Origin: Spizellomyces punctatus DAOM BR117
Taxonomy: Eukaryota
Reading direction: 5' to 3' (one strand)
Length of the DNA stretch: 64,000 nt
Assembly: GCA_000182565.2 (NCBI GenBank)
Contig: KQ257459.1
Numbering within the stretch: position 1 is the stretch's first letter; each line of letters begins with the position of its first letter. The translations under genes and the position numbers were made by a program. This document shows, in pieces, positions 1-64,000 of this stretch. The notes beneath the pieces were generated by a model. The model saw nothing but the letters and a program-made list of their open reading frames with translations, did not search any database and had not been told where the DNA came from.

Positions 1-210
1 CACCTAACCCTAACCCTAACCCTAACCCTAACCCTAACCCTAACCCTAACCCTAACCCTAACCTAACCCTAACCCTAACCCTAACCCTAACCCTAACCCT
101 AACCCTAACCCTAACCCTAACCCTAACCCTAACCCTAACCCTAACCCTAACCCTAACCCTAACCCTAACCCTAACCCTAACCCTAACCCTAACCCTAACC
201 CTAACCCTAA
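1..210. repeat. Telomeric repeat (CCCTAA)n / (TTAGGG)n, chromosome end
   Basis: About 33 perfect CCCTAA units from the first bases of the window, with one CCTAA variant at 62-66. The tract ends abruptly at 210. Confidence 0.98.
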
Positions 211-2279
211 CCTCCCGTGTGATGAATCCCTTTAGCAGCGTTCGAATAGGGGACTTCACCCACACTTTATACAGTTCTTCTCGCATGTTTGCACTAGGCG
301 TCGTCCGATCTCTCTCCAGCTCACACTGCCCATCATGAACAGCATACCAGTCCGTGTAGACTTCCTCCTCCAACAAATCCCTGATGCCTGTTCGGTGCTC
401 AATGGGAGAACTAGCATTCGGTGAAAGAATGTGATGTAGCATGATGCTATAGACAAGTTCGATGCGACGGGCCGTCGAGAAAAAGTTCCACAGGACGCCA
501 TGGACGCCCAGACCCTCCTCTTCTGGATCACCGCCGATAAAGTCAACCAGATGGTTGCGGCGAAAGGTCGCGGTTCGCCTGTTGGCCGGGCAACGTTCAA
601 TGGTGAACATATACCCAGCGATGCGAGAAAGGCGTTCGGACATTGACCAGGATGTGGAAGCTGCCATGGATATTGTACTGCTCTTGGGACTGTAGGCTCC
701 TGGCGGTGTGTGGTTGTTGGTGGGCTTATTGTGCTTGCCCTTTTTCTTGTGATTATGTTGCTGGCGATGACGGGGAGACGAATTGTTGGACATTGGAGAA
801 AATAATAAAGGTGTTTGGAGGGGGTGCTGTTTGGTAGGGCTACTCTTTGTACGTGCCTGCAAAGGACGCAAATTGGCAATGTCAGAGCAGCGGCAAAGCA
901 GAGAAACCTAACTACACACCTTTACTTCCATCTTTAACCTCACTTTTTCCGCTTCTCGACATAAAGCATCGAATGGCGCCATGATTTTAACAAAGCGCTC
1001 CTCCTCCTGAAAACTCTCCCAATCCACTTCCAACTCGACAAACAAGTTGGCGCGTAGCATCTGCCGGGTATATAAGCCACGAAGTTCGGATGACGACAAG
1101 GCATGGCGGTGTCGGTGTTCGTAATGATAACGATGCCTTTGGCTGTGATGCGAGGAAACTGTAGATGAATGAGAGTGGAGATGATGAGCCCGATATTTCA
1201 GAATGCGTCCCAGTGCGTCGAGGAATTGGCAAATACGATGCGGGTGAGAGCGTCGGCATGCGGACGTTGTGCTGAGGTTCAACAGAACAGAATAAATGTT
1301 GTGGTATTGACCGGCATCCTAACTTTGCATGATCTTACCAAAATGCCCAAGTGCGTCTTCAAGGCCAACCCTATCCCCTCTCTCCTCCTTCCACGCTACA
1401 ATGTCATCAAAAAGCTCGACATCATCCACATACATTAACAATATGACCCGTGCTCCAATGGTCCGGGTCACAATGTCCTCATACCCAGGCCCCGATAGTT
1501 CAAGCATGATAGGAAGCCTCGCACGTTCCAACGTGGGAACGCTCACTTCAGAATCTGAATCACTCCCAGATGATGGTGGCCGCGTTGGGGGACGAGGAGT
1601 GTGATGGCGAGGGTAGACACGAGAGGAAAATGTTTCGGATTTCGGGAGAGAGTCGGCGCTGCTGGAGGCATAGGAAAAGCGCAGAGTCGTCGGGTCCGGT
1701 GCCTCGGCCTGCAGTTGGGATAAATTATCTTGCCTGAGCTGGTGCGGGGACGCTGCTAGATGTCGGCGTTGATGGGGGGGCGTTTGTGTATGTCCTCTGT
1801 TCGACTTGCAGCATGGGCCAAAGATATATTTGAACGGGTGAGCGGGCACACGAAGGCTCCTGCTGCCGAGGGTATACTGGAGATGTGCCACCCGCTGGTT
1901 GGAATACGGTAGCGGCATGACTACTTCCCTTGCTCAACCCTCTTTGATCGATGCTTTCGCGTTCAATGGGCGTGCTATGTCCACCCTTTTGTCGATGATG
2001 CTTGCTTTCTCGAACTGCTAATTCGTCATCTCCCGATCCTCCTACATATCTACCCTCCCTGAATAGATCGCGATTCGCTGATTTTTTTCTTCGACTCTTT
2101 TCTACCTCTCCCGTCTCAGCAAATCGGGTTGCAGCAAGGACAAAATTGGAATCCAGAGCATGAGCAGTTCCCGATCGGCCAGTGTGTCTGTGACGTTGTC
2201 GATGGGGATGATGAGCTCGTGCTGGAGTCTGAAGGATGGGATCAGAAAACAAGAACATAATGTGATGATTCTTATTCAT
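211..2279 (-). pseudogene. Anoctamin/TMEM16-family gene, N-terminal cytoplasmic part only, truncated by the telomere (5' end uncertain)
   Basis: The exon ending at 920 encodes FVKIMAPFDALCREAEKVRLKMEVK. A GT..AG intron (919-857) joins it in frame to an exon (856-211) encoding NFFSTARRIELVYSIM..GIRDLLEEEVYTDWYAVHDG..NMREELYKVWVK, which matches the anoctamin dimerisation-domain pattern. There is no stop before the telomere. ORFs 1319-1918 and 1725-2279 are probable upstream exons. Confidence 0.75.
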
Positions 2280-2726
2280 GGGTCCATATATTCGTTATTA
2301 GCTTTACCTCTGTCGTCGTGGATGGGAGCGAATCAGTTTCGTGCTGCCTGACTGGCGACTCGTTCTGATGGCCTGCTGCAGACATGCTCTACCGTGCACA
2401 CTGGCGCATGATGGATAAAGAGCTTTAGAAAACGAGACCAAGTGGAAGACTTGCTGAGGACCCCAAGCCGTTTGCAAGTTGCTGCGCAATGGGAGTTTCC
2501 GTATGGAATGGTTCCAAAATAACGAAACACTTGGAAGGAAAAGTGGGAAATTTTGCGAAAAAAGTTGTACCCGCTCTCTGAACAGCAATTGCATTGCAAC
2601 TCTTTTTTTGTTTACACTTGGGGATGATCATCACATCTGCAAATGCTTGGGAATGTTGAAAGCTTGCAATAATAATAATAATCACTCTTTTGAAATGTCA
2701 TTCCCTACGATTCTTGTCAGCACATA

Positions 2727-2756
2727 AGTGTGTGGGAAAATAGAAATGTCAGTGCC
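2727..2756 (+). repeat. Left terminal inverted repeat of the Fanzor element
   Basis: AGTGTGTGGGAAAATAGAAATGTCAGTGCC matches the reverse complement of 4910-4939 (AGTGTATTAGCAAAAACAAATGTCAGTGCC) at 24/30 positions. The inner 13 nt are identical. Confidence 0.85.
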
Positions 2757-2972
2757 ACGGAGCATCGCAGCCAGTTGAATTAACCACATTTATTGTGAAC
2801 CTCACGAAGATAAACAAAAAAACGGGTCCAATACGTGCGGCAACGAACTGAATATTCTGCAGTTGCTCCACCATTGAAAAACGGGTCCAATGCGCAGTTG
2901 TCATATTTCTATATAAACCTGCCTTCCCTGCCCATTTCCCAGGTTTTCATCCATTTTTCTATTCCAATCATC

Positions 2973-4853
2973 ATGCTGCCAAAGAAAAAGCAAAAGCTTG
3001 AAAAACTTGACAAACCCACCTTACATACCTGCAACAAAACTTCCTTTGCAAAAGCTTTCCTGCCAAATGAGATCTACCACCAATGGCTTCTAGATTACAT
3101 CACCATCATCCATCAACTCGCTGACCACACTTCCCACGTGCTGAAATTCTACATCCTATCTGCACCATCCTTTCCCATGGTAGATCAAGATACAATCGAA
3201 GTGATTCTCTATCTTCTCAACAAAGGTGAATCATGGCAACCAAAAACCGGTGCAAAAAAGGCATTATGCAAATCCTTGTTGCCATACATCCAACAGTACT
3301 GCCACATTGTTGGCTATGTTCATCCAAATCTACAAAAAGAGCAGCAGTCAATCAATTACCTGACAGCAAGTATGATGACAAACCTGAAGGTCAACATTCA
3401 AGAACATTTCATGATGATGCTGCTCCAATATATCAATCTGTGGCTTGACGTGAAGGGACGGAAAGGGCAGCTGCCACTGAAAAGTGATGCGCAGAAAGCT
3501 TTCTTTACTCGGCTATGCTATTTAAAGTCAGTTTTCCTTTTCGAAACCATGCCAGAATTGCTGGATGACTTGACTGCTGAAGAGAGTGAACTTCTAGAAG
3601 AGATTTGGTCCCTTAACATTCCCCTTTCTGATGACCAGCCACTCGCATATTCCATTGCTGTAGACCCTCTCGCGTTCTTTCCTGCATACTGTCAGGTGTC
3701 AAGCCTATATGAAAAGCATGGATTTCGATGGTTCAGCGCCATCCCACTTTGCTGCTCCCTCATCCAAAGCCATGTGTGGATTGACACTGTCATCCTCTAC
3801 TCTCATGTTCTTTGCATCACATGACAAGAAGCAGAAGCTGTAGAGAAGGTCGATTTATGGTTGTGCATCTGCAATCTACGTACCAAAGCTTTTCAGTCTC
3901 ACCATGGTATGCAGTTTGAAGGCTCGATCACGACAGATGGAACCTTGGTATCTGTATACCTAAAGCACCCAGAAGGAGACAAGTATGGAAAGCATGGAGC
4001 GAGAAAGTCAGCAAACATGGTGGTGGCAGAGGTCAAAGTGCTTTATGTGGAGAACAACTTACCTGCTTGTTGAGCAGCAGAGAATGTCATCATTATTGAC
4101 CCAAACAAGTGTGACATTCTGTACTGCCAAGACAGCAATGGTACGACATTTTGCTACACCACCAACCAGCGAGCCGTGGAGACTGGAAGCCATCGATTTG
4201 CAAAAGAACTGCAGCAGATGAAGAAAGCGGGAATTGACCTCATAGAATCATGTATCCCTAGCCACAAAACAATGAACCTCATGGATTTTACTCACTATCT
4301 CCTCATTCGGCGCACTGATTCAGATCATCGAAAGGACTTCTATTCGCATCCTGCCCACACGCGGTGGAAGTGGCATGCATTTATAAACCATCAGAAGAGT
4401 GAATCGAACCTCATATCTGACTTGCGCAACAAGTATGGTGAAAACTTTACCATTGTGATGGGAGATTGGAGCGATGCCGGTCAAACTGCAAGATTTCAGA
4501 CCTCATCAAAGACGAAAGGTTGGCATGCCCTCTTTACGTGCAACAGGATCAACTGCTTCCTTCTCGACAAGTATAAAACCTCATCTGTCTGCCCTCACTG
4601 TTCCTCTGGCGTTGAAAAAGGCTTCAAAACACGACCTCATTCAAGACCTTGGCAGCGAGGCAAGATTGAAAAAGTCCACGGATTGCTGGGTTGTACCAAC
4701 CCTAACTGTTTGCAGCAAGCCTGGACAATGCGCTACTGGAATCGAGATACGCTGAGCACCTGCAATATGGTAACGATCGTGCAATCAATGTTGGCTGGAC
4801 ATGGTAGACCAGACGTGTTCAGCAGGCAGTGTTCCAGCCGTAGCGTAGCATAG
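2973..4853 (+). pseudogene. Fz1: Fanzor1 RNA-guided endonuclease (TnpB/Cas12-related RuvC), inactivated, about 626 codons
   Basis: ORFs 2835-3824, 3861-4073 and 4176-4853 share one frame and are separated only by TGA at 3822-3824 and 4071-4073. The protein has an N-terminal NLS-like PKKKQK, then ITTDG, RuvC-I IIIDPNK, MGDWS, LLD(K)YKTS, zinc finger CPHC..CTNPNC and RuvC-III WNRD. It closely resembles SpuFz1 as I recall that sequence. Confidence 0.93.
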
Positions 4854-4867
4854 ATTGGTTAGATTAG

Positions 4868-4955
4868 CTTTTCCGAACCGGTTGTCGCCGGTTTATTCCC
4901 TGGTGTGGAGGCACTGACATTTGTTTTTGCTAATACACTAAGTGTCTGTCCCTGA
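4868..4955 (+). ncRNA. Putative Fanzor omegaRNA: scaffold 4868-4940 plus flank-derived guide from 4941
   Basis: Lies directly downstream of the ORF. Contains hairpin AACCGG-TTGTCG-CCGGTT (4876-4893) and a long stem of 4901-4913 with 4928-4940. The CTTTTCCGA..CCCTGGTG..CACTA layout resembles the SpuFz1 omegaRNA as recalled. The ~15-nt guide length is assumed from SpuFz1. Confidence 0.8.
4910..4939 (-). repeat. Right terminal inverted repeat of the Fanzor element (overlaps the omegaRNA 3' stem)
   Basis: Reverse-complement match to 2727-2756 (24/30). Confidence 0.85.
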
Positions 4956-5832
4956 TACGCTTTCTTGCGATTTCCCACAAGTAGTCCGTTGAAAGAGATT
5001 TCTTCCTCTTTGTAATCTCTCTCTCTCTCTCTCTCTTCCCTCTCTTTTCCCAAACCTCCTCCCACTCTCCTCCAGTCTCATCTTCCAGTGCAACTTAGCT
5101 AAATTCCCATTCAAAAAAAACACCCATATCAAAAACTAAAGCCCCAGTAGGAAATCGCGCAATCTTCTCTTTTGGCCATAAATGGAAATTTCCGGTTGGA
5201 TTTTTGGATGGGGTTCTCACATAATGTGACGTTTTTCCCTCTCTTGGTTGCTGCCACCGCTGCCTTTTATTACTTGTCAGTTTGCTCTGTCTTTTGCTCT
5301 GGTTATTTCCCACACACACACGCACTTGTCGTTATCTTTTGTCAAGGACCTCATTGCAAACGCGCTTGCCCTTCATTTGAGAATTGGTTCTGGTCTCATC
5401 TACTGATCGCTCTCAGGCAAATCCCCTGCATATTGAAGTTTGGCTACTAGAGGAGGGGTTTACCCAGTGACGACACATAAAGCAAAAAGGGGAGAACAAG
5501 GAACAAGCTCTCGAAACTTGGGTATGCGTGAGAAAAAGACTGTCAAAACGAATTCGACAGCTTTCCCAGGATACTGATAAAATGCCGCTTACAGGAAGAA
5601 ACAGCCACCCACAGTTACTCCACCCATCGGTGTCGCTCGATCCGGTCCCCCTTTTATCCCGCACCATTGTTCCTTCACCGGTACGAGTCCAAGACGCCGC
5701 GTACGATACTCGAACTGTCCTATTCCTTTGAGTCGGGTATGTGCAATTGGAGTGCAGTCAACCTTAATAGGTTCACTTTCTCACCTTCATTTTTGCAAAC
5801 GTGAAACAGGGCCATCGCACCTGCGCTCCCAA

Positions 5833-8800
5833 ATGCCCCGCCCACAAACTATCCACGAAGCATCGCTTGGAAGAAGCTCGAGACCGTCTACGCCGTCCGG
5901 GCCTCCAAGCCGCCACTCAACTTACGCGTCGGCCCTACGATCTCGCACGCACAGCTACCGCAATACTCCTGGAGGGAATACACCGGAAATTGGGGAGCAA
6001 GGGGAAGCATGGGACGGAGATCCTGATCGGACCCAGTTCAGACACACTGGGGACTTTTCTGCCATTCCTCCAAGTAGTCACGATGATGTTCATGAAGACT
6101 GGGAGGAAGGGCACGAATCACCAGAGGGACATGACTCTGGGAATGGATCGGGAGGCGAGGGCCAAGAGTCGGATGGAGAAGCGCGGCGGTTGAGAGACGT
6201 TCAAGAGGTCAGTTTTCTTTTTGCTCGAGATGCTGAAATTGCTAACGTTGGTATGAACTGACAATGGTACCTTCAGGCTATCAATGTAAGTCATCCGTTC
6301 GGTCTCAGAATATGGAAGCCGGCCTTGTATCGGAAATTCCGTAGTATCGATACCAAAACGTACAATGCACTGCATGCTACACCTGGCGAAAGACCGACGC
6401 GTACACTTTACCTCAATCCGGGAAATATACTGTGGTTGATCCTTTTTGGCTGGTGGCTCGCTCTCGTGTACTTCCTGGTGGCGACAGTTGTGCTGGGTCC
6501 CCTGGCTTTTCTTGGAAAGGTCGGAGCCACGATATACTTTTGTGGGAACGAGCGTGAGGAAATAGAATGTGGCCTTACGAGCTGTGTTGGATGGTTCTTC
6601 ATTGAGCTGGAAAATATCTGGCAGTACTCAAAAGTACGTCCTCTGCACAGTGTTTCAGTAGCCTTTCTGCCCCTCTAACATCTGATGCACATGGTAGGTC
6701 TTAATGAATCTTTCCGGATATATCCTGTGGCCTTTTGGCAAGTTCATTGCGAAGCGCCGAGTCTATCACATGGTCTTCCAGGAGGATCATGATGGGACGG
6801 CAAATGGCGTATCAAATGAGCGGACGGCACTGTTGTCTGATCACGATGGACAGCGATATTCGGAAGATACCTATGTTGTTGGCATACCCGATGATAGCGT
6901 TCCCGCAACGCCAGTGCCAGAACCTGCGTCATCAGCGGATAGACAAGACTTAAAGGTTGCGGCTTGCTGTGACAATGAGGCCAACGCAGAAAATATGAGC
7001 GAAGTTTCCGAAGAATCTTGGCATGAATTTATGTCGTCGAGTCGCAGGTACAGCTACGCGAACGGACATCATCATCGTTGGCCAAAATGGGTTCCGCGAT
7101 GGATTAGAAGAGCGTACAATGCTGGACTGGCAGGAAACTTATTCCGGCTGCTGCTCCTTATAACCATCGCACCTTTGCAGTTCGTCGTGGCTTGCATGTG
7201 CTCCTTTCTCGTCTTTCCACTGCCAATGGCCAAGCTGAATTACGTCCTCTTGAAGCATCTTTTCCGACACCCACTGCAGATCTCTGCCCACACTCCTGTG
7301 TACTCCAAGAGACCCAGCACTCGTCCCTCCAGAAGCGCTAGCCTGGCATCTCGCGCATCGGATATTTGGCGAAGGTCGAGTCGCATGTTTGGGCGGCCCA
7401 CAAGCATATTTTCCGAGTCGGCCGAGCCCATTGCTATTCCTACCACGTTAGGAACCCCGACGCAGATGCCAAGTGGTGCTGTGGCTCAAGGTCCCCAGCT
7501 GGCTCCCGAATTCCAAGTGATTCTGTGCACTTATAATGCTCTTGGATGGGATTACTACAAGTACACGTATGACGGGATCAACATCATTGTTATCAATTTG
7601 ATAGCAGTCGTCATTTTCGCGCTGGTAGATTTTTACGTGATCGGTCCACGCTTTGGTTACACCGGAATTGCAAGTAACACTGTTATTTTCGTGGCGTCGC
7701 TCATCAGTTCGATTCCTTTGGCGTACTTTATCGGAATGGCCGTTGCGTCGATTACGTCTGAAACAGGGTCTTTGGCTGTGGGAGCGGTGATCAATGCCAC
7801 TTTTGGATCCATCATCGAAATCATTCTGTACTCGCTCGCACTGGTGGAGGGCAAACAGCGCATGGTCGAAGGTGCCATAGTGGGATCTTTACTGGCTGGC
7901 TTGTTGGCCTTACCTGGTGTGTCAATGTTCTTTGGTGGATTGAAGAAGAAGGAGCAACGGTTCAACGCAAAAGCTGCTGGTGTGACAGCCACCATGTTGA
8001 TCGTAGCAGTTGTTGGGATGTTTACGCCTACCTTATTCCAAGAAGTGTATGGAACGCAGAAGCTAAAGTGCCTAGAGTGTCCGACAACTGTGGATCAGCA
8101 TTCAATGACTCCCCTCGGACTCGCGCTATCTTGTAAACATTGTCGTCTGATTAGCCCGCGCCCTTCGGAGGACCCGATTTACTTGACCAGTACGAGGCCG
8201 CTGGCATGGCTGTGTGCTGCTGCATTACTTTTGATGTATGCAGTCGGACTGCTATTCACATTGAGGACCCACTCACGTGTGATTTATGACAAACCCGACA
8301 AAAAGGTGAAGAGAAGGCGGAGGGCGGCTGCTGTATCCAGGGCATTGGACTTGGCAAAGAGCGACCATCATCATGGAATTCGTGCTATTGGAGGATTAGG
8401 AATAACAAATGATTATGGAGCAGAGGCTGCAGATCGAGAATTGCGTGAATCAAGAAACCCGAGAACCTCGGCAGCTGGTAATATTGGACAAGGACACGGG
8501 AAACGGGTATCACGAGTTAGCAACGCGGCCTCTATTCCCCCGAATGAATATCCCTTTCCTAACGTTCCACTAACGATCGAAACTTCCACCGGTTCCCGAC
8601 CAGTGAGTCTTACAACCCCCACAACACCCATCTCGCCGTCCCTCCCGCCCTGCCGCGGAATTCAAACGACATCTGGTGTCGTTCAGGTCGTTCACCCCGA
8701 TCCTGTTGTTTCAGTGATCGGTGGGGATGATTGGGATACGGCCTCAACAGGGTCATCCGAGTCTGATGAATCGGAAGCCCACGGACATGACCATCCAAAC

Positions 8801-9450
8801 TGGAGTATTTTTAAAAGCGCTCTGGTTCTACTCGGGTGTACGACATTGTATTCGCTTGTGGCGGAAGTTTTGATCAGCTCCGTGGATGAGGTTATTGAAG
8901 CGTATGATATTGATGAGAAGGTTCTCGGTGCAACATTGTTCTCGATTGTACCGCTTGTTACAGAATTTTGTGAGTATCATTGTGAGCATTTTGTGGTGTT
9001 AAGTAATCATATCTCATTATTCTCTTTTCAGACAATGCTATCGCTTTCGCCATGAACGGCAACATTGCGCTCTCCCTTGAGATCGGCTCCGCCTATGTTA
9101 TGCAAGCCGCCATGCTCCAGATCCCAGTCATGGTTGCCTTCTCCTCGTTGTTCTTTAAGCCTAGTCCAGCTGATCCCCCCAGTTTACCCACGTCCCCTCT
9201 CACTAAGCTTTACGCCTTGTTCTCTACCCCCACGACACCCTCCACCAGTACGAGCATAGATGGCTTCACCATGATCTTCCCGCGATGGGACTTGTACGCT
9301 GTGCTATTTGGCACCTTTATGTTGACATACGTCTACACGGAGGGTAAGAGCAATTACTTTAAGGGAAGTATGTTACTGGTAGCCTATTTCATTCTTTTGG
9401 CTGGGTATGTATTTGAGCCGGGGGACTCGGGTTGGGGAGAGGCAGTATAG
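5833..9450 (+). CDS. VNX1: Vacuolar cation/H+ exchanger, CAX family, Vnx1-like (multi-exon)
   Basis: AINVSHPFGLRIWKPALYRKFRS, GNILWLILFGWWLA, alpha-1 GAVINATFGSIIE, alpha-2 NGNIALSLEIGSAY..Q and EGKSNYFKG. GT-AG introns join ORFs 5728-6261, 6325-6678, 6704-9055 and 9052-9450. Confidence 0.9.
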
Positions 9451-9958
9451 TTGGCATGTCTGATTTTGTCATGATTTGAGTCATGGTTGCTTTTTTTTGC
9501 GGTATTTGGACAGGTGGTTCTCAGTTAATAGGGATTCGTAGGATTTAGTTAGGTTGGGGCGGATATACCTTTTGTGCAGGTTGGGATCATTTTCTGTTGT
9601 AATTGGGGTGTGATGCCGGAGCCGGCATATTGTTGGAAGTTGTAATATTTTGACGCAAGGAACCATTTAAGATATGGCCCTTCGAGATTATAGAATTCCA
9701 GTTATTGAATCGACCGGCGAGACGCGCGGCTAAACCCCTGTGCAACGTCATTGGCTCATCATGCGGGCTATCATGCAGGTCATCATGCAGGTCATCATCG
9801 ATCTTGGCTCCTGCTGTGCTGCATTTGAGGGTCCTGGTAGTCAACATGACAGGTTATCAAATGGGTCGGGTATATAAGAAGAACAGAGGGTTGAGTCTAC
9901 ATGCACAAGTTTGGTTTTAGTTTTAACCTGTATGAGAATCTCTATGTAATAGTGCACG

Positions 9959-12102
9959 ATGGACATGGACGGATCCTTCTTGATTTGTTTATTGGTTGCT
10001 CTGATAACTCTTTTGGTCACCCCTGGTACAAGCACCCCGCTTCACAAACGCCAATTGCCCGTTCCGAGTTCCTATGCTCCAAACTACACTGAATGCCCTT
10101 CGGGTTCGATTATCCGATCGGGCGTCAGCGTGAGCAATGAAGAAAGGCAGTGGGTACAAAAGAGGGATACGGTTATGTCAGAGTTGTGGCGAGCAAGGAA
10201 TGTGAGTGGGGTAGTGCCCAGAGTCGGGATTGCTATTAGTGGTGGTGGGTACAGGTACGTACTTTGACGGAATTAGGGCGAAGAGAAATGAATATTACTC
10301 AACCTTAACTTACTGAGCAGAGCTATGTTATATGGTGCATCCATCATCTCTGCCATGTCCAGTACAACACCCAACAACACCTCTCCTGCAGCAGGAATTT
10401 TCGAGCTATCCACATACCTGAGTGGGCTATCCGGCGGATCATGGCTCGTGTCTTCACTCTACAGCACCTCTCCATTCCCAACGCTCACTCCTCAAAATCT
10501 TTCGCACATCTGGTCACTCCAAGTCAATCTCCTTCGTCCTACCAGTGGGCTCATAGACACTACGGAGGTCTATAGAGACATTTCAAAAGACGTCGACGAC
10601 AAGTACAATGCCGGGTTTCCTGTATCGATTACAGATGTATGGGGACGACTGGTGGGCTTGCATTTGAACCCCGGGGGTGAGCAAGAAGCTGCCGAGGCAG
10701 ACATCAAGGATACGCCGCTGTGGTCGAGTGTGGTCAGCGCAAACGAGTTTGGCGCTGCTCAGATACCATATCCAGTTATTACCACAGTGCAGAGGAGTGA
10801 AGGCGAGGCCCATGTCACCGTCATGGCAAATATTGTGAGTTTCAATTCAGTGGAATCTGTACCTGATGGGTCTCATGATATGCTTGCTTAATTATTTGGT
10901 GGTTTTTATTTGTAGTGGGAGTTCAACGTTTATGAGACCGGCTCGTATGATGATTCCATAAAGTCTTTCATTCAGACAAAATATCTTGGCACGTATCTTT
11001 CAAATGGTACTGCCCAGCATCGCCCAGAAAACACTGATACCAGGCGCAATACCAGGTACAATGCTTCATGTAGTTGGCCTGCTTTCAATTGCACTCGTAA
11101 ATCAAACATCCTTTTACCAGCATCACCCGCCAACCCCCTTGCGTGACAAGCTTTGACCAAACTGGTTTCTTAGCCGGCACATCCTCCTCTCTCTTCAACG
11201 TGGAAGTAGCGGGTCTTGGTTTCATTATCGAAACCTTGAGCGGCATTCTTTCTTCCCGTGGTATAGACACAGCATTGATTCCCAATCCCTTTGCATCACT
11301 CCCAACAGTAAATGGATCCATCGCTACGCCCACCCAACTCGAACTGGTCGACGGAGGCGAGGGAGGACAAAACATACCGTTATGGCCCTTAGTCATTCCC
11401 GATCGTTCCGTGGATCTCATATTTGCCGTGGATTCGTCCAATGATGGAGCAGGTTATCCCAACGGGACCAGTCTGATTATTACCAAGCAATACGCCGGAT
11501 GGAAGGGCGTGGATACGTGGTTCCCACCTGTACCGTCCACCCCAGAGGCTTTTATTGCCCAGGGTTTACATCGAAAGATGACGGTTTTCGGTTGCGCTGG
11601 GTTAGCAAACAATGGAGGTGGTGGTGGGAATTATACTGGCCCAATGGTCATTTACGTTCCAAACCGAGAGGTAACATACGCAACCAACCACTCGACCTTT
11701 AAACTCGAGTACACCATGGACGAAATAACTGGCTACTTTACGAACGGCGCAGCTCTGATGAGCGATAACCCGTCCAACGCTACCGCACCTCCGTGGTCTA
11801 CCTGTCTCCCCTGCATCCTATCCGCTCCACTTTACCGTAACGGCTCAGCAACGCCTTCCCAAGACTGCCAAACGTGCCTTAAGGCCCATTGTTGGGACGG
11901 AAGTGAGACGGGTACACCCCCTGGTGCGGGGATGGGCCCCCCAGCTACGAGGGGATACACGGGCCAAGGGCCACCGCCGAGCATTCCGTTTGTGACAGCT
12001 GACAATGAGGGAACTGCAAATGCGGGAACGCGTAGGATGGCGGGTGGGAGGTGGTGGTCTGTGGGATTTGTGGTAGGGGTTATCGCGACCTTCCTTATGT
12101 GA
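9959..12102 (+). CDS. PLB1: Lysophospholipase / phospholipase B, secreted, probably GPI-anchored (multi-exon)
   Basis: Signal peptide, SGGGYR, catalytic GLSGGSW, LVDGGEGGQNIPLWPL, DLIFAVDSS and a hydrophobic C-terminal tail. Confidence 0.9.
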
Positions 12103-12277
12103 TCGGATGTGCACCTCGGACACTGGAATATAAGTATCTATAAAATAATGGTGCGCTGAAAATGAAATGTTTTTAACCCAAATGTACGTAGCTCACATTG
12201 AAGGAAGGAATTCATTGCAAGTAACAAAGTAACAATCTAGACACGCTGATAATAAGGTGTGCTGTAAATTTTTCCAA

Positions 12278-12351
12278 GGCCGCGTGGCGCAATGGACTAG
12301 CGTATTGGACTTCGGATCCAAAGGTTGCGGGTTCGAGTCCCGTCGTGGTCG
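12278..12351 (+). tRNA. tRNA-Arg (anticodon TCG)
   Basis: Cloverleaf GGCCGCG..CGTGGTC, anticodon arm TTGGA-CTTCGGA-TCCAA, T-loop GTTCGAG, downstream T-run. Confidence 0.95.
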
Positions 12352-13003
12352 TTCGGGTCCCCTTTAATAATCTTTTTTTTCATTTCGACCTTTTTCCTGT
12401 GTTGCCCTACGATGGCTACTGTCCCTAGGATGAGATCTTGGGTGTCTTCATCCTGGCAGCCCTTGGTTTACCAGCGGAATTTGTCGTGTCAACAGGCTTT
12501 ACATCTGTATTACGTGAATGAAAGACAGTGTTGGTAAACGTATCATAGAATCGGCTAGAGACGGTTTCCAAGTAAAAGTCAAAAGAATACATTTAACTGA
12601 CTACGTTTCTAGTCGACTTATTTTCTTTCGTCTCATGTATTAATAAATTGTGCAACTTGGTATTCGAATAGGTTGTATTGCTTCTAACCAAGATAAATAC
12701 AATTGGAAAATGCCACGATGACATCACCACGCCGATGGAATGGAAAATCTCGCATAACCTTCCTGCAGCTACCAACTAGCACGCGACGTTTCACATGGCA
12801 TATCTATAAGGTTATTCATGTATCAAACGCAATTAAAATCTCTTTATACGGACTGCGCCATTTAAACTATTAACGTAGATGGGGAAGAATTAATTTCCGG
12901 AATATATACAGCATCAGTGTGTGGCAAAAGAATGCATGATGGAATGAGGTACGACTTGTAAGCATTGGAAGGTAAGGATCAGCGTGAATACGAATTCTCT
13001 AGA

Positions 13004-14571
13004 TCAGTAGTCGATTGCCCAGCCGTTTCTGTCGAGATGGAAAGGTCAAGGACTACTCATAGTTAAAAGTGCGATTGGAGACCAGCTTACTTGTCCAAAA
13101 AGTCCCCAATTGCCTCTATTACAAGTGAAGATTAATCTTGAGTCCACAATGCTCATCTTTGTATTGCAGCTGCACCTACCTTTCAATGCCAAATTGGGTA
13201 TCAAATCCTTTTCAGTCATCGGGTGTCGGCTCAACGGATCAAACTGCCCAATCTTTCGTAAATGTGAAACAATCTCTGGTCGATCGTATGTTATCCCGCT
13301 GGGCGTAATGACGGGGTCCGTCATGATTTCGAATGAGATCTAGAGGCATGTTAGAGCATATCACTACGATGCATTTCAGGTTTTGTATGTACCTTTCCGG
13401 TGTAGTAATCAGGCACTTCGCGTTTCTGTACTCGTAAGGATGAGAATACGCTTCTGCTGTAAGAACCGGGATAGTCGGCTAACCTTTGCTGTTTCATCAG
13501 CTTTAGTGAACAAAGCTGTTATTTCAGACAAGCGGTTGTCCTGTTCCGAACACGCGATCAGAGTCAGCCAGAACGCCAAACTCGACTCTACATTCCCAAA
13601 ACTTACAAATTGACTGGACATCGCCTCCTTCTCCGCATCGTCAGCTGAATCCAACTGTTCTAATTGTCTACGGCACACTTCAGAGTTTGTCACCTAAGAA
13701 GACCTGCGCCAGTATGACTTACCTTCGTCGATCCCTCTCCACAAGATCTGTGAGATATCGGTATAGTTCTGATTCCGACTCTCGTCGTTTCTTATCAGTC
13801 AACTCCCATTTCCTTTTCTTGGCCTCACGGAGCTTTTCAGCGATCTCTTCTGAATAGCCTACACGCTGTTCAATGGACAGTTTGTATGCTACGGAAGGGA
13901 ATCGGGTTAGGAGTCGTAGTGATCTCAGATCAAACGTCGACGGTAGAGAGTACAGGTACGTGGAAACTAACCTTTGGTGAGGGCGTGAATGGCACCTTCC
14001 AGGCGAGTATCGATGGCTGATAATGCTTGTCCCAGCTAGATGAATTTCTTGCGTCAGAGAAAGCCACACCAGTTCATGGTCAACTCCACATACCAAATAG
14101 TGCCCCTTCACTGTCAGCAAAATCAAGGCAACGGTCATCACAATTGTCATGCACAAAGGCGTTGGACCATTTCATTCGTACCCAATTTTGGATCTATCTC
14201 GATAGCCTTTTCCGCATCTGTTATTGCTCTCTCATACTGCTCTAACCGGAGAAAACATAGCGCTCGATTTGTATAGTAGGTGGGAATGGTCGGATTATGT
14301 ATCTGCAACAAAAAAGGGCGAAAGCAGAGTGTTAGGATCATGAGCGTCAGATGTACGATGGTTCAAGATTAGGCGAATCAAGAGTATCTCAACACATACG
14401 ATCGCCACAGGGAACGGAAGGCAGCTCCCTAAGCTCCTTAGCCACTAGCATTCCATACCGCATGAACAGGACACCTACTATAGCCTTGCCATATTCCCGT
14501 ATCGCATCGTCATACAGGTGCTGTCCAAAATAGACATTGCCTTGCAGCTTGTGTGATTCAGCTTGAGACAT
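13004..14571 (-). CDS. STUB1: CHIP-like TPR/U-box E3 ubiquitin ligase (multi-exon)
   Basis: TPR motifs ([39 protein letters not shown]), U-box [30 protein letters not shown]-terminal NGWAIDY*. Confidence 0.9.
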
Positions 14572-15416
14572 CTCGGACAGGCCAGAGTCGGATGGGGTGG
14601 ATTACCCGTTGAAAGATAGTAAATATCTATTGACAAATGACAAACCCTAAATCTGTGAATCTAACTGCTATCTAGGATTTGAAGCTAGCCAAACGCCTCA
14701 CCCCGGTACTCGGGCTGTGGCACAGCTAGGAATTGCGTGATCAACTTTATTTTTAGAACACTACCAGATGACAAATCAGGAACACCTTTTTCTGCGTGAA
14801 GCACCTTCGGACAGACATGCAATAGACTTGCTGGCAAAAGCCCATTATCATTTTTGAATAAAGGATAAAATGGAGAGATTGTTCATAGCGTTGGGAAATG
14901 GTCCTTTAGCAACTGAATTAATGCTAATTGGGAACTATATTGGATTTGCTGCGGAATGTAAATTTGTTAAGACATGACACCTGTATAATCCGTCGTATGA
15001 TCGACTTGCTCAATGGATAATAATGCTAGAAGCAACATGTCGGTGGTTGGATCCCATTTTGCGGATAAAAAAGATGAGTGTTAATCAGTTGAAAGAACCC
15101 TTGGTACGTGGGTTAGTCACACGTTCGGATTCCGATGTCCGCGGAACGATCGAATTCCGAGAATTGGACCATAGCCAAAAAAAAGTTATTGTTGATGAGC
15201 GAGATTTGACGTCGATTTCCCTTTGTTTAAAAACTGAGGGATGCGATCAGATCCCTTTCACACCCACTCACCCCCACCTATTGGCTGGCATTTGTCGAGC
15301 CTTTGGGCAAGGCAACATTTCCCCTTAATCCCCGTAACAGTCCGTCCTTGTTATTATCTTTATTTACGCATCTCATCATTTTGCATCGTACATCTCCTAA
15401 TCAAATATCGACAAAA

Positions 15417-18400
15417 ATGTCCAACGCGGACCTCCCTCACATTAGCCAAGATGCTGGTGAAGACGGAACACCTTTGGTCAGAACAAACACAACTGGCCGT
15501 GTCATTTGGCAGGGACGCCTGTCCGGTGAACAGGCACGTCCACTAGACGCCCCAGACGAAATCGTGGTCGGGTTGCCGTCGCAAACGTCCGAAAGTCAGG
15601 CAGGACAAAGTCCACCACAGGAACCCGAACCAAACCTGGAGAGCGTGATAGAAGTTCGAGAAACGTCCGCGAATGATACTCATGATGCGCGGCCGCCTCA
15701 ACCGGACCGTGTTCAAAGCTTGACGTCGTACCAGCGTGAAATGGCTTTTGGTGAGCCATTGGCTGTAAAGAAATATGTCAAGGGCGAAGCTGGCGAAATA
15801 TTCGAAGAGGTGTCGGATGATGAGGAAGAAACCGATGAAGGTATCGTGGCGGACGCGCCGTACAAAGTTGAAGATCATGATGTGCCAATGAACGACATTT
15901 CCAAGAAGAAATCTCGGTCGTCGCTGGCGAGTGGAAAGAGTGGAAAAAGAAGAAAGGGTGGAGTCGACCCTCGCAAAGACGATTTCGATTTCGAAGCTTG
16001 GTTACATTATCGTCAGAAGAAATACAATGAAGCGGGCTTTATTGTACCGGAAGTCATCCTCACCTACAAGGACCTGGCCGTGTTTGGAGATCCTGTTGTC
16101 CAGCCATATATCGAGACAGTAGGAAAAGCGATCCTGAATACGATCAATATAGTGCCCCCTATCCGCCGAATGACTAGGTCTCTGGCAGGCAATCCACTGC
16201 CAAAACCCGAGAACAGACAGATACTATACCCAATGAACGGATTCTGCAAACCAGGCGAAATGACACTGGTCCTCGGTCGTCCGGGCGCAGGCTGCTCAAC
16301 ACTCCTTCGCACGTTGGCCAATGTTACGGAGGGCTTGTCTGAAGTGAGGGGAGACGTGGCATTCAACGGGATCGACAACAAGACGTTCAAAAAACAGTAT
16401 AGTTCCTCAGTTGCCTACAACCCCGAAACCGATCCTCACTTTGCAAGCTTAACTGTGCGCCAGACACTGCGGTTTGCGCTCGAATGCCGAATCGGCGGTG
16501 CTGTAGAGGAACGAAGACGAGAGCGTATTGAAGAGTGGATCGATGTGTGTGTGAGAGTGTTTGGACTGCAGAATTGCGCAGATACGAAAGTCGGGGATGA
16601 AATGATTCGAGGTTGTTCTGGTGGTGAAAAGAAGCGCGTGTCCATCGCCGAGCAGTTGTGTGTGGCTGCCTCAATGGGATTCTGGGATGGTTCAACCAAA
16701 GGTCTTGATTCGTCTTCCGCTCTCGACTTTGTGCGCGCTCTCCGGGTCCTGACGGATATTACCCAAACGGGCAATGTCTTGTCACTATATCAAGCATCTC
16801 AAGACATTTATGATCTGTTCGACAAGGTGTGCTTGATCGCCGATGGTCGATGCATCTACTTTGGCCCTGCCAAGGATGCCAAGCCCTACTTTGAATCCAT
16901 TGGATTCTTCTGCCCCAAACGAAAGGTAACGCCAGACTTTTTAACTGGTATTACCGAACCGATGGAGAGGGATGTGCAAAAGGGCTGGGAAAGTAAAGTA
17001 CCCAATACTACTGAAGAGTTTGAAGCGATGTTCCGTCAAAGCGATGTGTTTAGAAGAATGGAAAAGGACCGGGAGGCTTTGTTGAATGATGTCAAGGTTG
17101 GAAGACGTGGGTCGATCTTCGGAAAGCAGGTGCTATCGAACAAGCAAGTACTCGGTCGAGATGACTTGCTTAAGACACAGTACACGACGTCGTTGTGGCA
17201 ACAGATCAAGGCCAATTTCAAGCGTGAAGTTAACCTGCAGAAGGGTAACGTCGCATTGATCGGCCGTGTGTTCTTTGATACCTTCATGGCGGTGGGTGCA
17301 AGAGGCGTATATCCGCTGCTATTCGTGGTTCATTACTGACAAGCCTGCGCAGATTATCATCGGTTCAGCATTCTTCCAACTCGAACCTAACGTCTCCGGT
17401 GCTTTCTCACGAGGTGGTGTACTCTTCTTCGCCCTACTGTACAACTGCTTCGGTGCCCTCGCGTCTGTTCCGCTGGTGATCCAAGGACGTGCTGTGGCAG
17501 CCAAGCACAAGTCGTATAAGCTTTACAGGACGTATATCTCACCGCTTATCATGCAAGCTGTGGATATTCCGGTTTCAATCGTGATGATTATTATTTGGAG
17601 TTGTATCAACTACTGGTAAGTTCCAGTATGGAAGAGCGATAAAGAATTCATTAGTATTGAGTCTGCTTTTCTGGGCAATAGGATGGTCGGCTTGAAGGCT
17701 ACTGCTGGAGCATTCTTCTCCTACATGGCGTTCCTCTTTGCCGCTAACCAAGCCTTTGGTGGGATGGTGCGCATCGTAGCCTCTTTGGCACCAAACCTGG
17801 AAGCCGCGACGCAAATCAACGGTATCTTCCTTCTATTCTTCATTCTATATACCGGATATATCATTCCGTATCCCTCGATGCAACCGGTCTTGAAGTACAT
17901 CTTTTGGATCAACCCCCTTGCGTACGGTCTAAGAGCGCTATTGGAAAACGAGTTTGACGGACAGCAAATTAATTGTGACGGTGCATTCTTACCTCCATAT
18001 CCCAATGTTCCTGATGCAAACAAGGGATGTGCTATGAAGGGTTCCGTCCCTGGCCAGCCGTACGTGGACGGTATGGCCTACCTTCGGGAGAGCTTTGGAT
18101 ACGGCGCCTACAACCGCTGGTTCAATTTTCTGATTCTGATGGGATTCTGGGTCGTGATTATTTTTGGAATGATGGCTGCAAACAAGTATGTTGACTATTC
18201 TCCCCGATCTTACTCGATCAACATGTGGAAAAAGGCCAAGGACCTTGCCGGCCGTCCGGGACGGAAACACAAGGGGGCGACACAGCAGCAAAATGGTCCT
18301 GCAGATTTGGAGCGCGGACCGGATGGTTCTTCTGTACCCACCTCTGGGGACCCAAACAGCGCCGAGCGCACCGCCGCAAAGGTTGGAGGAATAATCAGAG

Positions 18401-20600
18401 CCGAGGCTTTCACATGGAAACATATCAATTATACTGTTCCTACCAAAGATGGACCGAAACAATTGCTGAACGATGTGTCTGGTTATGTGCGCCCGGGAGA
18501 ATTGACCGCATTGATGGGATCGTCCGGTGCGGGTAAAACAACCCTCATTGACGCAATCACCCAGCGTAAGACAATTGGCAAACTTGAGGGGCAGATTTAC
18601 GTTGGCACACATCCTCAGGACAATCTTTTCAAGAAGAACACTGCTTACTGTGAGCAAATGGATGTGCATAATCCGGGTACAAGTGTTAGAGAAGCTCTCC
18701 GGTTTTCCGCCAGATTGCGTCAAGAACATTCGGTGCCTCTGGAGGAAAAGTATGCGTTCGTCGAGACTGTCATTGGGCTTTTAGAGCTGGAGCCCATTGC
18801 AGACGCCGTGATCGGTGACTCTGCAACCGGTGTCGGTATCTCCAACGAGCAGCGAAAACGAGTTACTATTGGTGTCGAGCTCGTTGCCAAGCCGAAAATT
18901 CTCTTCTTGGATGAACCAACGTCTGGTCTGGACTCGCAAGCCGCTTTCAACATTATTCGTTTGCTCCGCAACCTTGCCAACAGTGGCCAAGCCATCCTGT
19001 GTACCATCCACCAACCGAGTGCGGTTCTCTTTGAACAGTTCGACAGTCTCCTCCTTCTTGCCCGCGGCGGGCGCGTAGTCTATTTTGGCGAACTCGGTCA
19101 AGATTGCGAAAAGATTACTGGTTATTTTGAAAGCCAAGGCGCTCCACCATGTCCACCCACCGCAAACGTAGCCGAATACATGTTGGATGTCATTGGGGCA
19201 GGAACAGCTCGTCGGGATGCAACAAGAGATTGGCCAGAGCTGTGGAAGGAGAATCCACGATTCCAACAGAATCTAGACAAGATTGATGAAATCCGTGGTG
19301 TGGGTGATACTGGAGCAAAAGACGTATCGCAAGCGGTGCATTTGAGGGGAAAAGCCAAAAGGGAACAGTTTGCTGCGCCATTTTCGACCCAGTTGGGCGT
19401 TGTTTGGAAGAGGATGCTGATATCATATTGGAGAAAGTGAGTATCGCTTATGGCCCTGTGACACGAGTCCGTGTGTTGAACTCATGTTTTTTTTTTGTTT
19501 TGTTTAGCCCGGAGTACAATTATGGACGAGTGCTCTCTCAAATCATGGCTGCTCTTCTCATTGGATTCACCTTCTTCCAATTGACCAACTCTGTAACGGA
19601 CATGCAGAATAAAGTCTTTGCCATCTTCATGGCTATGACGATTGGTGCCTTATTGATCAGTGAGTTTCCGTGTTCTCCCTTAATGTTATCTGCTATGGCA
19701 ACGCTGATTGGTTTTTCATAAGATTTGGTACAGCCGAACTATATTCGCAACAGGTCCTGGTTTACGCGAGAAGCGGCTGCAGGCTTTTATGACTGGAAAG
19801 CCTTTGCACTATCTATTACAACCGCTGAGATCCCCTTTGCTCTCCTTGCTGCAACGTGTTTCTTTGTGATCTTCTACTTCTTGGCTGGGGTATGTTTTTA
19901 CACGCTGTGGAATTGGCTGACATGTCATTTTCGATACTAAATAGTCCGGTTTTATCTCTGTAGTTGAACGGAGATTCTTCCCGTGCCTTTTACTTTTGGC
20001 TCATTTACGTTGTGTTCAACTTCTTTGGCGTTTCGCTTGGACAAATGATTGCCGCCGTGTCTCCCACCCTGCAGTTTGCTGCCGTTTTGAATCCATTCTT
20101 CTTGTCGATGCAAATGCTTTTCTGTGGAGTAACCAGTACGTTGATATCTGCCACATGTGTTTTGACGTCTGACGCACTCTTAGTAATTGATCTGTAAACC
20201 AACAGTAACATACGCGGCGATGCCCAAATTCTGGCGTTCTTGGCTCTACCACATCGATCCTTTCCGCTACTTTGTGGAAGGCGTAATTGGAAATGAACTT
20301 GGCGGGGTACCAGTAACTTGCGAAGGAAACGAAGTGACCATCATCTATCCTCCTTCCGGCCAGACGTGCAGCCAATATTTCCAACCCTTCTTCCAGGCGG
20401 GTGGTCCTGGCCAATTGCGCGATCCCTCTTCCAGCAGTGTCTGCGAGTACTGCATGTATGCTGTGGGTGACCAGTTTGTCGAACGGCTCGGTTGGTCTTT
20501 TGACAACCGATGGAGGAACTTTGGGATTTTGTGTGGGTTCTGGGCTTTCAATATTGTTGCCGTTGCCCTTTTGGTGAGACTATATAGGACTGGGCGCTAA
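15417..20600 (+). CDS. Full-size ABCG/PDR-type ABC transporter (multi-exon)
   Basis: NBD1 GRPGAGCST and CSGGEKKRVSIAE; NBD2 GSSGAGKTT, EQRKRVTIGVELVAKP and LDEPTSGLDSQ; two TMDs in NBD-TMD-NBD-TMD order. Confidence 0.95.
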
Positions 20601-20847
20601 AGGACATGCTACATATTATCTAGACCACACTTTTTACTTGCCACAATAATATTATTTCTTTCGGAGGTTCAGTTCGCAGCAATACAGTAGTTCTTTAATG
20701 GATAATCTGTCTGAGCGAGGCTTATCCCAGTTGACCATCACGTGATGAGCTCCCAAATGACAATCCTCCCTCACCTCAAAGTGATCTGCCCAGCTGCCAT
20801 CAGATCTACGAGTGCCTGCTCCGCTTGTTCAGATATATTCTGACATT

Positions 20848-23800
20848 ATGGGGAGTCGGGAGGGACCTGCTGTTGAGGAAGTTGAGGGCGAGCCTGTCGC
20901 TCAGACGGTAAGTACTGCGAAGAGTTGTGCATGGCTGGCAAACGAAACGAGCTGCAGACAAGTAGTCAGTCATCTTGAGACGGTTCCCTGCTCTATACTG
21001 GTACCAGACGCATTTGGGAGGGAGGGGATAGCGACACGAGATGCTCCCTCGCGCGGATCTCATGCATGTCTCGAATGAAAACTACAGTCTGATTGACATA
21101 ATTTGTCCCCCACCTGCAGTGGCTCCAGTTTAAACCCTTGCAGCTGGACGCAAGGCTCAAGGTATCTGATCCACTTGATGTTGGCGACTATCCGTCTCTC
21201 TTGGCAGTATCCTCGCGATATGGATATGCTGTATTCGGGACCACCAAAGGTTGTAGAACTTTGCTCGCACTTGCTGAATCCATTCCTCTGACATGAGAGT
21301 TGGTCGTAGGATATACCTTTGTTCGTGTCAAGGACGTCCGAGCCTCGCTGAATAGTGCGGCAAAGGGATCGGTAGTACCTATTAAGAATGCAGTGGAAGT
21401 GGAGATACCCGATGATGTTGTTACCCGCATCATACTGGACACGACCGAGTTGATGGTCATTGTTTATACCCGGGCAGGGAAGATCCTTCTCTATGCTGTA
21501 CCTGGATTGTTGGAAGGAGTAAGGATCTGTATTTGGAGCTGATATATTCTATCGATCTCACGCTTCTTTGAAATATTGTTTTGTAGGAAAACAGGGCCAC
21601 ATCGACTTTTGACTTGGGGTCCAATGTTCTTGATTTGCGAATGAATCCGGGTGCATTTCCGAAAGCTGCTGCAGCATTACTGGAAGACGGATCTGTATCC
21701 CTCCTTACTTTGGAACAGGATGGGAAGATTACAAGGAGTCCCTTGGTCAGCGATGCTTGTTCGAGTAAGTTTGAGAGCGTTGTTTATCGATCCTCAAAGC
21801 ACCCTGTCAATGAGATTTTCTTGCAGTTTGCTGGAGTCAAAAGGGGAAGCAATTGGCCTGTGGACTCAAAGATGGCAGCGTCGTACAAGTCGCGCCTGAA
21901 GGAACGATTACGAACACCATCCCTCCTCCCCCAGCATTGGTGTCAAACTATCCCGTAAAAGGTATGCATTACTGACGTTTCCCCCCTATTTAACGGATTC
22001 TAAGCGCTTGATAGTGAGCTCTGTTCAGTGGTTGCACAAGCGGATGTTTGCTGTTATCTATCAAGCATCACAAGAAGATGCGAATGAGCCAAGTCCTTTA
22101 TTCATCATTACCCAAACTCCTATAACGACGGTTTGTCTGCACTGATTGTTTGTAGTTTGATGGCTCTTTTCGTAACTTTGTTGATACTTAGGAAGGGCCT
22201 TTGAAGACAAAATATATTCAGCTTGATGAGCCATTGTTTCCAGATACGGATCGAAAGAGTCAGTATTTTACGGAGGCAATTAAATCACTGTGAGTGAAGA
22301 ATTTGGATTGTGGTGTCTTTTCAAAGCCCTGACAGCATGCGTACAAAGATGTTCAGATATACCACTGCTCCTTGCCATTGCGAACGCCTACTCTACTGAC
22401 ATAGCCTTTGCCGGCGCAGCTGATGCCACATCCAGCCAATTCGGGAATTTCATCCTAGAGGAAGGATCAGGCATCATGCTTCCACTGGACGAAAACGAGG
22501 AAAATACGTGGGTGGTGGGAATGGGAATCGACTTCACCAGCGATGAGCCCGTTCCGGCGCCAACACCGGACCGACAACCATCGCCCTCTGTTCCCATTTT
22601 ATTGGTTTATACAAATGCGGGAGAGCTAGCGGCATACCATTGCCTGGATGTACAGGCTGCCGACAAGGGGGACAGATGCACGACGATGCGCACCGTTGAA
22701 GCCTTACCTACACGAGACGCGGCCGGCGCTGTTGGCCTTGCACAAAGCGAAGGTCAATCACAGTCAACTGAGGCGAAAAAATTAGTGACACAGGGGATAC
22801 GACTCCCGGAGACAGGAGATCTGTCCTCGGGTACTCCAACACCTAAGGCGTCGTCCTTTGGAGGATTCTTCCAACCTCAAGCGCAAGTGCAGAAAGGTGC
22901 CCCTGCTCAACCTGCTTTTACAGGCTTTGGCACGCCTCCTGTGCCGGCTACAAGTGTTGATGCAACAAAGGCAACTGCTGGATTCGGGTTTGGGAATGGT
23001 AGGTTGGGCGCTCCGGTGACTGCTGAGGGGTCTCCCGGGTTAACAGCAAAGCCTGCAGCAAGTGATGTCTCCTCTGGAGTGACAGAGAAGGCATCATCGG
23101 TGAAGCCTGCATCGATAGGGTTTGGGTTTCCTTCTGCGTCGGGATTTGGCACGATGACAAGTGCACCACAACCTGCTTCGACTGGGTTTGGATTCCCTTC
23201 AGCATCGACCGGGCTTGGTACGACAACGACAACGACACCGACAACTACACAGCCCGCATCAGCAGGGTTTGCATTCTCATCCGTATCAGCAGACGGTACC
23301 GTGACGCCACCCGCAACACAGCCTCCATCGAAAGTGTTTGCATTCCCTTCTGCGTCCACAGGATCAGGCACCGCGACAGTTACAACACCACCTGCATCGA
23401 AAGGATTTGGATTCCCTTCTGCATCGGCAGGATTGGGTGCCATTACAACCACGCAACAACCTGGATCGACAGGACTTGAATTCCCCTCTGCATCACTAGG
23501 ACAGACCCCGACGACAACCACGCAGAAGCCTGGCTTAACCGGATTTGAGTTTCCTTCTGCATCCTCGGCCAGTACGGCGGCGACAACACAACAGCCCGCA
23601 TTGGGGGGTTTTGCATTTCCTCCTGTGTCTGCAGGGGGTAATCTCACGATGTCAAAGCAAACCGCAGCCGCTGGACTGAACAAGGCTGGACCCACAGCAC
23701 CAGCTCCTATGGTTACCTCATCAAAACCGGCCACCACGTTTCCTGCATTCTCAGCCGCCGGCGCTTCGTCTGCAAGTAACATTTTAGGAGGATCCAAGCC

Positions 23801-26800
23801 GACTACATCCGCATCTACCGGTGGTGTTTTTGTGCCCCAGATGGGAGATTGGACGGCAAAGAAATCTGGTGAACAGAAAGCGGAGTCTTCAGCCAAAAAT
23901 GTTTCTAAACAAGTGCATTTTGCGACTCCACCTCAATCGACGGCCGTCTCAAAAACAGTGGAATTGCTCGACAGTGATAAGATAGAGGTTTGTAGGAGAA
24001 TCATATTGTGGACTCCTTCAACGGATAATTGAGCAAATCTCGCTGTAGATTGTCCATAAAAAGTTTGAGGATCTATACAAATCCTTCTCCGCGGAAATGG
24101 AAACTGTAAGTCTCCATGCCTGAGACATGACCGCGAGCAACCTAGTTAACCACTCTTGTAGTTTCGAAAAGCCCTTCAATCCAGCGGACAAGCTGTTAAA
24201 ACGGCTTCGCAGAGCGCACCAGACGTGGATTTGAGCGATCCAGCAAATTGGACTATGGCGGATCTTCCCACGCTTTTGACTGACACCCATACGATAATGA
24301 AGCGGATCGAAGTCCTAAGATCCGAGGTGGAAGCTGCACACAAGAAGGAAACGACCCTTGCCGATGGCATTCCTTATGGTATGGGTCATTCATGATTTCT
24401 CCTGCACGATTTTCGTATATCCTCATGTTCCCTGACAGACGAGGCCCTCGCAAACGAGTGTCAAAGGTTGATTGATATGTTTAATGAGCAAGGCGGTCCG
24501 GACGTTATTCATGATGCGCCGCTGGGACTGGAGGATCAGGAATTGAAGGAAAAGCTTTGGAATCGGAAAAGGGTATGTACGAGGTGTTATGTATCCCCTT
24601 CGAAGGTTTTCACTGATAACGTTCCCCAGGCGGTGGACAGGACTTTGCAGCAGATTACAAATCGGTTGGAGAGATTGAAGATTAAAGATAAACGCCAGGC
24701 TTCCACGCAGGAGATAAAGTGAGTGTCGCCTGAATCGTGAGCAGCGATCCGAAGACTTTTGCTTGATGTCGGTTCTAATGAATTTGCAGGGGTTATGACT
24801 GGGCAACCATTTGCCAGACCACACACCGCGTCACCGAATCGACCATTTCAACAGCGCACGTATTGGAGCATCTAGAACAATCACTCGCACCACTCATGTC
24901 AAAACTCGCTCTGACACCCGCACGCAAGTCCATACCAAAACCTGTCACTCCACGCAAAGGCCGCGCGTTCGGACTGTATGACTCTGACTCGGACAGCGAA
25001 GAAAACGAGAAGGAAATCATCGTCCACGTTCCTGCTACCGTTTTTCGTAGGACGCGTTTCCATAGAATATTCAAAGATGTGCTACAATCATCTACCTCCC
25101 AACTTCATATCAACCGTCGAGCCTTCCATGATGAAAAAGAACGCCGCATGAAGGATCCGGAGGCCGTCGAGAAAGCACGTGCAGCCATGGTATCCCCGCC
25201 AAAGGAGAACGAGCCGACGGCCCCGCCACAAAAGTTTTGGGATATCATTCAGAAAATTAATATGGAGATGGACTTTAAGGAGGAAGAATCAGCATCTCCA
25301 GAGGTGGAAGAACCGGACGAAAAAGGAACTGTTTCTTTGAAGTTGGAAGAGGCTGAGGATGAAGAGTCAGTCGATGTTGCAGAGGAAGTCGAAGATGTAG
25401 ACCAATCGCCCGTCCCTCAAGAGTCGAGCCCGATGTTTGGGCAACCATCAATTGTGAGCAGACCAAAGCCAGAAACAAAGCTAAACCAACCTGCCTCCCT
25501 TTTTTCCATCAAGCCTACCACTGCTGGACCTTCCTTTGGGTTCACTTTTCCAGGTGGTAGAGCAAAGGAGCAGACCCCTTCAGATACAGCGGAATCCTCA
25601 GGCGAGAGCCTCGCAGAACCTGCTTTTGCTGTCGAAACTGAGGAGATTGCCAGCGAGGACGACGATGGTGTGTTGCAGGGTGAAGAAAACGAAGAGGATG
25701 CGGCCGCGGACGAAGAAGACCAAAATGTGGGCGACCGACAGCCCAAAGTCAAGGATGAGATACCTCTCTTCAAGTCCTTTTCCATATTAGCAGAACCTCC
25801 AAGACCGAAGGTTGAAGTTGCGGAACCGCAAGTATCAAAACGCGCAAGGGAAGAACCGCTCTCGTCGACACCAGAACCGGAATTGAAGGATCAAAGACTT
25901 TTGTTCGGTGGTCTACAGAAGCCCGTCGTGCCCGTAACGAAAGCTGCATTTCCAAGTCCTGTGCTGGACCAAACTGAGGCGAATATCGGCTCGACAAAGC
26001 CGCACCAGTCCCTGTTTGGATCTGCAAAAACGACATTTGCGCCCGTAACTGAGCCTGTGGAAGAAACACCTACACCTGCTCCGGCTGAAGCGCACGAACG
26101 GCGAGCCGTGACACCAAATCCCGAAGGACAGGAAAAGAAACCTTTATTTGGGTTCCTAAATGCACCTGGAACTGGACTTGAATCTGCTGGACAAAATCCG
26201 GCAACGGAGCGCGGAGAACAAGCAGAAGATCAAGGGAATGAATCTCAATTGCAGCCGGAGGATCAGACTGAGATAGAAGAAGCTGCTGAACAAGTGGGTG
26301 AAGAAGAACCGAAGGCAGCCGTCACCGAGGCGGAGGTACTCGATCAACAGCAGGAACAAGTGGTCGATACGGAGCAGTCTACAGAAGAGCAGCCTACAGA
26401 AGGGCCTGCAAAAGAACCTACAGAAGTGCCTGTAGAGGAAACACCACAGGAACCTCCTTCAAAACAGCCCACAGAGGAGGCAATCGATAAAGTTGCAAAG
26501 AGCGGTGCAGCTGAACCAGCAATCAAAGTATCCACAGAAGTGCCAGCGGCCACTGCCAGCCCACAGACGAGTCAGGCTGAACCAGCAGCAGACACAGGAA
26601 CCCCTGCGGAAGAAGATGGCATGGAAGTTGAAGATGGTCAGTTGGCTGATGCCTTTGGGTCTGGGTTTGGGTCTTTGGGCGGAGCTGCCAGTGAGAAAGG
26701 TGACCAAAGGAAATCCTATATTGCATTAGGAGTTTTTGATATTAATATGATGTATCTTAGCAGCCAGTGGGTTCGGTGCATTCGGCGGACTCGGACAGTC

Positions 26801-27992
26801 GACCACTTCTCAGAAGGCTACTACGGCCAGCTCGTTCGGAGCGGGGACAGCCGGTCAAACGGGTGCATTTGGAGGAGGTTTCGGAACTGCCACAACCGCC
26901 GCACCTGCGTTCGGAACAGGAACAACCAGTCAACCTAGCGCATTTGGAGGAGGGTTCGGAACTGCTACAACTGCAGCACCCGCTTTTGGAACAGGAGCAG
27001 CCAGTCAACCCACTGCATTTGGCTCGACTGCGACCACGACGCCTAGCGCTTTCGGAGGGGGAGGCTTTGGAGTTGTCACAACAACAGCGCCGAGTGCTTT
27101 CGGAGCAGGCAGCGCAACGACGTCTGCTCCGTTCGGAACAGGGTCTGGAACAGGTGCTTTCGGAGCCAATACAACATCCACCGGCGGCTTTGGAACCGGA
27201 GCTTTCGGCTCATCGCAAGGATTTGGACAAACCTCTGCATGGGGAACAGCGAATAGTACGGCTGCTCCCGCTTTTGGGCAAAGTACGACTACAAGTAATA
27301 AGCCTGATGAGAGTGCCAGAGCAGCGTTTGGTGGCTACTTTCACGGAATCGGACAGAGGTCTGATTTTGGCGAGATTACTCGGAATCAGTCAGCCATGTT
27401 GGCCAGCTTACAGCAACAATCAGGGTAAGTTTTTCCAAGTGTTCTTTTTTCGGCATTGTTGAAAGTTTCACTGACTTTTTGTTTTTTGGAAAAGGAGTGG
27501 ATTTTCTTCTTATGCGAGTCGGCCGTCTGGGTTTGCTGCTTTTGCTCAGCAACCCCAACAACAACAGTCTGGTTTCGGGCAGCCAAGGTAGGCAATTCGT
27601 TTGCATTTATATTGATGATGGACACGCTGTTGACATTATTTTCTTTTGCAGTTCTGGCTTTGGTGGTGGCTTTACACAGGCAGCCCCAACTGATGAGGCC
27701 GCGTCCATATTTGGATCACAACCTTCCTCTGGTGGATTTGGATCAGGCGGTGGACCACCTGCTTTTGGACAAGCACCTCAGACAAATGAAGCGGCCGCCT
27801 TGTTTGGTGGAGGGCAGCCTCAGCAGCCTGCTAGTGGGTTTGGAAGCTTTGGGCAGCAAACACAAGAGGCCGCGTCATTATTTGGTTCGGCGCCGTCTGG
27901 TGGTGGGTTTGGAAGGTATGTTACTGTTCAGTGCATAGTTTTCAGCCGTCTCTATGCTGACATTCCTTGGTCTACAAAGCTTTGGCAGATAA
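20848..27992 (+). CDS. NUP159: Nup159/Nup214-like FG nucleoporin (multi-exon)
   Basis: N-terminal beta-propeller-like exons ending PILLVYTNAGELAAY, degenerate GFGFPSAS repeats (about 23100-23630), a coiled-coil region, an acidic linker, and C-terminal AFG/GFG repeats ending FGR*. Exon boundaries are approximate. Confidence 0.75.
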
Positions 27993-28198
27993 AAGTTTCA
28001 AACAAGACTAGTTGTTGAAGAGTCAGTGCAAGACATGGGGGAGCTGTGTACATATAATATATTTTACTATTTGGCTCGACGATCATTCGTGATAGCACCC
28101 ATCCCCGCTGCGCCTGGTTGCTGTAAACTTGGCAGTTCCGGTCATCTCATCCTTGATTCCATTACCGCTACACACTTGAGCACCTATCCTTGTCGTGT

Positions 28199-28876
28199 TT
28201 ACGCCGGCAGCCTCTTACTGTGCGTTATGCGGAACCTTCGCTGTTTCTTTAACCAAGAGCGGTAATCCGCCACGGAATTGATCTTTTCTCCGTAATAGTC
28301 TGGCATTCCCGACTGTGATCCGGGAATAGGTACCACCGAGGCAATTTCCTTGGGACGGTGTCGTTGAATCCGATGAAAGAATTCGCGATCGCGCAAGTCT
28401 AGCGCTTTGAGGGTTTCTCTGAAGTGGTTGAAACGAGACATTAGACGCAAATCAACCATCGCACCAAAAACACAAAATCAAAAGGTCCATTACCGTTTCT
28501 TTAACAACCTCCACAATTGCCCAGCCCCAACAATCCCCGTAAAACTCGCCAACCCAGCAACAGCCATAGCCCCCAAAACATAAACCAACGTCGGATCCTG
28601 CATCCCCAAAATCTGCTGTGTAGGATCAAATTCCGCTACAGTACCAAAGTAATAAGCGCCACCCAAGAACCCGCCCGTCCCTCCTGTTATCGCTCCAGCG
28701 CGTTCCCAGTTTTTGCGGGACTTGCGGAGGGAAAAGTATTCTCGCCAGGGTATTGTTGGTTGTGCATGTGTTGGGTTTGATGATGATGATGCGAGGCGGG
28801 TTGTGTGGGGGTTCATGCGGAGGATGGTTGTACGGTGGATGGTAGATAGATGGTATGTTGAGCGTAGGCCGAGCAT
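28199..28876 (-). CDS. PAM17: Mitochondrial import motor subunit Pam17 (2 exons)
   Basis: Arg-rich presequence, WREYFSLRK, two hydrophobic helices, EFFHRI and PDYYGEKINSVADYRSWLKKQR. Confidence 0.88.
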
Positions 28877-29438
28877 GGTGGATCTAATGTAAACGATGAA
28901 AGTTGGTCAAGATGAGAGAGCGAGTTCTCTGAACAAGTTTGAAATTTAACCCGTTGTTGCCATGACTGCGCATTAAAGGCCAATGAGTCATCATCAACTT
29001 GTCCAAAGGCGATTTTGACTTTCAAGGCTTTTCATGTTTAGATTGTCGTTAACCTTCGTTTGGTTTTAGTTGGATTATCAGGAAGTAAGTTGGTTAATCG
29101 CTCTTGCAAACAAGACTAGGTGCAAATCAGAGGACTGTGCGGAAAGATAGCTTTTGGCGAATGACAGCCACGACAACCATGCAGATATGTCGCTCCAATA
29201 AAAAAGTATCGCAAAAAAACAAGAAAGTTCAAGATTCAACATACTCTACCCCAATTCTAATTTCTATTTCGTTATAAACAAAAAATATTCGAGTTTTCCT
29301 TTCACACATAGAATTCAAACGACACCACCACTATTTATCCAGTTCTCAACTACCACCACCAAAGGTTCATAGTATCTACCACACATTTTGTTTGATGAAC
29401 CAGCATCTAGGTAAAAACGCTCTACGAACAACGTTTAT

Positions 29439-31021
29439 CTAAAACAAGGCGACAGATGCCAACACACCGGCAACAACGGTTGCAAGGCCAACACTGACAG
29501 ACTTTGCACTGCTGAAGACGGGAGAGCCAGTTGTCGAAGGCTTCTTGTCATCCTTCTTGCCACCGCTGTTGCTGGGGGTGCCCGTGGGTTCCACATAGAC
29601 GGTGCTGGTGGCACGGATGGGGATTTTCTCATCGTCGCATGGGGATTCGGTGGCCACTGAGCCGGGGGCAGACTTGCCGGGATTGCCGGCGGGAGTTCCA
29701 GTGGTAGATGGCGTTGCGGTTTTGTTGTTGTCACCAGCAGGGGTTGTGACGGTACCGCCGGGAACAGGGACGGTGTTACCGGTGGGTGGGTTTTGGTTTG
29801 CACCAACAGGGCCTGACCTGTAAGGAGCAGCGTTCAAACATTGGCCGATAGGCTGAGGCTTGACTTGAAGGTTGGCACCGGCAGCCTTGATCTCCTTGAG
29901 AATCGTAACACCAACTTCTGACACAAAGGCATTGACGTCGTGCTCAAGGGAGATGAAACCTTTCTGGGGTTTGAACCAAGAGTCTTTGACACTCTTGACG
30001 ATCTTGTCGCGGACGGCCGCTCCAGTGGGACCGGCAGCGTCGTGAGTGTCACGGTCAGGCTCCCGAGTCCACATAATGTTCTGGTCTGCAATTCCGGACA
30101 AGAACAAGCATTAGAATCATGTTTTCATTGCGTTATATACGCATAACGGTCACACAACTTACATCCAAGAGCGGTGGCGATAGCCCGTACACGGTCATCC
30201 ACATCACCGTAAGGAGGGCGGTAGAAAGCAGGGACCTTGCCAACGGCTTCGAAAATAGCGGCTTCCGTGTACTTTAACTCGGCAACAATTTGTTCGTTGG
30301 TGAGAGACGTCAGAGGGTGGTGAGTCCAGGTGTGGATCGCAACCTCGTGACCATCGGCAATGGTGGCCTTGACCTCCTCAGGCAAACCCTTTGTTGGCGC
30401 ACCCTTGAGGAAGAATGTGGCCTTTAGGTTGGCAGCCTTGAGGGCGTCACGGACATCCTTGGAGACCACTAGAGAGGAAAAAGGGACGTGGTCATGTCAG
30501 AAACTGGGGAACCAAATCCCAACAATGAGTGATTCATTTGAACACTTACTGCCACCAGGAGAGTTTTCTTTAGTGGTTGGTCCATCATCGTAGGTAAGAC
30601 CCCACTGGTTGTCACCAGGGCAAGCAACGACATCTCCGGGGCGGGTAGCTAGCGTTGCGGGCCAGTAGGCACGCTTTACGGGGTCATCATTGTACTTTGG
30701 CGCTTCGGGAGTGTTTGGTTGGTAAGTCGAGGGCTTGATGGCGAGAACGTCAGCGGGGACGACAGCCTTGACGTAGGCAATAGCTTCCTGGACGAGAGGA
30801 GCTTTGATGAATTCTTCAGAGATGACCTTGGTATCGTCGTATGGTGGATAGGCTACATGTGTGTGTGGATACCATGTAAGTGACAAAAACCACCCAAAAT
30901 CTTTCTAAAATGTTTTTTGCAACGTACCGGCTGGCACCTGAGGAGGGAAGGATGGAGGCTTTTGAGCATTAGCTCCAAGAAGCGTCACAAGGGCAGTGAT
31001 GGCAGCAAACTTGGCGTGCAT
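29439..31021 (-). CDS. Chitin/polysaccharide deacetylase (CE4), secreted, probably GPI-anchored (multi-exon)
   Basis: Signal peptide MHAKFAAITALV, WGLTYDDGP, ATFF, HTWTHHPL, YRPPYGD, ISLEHD, a Ser/Thr/Pro tail and a hydrophobic C-terminus. Confidence 0.92.
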
Positions 31022-32746
31022 GGCAGGTTTGTCTAATGTGAACGGGATATGGGGAAAGGAGAATGGGGAAGGATGCGGCAAAGGAAGTCCTCGAGGAGGG
31101 CGAACTTTGTGTCCTTTTTATTATAAAATCGGGGTGCTGACGGGGGGAGGGGGGGGGCGAGGGAGGCCGCTAGCCAAAGTTGGGTTGCCAACAAACTCAA
31201 AACAAGCTTTCCTTTTGGCACACTAAAAGTGTGAAGTGTGACGGAAAAAACGCGCGACTAAGCTCTTGTTCAAAACCACTTGGAAGTGTGAGATTTAATT
31301 GAAACTGAGTTTAGATGAGGGGGGGAAGAGGGGAATAGAAAAACTCCAAACGGAGAATATGAAGATGTTGTGTAAAAGTGTTCCAAGTTCCAAAAGGTGA
31401 ATGATCACTGTTCACTGTTGAATTTGTTTGCCTTTTCGTTGGGATGACCATCGAATTTAGTTTATTCATCAAAACAGAGACTTTTTTTTTGACATGGTTC
31501 TTGTGTTTGTTGTGCAGATCAGCTCAGCTCACTAGTATTCTGCTAGTAAAAGTGAGAAATTTGGTAAGTCGTAAACACTTTTTGAACAAAATGCGTCCGC
31601 TCTTTTCTTTATTTCCATTTCAGGCAATTTCACTGCTTGCAAGTTCCACTTCTCACTCCGAGAGACTCGGTGCGTGCAAAAAGAAACCAAATGACGAGAC
31701 TTGCATCAAATACTTTTGTTAAGGTTCAAGGCCCAACCTTTCAAAGAATGGCTGTCAGAGACAAGCAACAACTTGGCAGATTCAAGTGTGGCAGTGAGCA
31801 AGGTCCCACAGTAGTGCCGTTAGTTGGTCAAAAACCCTCAGTTTTGAGCAAATTCCACAACGGTCAATCACAAAGGTTTGTTATCCTTTAAGTAGTTCAA
31901 GATCATTGCATTCCATCATGATACAAAAGAGCACTTTATCCAAGTAGTCAAGAACGGCAAGTGTGATTTTGCATCCATGATAAACAAAGAACACTTTATG
32001 AAGAAATCATATGACACCACGTGTTGCTTGAACAAGAAGTCGCTTTCCCCCATTTCTTTTGCCTGCACACTCCATTGCAATTGCTACTATTAACGTTCAC
32101 GCAACAGAGGGTTCACTTTATAAATTTTCCTATACTCCAAATAAATAGGAAAAGAAAGGCAATGAATTCCTTCAAAGGCACCTTCAATTTCAAAAACTCC
32201 ACACTATGGCAAACCCGCCTAGACGAAAATATAACACTCCGTATAGAACCCTTCGACAAAGCCATAGCCAGACTCTACTTTGTTGAAATGGCCATGCAGA
32301 GATTGCCATTCCCCACGGTTTTGCTGTCCATAATCTGACGTTGAATAGTCCCGAGCAGCCGTTCACTGGCACCTCCCAGTGTTTTGTTCTTTGCTGGTCG
32401 GATAACTATAGACTAACCTATAACGGAGTGGAGGTTTTGTTGCTTGAGAGTCAGAGGCAGTGGTCGGTTCGTGGGCATCCAACAAGGTACGTGGTTGAAA
32501 ATGGTGGTGTGATTAGAACTTTGGATTCGTTATTGATTTGGTTATCCCCTGCAGACAAGTAGAGAATATGGAACTCCTGTAATGATGCTAATTGAATGTT
32601 TGGATAAACCCATCTACGTGCCTGTTCGGCCATCTCTGAAGAACCCAGCAGTGTCCAAAAGCTATGACTTTCGAGCACAAGCTGCGATCCGTTCACAAGG
32701 GTTGCCAAAAGTTGAAAAATGAAAAATAATGCAGCACATACGAAAG

Positions 32747-32820
32747 CGACCACGACGGGACTCGAACCCGCAACCTTTGGATCCGAAGTCCAATACGCTA
32801 GTCCATTGCGCCACGCGGCC
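32747..32820 (-). tRNA. tRNA-Arg (anticodon TCG), identical second copy
   Basis: Exact reverse complement of 12278-12351. Confidence 0.95.
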
Positions 32821-34445
32821 GTATTCTAAACCATAGTGGTCAGTTTTTGATATAGGCTCGTTCAAATTCTGGACGGCTTGGGTGCGGTCACCGTTTGTTG
32901 CCTTCCGTCATAGTTACAGTTGTGTTTGCGTAGTATAGGGGCCATTTTGACGAATGGGTTATCCCGTACAGCAACTATTCACGCCATTTTCTAGGGCAAA
33001 TAACCAAGTGGGGCTGTATAGCATCCGCTCGGCCATACAGTGGATATATCATTCCGTTATATTTATTTCCAGGAAATATTGGGGATGTCATGAATTTAGG
33101 GTCGGGGACAGCGCATTGAAAGGTAGCGTCTTTGATTGTTCACTGATTTGTTTCATTCGCAATTGAGTTTCGATTGGGCTCGAGTAGTACCTTGGGGGGA
33201 GAGTGTCGGAATAATCATATATGCCCAAAAGGTTTTTAACATCCTAGAGATGTGACCATGAACATCTTTTGTAGTCGTCGCATTGCCCCAATACTTTGAT
33301 CCATACGATCAAAACACCTTACGGTTCATGCATTTAGAACGAGCTTGACAGGGATCTATCAGCATTGCGTGGAAGAATAGCCCCACATGTCCTTTAACAA
33401 TAGCCTCTCAAGACGATAATTCCATCCATGAACAAACAGTGCGGACCAAACACTCTTCCTATCTTCCCTACCAGGAACATTCGTGAAAAAAAGTGAATCA
33501 AAAGCGGGCGTCCTAAAAGATTCGAGTCGTATAGATGGGACATGCATTGTTTACAGTCGTATTTCTTTCCAAAAGATTTGTACTCTACTGAAGTTCAAAG
33601 TGGCTAGATACGTCTTGGTTTTTCTCTCATGCATAGAATGTGCAATACGCAATGTTCCATCACATTTAATATTTGCATGGGCTGCGTTAAACACCGGGGA
33701 GAGTTTACACACGATACCAAAAGTTCATCACCCAAGACGCATATCCACTATTCCATCCCTCCGTGAGAATTAACCAAAGAGTTTGTGCCCACTGCAGGGG
33801 TCTTTCTATCCTTGAGAGTGCCGAGTTGCGCTATCAGGCTGGGCAAATGTTTCTCTCCACAAGTATGGAAAGTTCATCCTCGTCAGTTCCTTTTGCGTTG
33901 CTTTTGTGGAGAGAGTATAAGGGATACAGACCGTACGTTTTTTTTCGCACAACATGTAATGAAATGGGCATTTAAAAACCGAGTCGATTCCTACCACCCC
34001 ATGCAAATAATTCAATAATGGATTCAACGACAAGGAAAGAATTTACAACTCTGGAAAGAATTTACAACTCTGAGACTCATCGAGCAGAACCGATGGTGGT
34101 GGGCCGTGTTTGGATTAGTATTGGTCCAAATGGTACGTAAAATGAACATTCACGATTTTTTGTTAAAGTGATAACTTTCCGTTTTCTTTCATAGGTATGC
34201 GCAGGTGCTCAAGTGGGTCTTGTCGCCATACACGCCCAATACAGTCCCTCACACATCTGGTAAGATCCAAGTACCGCAAACAGAACACAAGAAAAATAAA
34301 ACGAGAGTTTTACTAAACAAAACACTTCCACAGCACACTCTATATAACAAATTACCACCCCACACCGACTTTCTACGTCTTTTCCGTACATTCCTCTGCA
34401 TGTCTCGCCACAATCTGTTTATCCACCACAACATTCATAGTCCTC

Positions 34446-34799
34446 GTGGCACATCTTATCGCCAGGGGCTTGCACACGAAATACTCAAACAACGCAACAA
34501 CGTATGCAATAAGGGCAACAGCACTCATCGCACCGGTCCTCTTACTCGTAGCAACAGTGGAGATCTGGAAGGGGATTCAAGCGACTTGTACAGAATTTAG
34601 GTTGCGGGATGTATCTTGTCAAGAGGTTTTTGCGGATGGGTTTTATGTGAATGGGGATTTGACGAGGGTTTATTATGTCCGTTTACGGGGGATTTATGGT
34701 GGAGTTTGGGTTGGGGTTGTTGGGAGTTTGGTTGGGGTTGGGTTGGTTGGGATGGTTGGGTATGAGGGGTGGGTTGGGAGGAGGGTGAGGTGGTGGTGA
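34446..34799 (+). CDS. Last exon of a hypothetical small membrane protein (5' exons unclear, perhaps from about 34090)
   Basis: Open frame with two hydrophobic segments (ALIAPVLLLVA; GVWVGVVGSLVGVGLVGMV). Intron-like GTACGT..TAG lies upstream at about 34133-34193. No family recognised. Confidence 0.35.
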   Translation: MAHLIARGLHTKYSNNATTYAIRATALIAPVLLLVATVEIWKGIQATCTEFRLRDVSCQEVFADGFYVNGDLTRVYYVRLRGIYGGVWVGVVGSLVGVGLVGMVGYEGWVGRRVRWW

Positions 34800-34887
34800 A
34801 ACGTCTGCAAGTCGTTTAGGGGGCAACTATAGTTTCTTTCATGTTGTATACGATAAAAACAATAGCAGTTCAGTACGACTCGTATGC

Positions 34888-35796
34888 TCATGCAACGCCC
34901 AATTCACGATCTTTCCGCAAGAAGCCATCAACATTCCCAAACAACCCCGCCAAAACTCTGGCACTCTGCCCACCACCGACACACAAATCCGGTCTCCCCC
35001 GTTCCAACCCCATTTCATAAGCCTCCAAACACCCACACACATTCCGCAACGGTACACCCGCGATACGCACAACACCCTGTAAAACCGTCTCATCCTCCCG
35101 TAATAGGTCCGAATCGGAATGCAACATACGAGCAAGTCCAACGATATTCGTCGCAAGGTGTTTGGTTTTCAAATGCGTAGGATGAACGAACCGGTATGGT
35201 TTTGATATATATCGAAATCGTTTATCCAGGTTTTTATGTGTGGGTTTAAGTGATAACCCAATTCTCGGTGTTTCAATCACGAATTCCAATGGATGCACAT
35301 CACGGACAAGACATTTCAATGCACACCTCTCAGCATGCAGTCCATCCAACCCACCCACCAACTCACTCACACTCGCAATTTTTCCTATACAAGCCACCAT
35401 GATCGCTTCAACACATTTACAAGGTCCATTCACAACTTGATTTGTTTCCATATTCTTTATAGCGCGAATGAGGATCCCACCATGGAATCCATCTCCAAAG
35501 ACAAGGTCAAGGCCCTTCCAGGATCCACCGCGGTAGGATCCGCCTTGTTGGTGAAAGTACCATGTGGAGGGTACAGTCTGTGTCGGATGGGCATGCGTGA
35601 AGGGGTCAGTGTGATGTGTATCGTTCAGGTAGAATTCTATTTCGAGGATTTGGAAAAATGTTGTGTGGGCTTGCAGGGTTGTGTGATGGAGGAGGGTGGA
35701 TGCTATGCGTCGGAAATGGGTGAGGTACCATGTGTGGGGGGAGGTGGTTGGGGGTGGAGATGGGATATGGAGAATCGAGTCAAGTGGTATCGGCAT
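34888..35796 (-). CDS. Intronless protein resembling the methylpurine-DNA glycosylase (MPG/AAG) fold
   Basis: 302 aa. The motif order ILEIEFY..DPFTH..WYFH..KGLDL..GGILIRAI..GPCKCV..TPRIGL..PYRF parallels MPG's IVETEAY..DxASH..VLIRA..GPGKL..PRIGI..WRF. Confidence 0.65.
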   Translation of the reverse strand: MPIPLDSILHIPSPPPTTSPHTWYLTHFRRIASTLLHHTTLQAHTTFFQILEIEFYLNDTHHTDPFTHAHPTQTVPSTWYFHQQGGSYRGGSWKGLDLVFGDGFHGGILIRAIKNMETNQVVNGPCKCVEAIMVACIGKIASVSELVGGLDGLHAERCALKCLVRDVHPLEFVIETPRIGLSLKPTHKNLDKRFRYISKPYRFVHPTHLKTKHLATNIVGLARMLHSDSDLLREDETVLQGVVRIAGVPLRNVCGCLEAYEMGLERGRPDLCVGGGQSARVLAGLFGNVDGFLRKDRELGVA

Positions 35797-36114
35797 TGAA
35801 ATTGCCCAATCTCTTTTGGAATGTCAATGCTTGCAGTTGGGGAATTTTAGAACAGTGGCAAAGCCACGCATCTTGTCCGATTCCTTCGGATAGAGGTGGC
35901 TTACCAATAAAGGAATGTCCAGATGGGAGACGATTTAGAACACTTTTATTCCAGATTTGCATCTTGGGCTCTTTTCCAGTACGGCTGCTCCAGAAGCAAT
36001 GTTGAGTTCAAGACAGCCGGATAGCTGTCCGTATTATTAGCAGGAAGCGACAGCAGTACGTTCTCCATTCGACCATAACCCCATCATTCTCATTACCGTA
36101 CCCTCCTCGTTCCA

Positions 36115-36440
36115 CGTACCTCTGTACATCAACCACCTCAACAACTTGGTCACCAAACAACCCAAAATGGACGAGTCGATCAACAGAATCACCATCAGAC
36201 AACATTGGGATAATTGTCAACCCGAATCTCTCCTTTGCACACAAACCCCGTCGTGAAAACCCCTGCAATAGATGGCCTCGACTCGTACTCTGCATCAACC
36301 ACCTCAACCTTTTGATCACCCAACAACCCAAAATGGGCGAGTCGATCAACAGAATTCACCATCAGACAACATTGGGTTGATTGTCCATCAACCCGAATCT
36401 TTCATTTTGCACAAATCGTTCCTAAAAACTCTGCAATGGA
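36115..36440. repeat. Diverged tandem duplication, two units of about 170 bp
   Basis: CATCAACCACCTCAAC..CAACCCAAAATGG(A/G)CGAGTCGATCAACAGAAT..CACCATCAGACAACATTGGG..TCAACCCGAATCT occurs at about 36127 and about 36293. Confidence 0.85.
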
Positions 36441-37113
36441 ACAAACTTGTTTATTCGATACCCCACGAACCTCCCACTGAAGAAAATCCCCATGAAAATA
36501 ATTCGTTTTGAAAGAAATTGTGCCTTTTCTTTGTAGTAAAAATCATGGTATGTTCGAAACAAAATTCATATTGGACATTTTCTCGCTCCGCTTGCTCAGC
36601 AATCAGTGTGAACACAGATCAGCAGAACATGATTTTATTTTTTCTAAAGACATGGATGAGAAACAGCATGCACAATTCCCTCAATCCAATAACAAGAACA
36701 AAAAAAAAAAAGATCAAGTCAATCACACTCAAAATCACACTCCACGTTGAATGAACATAGCGACCGGAGCCGATATCACCGCGTGGCGGTTTGTTGACAG
36801 GGTGTGTTCGCGGTGTATTTACATGGCTGCGGTCTATTTGGCATGTGTTTTGCGCAGTAGCGGCTTATTTGGATATGAGTGCGGAGGGTTCAGCCCTCCG
36901 TCCCTTTTAGAATCATAAGGTGTTTGTATGTAGGCGCTGCACCCTCCTGGCTGGATGTGTTTGTACTAAGCACACCAGGCGGGGTGTAGAGTGTGCCAAA
37001 ATGGAGGAAGAGGGCTTTTGGGGTTTGATAACCCGACTTGTCCAAACAAAAACGAGTTGAAAATCGGTCTAAACCTTATACGTTTGTATTCAAAAGTTGG
37101 CGATCCCCAATAA

Positions 37114-37296
37114 GCTCACCCCCCTCGTGAGGTCTATATGTCGTGCACAATTGATTCATGCTCCATATTGGACGAGTATGAATGCTCACCCCCCTCGTGA
37201 GGTTCCATGTCGTGCATGGTTGATTCATTACACGTTCAAACGAATGAATACTCACTTAAACCTCGTGAGGTTCCATGTCGTGCATGGTCGATTCAT
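37114..37296. repeat. Three structured ~50-bp direct repeats separated by unlike 15-18 nt linkers
   Basis: Units at 37114-37159, 37178-37228 and 37244-37296 share CTCAC..CTCGTGAGGT..ATGTCGTGCA..GATTCAT. Confidence 0.85.
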
Positions 37297-38118
37297 GTTC
37301 AAAGGTTCTGTCAAGAGTTGGTGACAGTAGTATCATTTTGGATTTCACAAACTTAAAAGGCCAATGTTGAATAAAACATTTGGTTTACCCCATCTTTGTT
37401 ACCAAACTCTCCAACTCTTTACCTGCTGACCTCCGTTGCTATTCGTTTGCACACTTTGCAAAGCACACAAGGACAGTTCACTCCACCACGTGATGACTAC
37501 AGCATTGAGATTGAAAGGGCGACATTTTCACGCTTTTGGGAATTGTTGTGTTTTGGAGATGGTGGTACTTTTTTGTCACCCTCGTGTGCAATCCCCGGCC
37601 GCTGTATAGAGTTTTGTTGAGTGCACACAAAATGGAATACGAAAGTGGTTGAGCACGGTGTGTTTAGGGGCTTTTGTTTACTTTCTTTTTTCTTGTGTTG
37701 TTTTGGGTGTGTTTTTCTCGGGGGGCTTTTTATTTGTTGCTGAGGGGTGAGTTTTTGGTCCAAAAGGAAAAAAAAAAAAAAGTAAAGGAGAAAGGGGGGG
37801 GGACGCAAAACCTGTTCATGGTGGTATTTTGATGGATTGCGTCCCAAAGTTGGGCTGAGTGGGCGAGGGGGTGACGGGCGGGGTTAAAGCTGTGTCCACA
37901 GCATAAAAAGGGCGCCGAGTGGGTTTATCTCCCCCTCCATCTTGCGTCTCTCTTGTTTTGGTCTTTTATATATATTGTTCACCCTCTCTCTCGCTTTCTG
38001 TTCTTTTTTTTGTTGTTGTTGTGGCCTCCGTCTACCTCCGACTAGACACACACACACTACATTTAAAAAAGACCAATACGAAAGCATTTAAGCTACCTGC
38101 CTCCCACCTCGCAATACA

Positions 38119-39963
38119 ATGAACAGGCTAGGGAATCTGATCGTGTGGCATTACAGCTCGACGCATTATGAGCGGTCCGAAAAGCAGCTAGAACGGGAAA
38201 AGTGGCTCATTCCGGGACTTGTGAGGTTCAACAGGTACTTTTTGATGCCGGCCGCCGTGTTGATCCAGGTAAATAAACCGTCCAACGCATTCGTCTTTTT
38301 TGTGGGTGTGTAAATGGTTAACCTACTATGTACTTATTTTAGGTGTGCTGTGGATCTCTCTACGCATGGTCCGGATACAACCTTCCTATTGAACGTGAAA
38401 TCTACGGTCCAAACCTTGCCAAGGGTGTTGCCGTCGACCGAGGGCAGGCCAGTAACGTCTTTTTCGTTGCTGTGGCCGTCTTTGGTGTGACGGCTGCCCT
38501 TCTTGGACCGTGGTTGGAGAGAAATGGTCCCTTCAAGGGTGCTGTGTTGGGTACCTGTTTGTTCTACATGGGTAACTTGTTGACTGCCTTGGTATGTATT
38601 GCATCGAGTGTCCATGGGTGCGAGACTTGTAAGCATCGTATACTGATAAGCTTTTTTGTAGGGTGTGCACGTTGGTAGTCTGCCCCTTGTGTTTTTCGGC
38701 TACGGATTCGTCGGCGGCGCCGGTCTGGGCATTTCGTACATTGCCCCTGTATCTCCCCTCCAAAAGTGGTTCCCCGATTTCCGTGGTCTAGCGGCCGGTC
38801 TCGCCGTCTGCGGTTTCGGTGCCGGAAGTATCTTTTCGCCCTTTACTCAAAAGGCGCTCATTGGTGAAACCTTTGCCAACACGGGTATCAAGAACCTTGG
38901 CGTATCGCTCACGTTTGTCATTTTGGGCTCTTGCTACTTTGCCTGCATGCTGTTGGCATCCTTTGTTCTCCGCATGCCTCCACCTGGGTACTCTGTAAAC
39001 GGCGTTGACATTCACACGGTCAAGGGTGCAGAGGAGCTTGACAATGCTCGCGCGGCCAGTGCGGCTCTCCCAGTGTCCAACGCCATTGAAGACAAGGTGG
39101 AAGAGGCCAAGATGGACCGCGACCATACGGTCGTCAACCTTCACAGTGTTGCCCCCGCCAAAAACGTATTCTCCATGACCTTGGCCCAAGCCCTGTCATC
39201 GATCGAGTACATTCTCATGTACATTATGTTTCTCTGCAACGAAATCACGGGTCTGCTCATTATCTCAAAGATTCAGTCCATTGTGCAAAACCAGCTTGGA
39301 AAGAACGCTACAGAGGCCGCCAACATCAACTCGATTCTTGGAGGCTGCAACCTGTTGGGTCGGCTGGTTCTTCCCACTCTTTCCGACTATTTGGGACAGC
39401 GTAAACCCCTCTTTATGCTATCTCTAGCGTGCCAAACCATCTTTTTGGCTGTCCTTCCTAAAGCGATTGGCGACAAGACCTATGGTCTCACACTCTCCTG
39501 TGCCTTTATCATTGCCTTTTTCTACGGTGGAGGCTTTGGACTTATTCCGGCCTTTTTGTCTGACCAATTTGGATCCAAGAATGTTGGAGCGACGCACGGA
39601 GTCATTTTGACCGCATGGGCAATGGCAGGAGTAGCCGGCGGACTCGTCTTTAACGCCGTGTACAAGAGCGAAGTTGCGCGTCTTGCACCCGACTTGCTGC
39701 ACGCCTACGACCTCAACTTTCACTGGATCCTGGCCTTTACCAGCTTTGGTCTCTTGGTAAGCTTTTTCATTCCCACCAACCTCCGTGACCGACGCCTGCC
39801 CAAACTGGAGGGAGAGCGGATACGATTCCGATTTGTCAATGGACGCCTTGTCCGTGTATTCAAGGGATTCAAAGTGCGCATGTACAGCCGTGCTGAAGAG
39901 GATGCCGAGTGGGATGGATACCTCAAGGGAATTGCTGCCCAAGAGGAAACCATCAAAGTGTAG
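38119..39963 (+). CDS. MFS transporter, oxalate/formate antiporter (OFA)-like (3 exons)
   Basis: CCGSLYAWS, GYGFVGGAGLGISYIAPVSPLQKWFPDFRGLAAGLAVCGFGAG, YGGGFGLIPAFLSDQFGSKNVGATHG..TAW. Confidence 0.9.
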
Positions 39964-40261
39964 AGAAAAAAAGAGAGAGACAATATGTGTGTAGCGATAT
40001 GCCCTCTGCATGTATTATACTTGTGTAAAAGATGTATTGTGTAAGTTTGGGGGGGGACATTTGCTGCGAATATATATATATAAAATGCTAGCGTATTTTG
40101 AAAAAGAGTAAACTTGTTTCAAACACACACATATGTAATGCAAATATAACAAGTAAAAGAGAGAATCCACAGAGAGAGAGACGAAAGATGAAAGAATGCA
40201 AATCACTCTCTCTCTCATATATCATTTCATTTACTCATATATCATTTCATTTACATTCAAC

Positions 40262-40518
40262 GAGAGAGAAGAGAGAGAAGAGAGAGAAGAGAGAGAGAAG
40301 AGAGAGAGAGAGAGAAGAGAGAAGAGAGAAGAGAGAGAGAAAAGAGAGAGAAGAGAGAGAGAGAAGAGAGAGAGAAAAGAGAGAGAAGAGAGAGAGAGAA
40401 GAGAGAGAGAGAGGGGAAGAAGAAGAAGAAGAAAGAAGAGAAATTGCCAACACACTCTCTCACTCTAATCACACTCACATACAATTGTTTACAATTATTC
40501 ACACTTGTGATTTCAACA

Positions 40519-40555
<37 letters not shown>
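40262..40555. repeat. Polypurine GA-rich microsatellite (40262-40440) followed by a (CT)n tract (about 40522-40554)
   Basis: Directly visible low-complexity tracts. Confidence 0.95.
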
Positions 40556-40558
<3 letters not shown>

Positions 40559-40913
40559 CACTCATACTCTAATCACACACATTCTCACATTCACATTCAT
40601 ACTCTAATCGCACACACAGAGAGAGAGAGATTCATCACTCACTTGATCGCACACACTCAATTGTTGCAGTTATTCAACACTTTTAGACAAACTCACTCTA
40701 CTCACACATTTCTCACTCTTCTCTTACAAGTATATACACTCTTCTCACTCTCTTTTCACTCTAATGTTCTTTTTTATTCTCTACACACGTGCATTTTCAT
40801 CATTTCATGTGATTTTCATTCTTAACTAAGCAATTCTTATTCTTCTTGTTGGTTTTCACACTCGCTCCATTTCACACTCTTTTACACACACACTCTTTTC
40901 ACACACACACACC

Positions 40914-43900
40914 ATGACAGACTGCGCACAACCATGGCTATCGTATTGGATATCACATTCACTTGCATTCATTCTCGGGTCTCTTGTCTCTCTCCTCTTG
41001 ATTCTCTCGGGTTTCCTCGTCTTTATTCACTGGCTTCCTTACTATGTTCTTCCCGTCAAGGCAAAGCGCTCATTCCTTCCCCCCAACCACACTACTACTA
41101 CTACTACTACTAAATTACCATCACTACTACGGAAACGGCCTAGGAGGCACAAGCGACTGTCGGGTTTTGATCCTCACTTGTTTAGAAAGGGCTGGGTCCG
41201 CATTTCATCCGTTGCTCTCACTCCAGTGGAACTGCACGAGGATGGGACAGAGGTGGTTGTGCAAGAGGGTGGAACGCGACGAGTAAAGAAAAAGAGATCT
41301 TTTACACAGTCGACATTTCAAGTCTCAAAGGAAATGGTTGCTTCTGCTCAGAAATCGGCCATATCCGTCTATTCCTTGACGCGCTCAGTCTCCTCCTATC
41401 TGGTCTCGAGGTTCATGGGCCAGCCTTCTGCTGTGGCTTTACAGGGAGCAGATTCTTTCAAGACGACCACCGATACAACTACTACTACTACCACCACCAC
41501 CACTACCACCACCACTCCTGTCCTACAGGAACCCCCACCGCCGCCATGGCGGAACGCTTATGGCGTCCTCAAATACAAGACATTATACCTTTATTCGAGT
41601 GAAACTCAGGAAGAATGTACAGACGTTTTGGCCCTCTCGGATTATACCGTAGAATTATACCCTCCAACCACCACAGATCTTGACATTTACCTCCGCACCC
41701 ATCCCATCCGCTTGGTCTCAAAACAACACCCCGACCGCATCTTGTACATGTATTACCCCACAGGCTCGGACAAGGAAGACTGGTACATTATGCTCCGCCG
41801 CGCAACTCTGCTCCCCACTTTTGCCGACGCCGGAGCAATGTCTGCTTATCATCAAGACAGCGAACCCGTCCGCGCCTATGTTGATGCCATGAAAAAGCTC
41901 GTCAATACCCTCAGACCGGCCCTGGACCATCATCCGGGATGAACAACAACAATCAAACAATACGCTCGCAACCGCCGGGTTGAACGCCCTTGGGTCGGGG
42001 GGCCTTTGTGGAATCACGCTAACCCCCACGTCAAGAAATTGGGTCATGGGAAAAGCTGTCGGCNNNNNNNNNNNNNNNNNNNNNNNNNNNNNNNNNNNNN
42101 NNNNNNNNNNNNNNNNNNNNNNNNNNNNNNNNNNNNNNNNNNNNNNNNNNNNNNNNNNNNNNNGATGCACTAGCACCGGCGACAATAATGTTCCTTCTTT
42201 TTTGGGCGACATTGTTATCCAAGACGTTGACGTGGGAGACTCGATCCCCGTGTTGAGCAATCCCAAGCTCTGTGACATGTCGGTCGACGGCGACATGAAC
42301 ATTCAACTCGACATTGAGTATACCGGCGGCGTCCGTCTTGAAGCAGCAACGGTCGCTACCATTTCCGTCGAGGCGTGGAACGACATTGTCAAACCCATCC
42401 AAGTCCCCCTGGTCGTGGCGGTCCGCATCAAGCGCTTTAGTGCCCGCCTCCTCCTCAAAGTCAAACCCTACTGGGAAACCAACCGCATCTGGATGGGCGT
42501 ATTAAGGGATCCCGACCTTGTCCTCGAACTCGAAGTCGAGCCCATCATTTCCAACAAACTCGTCAAACTCCATCTCGTCAACCAAGTCATTGAGCGCCGC
42601 ATCAAGGAAGCCCTCGAAGAGTTTGTCATGCTGCCCAATATGGAAGATGTCTCGTTTTGGCCTTCAGGTGGAATGGGCGGCATGTTTTGGGGGGGCGCAG
42701 AAGAGGGGGATGACTGTGCACAGGAATCGGAAGCCTCGGATTCCGATGCACACGACTCTGGGGATGAAGGCGTTGATGCCGACATTGACGATTTAGACCT
42801 GGATGACGCTCGTCTGGTCCCCCCAAGGTCCTCTACGAGTATACAACCGGTGCCTGCGGCTTTATTTGCGGGTGAAGCCGTTGAGAGCACTCTTCGGATT
42901 CGAAAACCGGATGTCAACCGGAACCGTAGAGTGTACGAGTCCCTATTGAAATCTCAGCAACAACAGCAACAACAACAACAGCAACAGCAACAGCAACAGC
43001 AACAAGTCTTTTCGGAAGGTGAAGTCTCTGATGCGTCTACCACAAGTAGTAGTGGCATGGCCGATCCTGTCGTTATCGCAAATGGACGATCGCAGGTATC
43101 GGCCGTCCCAACCGCTCCGTCGTCGCAGCCGCCACCGCCGTCCGACGCCATCAATACTACCACGACCGTCCCCTCACAACAACCACCGCCACCAGCAGAA
43201 CAAGAAGCAGAACCACCAGCACCAGCACCAGCACCACCACCACCACCAGCACCCACCACACCATGGTACTATGAAACCCTCGGGTCAGCAGCAGACTACC
43301 TCGGCCAAGTCGCCCGCCACTACGGACTAGACGACACGGCCCGCTCCCTTGCCCAATCCGCAACCGAATACGCTACACCCACCGTGAAAACCGCCACTGA
43401 AACGGCTGAATACTGCCGGATGACGCTGATGGATATGGCTAAATACTATGGAACATTGACTGCCGAATACTTTAATCTCAAGCCTGACGCTGTTGTAGAT
43501 GAAGCAGCGTCGCCATCATCCTCCACATCATCACCATCATCATCCGCATCAGCATCATCATCACCACCATCAGGAGGAGGAGGAGGGGCGGAAGCGACCA
43601 TGACGACACCGAGACCTCCATCAACGGTGTTTGAAATGATGGGTGTAAGCATCTCTACAAGTCCACCTACACCTGTTCCTGCCCCCCGTCGCAAACGGGC
43701 CATATCGCATGGTTCAAGCCTTTCCCAACAACCGACATCAAACACCCTCACCCCATCTCCCCCCGCTTGTCCTCCTCCTCCGCCTCCTCCTCCTCCTCGT
43801 CCACCCTCACCGAATAAAGAACCGACACCACTAGTACCAGGTGCCACATCCTATTGCGCAACATACCGCCGCGCCCATCACGCACGTCTCCCCCCTCCAG

Positions 43901-44148
43901 TTGCCGTCACCCGAGCCCGAAGCATGCCCATCCTCTCGCCGAATCGCGCTCACACATCTCCTACCATCCCATCGTTTGAATCGAGGATCAGTCATGGGAG
44001 AGTTCGAAGACATACCGTTCCGAAAGACTGGCCACCGCTTCCCAAGACGGTATTAGAGTATGATGATGAGGAGGATGGGTTAAAGGGGTTTGAAGAGGCT
44101 TTTGAGAGGGGGGTTTTGAAAGAGTTTTGGGAGTGGGGTTCGGGATGA
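40914..44148 (+). CDS. Nvj2/TEX2-like membrane-contact-site protein (TM + PH-like + SMP), interrupted by an assembly gap
   Basis: N-terminal TM helix, PH-like AYGVLKYKTLYLY..KEDWYIML, SMP-like PSFLGDIVIQDVDVGDSIP..YTGGVRL..NRIWMG..FVMLPNMED, and a low-complexity polyQ/Pro tail. The frame is broken just before the gap, probably from poor sequence quality. Confidence 0.75.
42064..42163. other. Assembly gap (100 N)
   Basis: Run of 100 N. Confidence 1.
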
Positions 44149-44909
44149 TGTTACTTTTTACTTTTTTTTTTTTTTTCAAGAGTATATATTATTTTAATTT
44201 GTATTGTTTTTTTTGGATTTTTTGTTTGTTTTTTTGGGGGAGTTCTTGTTTCCATTTGCTTGTGTGAGATATCCACAAAAACAAAAGTACGTTTATACGT
44301 ACTCTGGCATGAATGAACGTATCATGCAAGTTTCTGATAGTTGAACGCTTTTTGTATGGTTGGTTTGTAGGGTATAAAGTGAGCAAATCGAAAGTACGGT
44401 AAAAGATTAAAAGTTTCAATTGTTATTTTTTGTCAATGCCTTTAATTGGACCTTTTTCGTGGTAACATATTTTGAATGGTATTCGTTGAGGGTTGGTATC
44501 TTTTGGCTAGTGTACTTGCTACATACTTTTGTGATGGATGTTAACGTATGGAATCTATTGTTGCTCCTTTCTTTTCCTTTATGCCTTTATGAACGAACAT
44601 ACTGTACAAAAAAAAACAAATACATTCGTTTAGAGCATCATAATCTGCACCATTTTCCCCACTTCTTCAACCGACTTTCACAGTCTCGACTAGCACCTCT
44701 TGTTTGTTTACCCCAATCGACAATTCAATATTGCCAAACGTACATGATGTATGCAAAAAGAAGGACAATATATTTGTATCCATCAAGGATGTTAACTAGA
44801 CAAATGACAAATGATATACAAAATGATATATACACACACGAAATAAGAGAGTGCAAACAAGATGCTGCTAACAAACTCCTAACACTTGCAACCATTTTCC
44901 AATGTTCCC

Positions 44910-46835
44910 TTAATCAACTTCCTCAACAGTCGGACCAGCACCTTCACCACCAGGAGCAGGACCCGAAGGGAATCCACCAGCAGGTGCACCCCCCTGTCCA
45001 TACATTTTCATCATGATCGGATTAACTTGATTCTCCAACTCTTTTTGACGCTCCTTGTATTCTTCCGTGGACGCTTCCAAATTCCTATCCAACCACTGAA
45101 TAGCCTCATCAACCCATTGTTTCATCTTTTCTTTATCAGCGGCATCCAATTTGCCTGCGACTTGTTCATCGGATAGCGTGTTTCGAAGGCTATAAGCATA
45201 ACTCTCAAATCCGTTTCGAGCTGCAACACGTTCAGCCACTTCGGCATCTTGCTGCTTGAATTTCTCAGCTTCAGCCAACATGCGCTCAATTTCAGCTGGT
45301 GAAAGCCGGCCTTTATCGTTTGTAATAGTGATTTTAGAGGATTTGCCGGTTGTTTTATCTTGTGCAGAAACGTTTAGGATGCCGTTGGCGTCGATATCGA
45401 ATGTCACGTCGATTTGGGGGACACCGCGAGGAGCTGGGGGGATTCCCGATAATTCAAATTTACCGAGCAAGTTGTTATCCTTTGTCAGTTTCCTTTCACC
45501 TTCGTAGACTTGGATGAGAACACCGGGTTGGTTATCGCTGTACGTTGAAAAGGTTTGACTTTTCTTTGTGGGAATGACCGTATTGCGTGGGATGAGCGTC
45601 GTCATGACACCTCCAGCCGTTTCAAGACCCATTGAAAGAGGAGCCACATCCATCAAGAGCACGTCTTGAGTTTTCTCTGAAGTGACTCCAGTGAGAATGG
45701 CGGCTTGGACTGCGGCACCGTATGCGACGGCTTCATCGGGGTTAATGGACCGATTAAGTTCCTTCCCATTAAAGAAATCGCTAACGAGTTTCTGAACTTT
45801 GGGAATCCGCGTACTCCCACCCACCAACACAATCTCGTCTACTTGATGTTTAGCCAATTTGGAATCCTTTAATACTTTTTCGACGGGTTCCAATGTTGCG
45901 CGGAACAAGTCCCCACACAACTCTTCAAACCTCGCTCGCGTGATACTCGTATAGAAATCAATGCCTTCCAATAGGGAATCGATTTCGAGACTAGCTTGTG
46001 CAGAGGAGCTGAGTGTCCTTTTTGCTCGTTCGGCGGCGGTACGTAACCTCCTCAACGCCCTCGGGTTACTCGTCACATCCTTTTTGTACTTGCGTTTAAA
46101 TTCGTCGGCGAAATGCTGTACGAGACGGTTATCGAAATCTTCTCCACCTAAATGGGTATCCCCGGCTGTAGCCTTCACTTCAAACACCCCTTCCTCAATC
46201 GTCAACAAGGAAACATCAAACGTCCCACCACCCAAATCGAAAATAAGCACATTCTTTTCCGTTCCGACTTTTTTGTCCAACCCGTACGCAATGGCCGCTG
46301 CGGTCGGTTCATTAATGATCCTCAAAACATTCAACCCGGCAATCGTACCCGCATCTTTGGTCGCTTGTCGTTGCGAATCATTGAAATACGCCGGAACGGT
46401 CACAACAGCATCTTTAACCGGATGACCTAAATACGCTTCAGCAATATCCCTCATCTTTGTCAAAACCATACTCGAAATCTGTTCAGGCGTAAACCGCTTT
46501 TTTTCACCCATAAACTCGACTTCCACAACCGGTTTCCCTCCTTCATCCAATACTTTGAACGGCCAATGCTTCATATCACTTTGAACTTCTTTATCCGAAA
46601 ACCGACGTCCAATCAATCGTTTTGCATCAAAGACTGTGTTGGAGGGGTTTAATGCCACTTGGTTCTTTGCTGCGTCTCCAATGAGGCGTTCGGTATCTGT
46701 GAATGCGACATAGGAAGGTGTCGTTCGGTTTCCTTGGTCGTTGGCAATGATTTCTACGCGGTCGTTTTGCCAGACTCCTACGCATGAATAAGTTGTCCCC
46801 AAGTCGATTCCGATGGCTTTTGAACTTGTGGACAT
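44910..46835 (-). CDS. HSP70: Cytosolic Hsp70 (SSA type), intronless
   Basis: [37 protein letters not shown]-terminal GPTVEEVD; 641 aa. Confidence 0.98.
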
Positions 46836-46962
46836 TGTCGTTTTGGTTTCAGTTAGTTGCGCTTTTCTCTCTTACTTTTGGTTGTCGCTGATGGATAGGC
46901 TATCGTTTCTTGCGTTTTGTGAATATAGAGTAAGGAAAGAACCTACACACACCCCCCACCAA

Positions 46963-47083
46963 TTTATACCTCTAAAAAAAACCAACGACATGATGACTCG
47001 ACTGTGCAAGCCCTTTATGTTTCTAGTTGTTACGTGGAGTGACGAGAAAAAATGAGATCCTACTTGGGCATTCGAGAACTTAC
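46963..47083 (-). promoter_or_regulatory. Putative Hsp70 promoter: TATA box and heat-shock-element-like motif
   Basis: TATAAA on the minus strand at 46963-46968. TTCgaGAActTAC at 47071-47083 is an imperfect inverted nGAAn array. Confidence 0.4.
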
Positions 47084-49077
47084 GACACGTGTTTACGTAA
47101 TGTGATCGATATTACTTGTAGGTTGCTAGTAGGTTCTCGTTGGATCTGTTCGTTTTGAACGAGAGTTTGGTTTTTGTTATGGCATTGGGTTGGTGGAAGA
47201 GTGTAGAGTCATGTAGTTATTGAATTATTTACGTCTTTTCCCTTTTTGATCTATCCGTGCTCTGGTATCAAGATGCGTTACAATTGCTTTTCTGCACTGT
47301 AGTGTTTGTTCAATTTTACCCTACTCGTACTTTTTGGGCTATTCCCGTAGTTATCAAAAATTGGGATATACTCTGCTCTGTGGTATTCCCGAGGTCAATT
47401 ATCATGACATTGGCTCTCAGGAGGCGTCTCTCATTCTTTTTCTCAGACTCTCTCCTGTTCCCAATTATTTCCGAATCGCCGTTAAAAGCCCAGGGTGAAA
47501 ATCCTGGCCTTCTTGGTCCCAAAACATTTTTTCTTTTCTCGACACTCCCGTTCCTGAGCCTATGGTGTGCCCAAAACTTATCTCCAAAGCATCAAGCAAA
47601 GCCCTGCGCATCAGCCGGGTCCGCAAAACCACAAAACAGATTGATCTGCTGAGTATCTGCTTCTTTTTCGAAGAGGCAATTGATGCGCGGGAGTTACATG
47701 CATCGGTACGCAAATACGTCGTATTCTAGCAGGCTTTGCGGCATAGTAACATTGGTTTGAAAAGCAACCTTCGAGTTTGAGGTTGTAGGATTTTACGATC
47801 GCCAATACGAGTAGTAGAAACTTTCGTTTGCGCGTATGGACCGATCTCACATAAACATGAGCCGATCCCAGGCATCGATGGTTTTCCGAATGACCTCGCG
47901 GATTTCTTCAGCCGGGTTTAGTGACATAGCGACGTTCCGCATTTTCGGCATTGTGGAATGCGGTGAACCAAGCTATGGATAAATCCTTGTTCAAAGGATA
48001 GTGTGGTACAGTTGAGTATTCGTTAGCATCACCCAAGTCTTCCAGTGCTACTTTGAACTTAATGAAAGACGCGGATTGATTCATCATCCTTCTTTTCCAT
48101 ATTAGCGATACGGGCCCAAATTCGCAAAGGTACTCGATCGGGTTCCGTAATAAAGGTAACAAAAGAAGCATTTCTTCATTTCCAACCAACTCCACACGTC
48201 CGTACGTGGAGAGCCGAACGAGAAAATTTGGGATGCCAGTCCCAATATTCGTCGAGGAGGTCTCCCTGGCCAGCGTACTTCCAAGCGGCTGTTTTGCAAA
48301 TGTCCGTTGGACACCGAGCGAATGGAGTTGCGTGTCATCCCCACCGCTGTCACGGCTTCGTGTGCATCTTGGTACGTCGACCAACTTTCCGTCCGTCGTG
48401 CATTGTTCGAACCGCTCACTTGTTTTCGTTCTTTTCATCGCCTTGTCGTTTGCTTTGTTTCAGGACGAGAAGAGGTGTATTCTAGGGCCTCTCATAAGTT
48501 ATACGAGGTGGGAATTTTCATTTGGGCGTCGCGAGAACATGGTGCCCCATTCATGGATGATGACGATGTGAACCGACACCAAAAGTCTCCCCTCAAGATC
48601 CCGATGGCCGAAAATTAACTTCAAATTAAGCGCTAGGCAGTAGAGTAGATTACGGCAAACGCAGTGCTTGTAGGACGTCAGATTGTTGGAGGAAAAACGT
48701 GAAAGCAGCAGCTAGTAGAGGTGCCCTTATTCAACCGGAACGCTGCTGACCTAGCCGGCCATTTCCGGTTTTTGCCCCCGCGCCAATATTGTGTCAAGTA
48801 AAAACTGCGAGGCAGGAGTCGCGACAAGCAAGGCAAAGGTTGGATTACTGAGTATAACAGCTGGATGCACAATCTATTTGTCAAAGAGGTTCATCATCTA
48901 CAGGGCATCCTAGAACATCCATCAAATAGCATCGACTAAACAGTTATCCTTTTTCATGACCTATGGCAACTAGTTGGGAGAAAACCCGCTCCTGGTTTCA
49001 GTACTTGCCAGTTAGATCGTATTCTTTTTCAATTATGGATCTGCTTGCACGAGACTTTCGGCATTTCACTCTAAGCT

Positions 49078-50358
49078 TTAATTCCAAGCGTACCAGCCAA
49101 GCTCGCAGCCAGTCCGGGTGTCAAGGGCAGTTCCGACATTCCAAAACATGACACCACCAAAATGCAGAGGATACTTTGCTTTCATATCCTTGACAATGCG
49201 GGTAAGCGTATTGGCGTCGACGAAGCTGGAGGAGGCAGACGCTTGCGATCCGGGTGCGCCAATGATCAGAAGTACATTGCGGTTGGGGTTAGCGCTGGCA
49301 ATGTCGTCGTTCTATAATTGTAGCGGTTGGGGTAGTTTTGGAGGCCACTTGAGAGAGGAAATGACTGTTTAAAAACATGCTTAAGTGGAGTACGCCAAAT
49401 TTTACCAGTCTGTGGGGTGTGGACCAGCGTTAGTAAATTGGCATTTAACAGGATTATTTACTTGAAAGACAACTTACAATTGTTGTAGAACTGGATGTTG
49501 ATGATATCGAACCAAGCAGACCGCATCGCCTTGTCAAGAACTGTACTTGATGAAATGCGCAAACGTTAACTCGAGAAACATCCAATCGCAAAATCAGGGA
49601 GGAACACGACATTTGCTTACAATGATCCGGGAAGGTGCATTGTGGGGCACCGAAAATAAGAACGTTTCCTTTCTTTTTCAAATTGTTGATCAAAAGGTCC
49701 CAATACTACGCTCCTCCGCCCTCAATGTCCAAATGGACACTATCGAGAACGGCGTCAAGGAACGGACGGTTGGGAGCGTTACCCCCTTGAGATGGGTGCA
49801 GAGTATGTCGTTGAAAAAGGCAGCTATGAGTGCCCGCTTACCGAGGAAAAGATCCCACATTTCCTAGAGTTAAAAGTGGATTTAGAAGCGTTGTTTGTTA
49901 ATGCGCCGAGACGAAAGACCAAAAAATGTACCTGAGAAACCTTGTTGGCTGTCTCGGGAGAAGACAGCGAGTACGCACCGCTGGCACCGCCTATGGAAAA
50001 GAATATGAGCATTATCATACCGCACAATAGCATTTACAGAGCACAGAACAAAATTACCTAGAGAAATCAAAATCTTGATTCCCTTCCCTTGACAGTATTT
50101 GATATCTGCGGCAAATGTTGCAATCGACAGAGTTGTCCAAAGTACAGTGCCATGCCATTTTATACCCTGGGGCACCGTTTCCGAAAACGTGCATAAACGC
50201 AATGTTGATTACATTGTAGTAGCGGGTGTTGCTTTGAACGTGGGGGAAATGTTTGATAAGAAACCAGATAACCATGAGCGATGATAAGAGTTTGTCAGGA
50301 GAAATTCAAAATACCAATAAGATTTGAGACTGCCTTCATGTCTGTTGCTGTTCTGGCT
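49078..50358 (-). pseudogene. GH18 class III (hevamine/Cts1-like) chitinase pseudogene
   Basis: SQNS..EGSLKSYC, YNVINIAF, DIKYCQGKGIKILISLGGA, RPFLDAVLDSVHLDIE (second Asp of DxxDxDxE is His), in-frame TAG at 49706-49708, GAPQC, IQFYNN, FGGVMFW. No signal peptide or start codon seen. Confidence 0.82.
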
Positions 50359-51548
50359 TGAAGACGCGGTTAGCACGGGTTGACCAAGAGTTCAAACGGG
50401 CTGAGGTGTTGGCGGTCCGGGCGGTGGATGGGGGAGAGCACAAGCGTTCGGCTGCGGCGGCGCCTCGCGGGAAGATGGCGAACTCGAGCACGTTGCCTAG
50501 AAAAAAACGGTCAGGAAATGCTGCGAGAAAGGAGTCCCGGTTGCTTTACTCACATTTCATAGTTTCGCTCCACATGGCTGGAGTTTGAAATACGAATTAA
50601 CGTAGTGTTCGTGGGCTGTGCGAAGGCGGTTGTAAAGACTTCAACTTACCGACTTCACCCCCAATAACGTTTGCCTTCGCAGGAGCAGACAGTTCACCGG
50701 TCGGATCATAATCGTAAACGGTTTCCCAGGTTTTGAAAGGAGCACACCAAGTGGCTTGAGGGCCACAGTCCAGATAGAAGCTGAGTAGCAAGAAGTGAGT
50801 TTACGGTTGATTGTGGAATGCGATATTGCGGATGACTTACTTCGAGGACGATGCTACCACAATCGGGCCAACGATTGCGACCCTCTCCAGGTCTGCTTGT
50901 GTGGTTGTCTGCAAGAGTGTATCCCCCCAGTGAGTGAGATGGTTACAGAAGAATCCATTTCTTTTCGCTCATACCTGCCACGCAATGCTGATGGCATCCT
51001 TGGGCAAGGCAGGAGTTCCTGCCAGCCCGTACTGAAGGATGGTCTCATCCCACACGAGCATCCGGCGGTTGCTCTTCTTTACGATGTCAGCGATCCGAGT
51101 CTGGAAGGCCTGCATGGTTTGTTGAAAACCAGTTGCATTTCCGTTCAGGCCCCACGACTTCTCATTGACCTCGTCCGCTCCTGTGCCGAGGTAAGGGCTG
51201 GGGAACCACCTATTTACATAGATAGCAGTTCCGTGAGTTTTTCCGCTAGCGACGCACCCGCTCTCATTCGTGTCCTTACTTGGTCATGTCGGACAGGAAT
51301 TGGTCGATCAACTAGTAAGTACGTTCCATCGAGGGGTTTACCTGACCGCAGAGAGGCTGGTTGCACCAGCGATCGACCTAAATGAACGGCCAATACGAGT
51401 TCGTTTACAAGCAAATGCCGTCTCGTCTCTTGTTCATATTTGGTACATACCCAGAGGCAGTTGCATTGTCCAGTTGCGGGATCCTGCCCGTCCCAACATT
51501 CATGGTTCGCCGCCATCATAACCTCAGGGTAAGCATTTGCCCAAACCT
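50336..51548 (-). pseudogene. GH20 beta-N-acetylhexosaminidase pseudogene, C-terminal half
   Basis: WANAYPEV, CGQVNP, in-frame TAG at 51312-51314, GTGADEVN (the GGDE motif position), LVWDE, FYLDCG..PFKTWETVYDYDP..VIGGEV, MWSE, IFPRGAAAAERL. No upstream exons recognised. Confidence 0.82.
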
Positions 51549-52987
51549 GTGAGTCAAGAAAACAATTAGCGAAAGTGCATTTTCTGGTACATGACTTGTT
51601 CATGGGAGGAACATTTCTGTGGGCTTCTTTCTATTTTGATGTAAGTTTACGATTTCTTTGTTTACATTGCAGATATTTGAAATCTGTGCGCAAGACGTTC
51701 TTACTGTTTGGACAAGCGGTATATAAACATCGTGAGATGCTTACACATGACCCTCCTCGCATACCCTTCTGAAATCCACTATATCGTTCTATACCTCACG
51801 TCCCATTCCCAAATGCTACAAAGTGGCAAGTTTCTGGTTGGGGTTCGTTAAAACCCAAAAGCCTCCCTCGTTGACCAATTTTGCGGTACTAATCACATTG
51901 GGTCTATCTGGGGCTTTGGTGTTTTGGTCTTCTTTGGTTAGTGAATGACACACTAGCCTTGCCCTCTAGTTCCGAAATGAGACAAAGTCGCTATTTAGAG
52001 TCATTTAGAACAAACCCCCGTATTTATTGGGCTTTTTGTTCGATATACGCGAATCGCAGGCGAATCCAGTGGGAATCGACTAGGGAACGTCTTTTTGGGA
52101 AGTCTGGTGTCCCGAGGTTTGGCTTGGGTTAGGGCTAAGGGCTTGCAATGGAATAATGAACCCCCCCATTTTAGTTGGACTGTCAAATGGCTTTTCTACT
52201 CTCATGTGAACCATGTTTTGTTGGAAATCGCCTTTCGATTCGTTATACCACGGGCTTGAACATTTCCAAACCCCCATTGCTGAGTAACAATGAATATTCA
52301 CGTGGCTTTGAGAGTTAACTCCAGCTGCAAGTTATTTACAACCATCAAGCCTGACCTGTCAAAACTCGCCCGAAAGAGAAAAAAAAAAAGCTTCCTTGTA
52401 GTATCAAATGTAATCGGTGGGAAATGCTTTTATTATTGGCGTAGTAAGAAGGTCTTGTTACCCCTCCTCCAACCCTAGGAGGGCGATTTCCTTTACATAC
52501 AAAACGCAAATTGGGGAGTCTGTCGTGGAAGCTTTTTATTTAGGGCTCTATATATATGCAGAGCTATCTTGGAAGCTACCGCACAAAACGACCATTGAAC
52601 CAAAGGAGGGGGGTACTTCAACGTATTCATCTTTTACCCATCCAAAAGCGCATCCATTCCGTTGGTACTCTTCATTTCTCTCTTTTCCCAACGGCGATTC
52701 TATACGCTTTATTCGCTTCCATAGGGTCTTGATCAGTTTCGACCAAAAACCAAAAGAAAAGGGAAAAAAAGGGGGGTAGTAGCAATCAAGTAGACTCGTA
52801 GTCTACTTGGTTCTCATCTACCCAGTTTTTTCCCACTCATTCCATAGAGGAATGTGCATCAGTCTATCAAGGGAGTGGTTCTCCTTTTATGTTGCGTCTT
52901 GGAGTGATTCTCCAGGTAACTTTTTCTTCGACTCGTCGCGATTTATTTTCTTGTCCGTCCAAGCTCGGTGTGTAGGGAGGTTTTGCC

Positions 52988-54644
52988 ATGGTGGCGGCAT
53001 TACAGTCTTTCGAGTCTTTTTGGGGTGAGTCTGTCTTTCTTTTAGAGTAGTAGTATTTTTTTTATTGCAAACATCTCTTACCATTTCTGAAAAAGGTCAA
53101 GTCGCCGATAATGCCGATGCGACATTATTGTTTATCCTCGCGCATGAAGGCAAGATCCCCGTCCTTCGTAAACGACCCAGCGCCGAAGAAAAGCGGCGGA
53201 TTCGAGCGGGATCCGTGATTCTCTATAACGAGGTCGATGCACATATCAAGCGATGGTACGAACCCTCTCACTTATTTTTCAAAGCCTTTTTTTTTCTCAT
53301 GGGTTTGGATAGGACCGATGGACGACGCTGGTCTCCCAGTCGCGTAAGTATACAGTGAATTTCTCCAATGCCCGCTCAACATCATTAATGCCCCCCTATA
53401 GGTCCGTAACCGGTTCATCGAATACGATGAATCCGATGGAAAATTGGATCGAAGGACCAATAACCAGTATCGTGATAAAGGTTTCAAAACTGTTATTCAT
53501 AACGGAAAGGAGGCTGTCATTAATAGCAAGGTATACTGCAATGCTTTTTGATTGTGAATCAAATGGTAATGTCAAGCGAACTTCTTAATTGTTTTTTGGG
53601 ATGCATAGGGTGGGTATATCAAGTTCAGGGACAGAATTCCGCTAACAAAGAGGACGGCCTCTGCCAAAATGAATGGGTAAGGAATCTCCGTGCAGGAACG
53701 GTCTTATTGAAAAAGAAATCTCAGCATGGGCTTGCTAAAAATCCATCTCACTTTTCAAACAGATCCGTATGGCACCTTGTGAGTTATTACACCAAGATCG
53801 ATCTCCGCAGGTTGGATACCCCCCTTCTATTCCATCATCCCCTTTTCAAACAGCTAAAGAAATACACTCTAAAAACCACAATGACCAACATAGGCTTCCA
53901 CGACCGCCCATCATGGACCACTTTGACACATGGAACACGATCACATCCAAAGGCCTCCCTTTTGAATTCGTCCTGGACGAAACAGACCCAAAACCCACCT
54001 TGACAGATTCCGACGACGACCACCCATCAGGAAGTTCCCAGTACTTTGCAGATTGTTCAGATAATGAAATGGACGAACCCATATCCCCCATTTTCCAACC
54101 CGGAGAAACAATCCAAACATCTCTTCCGGACATTGACACAGATTCGCTTCCGTTAGGCGATGCAACTAAAATGGGGGACTTGTTATGGCCCTATGGTGGA
54201 TACGAATCCCTCCTCCAAGCCACTTTTCCGTTTACATTGCCAGAACCCTACATGGATCCCAACGCAACCCTTCCACCAACATTAACATCCACCGATTCAT
54301 GCATCTGTCCACACTGCACGGCGCATACACTGGACACCTCGGAATTCCTCACTTTTGACACACAACCTCTTGTCATCGACGATACCATTCAAAGCAACAT
54401 GCTCCTAACAGCACCCATCAACCCAGCGACACTCATCTGGAACCGCCCAAACCCCACTAAAGAAAAAAAGGATGCAACAAAAGAGGAAGGGTCTACAAAA
54501 ACCATGAGTGTGGGTATTCCCCAGAAACGCCCCTACAAGGACACGACGGACATGAACGACGACCAAGAATGGTATACGAAAAAGATGACATTCGAGGTAT
54601 ATATATCCGGCTTCATGCACCTTTTGTTGTCGCAAAAGCAGTGA
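52988..54644 (+). CDS. Gti1/Pac2 (WOPR) family transcription factor (multi-exon, 3' end uncertain)
   Basis: RKRPSAEEKRRIRAGSVILYNE..IKRW / TDGRRWSPSR and WHLVSYY across short exons. The WOPR frame stops at 54003, while another frame stays open to 54644. Confidence 0.75.
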
Positions 54645-55290
54645 TTTGTTTTTTGTGTTTTATAGAATTGGCGGCCCATCGTTGCTACCATCTCCTTTTC
54701 ATAAGGAAACGAAACAAAAACCCATTGGACAATTCATTTGGCAAAAAAAAACCAAACAAAAAGGCCATGGTGTATCGACATTTTCTTTGTTGTCCAGCAG
54801 AGAGCCCCCATTCAAAAAATGCAAACACACGAGAACGTTTTTTTCAAAACAAAGAAAAGGTCCTAAAAGACGACCCAATTCTTTTGAAAGGTGCGTTTGA
54901 CCACCACACTTGTGGAAATGGTGAGAAAAAAAAGGGCTTTTGTGTATCACCTTTATGGCGTAGCCGGGGTTGACATAGGTTTTTGGGTTGTTGAAGAGAC
55001 AGTGGGATGTGTTCCAACGTGATGTACAGAATAGCTTTTAGGTTCATTGGAAATAAAAAGCGAAAAAAAAAAAACGTTTTTGGCAAGGTGGTGCATCATG
55101 GGCTGCGTTCATTCCTCCAATGAAAGCAAGAACGCATCGTTATGCTATTGCATGATCAAACAATCCAATACGAAAACAATGAAGATACATGGACATTACG
55201 GCGACATGTGCATATCCAACATTCAATGACACCAAATAACAAAACTCTTGGAAAAAAAACCCATATATTCATCTAAGACACAAAACACAT

Positions 55291-57111
55291 CTATCCTCTC
55301 TTTTGCCGTTCTCCAACAATAACCGTCACCTCCTTGATCATAGCGGGGTATTCTTTAGAACTAATCGCCGAATCATGATCACTATCAGCCTTGTCCAATA
55401 TCCGATTCGCATAGAGATCAATCTACCGCACAACACGAGTATGAATTACATGTATCACTGGTACATTGAACACTCCTTCTTACCATTGTTTCATATTCGT
55501 TCGCAGGATCCACTTGCGGTGCGGGAGCTGGGACAATGGAGTGAAGGGCTTCGCGGAGTTCCGAGGGATCCAAAACTCCGTTTCCGTCTTTATCGAATGC
55601 AGAAAACGAGTCTCGCATGTCGAGGTAGCCGTAGAAATCTGTTATACCCCGCCGAAGAATACCAAGGAACACAAATGTCACTGCGCCCCAATAACTTTTA
55701 GTTTGAATGCCACAAAGATAAACGTATGAGAGGTACATACAACAAAAATGCGGCCCAATTCGCAGAAAATGTGTCGTAAATCCTTTGTAGAACGCCGTCA
55801 ACCCTTCATTTTTTGCAATCTTTTTGATGGCGTCCAGTCCGTTTGCGTATATGACACCCTTTCCGTTTTGGTAAGGTTGATTATAGTACCGGGTTCGTGT
55901 CACGTCGATGGGGTTCATACATATACTAATCCTGGGTGTCAGAAACAAGATCCGAAGGCCGGCGAGAAGAAGTACGTACCAACTCACAACACCACTCGCT
56001 AATCCGCACACCATATCCAACCACGCATTGTCGGCCCATTTGCGTTCGCTGATCAAGTGGTCTTTCATCATAGAGTAGGCAGCCAGATTAGAGCCGCTAC
56101 CAAAAACGGAGCGGCCCATGCTGAGCACGGAGCCGCGATACAGGCCTCGGAAGCCGTCTTCTTTCCAAATGGTTCGTAGGGCGTCCCATGTGCCGTTGTA
56201 GCTGAGTATCATACGTGAGAAGTAGCTCAACTAGCAGCAAACAACAAGCGTTTAATTACGTACTTGTGCTGATGCCCTACAGCAATCTTTCCTTTTGCCG
56301 CCGACTGCAATCTACAGCACCAAAGTCAGCTCCCCATCATCAGCTGTCATAAACCTTCAATGCTCCTCATCTCACCTTGTCTTGACCAACTCGAACGGAT
56401 TACACGACACCGCACCCATCACCCCACAAATCGATCCAGCAATCATGCGCTTCCATCCCGGTGCTTTCCCCTGTGCCGGATCATGGAGGGTGTTCATGAT
56501 GGGATCAAACATGCCCTAATCATATGATGAGATCCAGCTAAAGGGTGCGTCGAGTGTGGATGAAACACGTACTATTCGAAATAGGTTTTTAGAACCTTCC
56601 CGCAAAACAGCTGGTGTCAATCCCTTTTGCAACCCTTTGATTCCTTCATTTATGTAGATTTTGTAGATGGTGTCAAAGCTGTTTTTGTAAACCTGTAAAA
56701 GGGTCATTAAATCTTATCAATATCCGACACATCAGGTATACATACCACCTGCGCTTCAGCAGCAGCAGTCGCTCCAGCTTTTTGGGCCTGTCGAAGACGT
56801 TCGCCTTGGAGTTGTAGTCGGACTCTAGTATGTATGTGAGTGGGAATTCACCGCAAAAGAAGCTTGATCAGGGATACTCACTTTGCAGTATCAAAAGGAT
56901 TTGTAAACACCACCGCACCTGGGTTCAGATAAATTAAAAAATAATTTAATATACAGCCTTTAAGCCAAGATCATTCACAGTACATACCAGCAGGAGCCAT
57001 AGCTGATATCGCAAAACTCTCAAATGCACCCAACGCCCTCGGTTTCCCTCGTTGGGGGTACAGCCCGGGTATCGCGAGTTGAGGTTTGGATGATGCACCC
57101 GTTACAGACAT
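55291..57111 (-). CDS. Mitochondrial carrier (OAC1/SLC25A34-35-like) with C-terminal EF-hand pair (multi-exon)
   Basis: FTNPFDTAK..LQLQGE, EGIKGLQKGL, NPFELVKTR, AVGHQH, NPIDVTRTRYYNQ, FYKGFTTHFLRIGPH, followed by DKDGNGVLDPSE and DSDHDSAISSKE. Confidence 0.85.
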
Positions 57112-58605
57112 TGTGTACGCGTTGTAAATAGTTCAGGAATAGAGTAAAATGTCCACTTGTGACGGACTCGAAAAAAGGTTTTTCTCAGCGTGCAATGTCG
57201 TTTTGGATGACTGCCGCGCAATGATGCCTTGAACTTGCAAAAGAACTGGGGGTCCCAAACAATGATGTAAGTCATCCTGCACAAGACCACCAACATCATC
57301 ACTTGCCATGATACCCACCACCACCGTTCAAAAGTCACCACCACGCACAATAAAAAATGTCCGCTATCCCAGTCGTTTTGCCAACTTGTACTTTTGAACC
57401 AAGGGTCCGTCCGTCACGCAACTGGCAAAAGGCAGAAGGAAGGAGGGGGTCAACAAATGTGGGTTGTGCCATAAAAGGAATTATTATGGTTTATGTAAGC
57501 GTGGCTTGGAACTTGCACGTTGCTTTGCCAAAAGGTGCCATGCTGCTCTGGTTTTATGAAGCTTTGTGGCCATGTTGCGGATAAGATCGAGTTGAATTAG
57601 GGGGGAATAAGTGTGAAGGGAACACTCCTTGAAACAGGGCATTTGGAAAGATGTCGTTATTTCGTCAGCCATGCAGGCGATGTGGAATCACCCACTTCTC
57701 CAGACGGCAGTGTATCGGGGCTTTAACTATGCAGACATGCATTTACTCCAATCAGTGGGATACAAATAATGGGATTCTGCGTACTGAAGGGCGCTACGTT
57801 ACAGCGTTGCTTTTGTTAGAGATGACGAATATTTGGCAACACTCAGTGATTGCATATTAACGAAACGACAGAGTTTTCCAGAGATTGAGCACAATCCACT
57901 TTTAGCAATCCCCTCGCAAGCGCTACATCACCTAGATGATTGCGCTGGGACTAGTGTATAGTGTATGGTAGAGCAACTGCTATTGGGTGGGTACCAAGTG
58001 CCCCTCAACACAATGCACTAGCGTTGGCCACATGCCACATGTGCGCAATGTTCTACCTGTATCATTATCCATCATCTAGTTTAGATTCTTGGATGCTGGT
58101 TATAAGAATGGTAAGAGGGAAAGATTGCTTTGATAATTAGATTCATACATCGTCATTCATCATTCTTGTCGTACTCTTGAGATAGGAGTGCTAATGTGCG
58201 TTAATGCCATCAAAAGATCAAGAGCAACTGCAAAAAAGTCGAGAGTTCAAATCCGGCTGCACGCAAAACTTTTGGAAATTTTCAATTTTTTTGTCAAATG
58301 GCTGAGTATATACTGAAAACGAACGCGAGGCTGAGCTGGCTTTTGGGAGCGTCCTTTTGCAAGCAAGTGTGAGGCTGTTTTGGTTGAAAGCACTGCCTCC
58401 TCTCTCTGGTTCACCTCCATTGGACCGTTTCAACCTACTTCGCCTTTTGACGCCTTTTAAGGGGTTCATGTACATAGCAAACTACTATTATATAGTGTAT
58501 GTAGGAGTAGGAGAGATCTTTCGACATTTGAATTTCATGGGCATTATCAAAGACGAATAGTTTGGACGTGAACAAGCCCCCCACCTTCAACCTCGCACTC
58601 TCCAC

Positions 58606-61134
58606 ATGGTTTCCTTCACGATTGCCGTATTGGCGGCTTTGGCATCGAGTGCAGTTCTCACAGGTTCGCGCTACTTACTCACTTGCTGCATCTAGTCATG
58701 TTCTGACCAACCTGCGGCAGGCCCGGCATCCTGTTCTACATCACCACCCATTACACCGTCAACTAACCCTCAGCACCATGTCCATCTTACTACGCGAAAC
58801 GAAGAGTACCAACCCCTTATTACCCTAGACTTTCCCCACTCGCTTGGATACGACAGAATAAAAGCATGGATGGATCCGAGAGTGCATCCCTGTGAGGACT
58901 TTTATATGCATGCCTGTGGTGGCTTTATAGATCGATATCAAAAGATTCATGGGGCGGACGTGCTAGAGTTGATGCAAAGGAGCAATTCGGTGAGTGGGAC
59001 TAGCGCATCAGGCGGGTCGCCGTTCGTCACATCGGCTAATATTCACATTTGATGGCTAGCTATTAATGGAGAGTATCCTAAACCAAACCTCGGACGCCTT
59101 GGGCAAGACACCCCTCGACAGACAGCTTTTTGACAAAACTCGAGCATACTACGACTCATGTCGAAACGTTCACGCAGTTCAACAGCGAGGCTTTGGACCT
59201 ATCATCTCTTATGGTTACGAAATTGTGGAAAACTGTGAACGACACATGTCATTACCTGCTCTATTTGGGGAGCTTCACCAGGATGGGGTGTATGCTCTCT
59301 TCAAGACAGCGTACACCAAGGTCGAGAATAATGATCCCAAAGATCTTCGCTTGCAGTTCTACCCTGCTCCTGCCTATCAGGTCGGGCCCGACACTGTAAA
59401 AAAAGTTCTACAACCTTTTGTCCATCACGGGATCTTGCGATTACCCCATGATGCTGACTTGGAGAAGATTGCGGTGTGGATTTCCGGTTTGGAAGCAGAG
59501 ATGGCAAAGTTTATTGAAGCACTCAAGTAAGTACATTCGTCCGACTTGAACACGGGGTTTCTTTCTAAGGACTTTCTTTGCAGCAATGGTCAAGAGGCGG
59601 GCGAAGGTCTGGATCCAACCCAGTTCCTTACCATGGAAGAACTCAATTCGCGAACCTCTCTGGACTGGCGACAGTACGTGGGTCCCCTCCATATGAGTGG
59701 GGCACATAAAGTCTACTTTTGGGGCGACACCGATATCTGGATAGATACGATCAATGCTCTTACACGTTACGACCCCAAAGACCTAAAGTACTACTTCATA
59801 TGGCGATTGGGCGTTTCGCACTTCAACAAGCTCTCGGAGGATTACTACCGGATCTGGGCAGCAGACTTGAAACCTCGGGCAGTTCACTCTGTGTATGATG
59901 ACCCAAATGACCAAAGCGATATGTTTCAGAATGACTGTGTCACGGAGACAGGCGTTCAGTTGAGCTATTTATCTGGTCATTTATTCGTGAAGTACGCTTT
60001 CAACAGTAAGTACCGACAGTGATAACGTGACATTGAAAGTGAACGCGCAATGAACATATCTTTCAATTCACAGCTACACAGAAACATGCTGCCACCATTT
60101 TGGTGAACGAACTGATTGATTCATTTGGTGGCAAACTACGCACCCTTGGTTGGATGGACGAAGATACTAAAAAGGCGGCGATTGCCAAATTGGACAATAT
60201 GATTGAAATTGTTGGCTATCCGGAATGGCTAGCCGATCCGCAAATTGTCGCTGACTATTATTCGCCCGTCCACTTCAACCGAGACACCTATTTTGAGAAT
60301 GCCGTCCAAGCCCAAGTCTTTGCTCTCTTCGCACCGTCTATCCACCAAGTAGGGCAAAGCTTCCGACGGGATACATTATACTTTGGATACCCGTGGCAGC
60401 TGAACGCATTCCATTTAACCGACTACGTTCAAATTCAAATCAACCCTGGTATCCTTCAACGTCCTTTGTTCTCCGCCAAGAATCCGCGATCGATGAATTA
60501 TGGATCTCTTGGGATGATCATTGGACATGAAATCACGCACGGATTTGATTCAACCGGGTACAAGCTCAACAAGGACGGCGAACGTAAACCATGGTGGACA
60601 CAACATTCCATGAAAATGTTTGAGGAGGGCGCAAAGTGTTTTGTGGACCAGTATAACCGATATGCGGTGAAGTTTTCTGATGGATCCTTGGGCAAAGTAG
60701 ATGGAAAGCAGACTATAAGTGAAAATATTGCCGATAATGGAGGATTGGATGTGGCGCTCACGGCATGGAAGACGGCAGAGGCTAAAGCAAAGAAGGACTT
60801 CAATCCACGAGAAGAGGAGGAAGGATTTGGTGGATTGACCAAAGAGCAAGTCTTCTTCTTGTCTTTTGGACAGACATGGTGTACGGCCAAAGATGATTCC
60901 ATGACAAGATACCTGGTACGCTTGAGTGCTTGTCCGTATTCGGAGACATGAGAGCAATTACTTACTGTTTTCTTGCTTTTCGATTTGTAGCTCGAGAATG
61001 ATGTTCACGCACCAAATGCAGTTCGTGTGAATGGGGTTTTACATAACTCTCCCGAGTTTGTCAAGGCTTTTGGGTGTCGGGTGGGATCTCCAATGAACCC
61101 TAGGGGAGATGAAGGAAGATGCTTCTTGTATTGA
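58606..61134 (+). CDS. M13 (neprilysin/ECE-family) zinc metallopeptidase, probably secreted (multi-exon)
   Basis: PCEDFYMHACG, LNAF, GHEITHGFD (HExxH), ENIADNGG, HAPNAVRVNG, AFGC..GSPMNP. The signal-peptide-like first exon start is tentative. Confidence 0.92.
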
Positions 61135-61258
61135 TTTTTTTTATATATACCAACTTGCATGGACTTAACAGTTGCATAAATATAAATAGCAAGGTAGCAA
61201 AAGGTTCGTGAGGTCCATCTTATTTTAGTGTACTCTTATTATTTCAGGAAACATTGTC

Positions 61259-62035
61259 CTATACGTCAGAGTAGAGATTATACTCTGGCCACGGAAATAC
61301 ATGACTCTTACGCTCCTCTTCCGCCAAGGCAGCCAACTTCCTCATTGCTGGTGTGTTTAGCACGGTCTGCATGTAGTCTGCAATAACCGCATCCCTCGGT
61401 TCGACGCCATAAGTCTGAAACCTCAAAACTACGGGAACATACATTGCATCTGCAATCGTAAAAGACCCATACAGATATCCCTCGTCGGCTCCTGCTCCTG
61501 CGCCACTGACTGTACGGTCTCTACATGCTCTCCACACATCAAATATCCGCTGAATTTCGCTTTGCACATCTGGCGACCACGTGATCTTCCCGGGTGCTAT
61601 CCTCCGGCCCCAATCCATGCTCATTGCCTTCCTCAACGCAAGAAACCCACCATGCATTTCAGCTGCGACAAATCGAGCATGCGCTCTGTCGAGAGGATCA
61701 GTTGGCCACATGGATGGTGTGCTTTCTGCAAAGGTCTCGAGGATGGCAAGACTTTCACCTATGAGGAGGCTACCCGATTCAGAGTTGATCTCAAGGAGTG
61801 GTAATAATCCGGTAGGAGATAGAGCTTCCGAAAAGTCAGATGCAATGTCCATATTTAAGCTACGTTATATGAATTGCTGTTTACCTTTGTAGGTTGCATA
61901 GGATTGAGGGTCTTCTTTGTAATATGTAATGATTTCACATGGAATGTTGCAATGTTCGACAGCGATCCTCGCACGCAGAGACCAGGAGGAATAGTTGAGG
62001 TTGAGAAGGTGAAGCTTAAAGATCTTGTTAGACAT
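61259..62035 (-). CDS. Glutathione S-transferase (NYSSWSLR type, 2 exons)
   Basis: NLNYSSWSLRA, SPTGLLPLL, ESLAILE, AEMHGGF, YGSFTIADAMYVPVVLRFQTY. Confidence 0.9.
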
Positions 62036-62257
62036 GTTGGCTGTCCAAAATATTGCAAATTGATGCAAAGAAGGGAAGCGAAAGGAACTTGTCTTTTAAT
62101 ACTTGTAAGGAGGTCGACAAGTGGGGAAGTGAAGCTGAGTTTATTATTTATTTATACTTGAATGACTCATCAAACGATAAGGGCAATAATGGCGCGTGTT
62201 CAATATCCACGGTCACAGCAGTGTTCTCCAGACTGAGCGACGACCACCACGTCTGCC

Positions 62258-63612
62258 ATGGGGCTGTTTGACAATCTTCCTCCGCCTGTGCATACAACTC
62301 CACCACCAGCGGCAACCACATCTAGCCTCTTTGGGTCTCTTCCACCGGCATCATCTCAGAAACGAAAGGCCTCTTCCGAGCTCTCGCCCAATGAGCCAAC
62401 AGCTAAACGTCCGTCCAGTGGAGCAACTTGCGAGCTTACTCCACAGCAAGCCAACAGTCTTCCTTCCGTAAAGGGTCACGCATGTACCTGTAAAGGGCGG
62501 AGAGAGTACCAACAGGACCGATTCGTGTCTTTTGACGCCGACTGTGAGGAATTGACGGCTCTGCTAAAGGCACCCTTGGTGGTTGCAGAGAAGGAAACAC
62601 AGTCAAGAACAACGTCGTGGTTCACCCGCATTGCATATTATGGTGTTTTTGATGGACATGGTGGATCCCTTGTGTCTACATTCTGTGAACAACACCTACA
62701 CCAACATCTGATCAAGTTCCTCTCGCGACCACCCCCAATGGTCCCCACCGAATCCACTGAAACCAAAACCGGGAAAAGAAAAGAATCCCCAACGGCCGCT
62801 ACCATTCGCTCTTGCGTTCTTGATGCTTTTAAAGCGTGCGATGGAGAGATTCTTTCGACTTGGCCTGAAGGACGGGACGGGGCGGTGGGAATCATAGCTC
62901 TTGTGGTGGACGAGTGGATTTGTATTGCGTGGCTAGGGGATTGCAAAGGCGTTTGGTGTAAGAAGGATGAGAAGAGTGGGTGGACGGCCGTGTGTTTGAC
63001 AAGGGATCATATACCAACAGTGTGGGAGGAGAGAAGGCGAATTCAAAAAGGTTCGATTGAACTCTTTCTGTTTTGATCTCTGACCGCTTTTATTGACTTG
63101 TTTCCACATTCAGCTGGAGGATACGTTAAAGATGGTCGTGTACTTGGTAGCTTGGAGGTAACACCCTTCTGGGGAAATAACCGGCATGGTCCTGCACGGA
63201 CGAATGGCAAATAGGCCCGAACATCCTCTGTAATGCAATATTACTAACATCTCTCCCTATTCTGCTTGTGGGTATGCTCATCTTCTAGGTGTCCCGCGCT
63301 TTCGGTGATGCTCGCTTCAAGCGGTACGGCGTAATATCTACACCTGATATCATAGCCAGACCACTGTCCCCTGGTGTACTGATCCTTGCATGTGATGGAG
63401 TGTGGAAGGCATTAACGGTAGATCAGGTGAGAAATATTGTTGAAGATGAGTTTGGGAGAGACGATAAAGTACCTTGGGGTGAGCGGGCTGCAGAAGCGGT
63501 GGTGAAAGAGGCTGTTGTAAAGGGTGCTGATGACAATGTGACGGTGATCGTCATTGTCATTGGGATGAACGGTGACGAGCAGAACGGATGCGCGTCAACT
63601 ATAGTCAAATAA
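62258..63612 (+). CDS. PP2C-family Ser/Thr phosphatase (ILKAP-like, multi-exon)
   Basis: GRREYQQD, YGVFDGHGG, AWLGDC, LTRDH, GRVLGSLEVSRAFGD, LILACDGVW, GADDNVTV. Confidence 0.92.
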
Positions 63613-64000
63613 TATCAATATTACAGTCTATTGTACAGAATGTTGTATAAAAGTATGAGAGCTACAATTCCATAAGCGGTCATGCGACGGACGTAATATC
63701 TTCAACACCGATCTGTCCTCTTTTTGTCAGACCTCTTTTAGCTCTCCAAGCCAGCTTTTTCCAGCGTTTGCTGACGGAAGCTCTAAAGGCTTTCCATTTG
63801 GATACTCGTTGGGTCACGTCGGATACTAGAGTCAGAGTCGATGCGTCTTGGGTTTGTGGCAGCATTCTTGATGATGATGCAAGTAATTGACGGAGATGGG
63901 CTATTTCAGATTCTAGGGATAGGATCCTAAGAGGAAAACGGATAAGGCAAATAGTCGAATGGTCGAATAGTCGAATGGTGACAGCCTATTCAAATCAACG

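Follow-up and report, generated by a model that had tools for sequence, protein, structure and literature searches.

At the start of a contig of Spizellomyces punctatus DAOM BR117, a transformable model chytrid whose assembly analysed here is the reference, telomere repeats run directly into the coding sequence of an anoctamin (TMEM16) gene. Is this the end of a chromosome arm that broke and was capped anew, or does the chromosome continue beyond it? We addressed this question using the 64,000-nucleotide stretch of contig KQ257459.1 (assembly GCA_000182565.2) that begins at this point, which we call the window. If the break is real, the reference is missing the membrane half of the anoctamin, together with a stretch of distal arm that the strain's transcripts seem to retain. 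Gene-content comparisons and knock-out designs drawn from the reference would then be misled, and the locus would document, in sequence, the healing of a chromosome by telomerase in Chytridiomycota, a group mentioned nowhere among the matches listed in our search of the chromosome-healing literature. The excerpts available of three papers on ploidy or telomeres in S. punctatus (PMC12695648, PMC5364385 and PMC10823177) contain nothing bearing on this end.

The terminal array and its junction

Tandem Repeats Finder (TRF) reported a single array at positions 3–212 (period 6, 35.2 copies, 99% matches, score 413, unit CCTAAC). The first three bases of the window (CAC) are off the telomere pattern and are followed by 35 units of CCCTAA. 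The sequence TTAGGGTTAGGG, with at most one mismatch allowed, has 33 matches in the 64 kb, all 33 of them on the minus strand within 2–210, against 0.25 expected from shuffled sequences. No telomere-like tract was found in the 64-kb window outside the terminal array with a 12-base pattern and at most one mismatch. The array lies at the physical end with its G-rich strand pointing outward, as in a healed end; an interstitial array would be flanked by non-telomeric DNA on both sides, and this one reaches bases 1–3. The start of the window is presumably the start of the record, the simplest reading of a start inside an array, since the window contains an N gap, so that windows are not cut at gaps. 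This scaffold gap of 100 Ns occupies 42064–42163; it interrupts a long open frame (41893–44148) with an MMM1/SMP-like Pfam match. The assembly itself is a 2009 Sanger draft of 329 contigs in 38 scaffolds, built with Arachne from 4-kb and 10-kb plasmids and 40-kb fosmids at 11.7x coverage and reviewed manually (PMC4991717).

Unique coding sequence begins at 213, and the repeats are fused to it directly. Read on the minus strand, with a slash at the point of fusion, the junction is ...ATCACACGGGAGG/TTAGGGTTAGGG, or in short form ...CACGGGAGG/TTAGGG. The GG at 212–211 is common to the gene (last base of the codon GAG) and the repeat. In register, the seed is this GG; it becomes AGG if the A at 213 is counted, in which case the first unit is a TTAGG variant. 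The telomere-like junction with a G-rich seed described in the initial annotation is thus present. It is possible that the telomere began with such a TTAGG unit, or that the variant unit at 62–66 is a base-calling error. The 31-mer at 34–64, at the variant unit, is identical to the 31-mer at 183–213, at the gene–telomere junction. The absence of a subtelomeric buffer, also noted at the outset, was confirmed: the array meets unique coding sequence, and downstream of it lies ordinary gene-dense DNA, in which 14 of the 23 long ORFs match Pfam families, among them Na_Ca_ex, PLA2_B, PDR-type ABC, HSP70, Mito_carr and PP2C.

The minus-strand frame 2..871 has no stop codon up to the window edge. It reads ...ELYKVWVKSPIRTLLKGFITRE, then (VR)n and, past the short unit, (LG)n, which agrees with the stop-free frame first reported, including its switch after 62–66. 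Only one of the three frames is free of stops through the whole array. This single open frame of three makes the openness a one-in-three accident of the TTAGGG repeat and not a designed feature. A further proposal, that any transcript would be a non-stop mRNA encoding telomeric dipeptide repeats, found no evidence in its favour: none of the contigs of the four runs aligned to 189–2600 shows a transcript entering TTAGGG, and the sole spliced contig (X1, described below) continues past the junction rather than ending in the repeats. Messages that lack a stop codon are expected to be removed by non-stop decay.

The gene and its membrane domain

As listed in Table 1, the last retained exon starts at 856, in accordance with the initial annotation. 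Contig X1 joins 855 directly to 919, thereby skipping an intron with the expected ends, and covers the transcribed leader up to 2566.

Table 1. Features at the start of the window (X1, spliced contig from another sequencing run; see text).
Feature	Position	Strand	Remarks
Telomere array (TTAGGG)n	1..212	minus	G-rich strand 5' to 3' towards window start
5-base variant unit TTAGG (plus strand: CCTAA)	62..66	minus	(VR)n becomes (LG)n in the read-through frame
Junction and seed	211..213	minus	reads ...ATCACACGGGAGGTTAGGGTTAGGG; TRF array ends at 212
Exon 4, last retained	212..856	minus	end of cytosolic Anoct_dimer domain; ends ...KGFITRE
Intron 3, 63 nt, GTGTGT...TTGCAG	857..919	minus	skipped by X1 contig
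Exon 3	920..1271	minus	window one base short at 1204/1205 relative to X1, frame broken
Intron 2, 67 nt, GTAAGA...CCTCAG	1272..1338	minus	skipped by X1
Exon 2	1339..2228	minus	seven single-base homopolymer excesses relative to X1
Exon 2 excess positions	1746, 1774, 1836, 1853, 1893, 1897, 1914	minus	relative to X1
Intron 1, 79 nt, GTAAAG...CCTTCAG	2229..2307	minus	skipped by X1
Exon 1	2308..2566	minus	ATG of contig-based model at 2385, with upstream in-frame stop

The 194-residue peptide that starts at the first ATG of exon 4 (P0001) matched the Pfam family PF16178 (Anoct_dimer) with an E value of 1.7e-12 (48.2 bits; cut-off 22), and the annotated protein SPPG_05717 (P0003) matched the same family with an E value of 4.3e-22. 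In a word search, the only longer relative (one match among 266 candidates) was a 1195-residue anoctamin of Fimicolochytrium jonesii (P0002), to which the window peptide is 42% identical and at whose residue 583 the peptide ends. The profile match, a check suggested in the initial annotation, and the identity to this chytrid protein together bear out the anoctamin similarity. A PDB sequence search with P0001 gave no match at E values up to 10.

The membrane domain (PF04547) occupies residues 588–1135 of P0002 and 145–681 of P0004 from Thoreauomyces humboldtii, in which the window peptide ends at residue 139. The cut point thus lies five residues before PF04547 in P0002 and six in P0004, consistent with the earlier statement that the gene is severed just before its membrane domain. 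In a third orthologue (P0007; 1136 residues), KGFITGE at 523 runs on into VREYVGEQIAFYFDW at 528. Since all three chytrid orthologues pass from the ITR(D/E)/ITGE point directly into PF04547, the truncated state is the derived one. The S. punctatus remnant shares the Anoct_dimer domain with P0002, P0004 and P0007 at 40–45% identity; unlike members of the TMEM16/anoctamin family, it is missing the whole of PF04547, including the calcium site and the groove, and its frame enters telomere repeats where this domain is expected. Judged by its sequence, the anoctamin stretch is what remains of a gene, not a functional member of the family.

The membrane half was not found in the 64-kb window, where tblastn with P0002 matched residues 195–583 alone, at 1537..212. 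Nor did a search of annotated proteins of 336–1071 residues, a range outside which short or unannotated fragments fall, return a membrane-half protein of S. punctatus: the three matches among 8,000 scored candidates were all from other species. When P0004 was compared with representative proteins, 6,884 relatives were obtained at E values up to 0.001. Among the best 150 of these, only P0007 and P0002 are close (57%), the remainder being 27–39% identical, and no short S. punctatus fragment is present among these 150, with clustering at 50% that could hide one. Candidate metagenome relatives of P0001 (110 pattern matches, reduced to three loci) were discarded as spurious, being 16-residue matches with a best tblastn E value of 0.14 for P0002.

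Two further features of the region were observed. A His/Ser/Arg-rich insert, HHLHSHSSTVSSHHSQRHRYHYEHRHRH, encoded on the minus strand at about 1090–1190 (exon 3), is absent from the F. jonesii orthologue. On the plus strand at 2814–6261, next to the anoctamin promoter, a region of lower GC content (0.44) contains three long open frames of 336, 259 and 226 amino acids. These ORFs matched no Pfam family (the best, DUF7863, had an E value of 0.013, below the cut-off), their best Atlas score of 0.79 was below the lead level, and no notable terminal inverted repeats were seen.

The truncation is already visible publicly as a partial gene. The NCBI entry 'uncharacterized protein SPPG_05717, partial' (P0003; 262 residues), the one protein obtained in a word search restricted to similar lengths, sits on a DAOM BR117 record of 1,011,657 bases, is 100% identical to the window peptide and ends at ...KGFITRE. 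Its model starts at an internal methionine (MLRANLF...) because indel errors in the assembly break the frame, at two places in all. The telomere thus cuts SPPG_05717 short at its 3' end, and an assembly indel does so at its 5' end. We found no literature naming this locus tag.

Contigs from other sequencing runs

We also turned to contigs of other sequencing runs. The run search gave 11 runs, none of them on record as RNA, and four of these were aligned to 189–2600. Positions 189–218 were masked as repeat in the contig alignment and three loose ends there were discarded, so that what the overhanging ends contain is deduced from their lengths only. Stretches left uncovered by X2, X3 and X6 were given no weight.

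The contig of run X1 (3105 letters; the run is on record as 'DNA?') fits 219–855, 919–1271, 1339–2228 and 2308–2566, and passes over three intervals that are bounded by GT..AG when read on the minus strand. These three skipped introns indicate that X1 derives from spliced RNA. It shows no substitutions over about 2,140 aligned bases and eight single-base gaps, and its letters 1–972 extend beyond position 219, past the junction. Contigs of run X6 are about 99% identical to the window, and one of them covers intron 3 unspliced. A 151-letter X6 contig fits the window with 33 letters (219–251) and continues for 118 letters beyond. An X6 contig also departs from the window after 617, with 15 unmatched letters; a sequence variant, a paralogue or a chimeric contig in the X6 organism could account for this departure at 617–618.

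Run X2 yielded a 622-letter contig, with a mean word depth of 2.87, that fits 219–804; its 36 further letters take it to position 183, a distance of 30 letters inside the repeat. Sample S2, from which X2 comes, behaves as DNA, since the sister run X3 covers intron 1 unspliced. By script, the leftmost 31-mer unique to the gene side begins at 184; the start moves to 183 if the reads lack the 5-base variant unit. The contigs are Logan contigs, which we take to have been built with k = 31. A 31-mer contig must stop where shared pure repeat follows, so that the X2 end at 183 fits a telomere beyond it. By the same reasoning, the overhangs of X1 and X6 do not fit a telomere, because a 31-mer contig cannot hold 118 or 972 letters of repeat. 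From these lengths, X2 would on our reading carry the telomere junction, whereas X1 and X6 would extend into other sequence, in the simplest case the remainder of the gene. There thus seems to be an intact copy in other material of the strain, with the same sequence as the remnant. X2 may be the assembly's own data and hence may not be independent; by its length it argues against an assembler misjoin, but it does not amount to an independent culture. The possibility that the gene simply continues, raised at the outset as a counter-argument to a healed end, is accordingly answered in two ways: 972 letters of X1 and 118 of X6 lie past the junction, but the DNA-like X2 stops in the repeat.

All eight differences between the window and X1 lie within 2.1 kb of the end and affect homopolymer runs, and none is a substitution. 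Followed back from the junction, the spliced frame remains free of stops over 654 residues in the X1 version (ATG at 2385) as against 339 in the window version. The extra base of X1 at 1204/1205 restores HWDAILKY, which matches EWDAILKY of P0002, and it is therefore the window that is wrong at this position. Pseudogene decay, considered as a cause of the frame breaks, was rejected in view of the eight homopolymer indels without any substitution, a pattern that resembles sequencing error. These differences reveal poor coverage and low quality in the final 2 kb of the scaffold.

A probable healed terminal break and its alternatives

The outward array, its direct fusion to the gene, the GG (or AGG) seed and the lack of a subtelomeric buffer make a healed terminal break, the reading first put forward in the initial annotation, the best account of this end. 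In full, we consider it probable that the sequenced DNA contained a very recent terminal break onto which telomerase had added repeats, and that other material of the strain contains an intact copy. A chromosome arm would have broken inside exon 4 of the TMEM16/anoctamin gene in the DNA used for the assembly, and telomerase would have extended the resected 3' end from the GG (or AGG) seed, giving the arm a new end of (TTAGGG)n repeats. The loss would include the complete membrane domain with its ten helices and all of the arm beyond it; the remnant would be unable to make a channel or scramblase, and degradation would be the expected fate of any read-through transcript, which would have no stop codon. 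We infer that telomerase was the agent, that raw reads contain the junction and that the overhangs of X1 and X6 represent the remainder of the gene.

Several observations support the healed break: the terminal array, with 99% matches and in chromosome-end orientation, is fused to unique coding sequence; the scaffold ends here despite 4-kb, 10-kb and 40-kb paired ends, which would presumably have linked it onward; the length of the X2 contig fits a telomere following; and no S. punctatus membrane-half protein was found among those of 336–1071 residues. Pure repeats at the break, with no foreign subtelomeric DNA, suggest telomerase rather than telomere capture, and the absence of substitutions between the remnant and X1 suggests that the event was very recent. 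On the other side, the support from X2 is a coincidence of lengths, since the letters past the junction were masked, and the eight homopolymer indels within 2.1 kb, as a sign of weak quality at this end, count against the reading. The overhangs of X1 (972 letters) and X6 (118) are unlike a contig entering a telomere and so argue against truncation as the sole state; if X1 comes from the same culture as the DNA, truncation is not the only state.

We regard the first alternative as a possible but clearly less likely account: healed and intact ends coexist in the strain, on two homologues, on an extra chromosome copy or in a mosaic of nuclei or cells, the assembler having taken the telomere-capped form while the RNA came from the intact one. 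The spliced X1, with no substitutions, runs 972 letters past the junction and X2 stops 30 letters into the repeat, so that one genotype could hold both; indeed, if the X1 RNA and the sequenced DNA come from one genotype, both forms must coexist. Chytrid sporangia are multinucleate, and multinucleated colonies are mentioned in the available excerpt of PMC12695648. At similar depth of the two forms, however, a 31-mer contig should fork at 213, and X2 (depth only 2.87) passes 30 letters into the repeat; moreover, the annotated proteome holds no membrane half within 336–1071 residues. Spizellomycetales are estimated to be haplontic in the part of PMC9457484 available, which favours differences between cultures or a mosaic over heterozygosity. 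That intact and healed versions coexist as an inherited condition within one strain, as a nuclear mosaic in thalli or a stable extra copy, strikes us as unlikely. Under inherited coexistence, the stump might be expressed as a protein of the cytosolic domain only, with a (VR)n/(LG)n tail, and a genetically tractable chytrid would become a natural system for the study of spontaneous chromosome healing.

We likewise hold little expectation that the junction is a cloning or assembly artefact, in which a chimeric clone or a false overlap joined telomeric reads to exon 4 while the chromosome continues and the rest of the gene went unassembled or unannotated. Such an error would account for the X1 and X6 contigs that run past the junction, would suit a 2009 Sanger draft, and could have arisen where eight indel errors within 2.1 kb betray thin or poor cover. 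A random chimera would, however, rarely be telomeric, and only half of those that were would be rightly oriented. The junction falls on a telomere seed. Judged by its length, the X2 contig (depth 2.87) crosses the junction; the paired ends and the manual review should have extended the scaffold, and no membrane-half protein of 336–1071 residues was found. An interstitial array inside an intron that begins GAG/GTTAGG, with the gene continuing to the left and the window starting within the array, is very improbable: a splice donor could be supplied by the GT at the junction and X1 would then splice across the array, but the three introns of this gene are 63–79 nt long, the array matches its unit to 99% over 210 bases and extends to the very start of a window that was not cut at a gap, and the annotation, which drew support from RNA-Seq, lists the gene as partial and places no exons downstream.

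Comparison with healed chromosome ends elsewhere

A break healed by telomerase, the reading we prefer, has counterparts in two other organisms. In Plasmodium falciparum 3D7, according to the available portion of PMC5550746, 5 of the 28 chromosome ends are healed, four of them inside var genes. As in those ends, subtelomeric elements are absent from the S. punctatus end and the lines are kept in the laboratory; an intact form, known for those ends from other material, seems to exist for the S. punctatus end as well. The chytrid case differs from the P. falciparum ends so described in its host, in the loss of a conserved anoctamin that looks single-copy rather than of a subtelomeric antigen gene, and in being known here from contigs. 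In Magnaporthe oryzae, the excerpt available of PMC7367193 reports that 19 of 24 de novo telomeres arose from seeds of 1–4 nt, in events tracked by cloning and MinION sequencing in single-spore lines and tied to telomeric retrotransposons; no such retrotransposon was seen in the S. punctatus window. With the terminal truncations of M. oryzae, as presented in that excerpt, the S. punctatus end shares the TTAGGG repeat and a seed of 1–4 nt, here GG or AGG.

What the first reader, a model, noticed from the sequence alone, without database searches (positions are those of the whole stretch)
2723..4955. Complete Fanzor1 OMEGA locus: eukaryotic RNA-guided nuclease gene, omegaRNA, TIRs and TAM in a subtelomere
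Seen in sequence: three ORF-track fragments form one reading frame (2973-4853) encoding a TnpB-like protein with RuvC motifs and a CxxC..CxxxxC zinc finger. It is bracketed by 30-bp imperfect inverted repeats, preceded by CATA and followed by a structured ~73-nt segment. Established: Fanzors are eukaryotic RNA-guided DNA endonucleases, and SpuFz1 of S. punctatus uses a CATA TAM and a guide read from DNA flanking the element's right end. Inference: this is a divergent SpuFz1 relative. Its TIR and 3' scaffold differ from the SpuFz1 sequence I recall, so it may be an uncharacterised subfamily whose active consensus could be rebuilt as a programmable nuclease.
Basis: partly seen in the sequence, partly recalled or inferred. 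Interest (0 to 1): 0.95.

Follow-up and report, generated by a model that had tools for sequence, protein, structure and literature searches.

The report
Decayed copy of known Fanzor transposon
This is a broken, mutation-worn copy of the well-studied SPu-1/SpuFz1 Fanzor element of the soil fungus Spizellomyces punctatus, lying beside a chromosome end; it is ordinary and not a new kind of RNA-guided nuclease.

Summary
Window 2723-4955 holds one 626-codon frame (2973-4853) with two in-frame TGA stops. It is bracketed by 30-nt inverted repeats, preceded by CATA, and followed by a two-hairpin segment. It lies 2.5 kb from a (CCCTAA)n telomere.

The protein aligns end to end with the solved SpuFz1 structure (PDB 8GKH; E=0, 1095 bits). 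In a quick tree it nests inside the clade of 17 named S. punctatus DAOM BR117 paralogues. It is therefore a copy of the SPu-1/SpuFz1 family described in 2013 and characterised in 2023 (42 Fz loci, 134 ghost loci), not a new subfamily.

The copy is dead as a nuclease gene. It has two stops, one at the TAM-reading R291. Catalytic E541 is Lys, and R157, R268, R420, R481 and R531 are lost. Its extra divergence (72-80% identity against 83-88% among intact paralogues) is mainly CpG decay. Of 48 copy-specific replacements, 38 are single C>T/G>A changes, 37 of them at CpG. CpG o/e is 0.51-0.56 against 0.87 in the rest of the window. DNA reads support the lesions.

The omegaRNA scaffold is nearly identical to highly expressed copies. 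Whether this locus's own RNA is made is unresolved. Verdict: already known, low interest.

The parts
2723..2726 (+). CATA directly 5' of the left inverted repeat. It equals the published SpuFz1 TAM (the 'CA' conserved upstream of the IR plus TA).
   Evidence: Read. TAM and the conserved CA are from Saito 2023 passages. Bao and Jurka 2013 describe putative TA target-site duplications. TAM function at this locus is inferred.
2727..2756 (+). Left-end inverted repeat (30 nt).
   Evidence: pair I1, 80% complementary to 4910-4939. Core 13-mer found only at the two ends. A contig of another copy (run X8) matches from 2727 onward and differs before it (table 7).
2757..2972 (+). 5' non-coding part of the element, with an 18-nt direct repeat (2818-2835 and 2877-2894, 17 of 18 identical). 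Possibly a promoter region.
   Evidence: for the repeat. The promoter role is inference only.
2973..4853 (+). Fanzor1 (SpuFz1-family) pseudogene: 626 codons, two internal TGA stops, no frameshift.
3822..3824 (+). First premature stop (TGA). It falls at the position of SpuFz1 R291, a TAM-contacting residue.
   Evidence: Contigs of runs X1 (3791-4182) and X8 (3809-3956) cover it with 0 other letters (table 8).
4071..4073 (+). Second premature stop (TGA), at the position of SpuFz1 R374.
   Evidence: In DNA run X18, T at 4071 is kept in 89 of 284 reads; the rest read C, as paralogues would (table 3).
4098..4100 (+). RuvC catalytic Asp (SpuFz1 D383), retained.
4569..4571 (+). RuvC catalytic Glu (SpuFz1 E541) replaced by Lys (AAG).
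   Evidence: In DNA run X18, A at 4569 is kept in 173 of 534 reads; the rest read G.
4590..4709 (+). Zinc-finger cysteines CPHC (4590-4601) and CTNPNC (4692-4709) of the NUC domain, retained.
4746..4748 (+). RuvC catalytic Asp (SpuFz1 D606), retained.
4865..4940 (+). omegaRNA scaffold region: stem-loop 1 at 4875-4894, linker 4895-4901, stem 2 at 4902-4939. Both ends are uncertain by about 3 nt.
   Evidence: Fold. RNA and DNA reads of other copies stop fitting before 4860-4867 and behind 4940 or 4941 (table 7). The published scaffold is 75 nt with two stems and a 6-nt linker.
4910..4939 (+). Right-end inverted repeat (30 nt), lying inside the scaffold.
4941..4955 (+). Flank that would serve as the 14-15-nt guide of this locus's omegaRNA.
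   Evidence: Position inferred from the published architecture. The neighbouring 15-mer 4940-4954, one base off this span, is unique in the window: its only other matches carry 3 mismatches and no CATA before them. Expression of this particular guide is not shown.

Best explanation
The region is one copy of the SPu-1 transposable element of Spizellomyces punctatus, the element that encodes the RNA-guided endonuclease SpuFz1 (Fanzor1). [quoted passage not shown] Its protein gene is a pseudogene. Two CGA>TGA nonsense changes, loss of the catalytic Glu (E541K) and loss of many nucleic-acid-contacting arginines rule out an active nuclease from this copy. The damage is almost entirely C>T/G>A at CpG. 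That is the signature of deamination of 5-methylcytosine in a silenced, methylated transposon; a CpG-directed RIP-like process would look the same. Shown here: homology, placement inside the family, the lesions and their mutational signature, and their support in DNA reads. Inferred: the organism's name, methylation as the cause, and any residual role of the locus as a source of omegaRNA for intact paralogues.
For: Homology. The frame, read through with X at the two stops, matches the SpuFz1 chain of PDB 8GKH with E=0 and 1095 bits, query 3-620 against chain 397-1028. P0003 (SPPG_07727, 638 aa) matches that chain over 2-638 with 1493 bits, so its numbering is SpuFz1 numbering.

Family. Of 33 database relatives, 17 are named S. 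punctatus DAOM BR117 proteins, at 72-81% identity. The quick ML tree has 28 rows, the copy plus 27 of the 33. The copy falls inside a 98% SH-aLRT clade of 18 rows, the 17 named paralogues plus itself, with end branch 0.2 against a median of 0.1.

Lesions. TGA at 3822 and at 4071. E541>K; R291>stop; R96K, R157Q, R268C, R420L, R481H, R531C. D383, N385 and D606 are kept.

Decay signature. There are 50 columns with Arg in at least 60% of 12 paralogues. The copy keeps 18 of them, and 29 are C, Q, H, W or stop. The 12 paralogues each keep 33-49 of 50-53. There are 407 columns conserved in at least 10 of 12 paralogues, with 48 copy-specific replacements. Of these, 38 need one C>T/G>A change (37 at CpG), 2 need the reverse transition and 8 need a transversion. 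CpG o/e is 0.56 for the element and 0.51 for the ORF, against 0.87 for the rest of the window.

Reads. X1 contig 3791-4182 spans both stops with 0 differences. In X18 DNA reads the copy's letters appear in 89 of 284 reads at 4071 and 173 of 534 at 4569. Mean depth in the flank bin 2650-2730 is about 70, both directions summed.

Literature (passages seen). SPu-1 is about 2.1 kb with 33-bp TIRs and TA TSDs; 17 full-length copies were found, 9 with intact ORFs (PMC3627910). Saito 2023 reports 42 Fz loci (19 full-length), 134 ghost loci, 30-nt IRs with CA upstream, a 75-nt scaffold plus 14-15-nt guide, and a CATA TAM (PMC10432273). In Spizellomyces 5mC is confined to transposons (PMC12695648).
Against: No whole genome was available. 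The organism is therefore inferred, and I could not show that this locus is one of the 42 published ones; the supplements are closed. No nucleotide sequence of another copy was in hand, so ancestral codons were inferred from paralogue proteins and from this copy's own neighbouring bases. Short DNA reads (38 nt) cross-map heavily between copies, so read support for the lesions is a minority share at each site. Pfam and NCBIfam gave no TnpB/Fanzor hit, but they also miss genuine SpuFz1, so this is uninformative. The careful tree search did not finish, so only the quick tree with SH-aLRT support is reported. Methylation at this locus was not measured.
Confidence: 0.9

Rival explanations
1. The protein gene is dead, but the locus is still a working omegaRNA gene. 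Its scaffold plus the flank 4941-4955 is transcribed and loaded in trans by intact SpuFz1 paralogues, as proposed for ghost Spu-1 loci. This would place the locus midway between an autonomous element and a ghost. It extends the best explanation rather than excluding it.
For: The scaffold region is near-identical to expressed copies. RNA run X17 gives a mean depth of 8067 in bin 4837-4917, against 29 or less in the bins that lie wholly inside the ORF (2974-4836), at 95% likeness or more. The fold keeps two stems and a 6-7-nt linker. Eight of 13 scaffold letters named in Saito 2023 (U5, C6, C7, U16-G20) fit one register starting at 4868 (my reading). Ghost omegaRNAs work with SpuFz1 in human cells.
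Against: Most RNA reads on the scaffold come from other loci. 6872 of 7290 reads show C where this copy has T at 4931. 3549 of 8268 carry an extra C behind 4907. 3293 reads run on behind 4940 into a different guide. No read set was shown to carry this locus's own flank. The copy has a G-U where most copies would have G-C in stem 2 (4910 with 4931), and seemingly one or two 1-nt deletions relative to the published numbering.
Confidence: 0.3
2. The CpG transitions come from an active repeat-directed hypermutation process (RIP-like, with a CpG preference) rather than from slow spontaneous deamination of 5mC.
For: The bias is extreme: 38 C>T/G>A changes against 2 reverse transitions, and 37 of the 38 are at CpG. 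There is no frameshift in 1.9 kb. The copy is a repeat in a multi-copy family.
Against: Other paralogues keep most arginines, 33-49 of 50-53, so any such process does not hit all copies. 5mC on transposons is reported for this genus and suffices. No test of RIP machinery was made here.
Confidence: 0.15
3. A distinct, uncharacterised Fanzor1 subfamily related to SpuFz1.
For: Identity to the paralogues in the matrix is 67-80% (72-80% to the ten named ones). That is lower than the 83-88% seen among the seven longest named paralogues.
Against: The copy is nested within the named S. punctatus clade (98% SH-aLRT) and within a 95% subset of 12 rows. The excess divergence is copy-specific CpG decay. 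The scaffold is at least 95% like expressed copies.
Confidence: 0.03
4. The gene is intact in the organism, and the stops are assembly or sequencing errors or are read through.
For: At 4071 and 4569 most short DNA reads show the letters of an intact gene.
Against: Those reads are expected from cross-mapping paralogues. The copy's own letters appear in 89 of 284 and 173 of 534 reads, against a mean depth of about 70 in the flank bin 2650-2730. Contigs from two runs cover the stops without differences. The catalytic Glu and 32 of 50 conserved arginines are also lost.
Confidence: 0.02

Closest known systems
SpuFz1 (Fanzor1 of Spizellomyces punctatus; SPPG_07727; PDB 8GKH; Saito et al. 2023, PMC10432273)
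   Same: Full-length collinear homology at 77% identity. Same domain order. D383, N385 and D606, the zinc-finger cysteines and the TAM-reading Q129, Q130, N133 and Y345 are retained. The locus plan is the same: CA/TA flank, 30-nt IRs, a scaffold of about 75 nt after the stop, and a guide from the right flank.
   Different: Two premature stops. E541K. R291 lost to the first stop. R96K, R157Q, R268C, R420L, R481H, R531C. Only 18 of 50 conserved arginines are kept. It cannot be an active nuclease as encoded.
SPu-1 transposable element family (Bao and Jurka 2013, PMC3627910)
   Same: About 2.1-2.2 kb, a single ORF, terminal inverted repeats of about 30 bp, TA next to the ends.
   Different: This copy is among the members without an intact ORF; the paper counted 9 intact of 17 full-length copies. 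Its nucleotide identity to the family consensus could not be measured here.
Ghost Spu-1 loci (Saito et al. 2023)
   Same: A possible source of omegaRNA without a working protein gene of its own. Contigs and reads that fit 4864-4906 and then diverge (table 7) are consistent with ghost-type scaffolds sharing the 5' half; that reading is my inference.
   Different: Ghosts are about 550 nt, lack the ORF, and their IRs differ at seven positions. This locus still carries the whole, decayed ORF and Fz-type IRs.
TnpB of IS200/IS605 (e.g. ISDra2 TnpB)
   Same: RuvC nuclease with a zinc finger, an omegaRNA from the right end, and a TAM at the left flank. This is established knowledge, also stated in Saito 2023.
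   Different: Eukaryotic host, larger REC domain, inverted repeats instead of subterminal hairpins, and no TnpA. No profile hit could be obtained here, even for SpuFz1 itself.

Membership tests
SPu-1 / SpuFz1 (Fanzor1) element | Full-length protein homology to SpuFz1 | tested here: met
   E=0, 1095 bits, query 3-620 against 8gkh_P 397-1028; 77.3% identity to P0003.
SPu-1 / SpuFz1 (Fanzor1) element | Placement inside the S. punctatus SpuFz1 clade | tested here: met
   inside a 98% SH-aLRT clade of 18 rows (17 named paralogues plus this copy). Quick tree only; the careful search did not finish.
SPu-1 / SpuFz1 (Fanzor1) element | Terminal inverted repeats of about 30 nt with CA (CATA) upstream of the left one | tested here: met
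   The arms are 80% complementary.
SPu-1 / SpuFz1 (Fanzor1) element | [quoted passage not shown] | tested here: met
   fold; reads of expressed copies fit 4837-4940 at 95% or more. No reference scaffold sequence was available for a direct alignment.
Active Fanzor1 nuclease | Uninterrupted ORF | tested here: not met
   TGA at 3822-3824 and 4071-4073. Supported by contigs and reads.
Active Fanzor1 nuclease | RuvC catalytic residues D383, E541, D606 | tested here: not met
   D383 and D606 kept, E541 replaced by K (AAG at 4569-4571).
Active Fanzor1 nuclease | TAM-reading residues R96, Q129, Q130, N133, R291, Y345 | tested here: not met
   R96K and R291>stop; the other four are kept.
Active Fanzor1 nuclease | RNA-guided, CATA-dependent dsDNA cleavage | not testable with these tools
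   Needs a biochemical assay. Predicted absent for the encoded protein.
TnpB / OrfB_Zn_ribbon profile families | Significant match to Pfam or NCBIfam TnpB-type profiles | tested here: inconclusive
   none, apart from DUF7863 at E=0.036, below its cut-off. The controls P0003 and P0001 also give none. Precomputed PF26935 on the paralogues did not appear among the hits of this library, not even for the control paralogues.
New Fanzor1 subfamily | A separate lineage outside the known SpuFz1 paralogues | tested here: not met
   tree. Searches show that the extra divergence is copy-specific CpG decay.

The most novel reading that the evidence does not exclude
The dead copy may still be a live guide-RNA gene. 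Its near-canonical omegaRNA, carrying a guide for its own empty subtelomeric site, would be loaded by intact SpuFz1 paralogues. If so, the locus captures the transition from an autonomous SPu-1 element to a 'ghost' element. The route of protein-gene death would be CpG-specific hypermutation of a methylated subtelomeric repeat.
Probability: 0.25. Interest if true: 0.3.

Novelty: already known. Interest (0 to 1): 0.12.

Why it matters
It matters little for discovery. The family was the prototype Fanzor in 2013. Its nuclease, omegaRNA, TAM and structure were published in 2023-2024, and the host genome's 42 Fz loci and 134 ghost loci were catalogued. There is no uncharacterised subfamily here, and no consensus needs rebuilding because intact paralogues, including SpuFz1 itself, exist.

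The modest value lies in a clean example of how a Fanzor copy dies. The changes are almost purely CpG transitions, with no indels in the frame, and they remove the arginines that hold RNA and DNA, one catalytic residue, and two codons that become stops. Meanwhile the RNA scaffold stays close to that of expressed copies. It is also a caution for scanning: a pseudogene's decay can look like subfamily divergence.

Tried and rejected
- **Whole-genome search for other copies.** No genome is held for this window, so genome-wide copy counts and a nucleotide consensus were not possible. Within the 64 kb there is no second copy or ghost-like end: blastn and blastn-short found only self hits and chance matches.
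- **Rfam.** The E-value-mode scan of 2400-5400 found 0 families.
- **Pfam and NCBIfam on the read-through protein.** No family reached its cut-off. I rejected this as evidence because genuine SpuFz1 and a paralogue also give nothing.
- **The look-up of sequencing runs.** No RNA holder was listed in the index.
- **Expression of this locus's own omegaRNA.** The laid RNA run could not settle it, because reads from other copies dominate.
- **Exact look-up of 8 neighbouring ORF products.** Seven of 8 are not in the collection. One (44913-46835, minus strand) is present, on a 1,011,657-bp contig, with its name withheld. The organism is therefore inferred, not read off.
- **Printed omegaRNA or IR sequence.** A 13-nt core from the window was searched for in two papers, with 0 occurrences. 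The supplements (Supplementary Data 1-2 and the Tables of Saito 2023) are closed. They may list this very locus and the reference scaffold.
- **Matching scaffold letters named in Saito 2023 by eye.** Eight of 13 fit one register and 10 of 13 fit with a 1-nt shift. G22, C40 and G70 do not fit. I treat this as weak.
- **Careful ML tree.** It was not finished after two 300-s calls.
- **Papers linking Fanzor with pseudogenes or subtelomeres.** The top-ranked 12 of the 1,265 papers returned by the search included none on that topic.
Full report
**What is there.** The window starts with a telomere: (CCCTAA)n occupies 1-213. About 2.5 kb further in, one reading frame on the + strand runs from ATG 2973 to TAG 4851-4853. 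It has 626 codons and is interrupted only by TGA at 3822-3824 and TGA at 4071-4073. There is no frameshift. The frame is bracketed by a 30-nt inverted repeat, 2727-2756 and 4910-4939, which is 80% complementary and the longest of the 30 pairs found in 2400-5300. The 13-nt core of that repeat occurs exactly twice in the 64 kb, once at each end and inverted. Chance expectation is 0.13, and 0 of 100 shuffles gave two matches. CATA stands at 2723-2726. The 75 nt before the end of the right arm fold into two stem-loops joined by a 7-nt linker, at -22.5 kcal/mol and z = -2.4; 3 of 200 shuffles fold as well.

**What it is.** The product was read through with X at the two stops. It matches the Spizellomyces punctatus Fanzor chain of PDB 8GKH with E = 0 and 1095 bits, over query 3-620 against chain 397-1028. 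It then matches Parasitella Fanzor1 (5e-38) and Guillardia Fanzor1 (9e-4). A database search returned 33 relatives. Seventeen carry S. punctatus DAOM BR117 names, at 72-81% identity. P0003 (SPPG_07727, 638 aa) matches the 8GKH chain over 2-638 with 1493 bits, so I used it as SpuFz1 for numbering.

I built a quick maximum-likelihood tree of 28 rows: the copy plus 27 of the 33 hits. P0026 and P0029-P0033 were left out as short or very distant. The tree puts the copy inside a 98% SH-aLRT clade of 18 rows, which is exactly the 17 named paralogues plus itself, and inside a 95% subset of 12 rows. Its end branch is 0.2 against a median of 0.1. A second run reprinted the same quick tree, and the careful search did not finish.

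The organism's name is my inference from this nesting. One neighbouring ORF product (44913-46835, minus strand) is an exact entry of the NCBI/EukProt-derived collection on a 1,011,657-bp contig, with its name withheld. No whole genome was available.

**Why it looks divergent.** I aligned the copy with 12 paralogues: the hits of at least 580 aa and at least 66% identity, namely P0001-P0010, P0013 and P0015. The copy is 67-80% identical to them (72-80% to the ten named ones). The seven longest named paralogues are 83-88% identical to each other. The excess is one-sided decay.

- *Arginine loss.* In the 50 columns where at least 60% of the 12 paralogues have Arg, the copy keeps 18. It has Cys 9, Gln 8, His 7, Trp 3 and stop 2, which makes 29, plus K, L and one gap. 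Each paralogue tested the same way keeps 33-49 of 50-53. Arg makes up 3.5% of the copy against 7.2-9.5% of the paralogues.
- *Substitution types.* There are 407 columns conserved in at least 10 of 12 paralogues, and the copy differs at 48. Of these, 38 are explained by one C>T or G>A change, and 37 of those sit at a CpG as far as the copy's own neighbouring base shows. Two need the reverse transition and 8 need a transversion.
- *Dinucleotide content.* CpG observed/expected is 0.56 in the element and 0.51 in the ORF, against 0.87 in the rest of the window. TpG+CpA is 1.41 against 1.15.

Both stops correspond to Arg in the paralogues (R291 and R374 of SpuFz1). E541K (GAC-AAG) also sits at a former CpG.

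**Consequences for function.** I used the residues named in passages of Saito et al. 2023.
- Catalytic residues: D383, N385 and D606 are kept, but E541 is Lys.
- TAM readers: Q129, Q130, N133 and Y345 are kept. R96 is Lys and R291 is the first stop.
- Backbone contacts: R157Q, R268C, R420L, R481H and R531C are changed.
- The zinc-finger cysteines are intact.

The encoded protein is therefore truncated at residue 283. Even if read through, it lacks a catalytic carboxylate.

**Are the lesions real?** I laid four runs on 2650-5050 at 95% likeness or more. A contig of run X1 covers 3791-4182 with 0 differences. A contig of X8 covers 3809-3956 with 0 differences. In the raw DNA reads of X18 (38-nt reads) the copy's T at 4071 is seen in 89 of 284 reads and its A at 4569 in 173 of 534. 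The other reads carry the letters of intact paralogues, as expected from cross-mapping. Mean depth in the flank bin 2650-2730 is about 70, both directions summed. X1 may be the sample the window was assembled from, so it is not independent support.

**The RNA part.** In RNA run X17 the bin 4837-4917 has a mean depth of 8067 (first mates on +). The bins that lie wholly inside the ORF have 29 or less. Most of these reads come from other loci. At 4931, 6872 of 7290 reads show C instead of T. At 4879, 6038 of 12079 show T instead of C. An extra C behind 4907 is carried by 3549 of 8268 reads. A further 3293 reads continue behind 4940 into a sequence that is not this locus's flank.

The points where reads and contigs of other copies stop fitting mark the conserved unit. 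They lie before 4860-4867, behind 4940 or 4941, and before 2727 at the left end (table 7). The published architecture is a 75-nt scaffold of two stems and a 6-nt linker, with a 14-15-nt guide beyond the right end. This copy's fold agrees with it.

By my own reading, scaffold letters named in that paper fit as follows. U5, C6, C7 and U16-G20 (8 of 13) fit with position 1 at 4868. A29 and C34 fit after a 1-nt shift. G22, C40 and G70 do not fit. I could not align a reference scaffold, because none is printed in the texts I could search and the supplements are closed. Whether this locus's own omegaRNA is made remains open.

**Comparison with what is known.** Bao and Jurka 2013 found the first eukaryotic TnpB-like protein in exactly this family. 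SPu-1 is about 2,100 bp, with a single ORF, 33-bp TIRs and putative TA duplications. They counted 17 full-length copies, nine with intact ORFs (passage). Saito et al. 2023 counted 42 loci with full-length (19) or partial Fz genes and 134 ghost loci in DAOM BR117. They described 30-nt IRs with a conserved CA upstream and showed the omegaRNA, the CATA TAM and the structure (passages). A 2026 paper engineers SpuFz1 and ghost scaffolds further (passages). For the 2024 Cell structure paper I saw only the listing and the start of the abstract. A 2025 Nature Genetics paper states that in Spizellomyces 5mC is confined to transposons (passage). That fits CpG deamination as the cause of decay. A CpG-directed RIP-like process would give the same pattern and is not excluded.

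**Surroundings.** No second copy or ghost-like end lies in the window. Downstream are ordinary genes: a Na/Ca-exchanger-domain ORF at 6704-9052 and two PDR-type ABC transporter ORFs at 15417-17336 and 17683-19437. ORFs between the telomere and the element gave no family.

**Verdict.** This is a structurally whole but genetically dead copy of a published element family, worn down by CpG transitions, in a subtelomere. Interest is low.

Noticed in passing
window 1-213: Telomere repeat (CCCTAA)n at the very start of the window. The Fanzor element lies about 2.5 kb inside it.
   Followed up: partly
window 12278-12351 (+) and 32746-32820 (-): Two tRNA-Arg(TCG) genes, 100% identical over 74 nt, in inverted orientation 20.4 kb apart.
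   Followed up: partly
window 42064-42163: An assembly gap of 100 N inside a 700-codon ORF call at 42046-44148.
   Followed up: no
window 2818-2835 and 2877-2894: An 18-nt direct repeat (17 of 18 identical) in the element's 5' non-coding part, upstream of the ATG. It could be a promoter or binding motif of SPu-1.
   Followed up: no
window 2974-3216 versus 4837-4940, RNA run X17: First mates lie mostly on the - strand over the 5' part of the ORF (17-29 against 0.5-3). They lie almost wholly on the + strand over the omegaRNA region (8067 against 16). Whatever the library's strandedness, one of the two signals is antisense to the expected transcript. Only 3 second mates were laid against 21807 first mates.
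   Followed up: no
window 3956-4060, run X8: One contig joins 3956 to 4060, skipping 103 nt, with 148 letters on the shorter side. It may be a deleted variant, another copy or an assembly artefact (tables 5 and 8).
   Followed up: no
window 4864-4906, runs X1, X8 and X18: Contigs and reads fit the 5' half of the scaffold up to 4906 and then continue with a different but related sequence. This is consistent with ghost-type Spu-1 scaffolds, which have another stem 2 (table 7).
   Followed up: partly
window 15417-17336 and 17683-19437 (+): Two adjacent ORFs that together look like one PDR/CDR-type ABC transporter (ABC_trans_N, ABC_tran, ABC2_membrane, PDR_CDR). They are probably one gene split by an intron or a frame change.
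   Followed up: no
window 23142-23522 and 26833-26982: Degenerate coding-type direct repeats of 93 nt and 75 nt inside long ORFs at 22476-24032 and 24896-26938.
   Followed up: no

What the first reader, a model, noticed from the sequence alone, without database searches (positions are those of the whole stretch)
4868..4955. omegaRNA scaffold built partly from the right TIR, with predicted guide AGTGTCTGTCCCTGA
Seen: a 6-bp hairpin (AACCGG/CCGGTT, 4876-4893) and a long stem TGGTGTGGAGGCA (4901-4913) pairing with TGCTAATACACTA (4928-4940), with G-U pairs and a 2x2 internal loop. Compared with the recalled SpuFz1 stem (UGGUGCGG/CCGCACUA) there is an apparent compensatory C-G to U-A change. Inference: the scaffold still looks foldable although the ORF is dead, so it could guide an intact Fanzor in trans against the empty allele CATA+AGTGTCTGTCCCTGA.
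Basis: partly seen in the sequence, partly recalled or inferred. Interest (0 to 1): 0.8.

Follow-up and report, generated by a model that had tools for sequence, protein, structure and literature searches.

The report
Guide-RNA end of dead Fanzor transposon
This is the guide-RNA (omegaRNA) end of a decayed copy of the Fanzor1 transposon of the chytrid fungus Spizellomyces punctatus, a system already described in print, and nothing yet shows that this particular copy is used.

Summary
Bases 4868-4940 fold into the two stems described (z -3.0) and are the homologue of the published 75-nt SpuFz1 omegaRNA scaffold (Saito et al. 2023). The first 39 nt are identical to the published Ghost4 scaffold. 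The protein-contacting nucleotides named in the cryo-EM paper are kept, except G22, which is also absent from working ghost scaffolds. The last 30 nt are the right inverted repeat, ending in CACTA. The next 15 nt (4941-4955) sit where the flank-derived guide lies. The upstream Fanzor1 gene (2973-4853) is dead: two in-frame TGA codons, catalytic E541 changed to K, and heavy CpG-to-TpG/CpA decay.

Reads from an RNA run cover the scaffold very deeply and on one strand, and coverage falls to zero after 4955. At 4940, 3,500 reads continue into a different 15-nt tail, so homology among copies ends exactly there. However, about 95% of RNA reads at the diagnostic base 4931 come from paralogues, so expression of this copy is not shown.

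Use of protein-less guide loci by Fanzor made elsewhere in the genome was already proposed and tested in human cells by Saito et al. Verdict: real, a known kind, low novelty.

The parts
2723..2726 (+). CATA at the left junction. CA is flank and TA is the first two bases of the left inverted repeat. It equals the published SpuFz1 TAM.
   Evidence: Sequence. The canonical locus reads CA then TAGTGCGG, with the IR feature starting at the T. TAM 5'-CATA.
2725..2756 (+). Left inverted repeat of the Spu-1-type element.
   Evidence: the repeat finder pair I8, 2727-2756 vs 4910-4939, 30 nt, 80%. Extended by the terminal TA by comparison with the canonical locus.
2973..4853 (+). Fanzor1 pseudogene, 626 codons in a single frame, with final stop TAG at 4851-4853.
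   Evidence: Translation. 72-81% identity to S. punctatus DAOM BR117 Fanzor1 paralogues. PDB 8gkh chain P, E 0, 1095 bits.
3822..3824 (+). In-frame TGA at codon 284. It replaces SpuFz1 R291, a TAM-contacting residue.
4071..4073 (+). In-frame TGA at codon 367, where 3 of the 4 S. punctatus copies with a residue there have R, one Q.
4569..4571 (+). AAG (K533) in place of the catalytic glutamate E541 of SpuFz1.
   Evidence: Alignment mapping: the other 9 of 10 sequences have E. Codon. E541 coordinates Mg2+.
4868..4940 (+). omegaRNA scaffold homologue, 73 nt.
   Evidence: Folds. Compared by eye with the published scaffolds. Read depth.
4875..4894 (+). Stem-loop 1: 8 predicted pairs and loop UGUC.
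   Evidence: Covariation at 4880/4889 in reads.
4895..4900 (+). 6-nt linker AUUCCC (canonical AAUCCC).
4901..4940 (+). Stem 2. Its base (4901-4905 with 4936-4940) is identical to the canonical scaffold. Its distal part is a variant not found in the published ghost list.
4910..4940 (+). Right inverted repeat, ending in CACTA.
4941..4955 (+). Predicted 15-nt guide, taken from the flank.
   Evidence: Position relative to the published scaffold end and the 14-15-nt guide. RNA depth is 0 from 4956 on. Paralogue reads carry a tail of median length 15 after 4940. No reads with this particular guide were shown.

Best explanation
Bases 4868-4955 are the omegaRNA gene of a decayed, subtelomeric copy of the Spu-1 Fanzor1 transposon of Spizellomyces punctatus. 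It consists of a 73-nt scaffold (stem-loop 1, 6-nt linker, stem 2) followed by a 15-nt guide.

What is shown: homology to the published scaffold, the fold, the position of the scaffold's 3' half inside the right inverted repeat, the death of the nuclease gene in cis, and the end of homology among copies at 4940.

What is inferred: if this copy is transcribed, its RNA would be bound by Fanzor1 made from intact copies elsewhere, as the published ghost omegaRNAs are. It would direct cleavage at CATA followed by the guide match, which is the uninterrupted form of this insertion site. The occupied site would be spared because the four bases before the guide match read ACTA, not CATA.

I put identity and structural competence at about 0.9. 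I put the chance that this copy is actually expressed and used at about 0.3.
For: Organism. The flanking gene is 99% identical to the S. punctatus DAOM BR117 calcium/proton exchanger P0035.

Nuclease gene. The ORF matches S. punctatus Fanzor1 paralogues at 72-81% identity and the solved SpuFz1 structure 8gkh.

Scaffold compared with the paper's supplement.
- The first 39 nt equal Ghost4.
- U5, C6, C7, the loop U16-G20, the linker C's, U35, G37, A72 and A75 are all kept. These are the contacts named.
- G22 is missing, as it is in Ghost1, Ghost2, Ghost4 and ID14.
- All other differences from the canonical scaffold in stem 2 lie inside C40-G70, which one search reports as not contacting the protein and dispensable.

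Fold. z -3.0, with 3 of 200 shuffles folding as well.

Reads.
- RNA run X19 gives depth 26,817 and 34,343 on 4860-4907, 11,230 on 4908-4931, 2,932 on 4932-4955 and 0 on 4956-5051.
- More than 99% of these reads are in one orientation, the same as most reads over the ORF's 3' end.
- 3,500 reads match up to 4940 and then continue with a different tail (median 15 nt, agreement 0.92).
- The stem-1 pair 4880/4889 changes from G-C to A-U at matched shares: 33%/31% in X19, 10.6%/12.9% in DNA run X20, and both changes in the single X24 contig.

Precedent for use in trans. Ghost omegaRNAs from four loci edited with SpuFz1 in human cells. The authors proposed a guide repertoire that includes ghost loci.
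Against: Expression of this copy is not shown.
- At 4931 only 441 of 8,295 X19 reads carry the window's T.
- 42% of reads carry an extra C after 4907 that the window lacks.
- The bin depth over 4932-4955 is accounted for by reads whose matching part stops at 4940, so few or no reads carry this guide.
- X19 reads extend 13-19 nt upstream of 4860-4867 in paralogues, and no sharp 5' end at 4868 was listed.

The distal stem 2 differs from every published working scaffold I could read. The 2026 study found divergent ghost scaffolds 3- to 9-fold less active.

The four CpGs kept in stem-loop 1 do not prove selection. The last 75 codons of the ORF also kept 4 of 5 arginine CpGs.

The biological role of Fanzor cleavage is itself unknown.
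Confidence: 0.85

Rival explanations
1. Silent relic. The module is an omegaRNA gene by descent only. This methylated, subtelomeric pseudogene copy is not transcribed, or only negligibly, and contributes no guide. Its intact look reflects slower decay of the element's 3' end, or a past conversion by a ghost-type copy.
For: At least 95% of RNA reads at 4931 come from paralogues, and no read with this guide was shown. The ORF shows heavy CpG decay: 28 of 39 arginine-codon CpGs lost, and CpG o/e 0.51 against 0.88 in the rest of the window. 5mC in Spizellomyces is reported as confined to transposons (passages read). The decay gradient runs 16 lost to 1 kept in codons 1-350, against 1 lost to 4 kept in codons 551-626. 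This explains the preserved CpGs without selection on the RNA.
Against: 441 X19 reads do carry the window's T at 4931, although DNA depth suggests other copies may share it. All listed protein contacts are intact, and the first 39 nt are identical to a working ghost scaffold.
Confidence: 0.45
2. The hairpins serve only as transposon-end DNA (binding sites for an unknown transposase), and the RNA fold is a by-product.
For: The 3' 30 nt are the inverted repeat. The left and right arms of this copy agree with each other (24 of 30) far better than the right arm agrees with the canonical repeat (12 of 30 by my count). This means both ends changed together, as DNA-level recognition would require.
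Against: Stem-loop 1 and the linker lie outside the repeat, yet they are the best conserved part. The family RNA is very abundant and single-stranded in orientation. The cryo-EM structure shows this RNA bound to SpuFz1. The two roles do not exclude each other.
Confidence: 0.05
3. Chance hairpins in 3' untranslated sequence.
For: The 88-nt fold is only moderately better than shuffles (z -2.16, 5 of 200).
Against: Base-for-base homology to a published RNA, covariation in reads, and the depth profile.
Confidence: 0.01

Closest known systems
Canonical SpuFz1 omegaRNA (Saito et al. 2023, PMC10432273; structure PDB 8GKH)
   Same: Same organism and same place in the element: it starts 14 nt after the stop codon and ends at the CACTA end of the right repeat. 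It has the same two-stem-plus-linker design, the same protein-contact nucleotides, the same CATA at the left junction, and a 15-nt guide position.
   Different: It is 73 nt rather than 75. G22 is absent. The linker has A30 changed to U. Pair C40-G70 is U-A here. The distal stem 2, which is the inner part of the repeat, is largely different (12 of 30 repeat positions identical, by my count). The cognate nuclease gene is dead.
Ghost Spu-1 omegaRNAs (Saito et al. 2023; 126 scaffolds listed by the 2026 Nat Commun paper, PMC13434818)
   Same: It would work the same way: a guide locus without its own working nuclease, usable only with Fanzor made elsewhere. The first 39 nt are identical to Ghost4, and it has the same U-A pair at the base of stem 2.
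   Different: Ghost loci lack the Fz ORF and carry a conserved region of about 550 nt. This locus keeps a full-length, inactivated ORF. A 10-nt motif of its distal stem 2 is absent from all 7 supplementary files of the 2026 paper, including the ghost scaffold list.
TnpB omegaRNA/reRNA of IS200/IS605 elements such as ISDra2 (as discussed; other details recalled)
   Same: The RNA is encoded at the transposon's right end and its guide is the adjoining flank. The motif at the left junction serves as the TAM, so the uninterrupted site is the target.
   Different: The SpuFz1 omegaRNA has no pseudoknot and does not overlap the ORF here. No transposase is known for Spu-1, and the biological role is unproven.

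Membership tests
SpuFz1-type (Spu-1) Fanzor1 omegaRNA | [quoted passage not shown] | tested here: met
   Stop at 4851-4853, scaffold at 4868-4940, repeat at 4910-4940.
SpuFz1-type (Spu-1) Fanzor1 omegaRNA | Scaffold of about 75 nt with two stems and a 6-nt linker. | tested here: met
   73 nt. The fold has stem-loop 1, a 6-nt linker and stem 2, with z -3.0.
SpuFz1-type (Spu-1) Fanzor1 omegaRNA | Nucleotides that contact SpuFz1 in the cryo-EM structure are kept (U5, C6, C7, U16-G20, G22, C32, C34, U35, G37, A72, A75). | tested here: met
   Compared by eye. All are kept except G22, which is also absent from Ghost1, Ghost2, Ghost4 and ID14. No tool alignment was made, because the published sequences were not entered into any tool.
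SpuFz1-type (Spu-1) Fanzor1 omegaRNA | Base pairs supported by covariation among copies. | tested here: met
   Pair 4880/4889 changes from G-C to A-U at matched shares in 3 runs. Pair 4906/4935 is U-A here and in ghosts, and C-G in the canonical scaffold.
SpuFz1-type (Spu-1) Fanzor1 omegaRNA | The transcript runs 14-15 nt past the scaffold into variable flank. | tested here: inconclusive
   True for the family and for a paralogue with this repeat variant: 3,500 reads with a median 15-nt tail, and depth 0 from 4956. No reads with this locus's own guide were shown.
SpuFz1-type (Spu-1) Fanzor1 omegaRNA | CATA TAM at the left junction. | tested here: met
   2723-2726. TAM.
SpuFz1-type (Spu-1) Fanzor1 omegaRNA | Bound by Fanzor1 and directs DNA cleavage. 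| not testable with these tools
   Needs a pull-down or cleavage assay.
Ghost Spu-1 element | Two inverted repeats with no Fz ORF between them, and a conserved core of about 550 nt. | tested here: not met
   A full-length, though inactivated, Fz ORF of 626 codons lies between the repeats. It would work like a ghost, but it is not one by definition.
Fanzor1 nuclease (active) | Intact reading frame and the RuvC triad D383, E541, D606. | tested here: not met
   Two in-frame TGA codons. E541 is K. D383 and D606 are kept.

The most novel reading that the evidence does not exclude
The window copy belongs to a third omegaRNA/inverted-repeat subfamily of Spu-1, distinct from the canonical and ghost types, with roughly 4-8 genomic copies. 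At least one member is among the abundantly expressed omegaRNAs. On this reading, full-length Fanzor pseudogenes, and not only ghost loci, are kept as guide donors. Their 3' ends (omegaRNA plus about 250 nt upstream) would be shielded from the CpG decay that destroys the nuclease gene.
Probability: 0.2. Interest if true: 0.4.

Novelty: already known. Interest (0 to 1): 0.17.

Why it matters
It matters little beyond annotation. The RNA, its structure, its guide logic and its use by Fanzor made elsewhere were published for this very organism in 2023. What this locus adds is modest:
- It is an example of a full-length but dead Fanzor gene whose guide module is still intact.
- It hints that the family has more stem-2/repeat variants in use than the two types described in the text of the 2023 paper.
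- It shows a clear footprint of methylation-type CpG decay on a Fanzor element.

If decayed copies do supply guides, the effective guide repertoire of S. punctatus Fanzor would be larger than the intact and ghost loci counted so far.

Tried and rejected
- Own genome: none is held. Other copies, target sites and the empty site could therefore not be searched.
- Metagenome scan with the protein alignment: 69 stretches matched a pattern and 1 locus was confirmed (L001, 2,099 nt). Its match runs to within 8 nt of the contig end, so it has no 3' flank and was of no use for the RNA.
- Rfam: only two tRNAs in the whole window at gathering score. On 4700-5100 at E up to 10 there were 2 chance-level hits (E 7 and 7.6), both outside the scaffold. 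I found no Rfam family for this RNA.
- Pfam on the ORF, in pieces and whole, and on SpuFz1 itself: no family at the thresholds used. The database's precomputed column lists PF26935.1 for 32 of the 33 hits.
- Run search: no RNA holder listed.
- Is this locus in the published lists? Five window motifs gave 0 hits in the 8 supplementary files of Saito et al.. However, the GenBank files there print DNA in blocks of ten, so such terms cannot match. The product name of the downstream gene also gave 0 hits. That gene's CDS starts 893 nt past the element, close to the roughly 950-nt flank of the one record I read, so this negative result is borderline. I cannot say whether the locus is among the 42 published Fz loci.
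- Guide match elsewhere in the window: only the guide itself plus one 3-mismatch site, and 46 of 100 shuffles gave as many.
- Second scaffold in the window: none.
- Selection on the scaffold's CpGs: I considered arguing that 4 of 4 surviving against a 72% loss rate in the ORF showed selection. I dropped this because the ORF's last 75 codons are equally spared.
- The guide's first bases resemble the start of the left repeat (7 of 8) and make the right junction palindromic. The similarity stops after 8 nt, so I treat it as chance and not as a nested insertion.
- Earlier notes of this scan: nothing for this genome or sequence.

Full report
WHERE THE WINDOW COMES FROM

The window opens with telomere repeats, (CCCTAA)n, at 1-210. 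The gene downstream of the finding has exons at 5833-6636, 6698-9007 and 9034-9447. It is 99% identical to the calcium/proton exchanger P0035 of Spizellomyces punctatus DAOM BR117. The next best hit, from Powellomyces hirtus, is 62% identical. The window is therefore a chromosome end of S. punctatus, either that strain or a near-identical one. No whole genome was held for it.

THE ELEMENT

A single frame at 2973-4853 (+) encodes 626 codons with two in-frame TGA codons (284 and 367) and a final TAG.

Read through with X, the protein found 33 proteins at E <= 0.001 among 4,112 candidates. The top hits are S. punctatus proteins at 72-81% identity, including the 638-aa SPPG_07727. That protein is the SpuFz1 of the literature. 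The protein also matches PDB 8gkh chain P at E 0 and 1095 bits.

A 30-nt inverted repeat, 80% complementary, bounds the element at 2727-2756 and 4910-4939. In the canonical locus printed in the paper's Supplementary Data 1, the left repeat starts TAGTGCGG after a conserved CA, and the right repeat ends CCGCACTA. Placed in register with that record, the window element runs from 2725 to 4940 and has one extra A after the leading TA. CATA lies at 2723-2726.

THE GENE IS DEAD

I aligned the window protein with nine relatives and mapped SpuFz1 residues onto it.
- Catalytic E541 is K here. The other 9 sequences have E.
- D383, N385 and D606 are kept.
- The first stop replaces R291, a TAM contact.
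- The RNA contacts R387, R414, R315, R317 and R550 have become C, H, Q, H and H.

There are 82 substitutions private to this copy, defined as columns where at least 4 of 5 S. punctatus paralogues agree. Of these, 28 are R to C, H, Q, W or stop.

Of 46 consensus-arginine columns, 16 keep R (11 as CGN codons, 5 as AGR) and 30 have lost it. Of the 30 losses, 28 are CGN to TGN or CAN.

CpG observed/expected is 0.51 in the ORF against 0.88 in the rest of the window. TG+CA observed/expected is 1.43 against 1.16.

This is the footprint of 5-methylcytosine deamination. A 2025 paper, of which I read passages only, reports 5mC in Spizellomyces as confined to transposons.

The decay follows a gradient.

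| Codons | Arginine CpGs lost | Arginine CpGs kept |
|---|---|---|
| 1-350 | 16 | 1 |
| 351-550 | 11 | 6 |
| 551-626 | 1 | 4 |

THE RNA MODULE

The fold of 4868-4940 gives stem-loop 1 (4875-4894), a 6-nt linker, and stem 2 (4901-4940). MFE is -23.4, z is -3.00, and 3 of 200 shuffles fold as well. With the guide added, z is -2.16 and 5 of 200 shuffles fold as well.

I compared the sequence by eye with the scaffolds printed in the supplement of Saito et al. and with the canonical locus.
- Base 4868 aligns with the first base of the 75-nt scaffold.
- Base 4940 aligns with the last A of CACTA.
- The first 39 nt are identical to the Ghost4 scaffold.
- Against the canonical scaffold, the 5' half differs at five places: G1 to C, G10 to A, G22 absent, C28 to U, and A30 to U.
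- G10 to A turns a G-U pair into A-U.
- C28 to U turns a G-C pair into G-U.
- The G22 deletion is shared with Ghost1, Ghost2, Ghost4 and ID14. The ghosts were tested in human cells and ID14 was tested in yeast.

The structure section of the paper (read in full) names the protein contacts as U5, C6, C7, U16-G20, G22, C32, C34, U35, G37, A72 and A75. All but G22 are present here.

The same section states that C40-G70 does not touch the protein and can be removed. All the stem-2 differences between the window and the canonical scaffold lie in that stretch.
- At the base of stem 2, the pair that is C40-G70 in the canonical scaffold is U-A here and in the ghosts.
- The next pair is G-C in the canonical scaffold, A-U in the ghosts and G-U here.

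THE REPEAT VARIANT

The right repeat of this copy matches the canonical repeat at 12 of 30 positions and the ghost repeat at 18 of 30 (my counts). It matches its own left arm at 24 of 30. The two ends therefore changed together, which marks a separate lineage and not random decay.

A 10-nt motif of this variant is absent from all 7 supplementary files of the 2026 Nat Commun paper, which list 126 ghost scaffolds.

I could not tell whether the locus is among the 42 'loci with Fz' of Saito et al. My motif terms cannot match DNA printed in blocks of ten. The downstream gene's product name gave 0 hits, but that gene starts 893 nt from the element, near the edge of the flank used in the one record I read.

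READS

Depth in RNA run X19 (raw reads up to 60 nt, about 6% of the run read):

| Interval | Depth, main orientation | Depth, other orientation |
|---|---|---|
| ORF 3' end | about 30-120 | |
| 4860-4883 | 26,817 | 42.5 |
| 4884-4907 | 34,343 | 54 |
| 4908-4931 | 11,230 | |
| 4932-4955 | 2,932 | |
| 4956-5051 | 0 | |

The main orientation is the same as that of most reads over the ORF. Which physical strand this is depends on library chemistry that I could not see. It agrees with the published sense orientation.

At 4940, 3,500 reads run on into a tail unlike the window, with median length 15 and agreement 0.92. This shows three things:
- Homology among copies ends exactly at 4940.
- The RNAs carry about 15 nt of local flank.
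- A paralogue with this repeat variant is strongly expressed.

Combined depth in DNA run X20 (ChIP, so copy numbers are rough):

| Interval | Depth |
|---|---|
| 4860-4883 | 1,684 |
| 4884-4907 | 1,396 |
| 4908-4931 | 215 |
| 4932-4955 | 72 |
| 4956-4979 | 29.5 |

These depths suggest tens of copies of the 5' half of the scaffold and a handful of copies of this stem-2 variant.

Covariation at the stem-1 pair 4880/4889, which changes from G-C to A-U:

| Run | Share changed at 4880 | Share changed at 4889 |
|---|---|---|
| X19 | 11,566 of 34,922 | 11,516 of 37,208 |
| X20 | 203 of 1,913 | 212 of 1,649 |
| X1 contigs | depth 32.1 of 170.7 | depth 37.5 of 146.7 |
| X24 (single contig) | present | present |

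The table printed only the best-supported rows. 46 further differences and 135 further loose ends were not shown.

WHAT THE READS DO NOT SHOW
- At 4931 the window has T, but 7,854 of 8,295 X19 reads have C. That C would restore a G-C pair in stem 2.
- In DNA run X20, 43 of 136 reads have C at 4931.
- 4,957 of 11,687 X19 reads carry an extra C after 4907.
- The depth of the 4932-4955 bin is about what reads stopping at 4940 would give.

This locus therefore contributes at most about 5% of the signal, and possibly none.

Reads from paralogues also extend 13-19 nt upstream of 4860-4867, and no sharp start at 4868 was listed. X19 thus contains longer species than the 88-90-nt RNA seen in the published small-RNA-seq.

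MECHANISM

Published for the family:
- It is bound by SpuFz1.
- It pairs its 14-15-nt guide with DNA next to 5'-CATA.
- It directs cleavage, and any change to the TAM abolishes cleavage.

Inferred for this copy:
- It would have to be loaded by Fanzor made from intact copies.
- Its target would be CATA plus the 4941-4955 sequence, which is what the site would read with a single TA and no element.
- The occupied site would be spared, because ACTA precedes the guide match.

The authors already proposed that protein-less loci enlarge the guide repertoire, and they state that the biological role of Fanzor cleavage is unknown.

VERDICT

The feature is real and correctly read, and it is a known system in the organism where that system was defined. 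The full-text search for Fanzor, ghost and Spizellomyces returned only the 2023 paper. The 2026 paper was found by the search for Fanzor and SpuFz1. Earlier notes of this scan describe analogous nuclease-less Fanzor guide loci in giant viruses and name the same closest relative. I did not test those notes.

Noticed in passing
window 2973-4853: Strong CpG-to-TpG/CpA decay of the Fanzor ORF. 28 of 82 private substitutions are R to C, H, Q, W or stop, and CpG o/e is 0.51. The decay follows a 5'-to-3' gradient, and the last 75 codons and the omegaRNA are largely spared.
   Followed up: partly
window 4906 (loose ends): 7,591 RNA reads match the scaffold up to 4906 and then continue with a consensus (agreement 0.87) that fits none of the canonical, ghost or window stem 2 sequences. 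This suggests further expressed omegaRNA stem-2 variants in this genome.
   Followed up: no
window 4908-4940: At least one paralogue sharing this copy's repeat variant is highly expressed with its own 15-nt tail. It has C at 4931, and part of the reads have an extra C after 4907. DNA depth suggests a handful of genomic copies.
   Followed up: partly
window 4935-4945 and 2725-2734: The right junction is a near-palindrome (ACACT A AGTGT). The first 8 bases of the guide match the start of the left repeat after its TA at 7 of 8 positions. The similarity stops there, so it is probably chance.
   Followed up: partly
window 1-210: Telomere repeats (CCCTAA)n. The element lies about 2.5 kb from the chromosome end.
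   Followed up: no
window 2814-2900: The motif AAACGGGTCCAAT upstream of the ORF occurs twice here, about 60 nt apart. It occurs once at the same place in the canonical SpuFz1 locus. It may be a duplicated promoter element.
   Followed up: no
window 12278-12351 and 32747-32820: Two identical 74-nt tRNA genes in opposite orientation, 20.4 kb apart.
   Followed up: no
window 5006-5049: A (CT)n microsatellite just downstream of the element. The read tool skipped it as a repeat.
   Followed up: no
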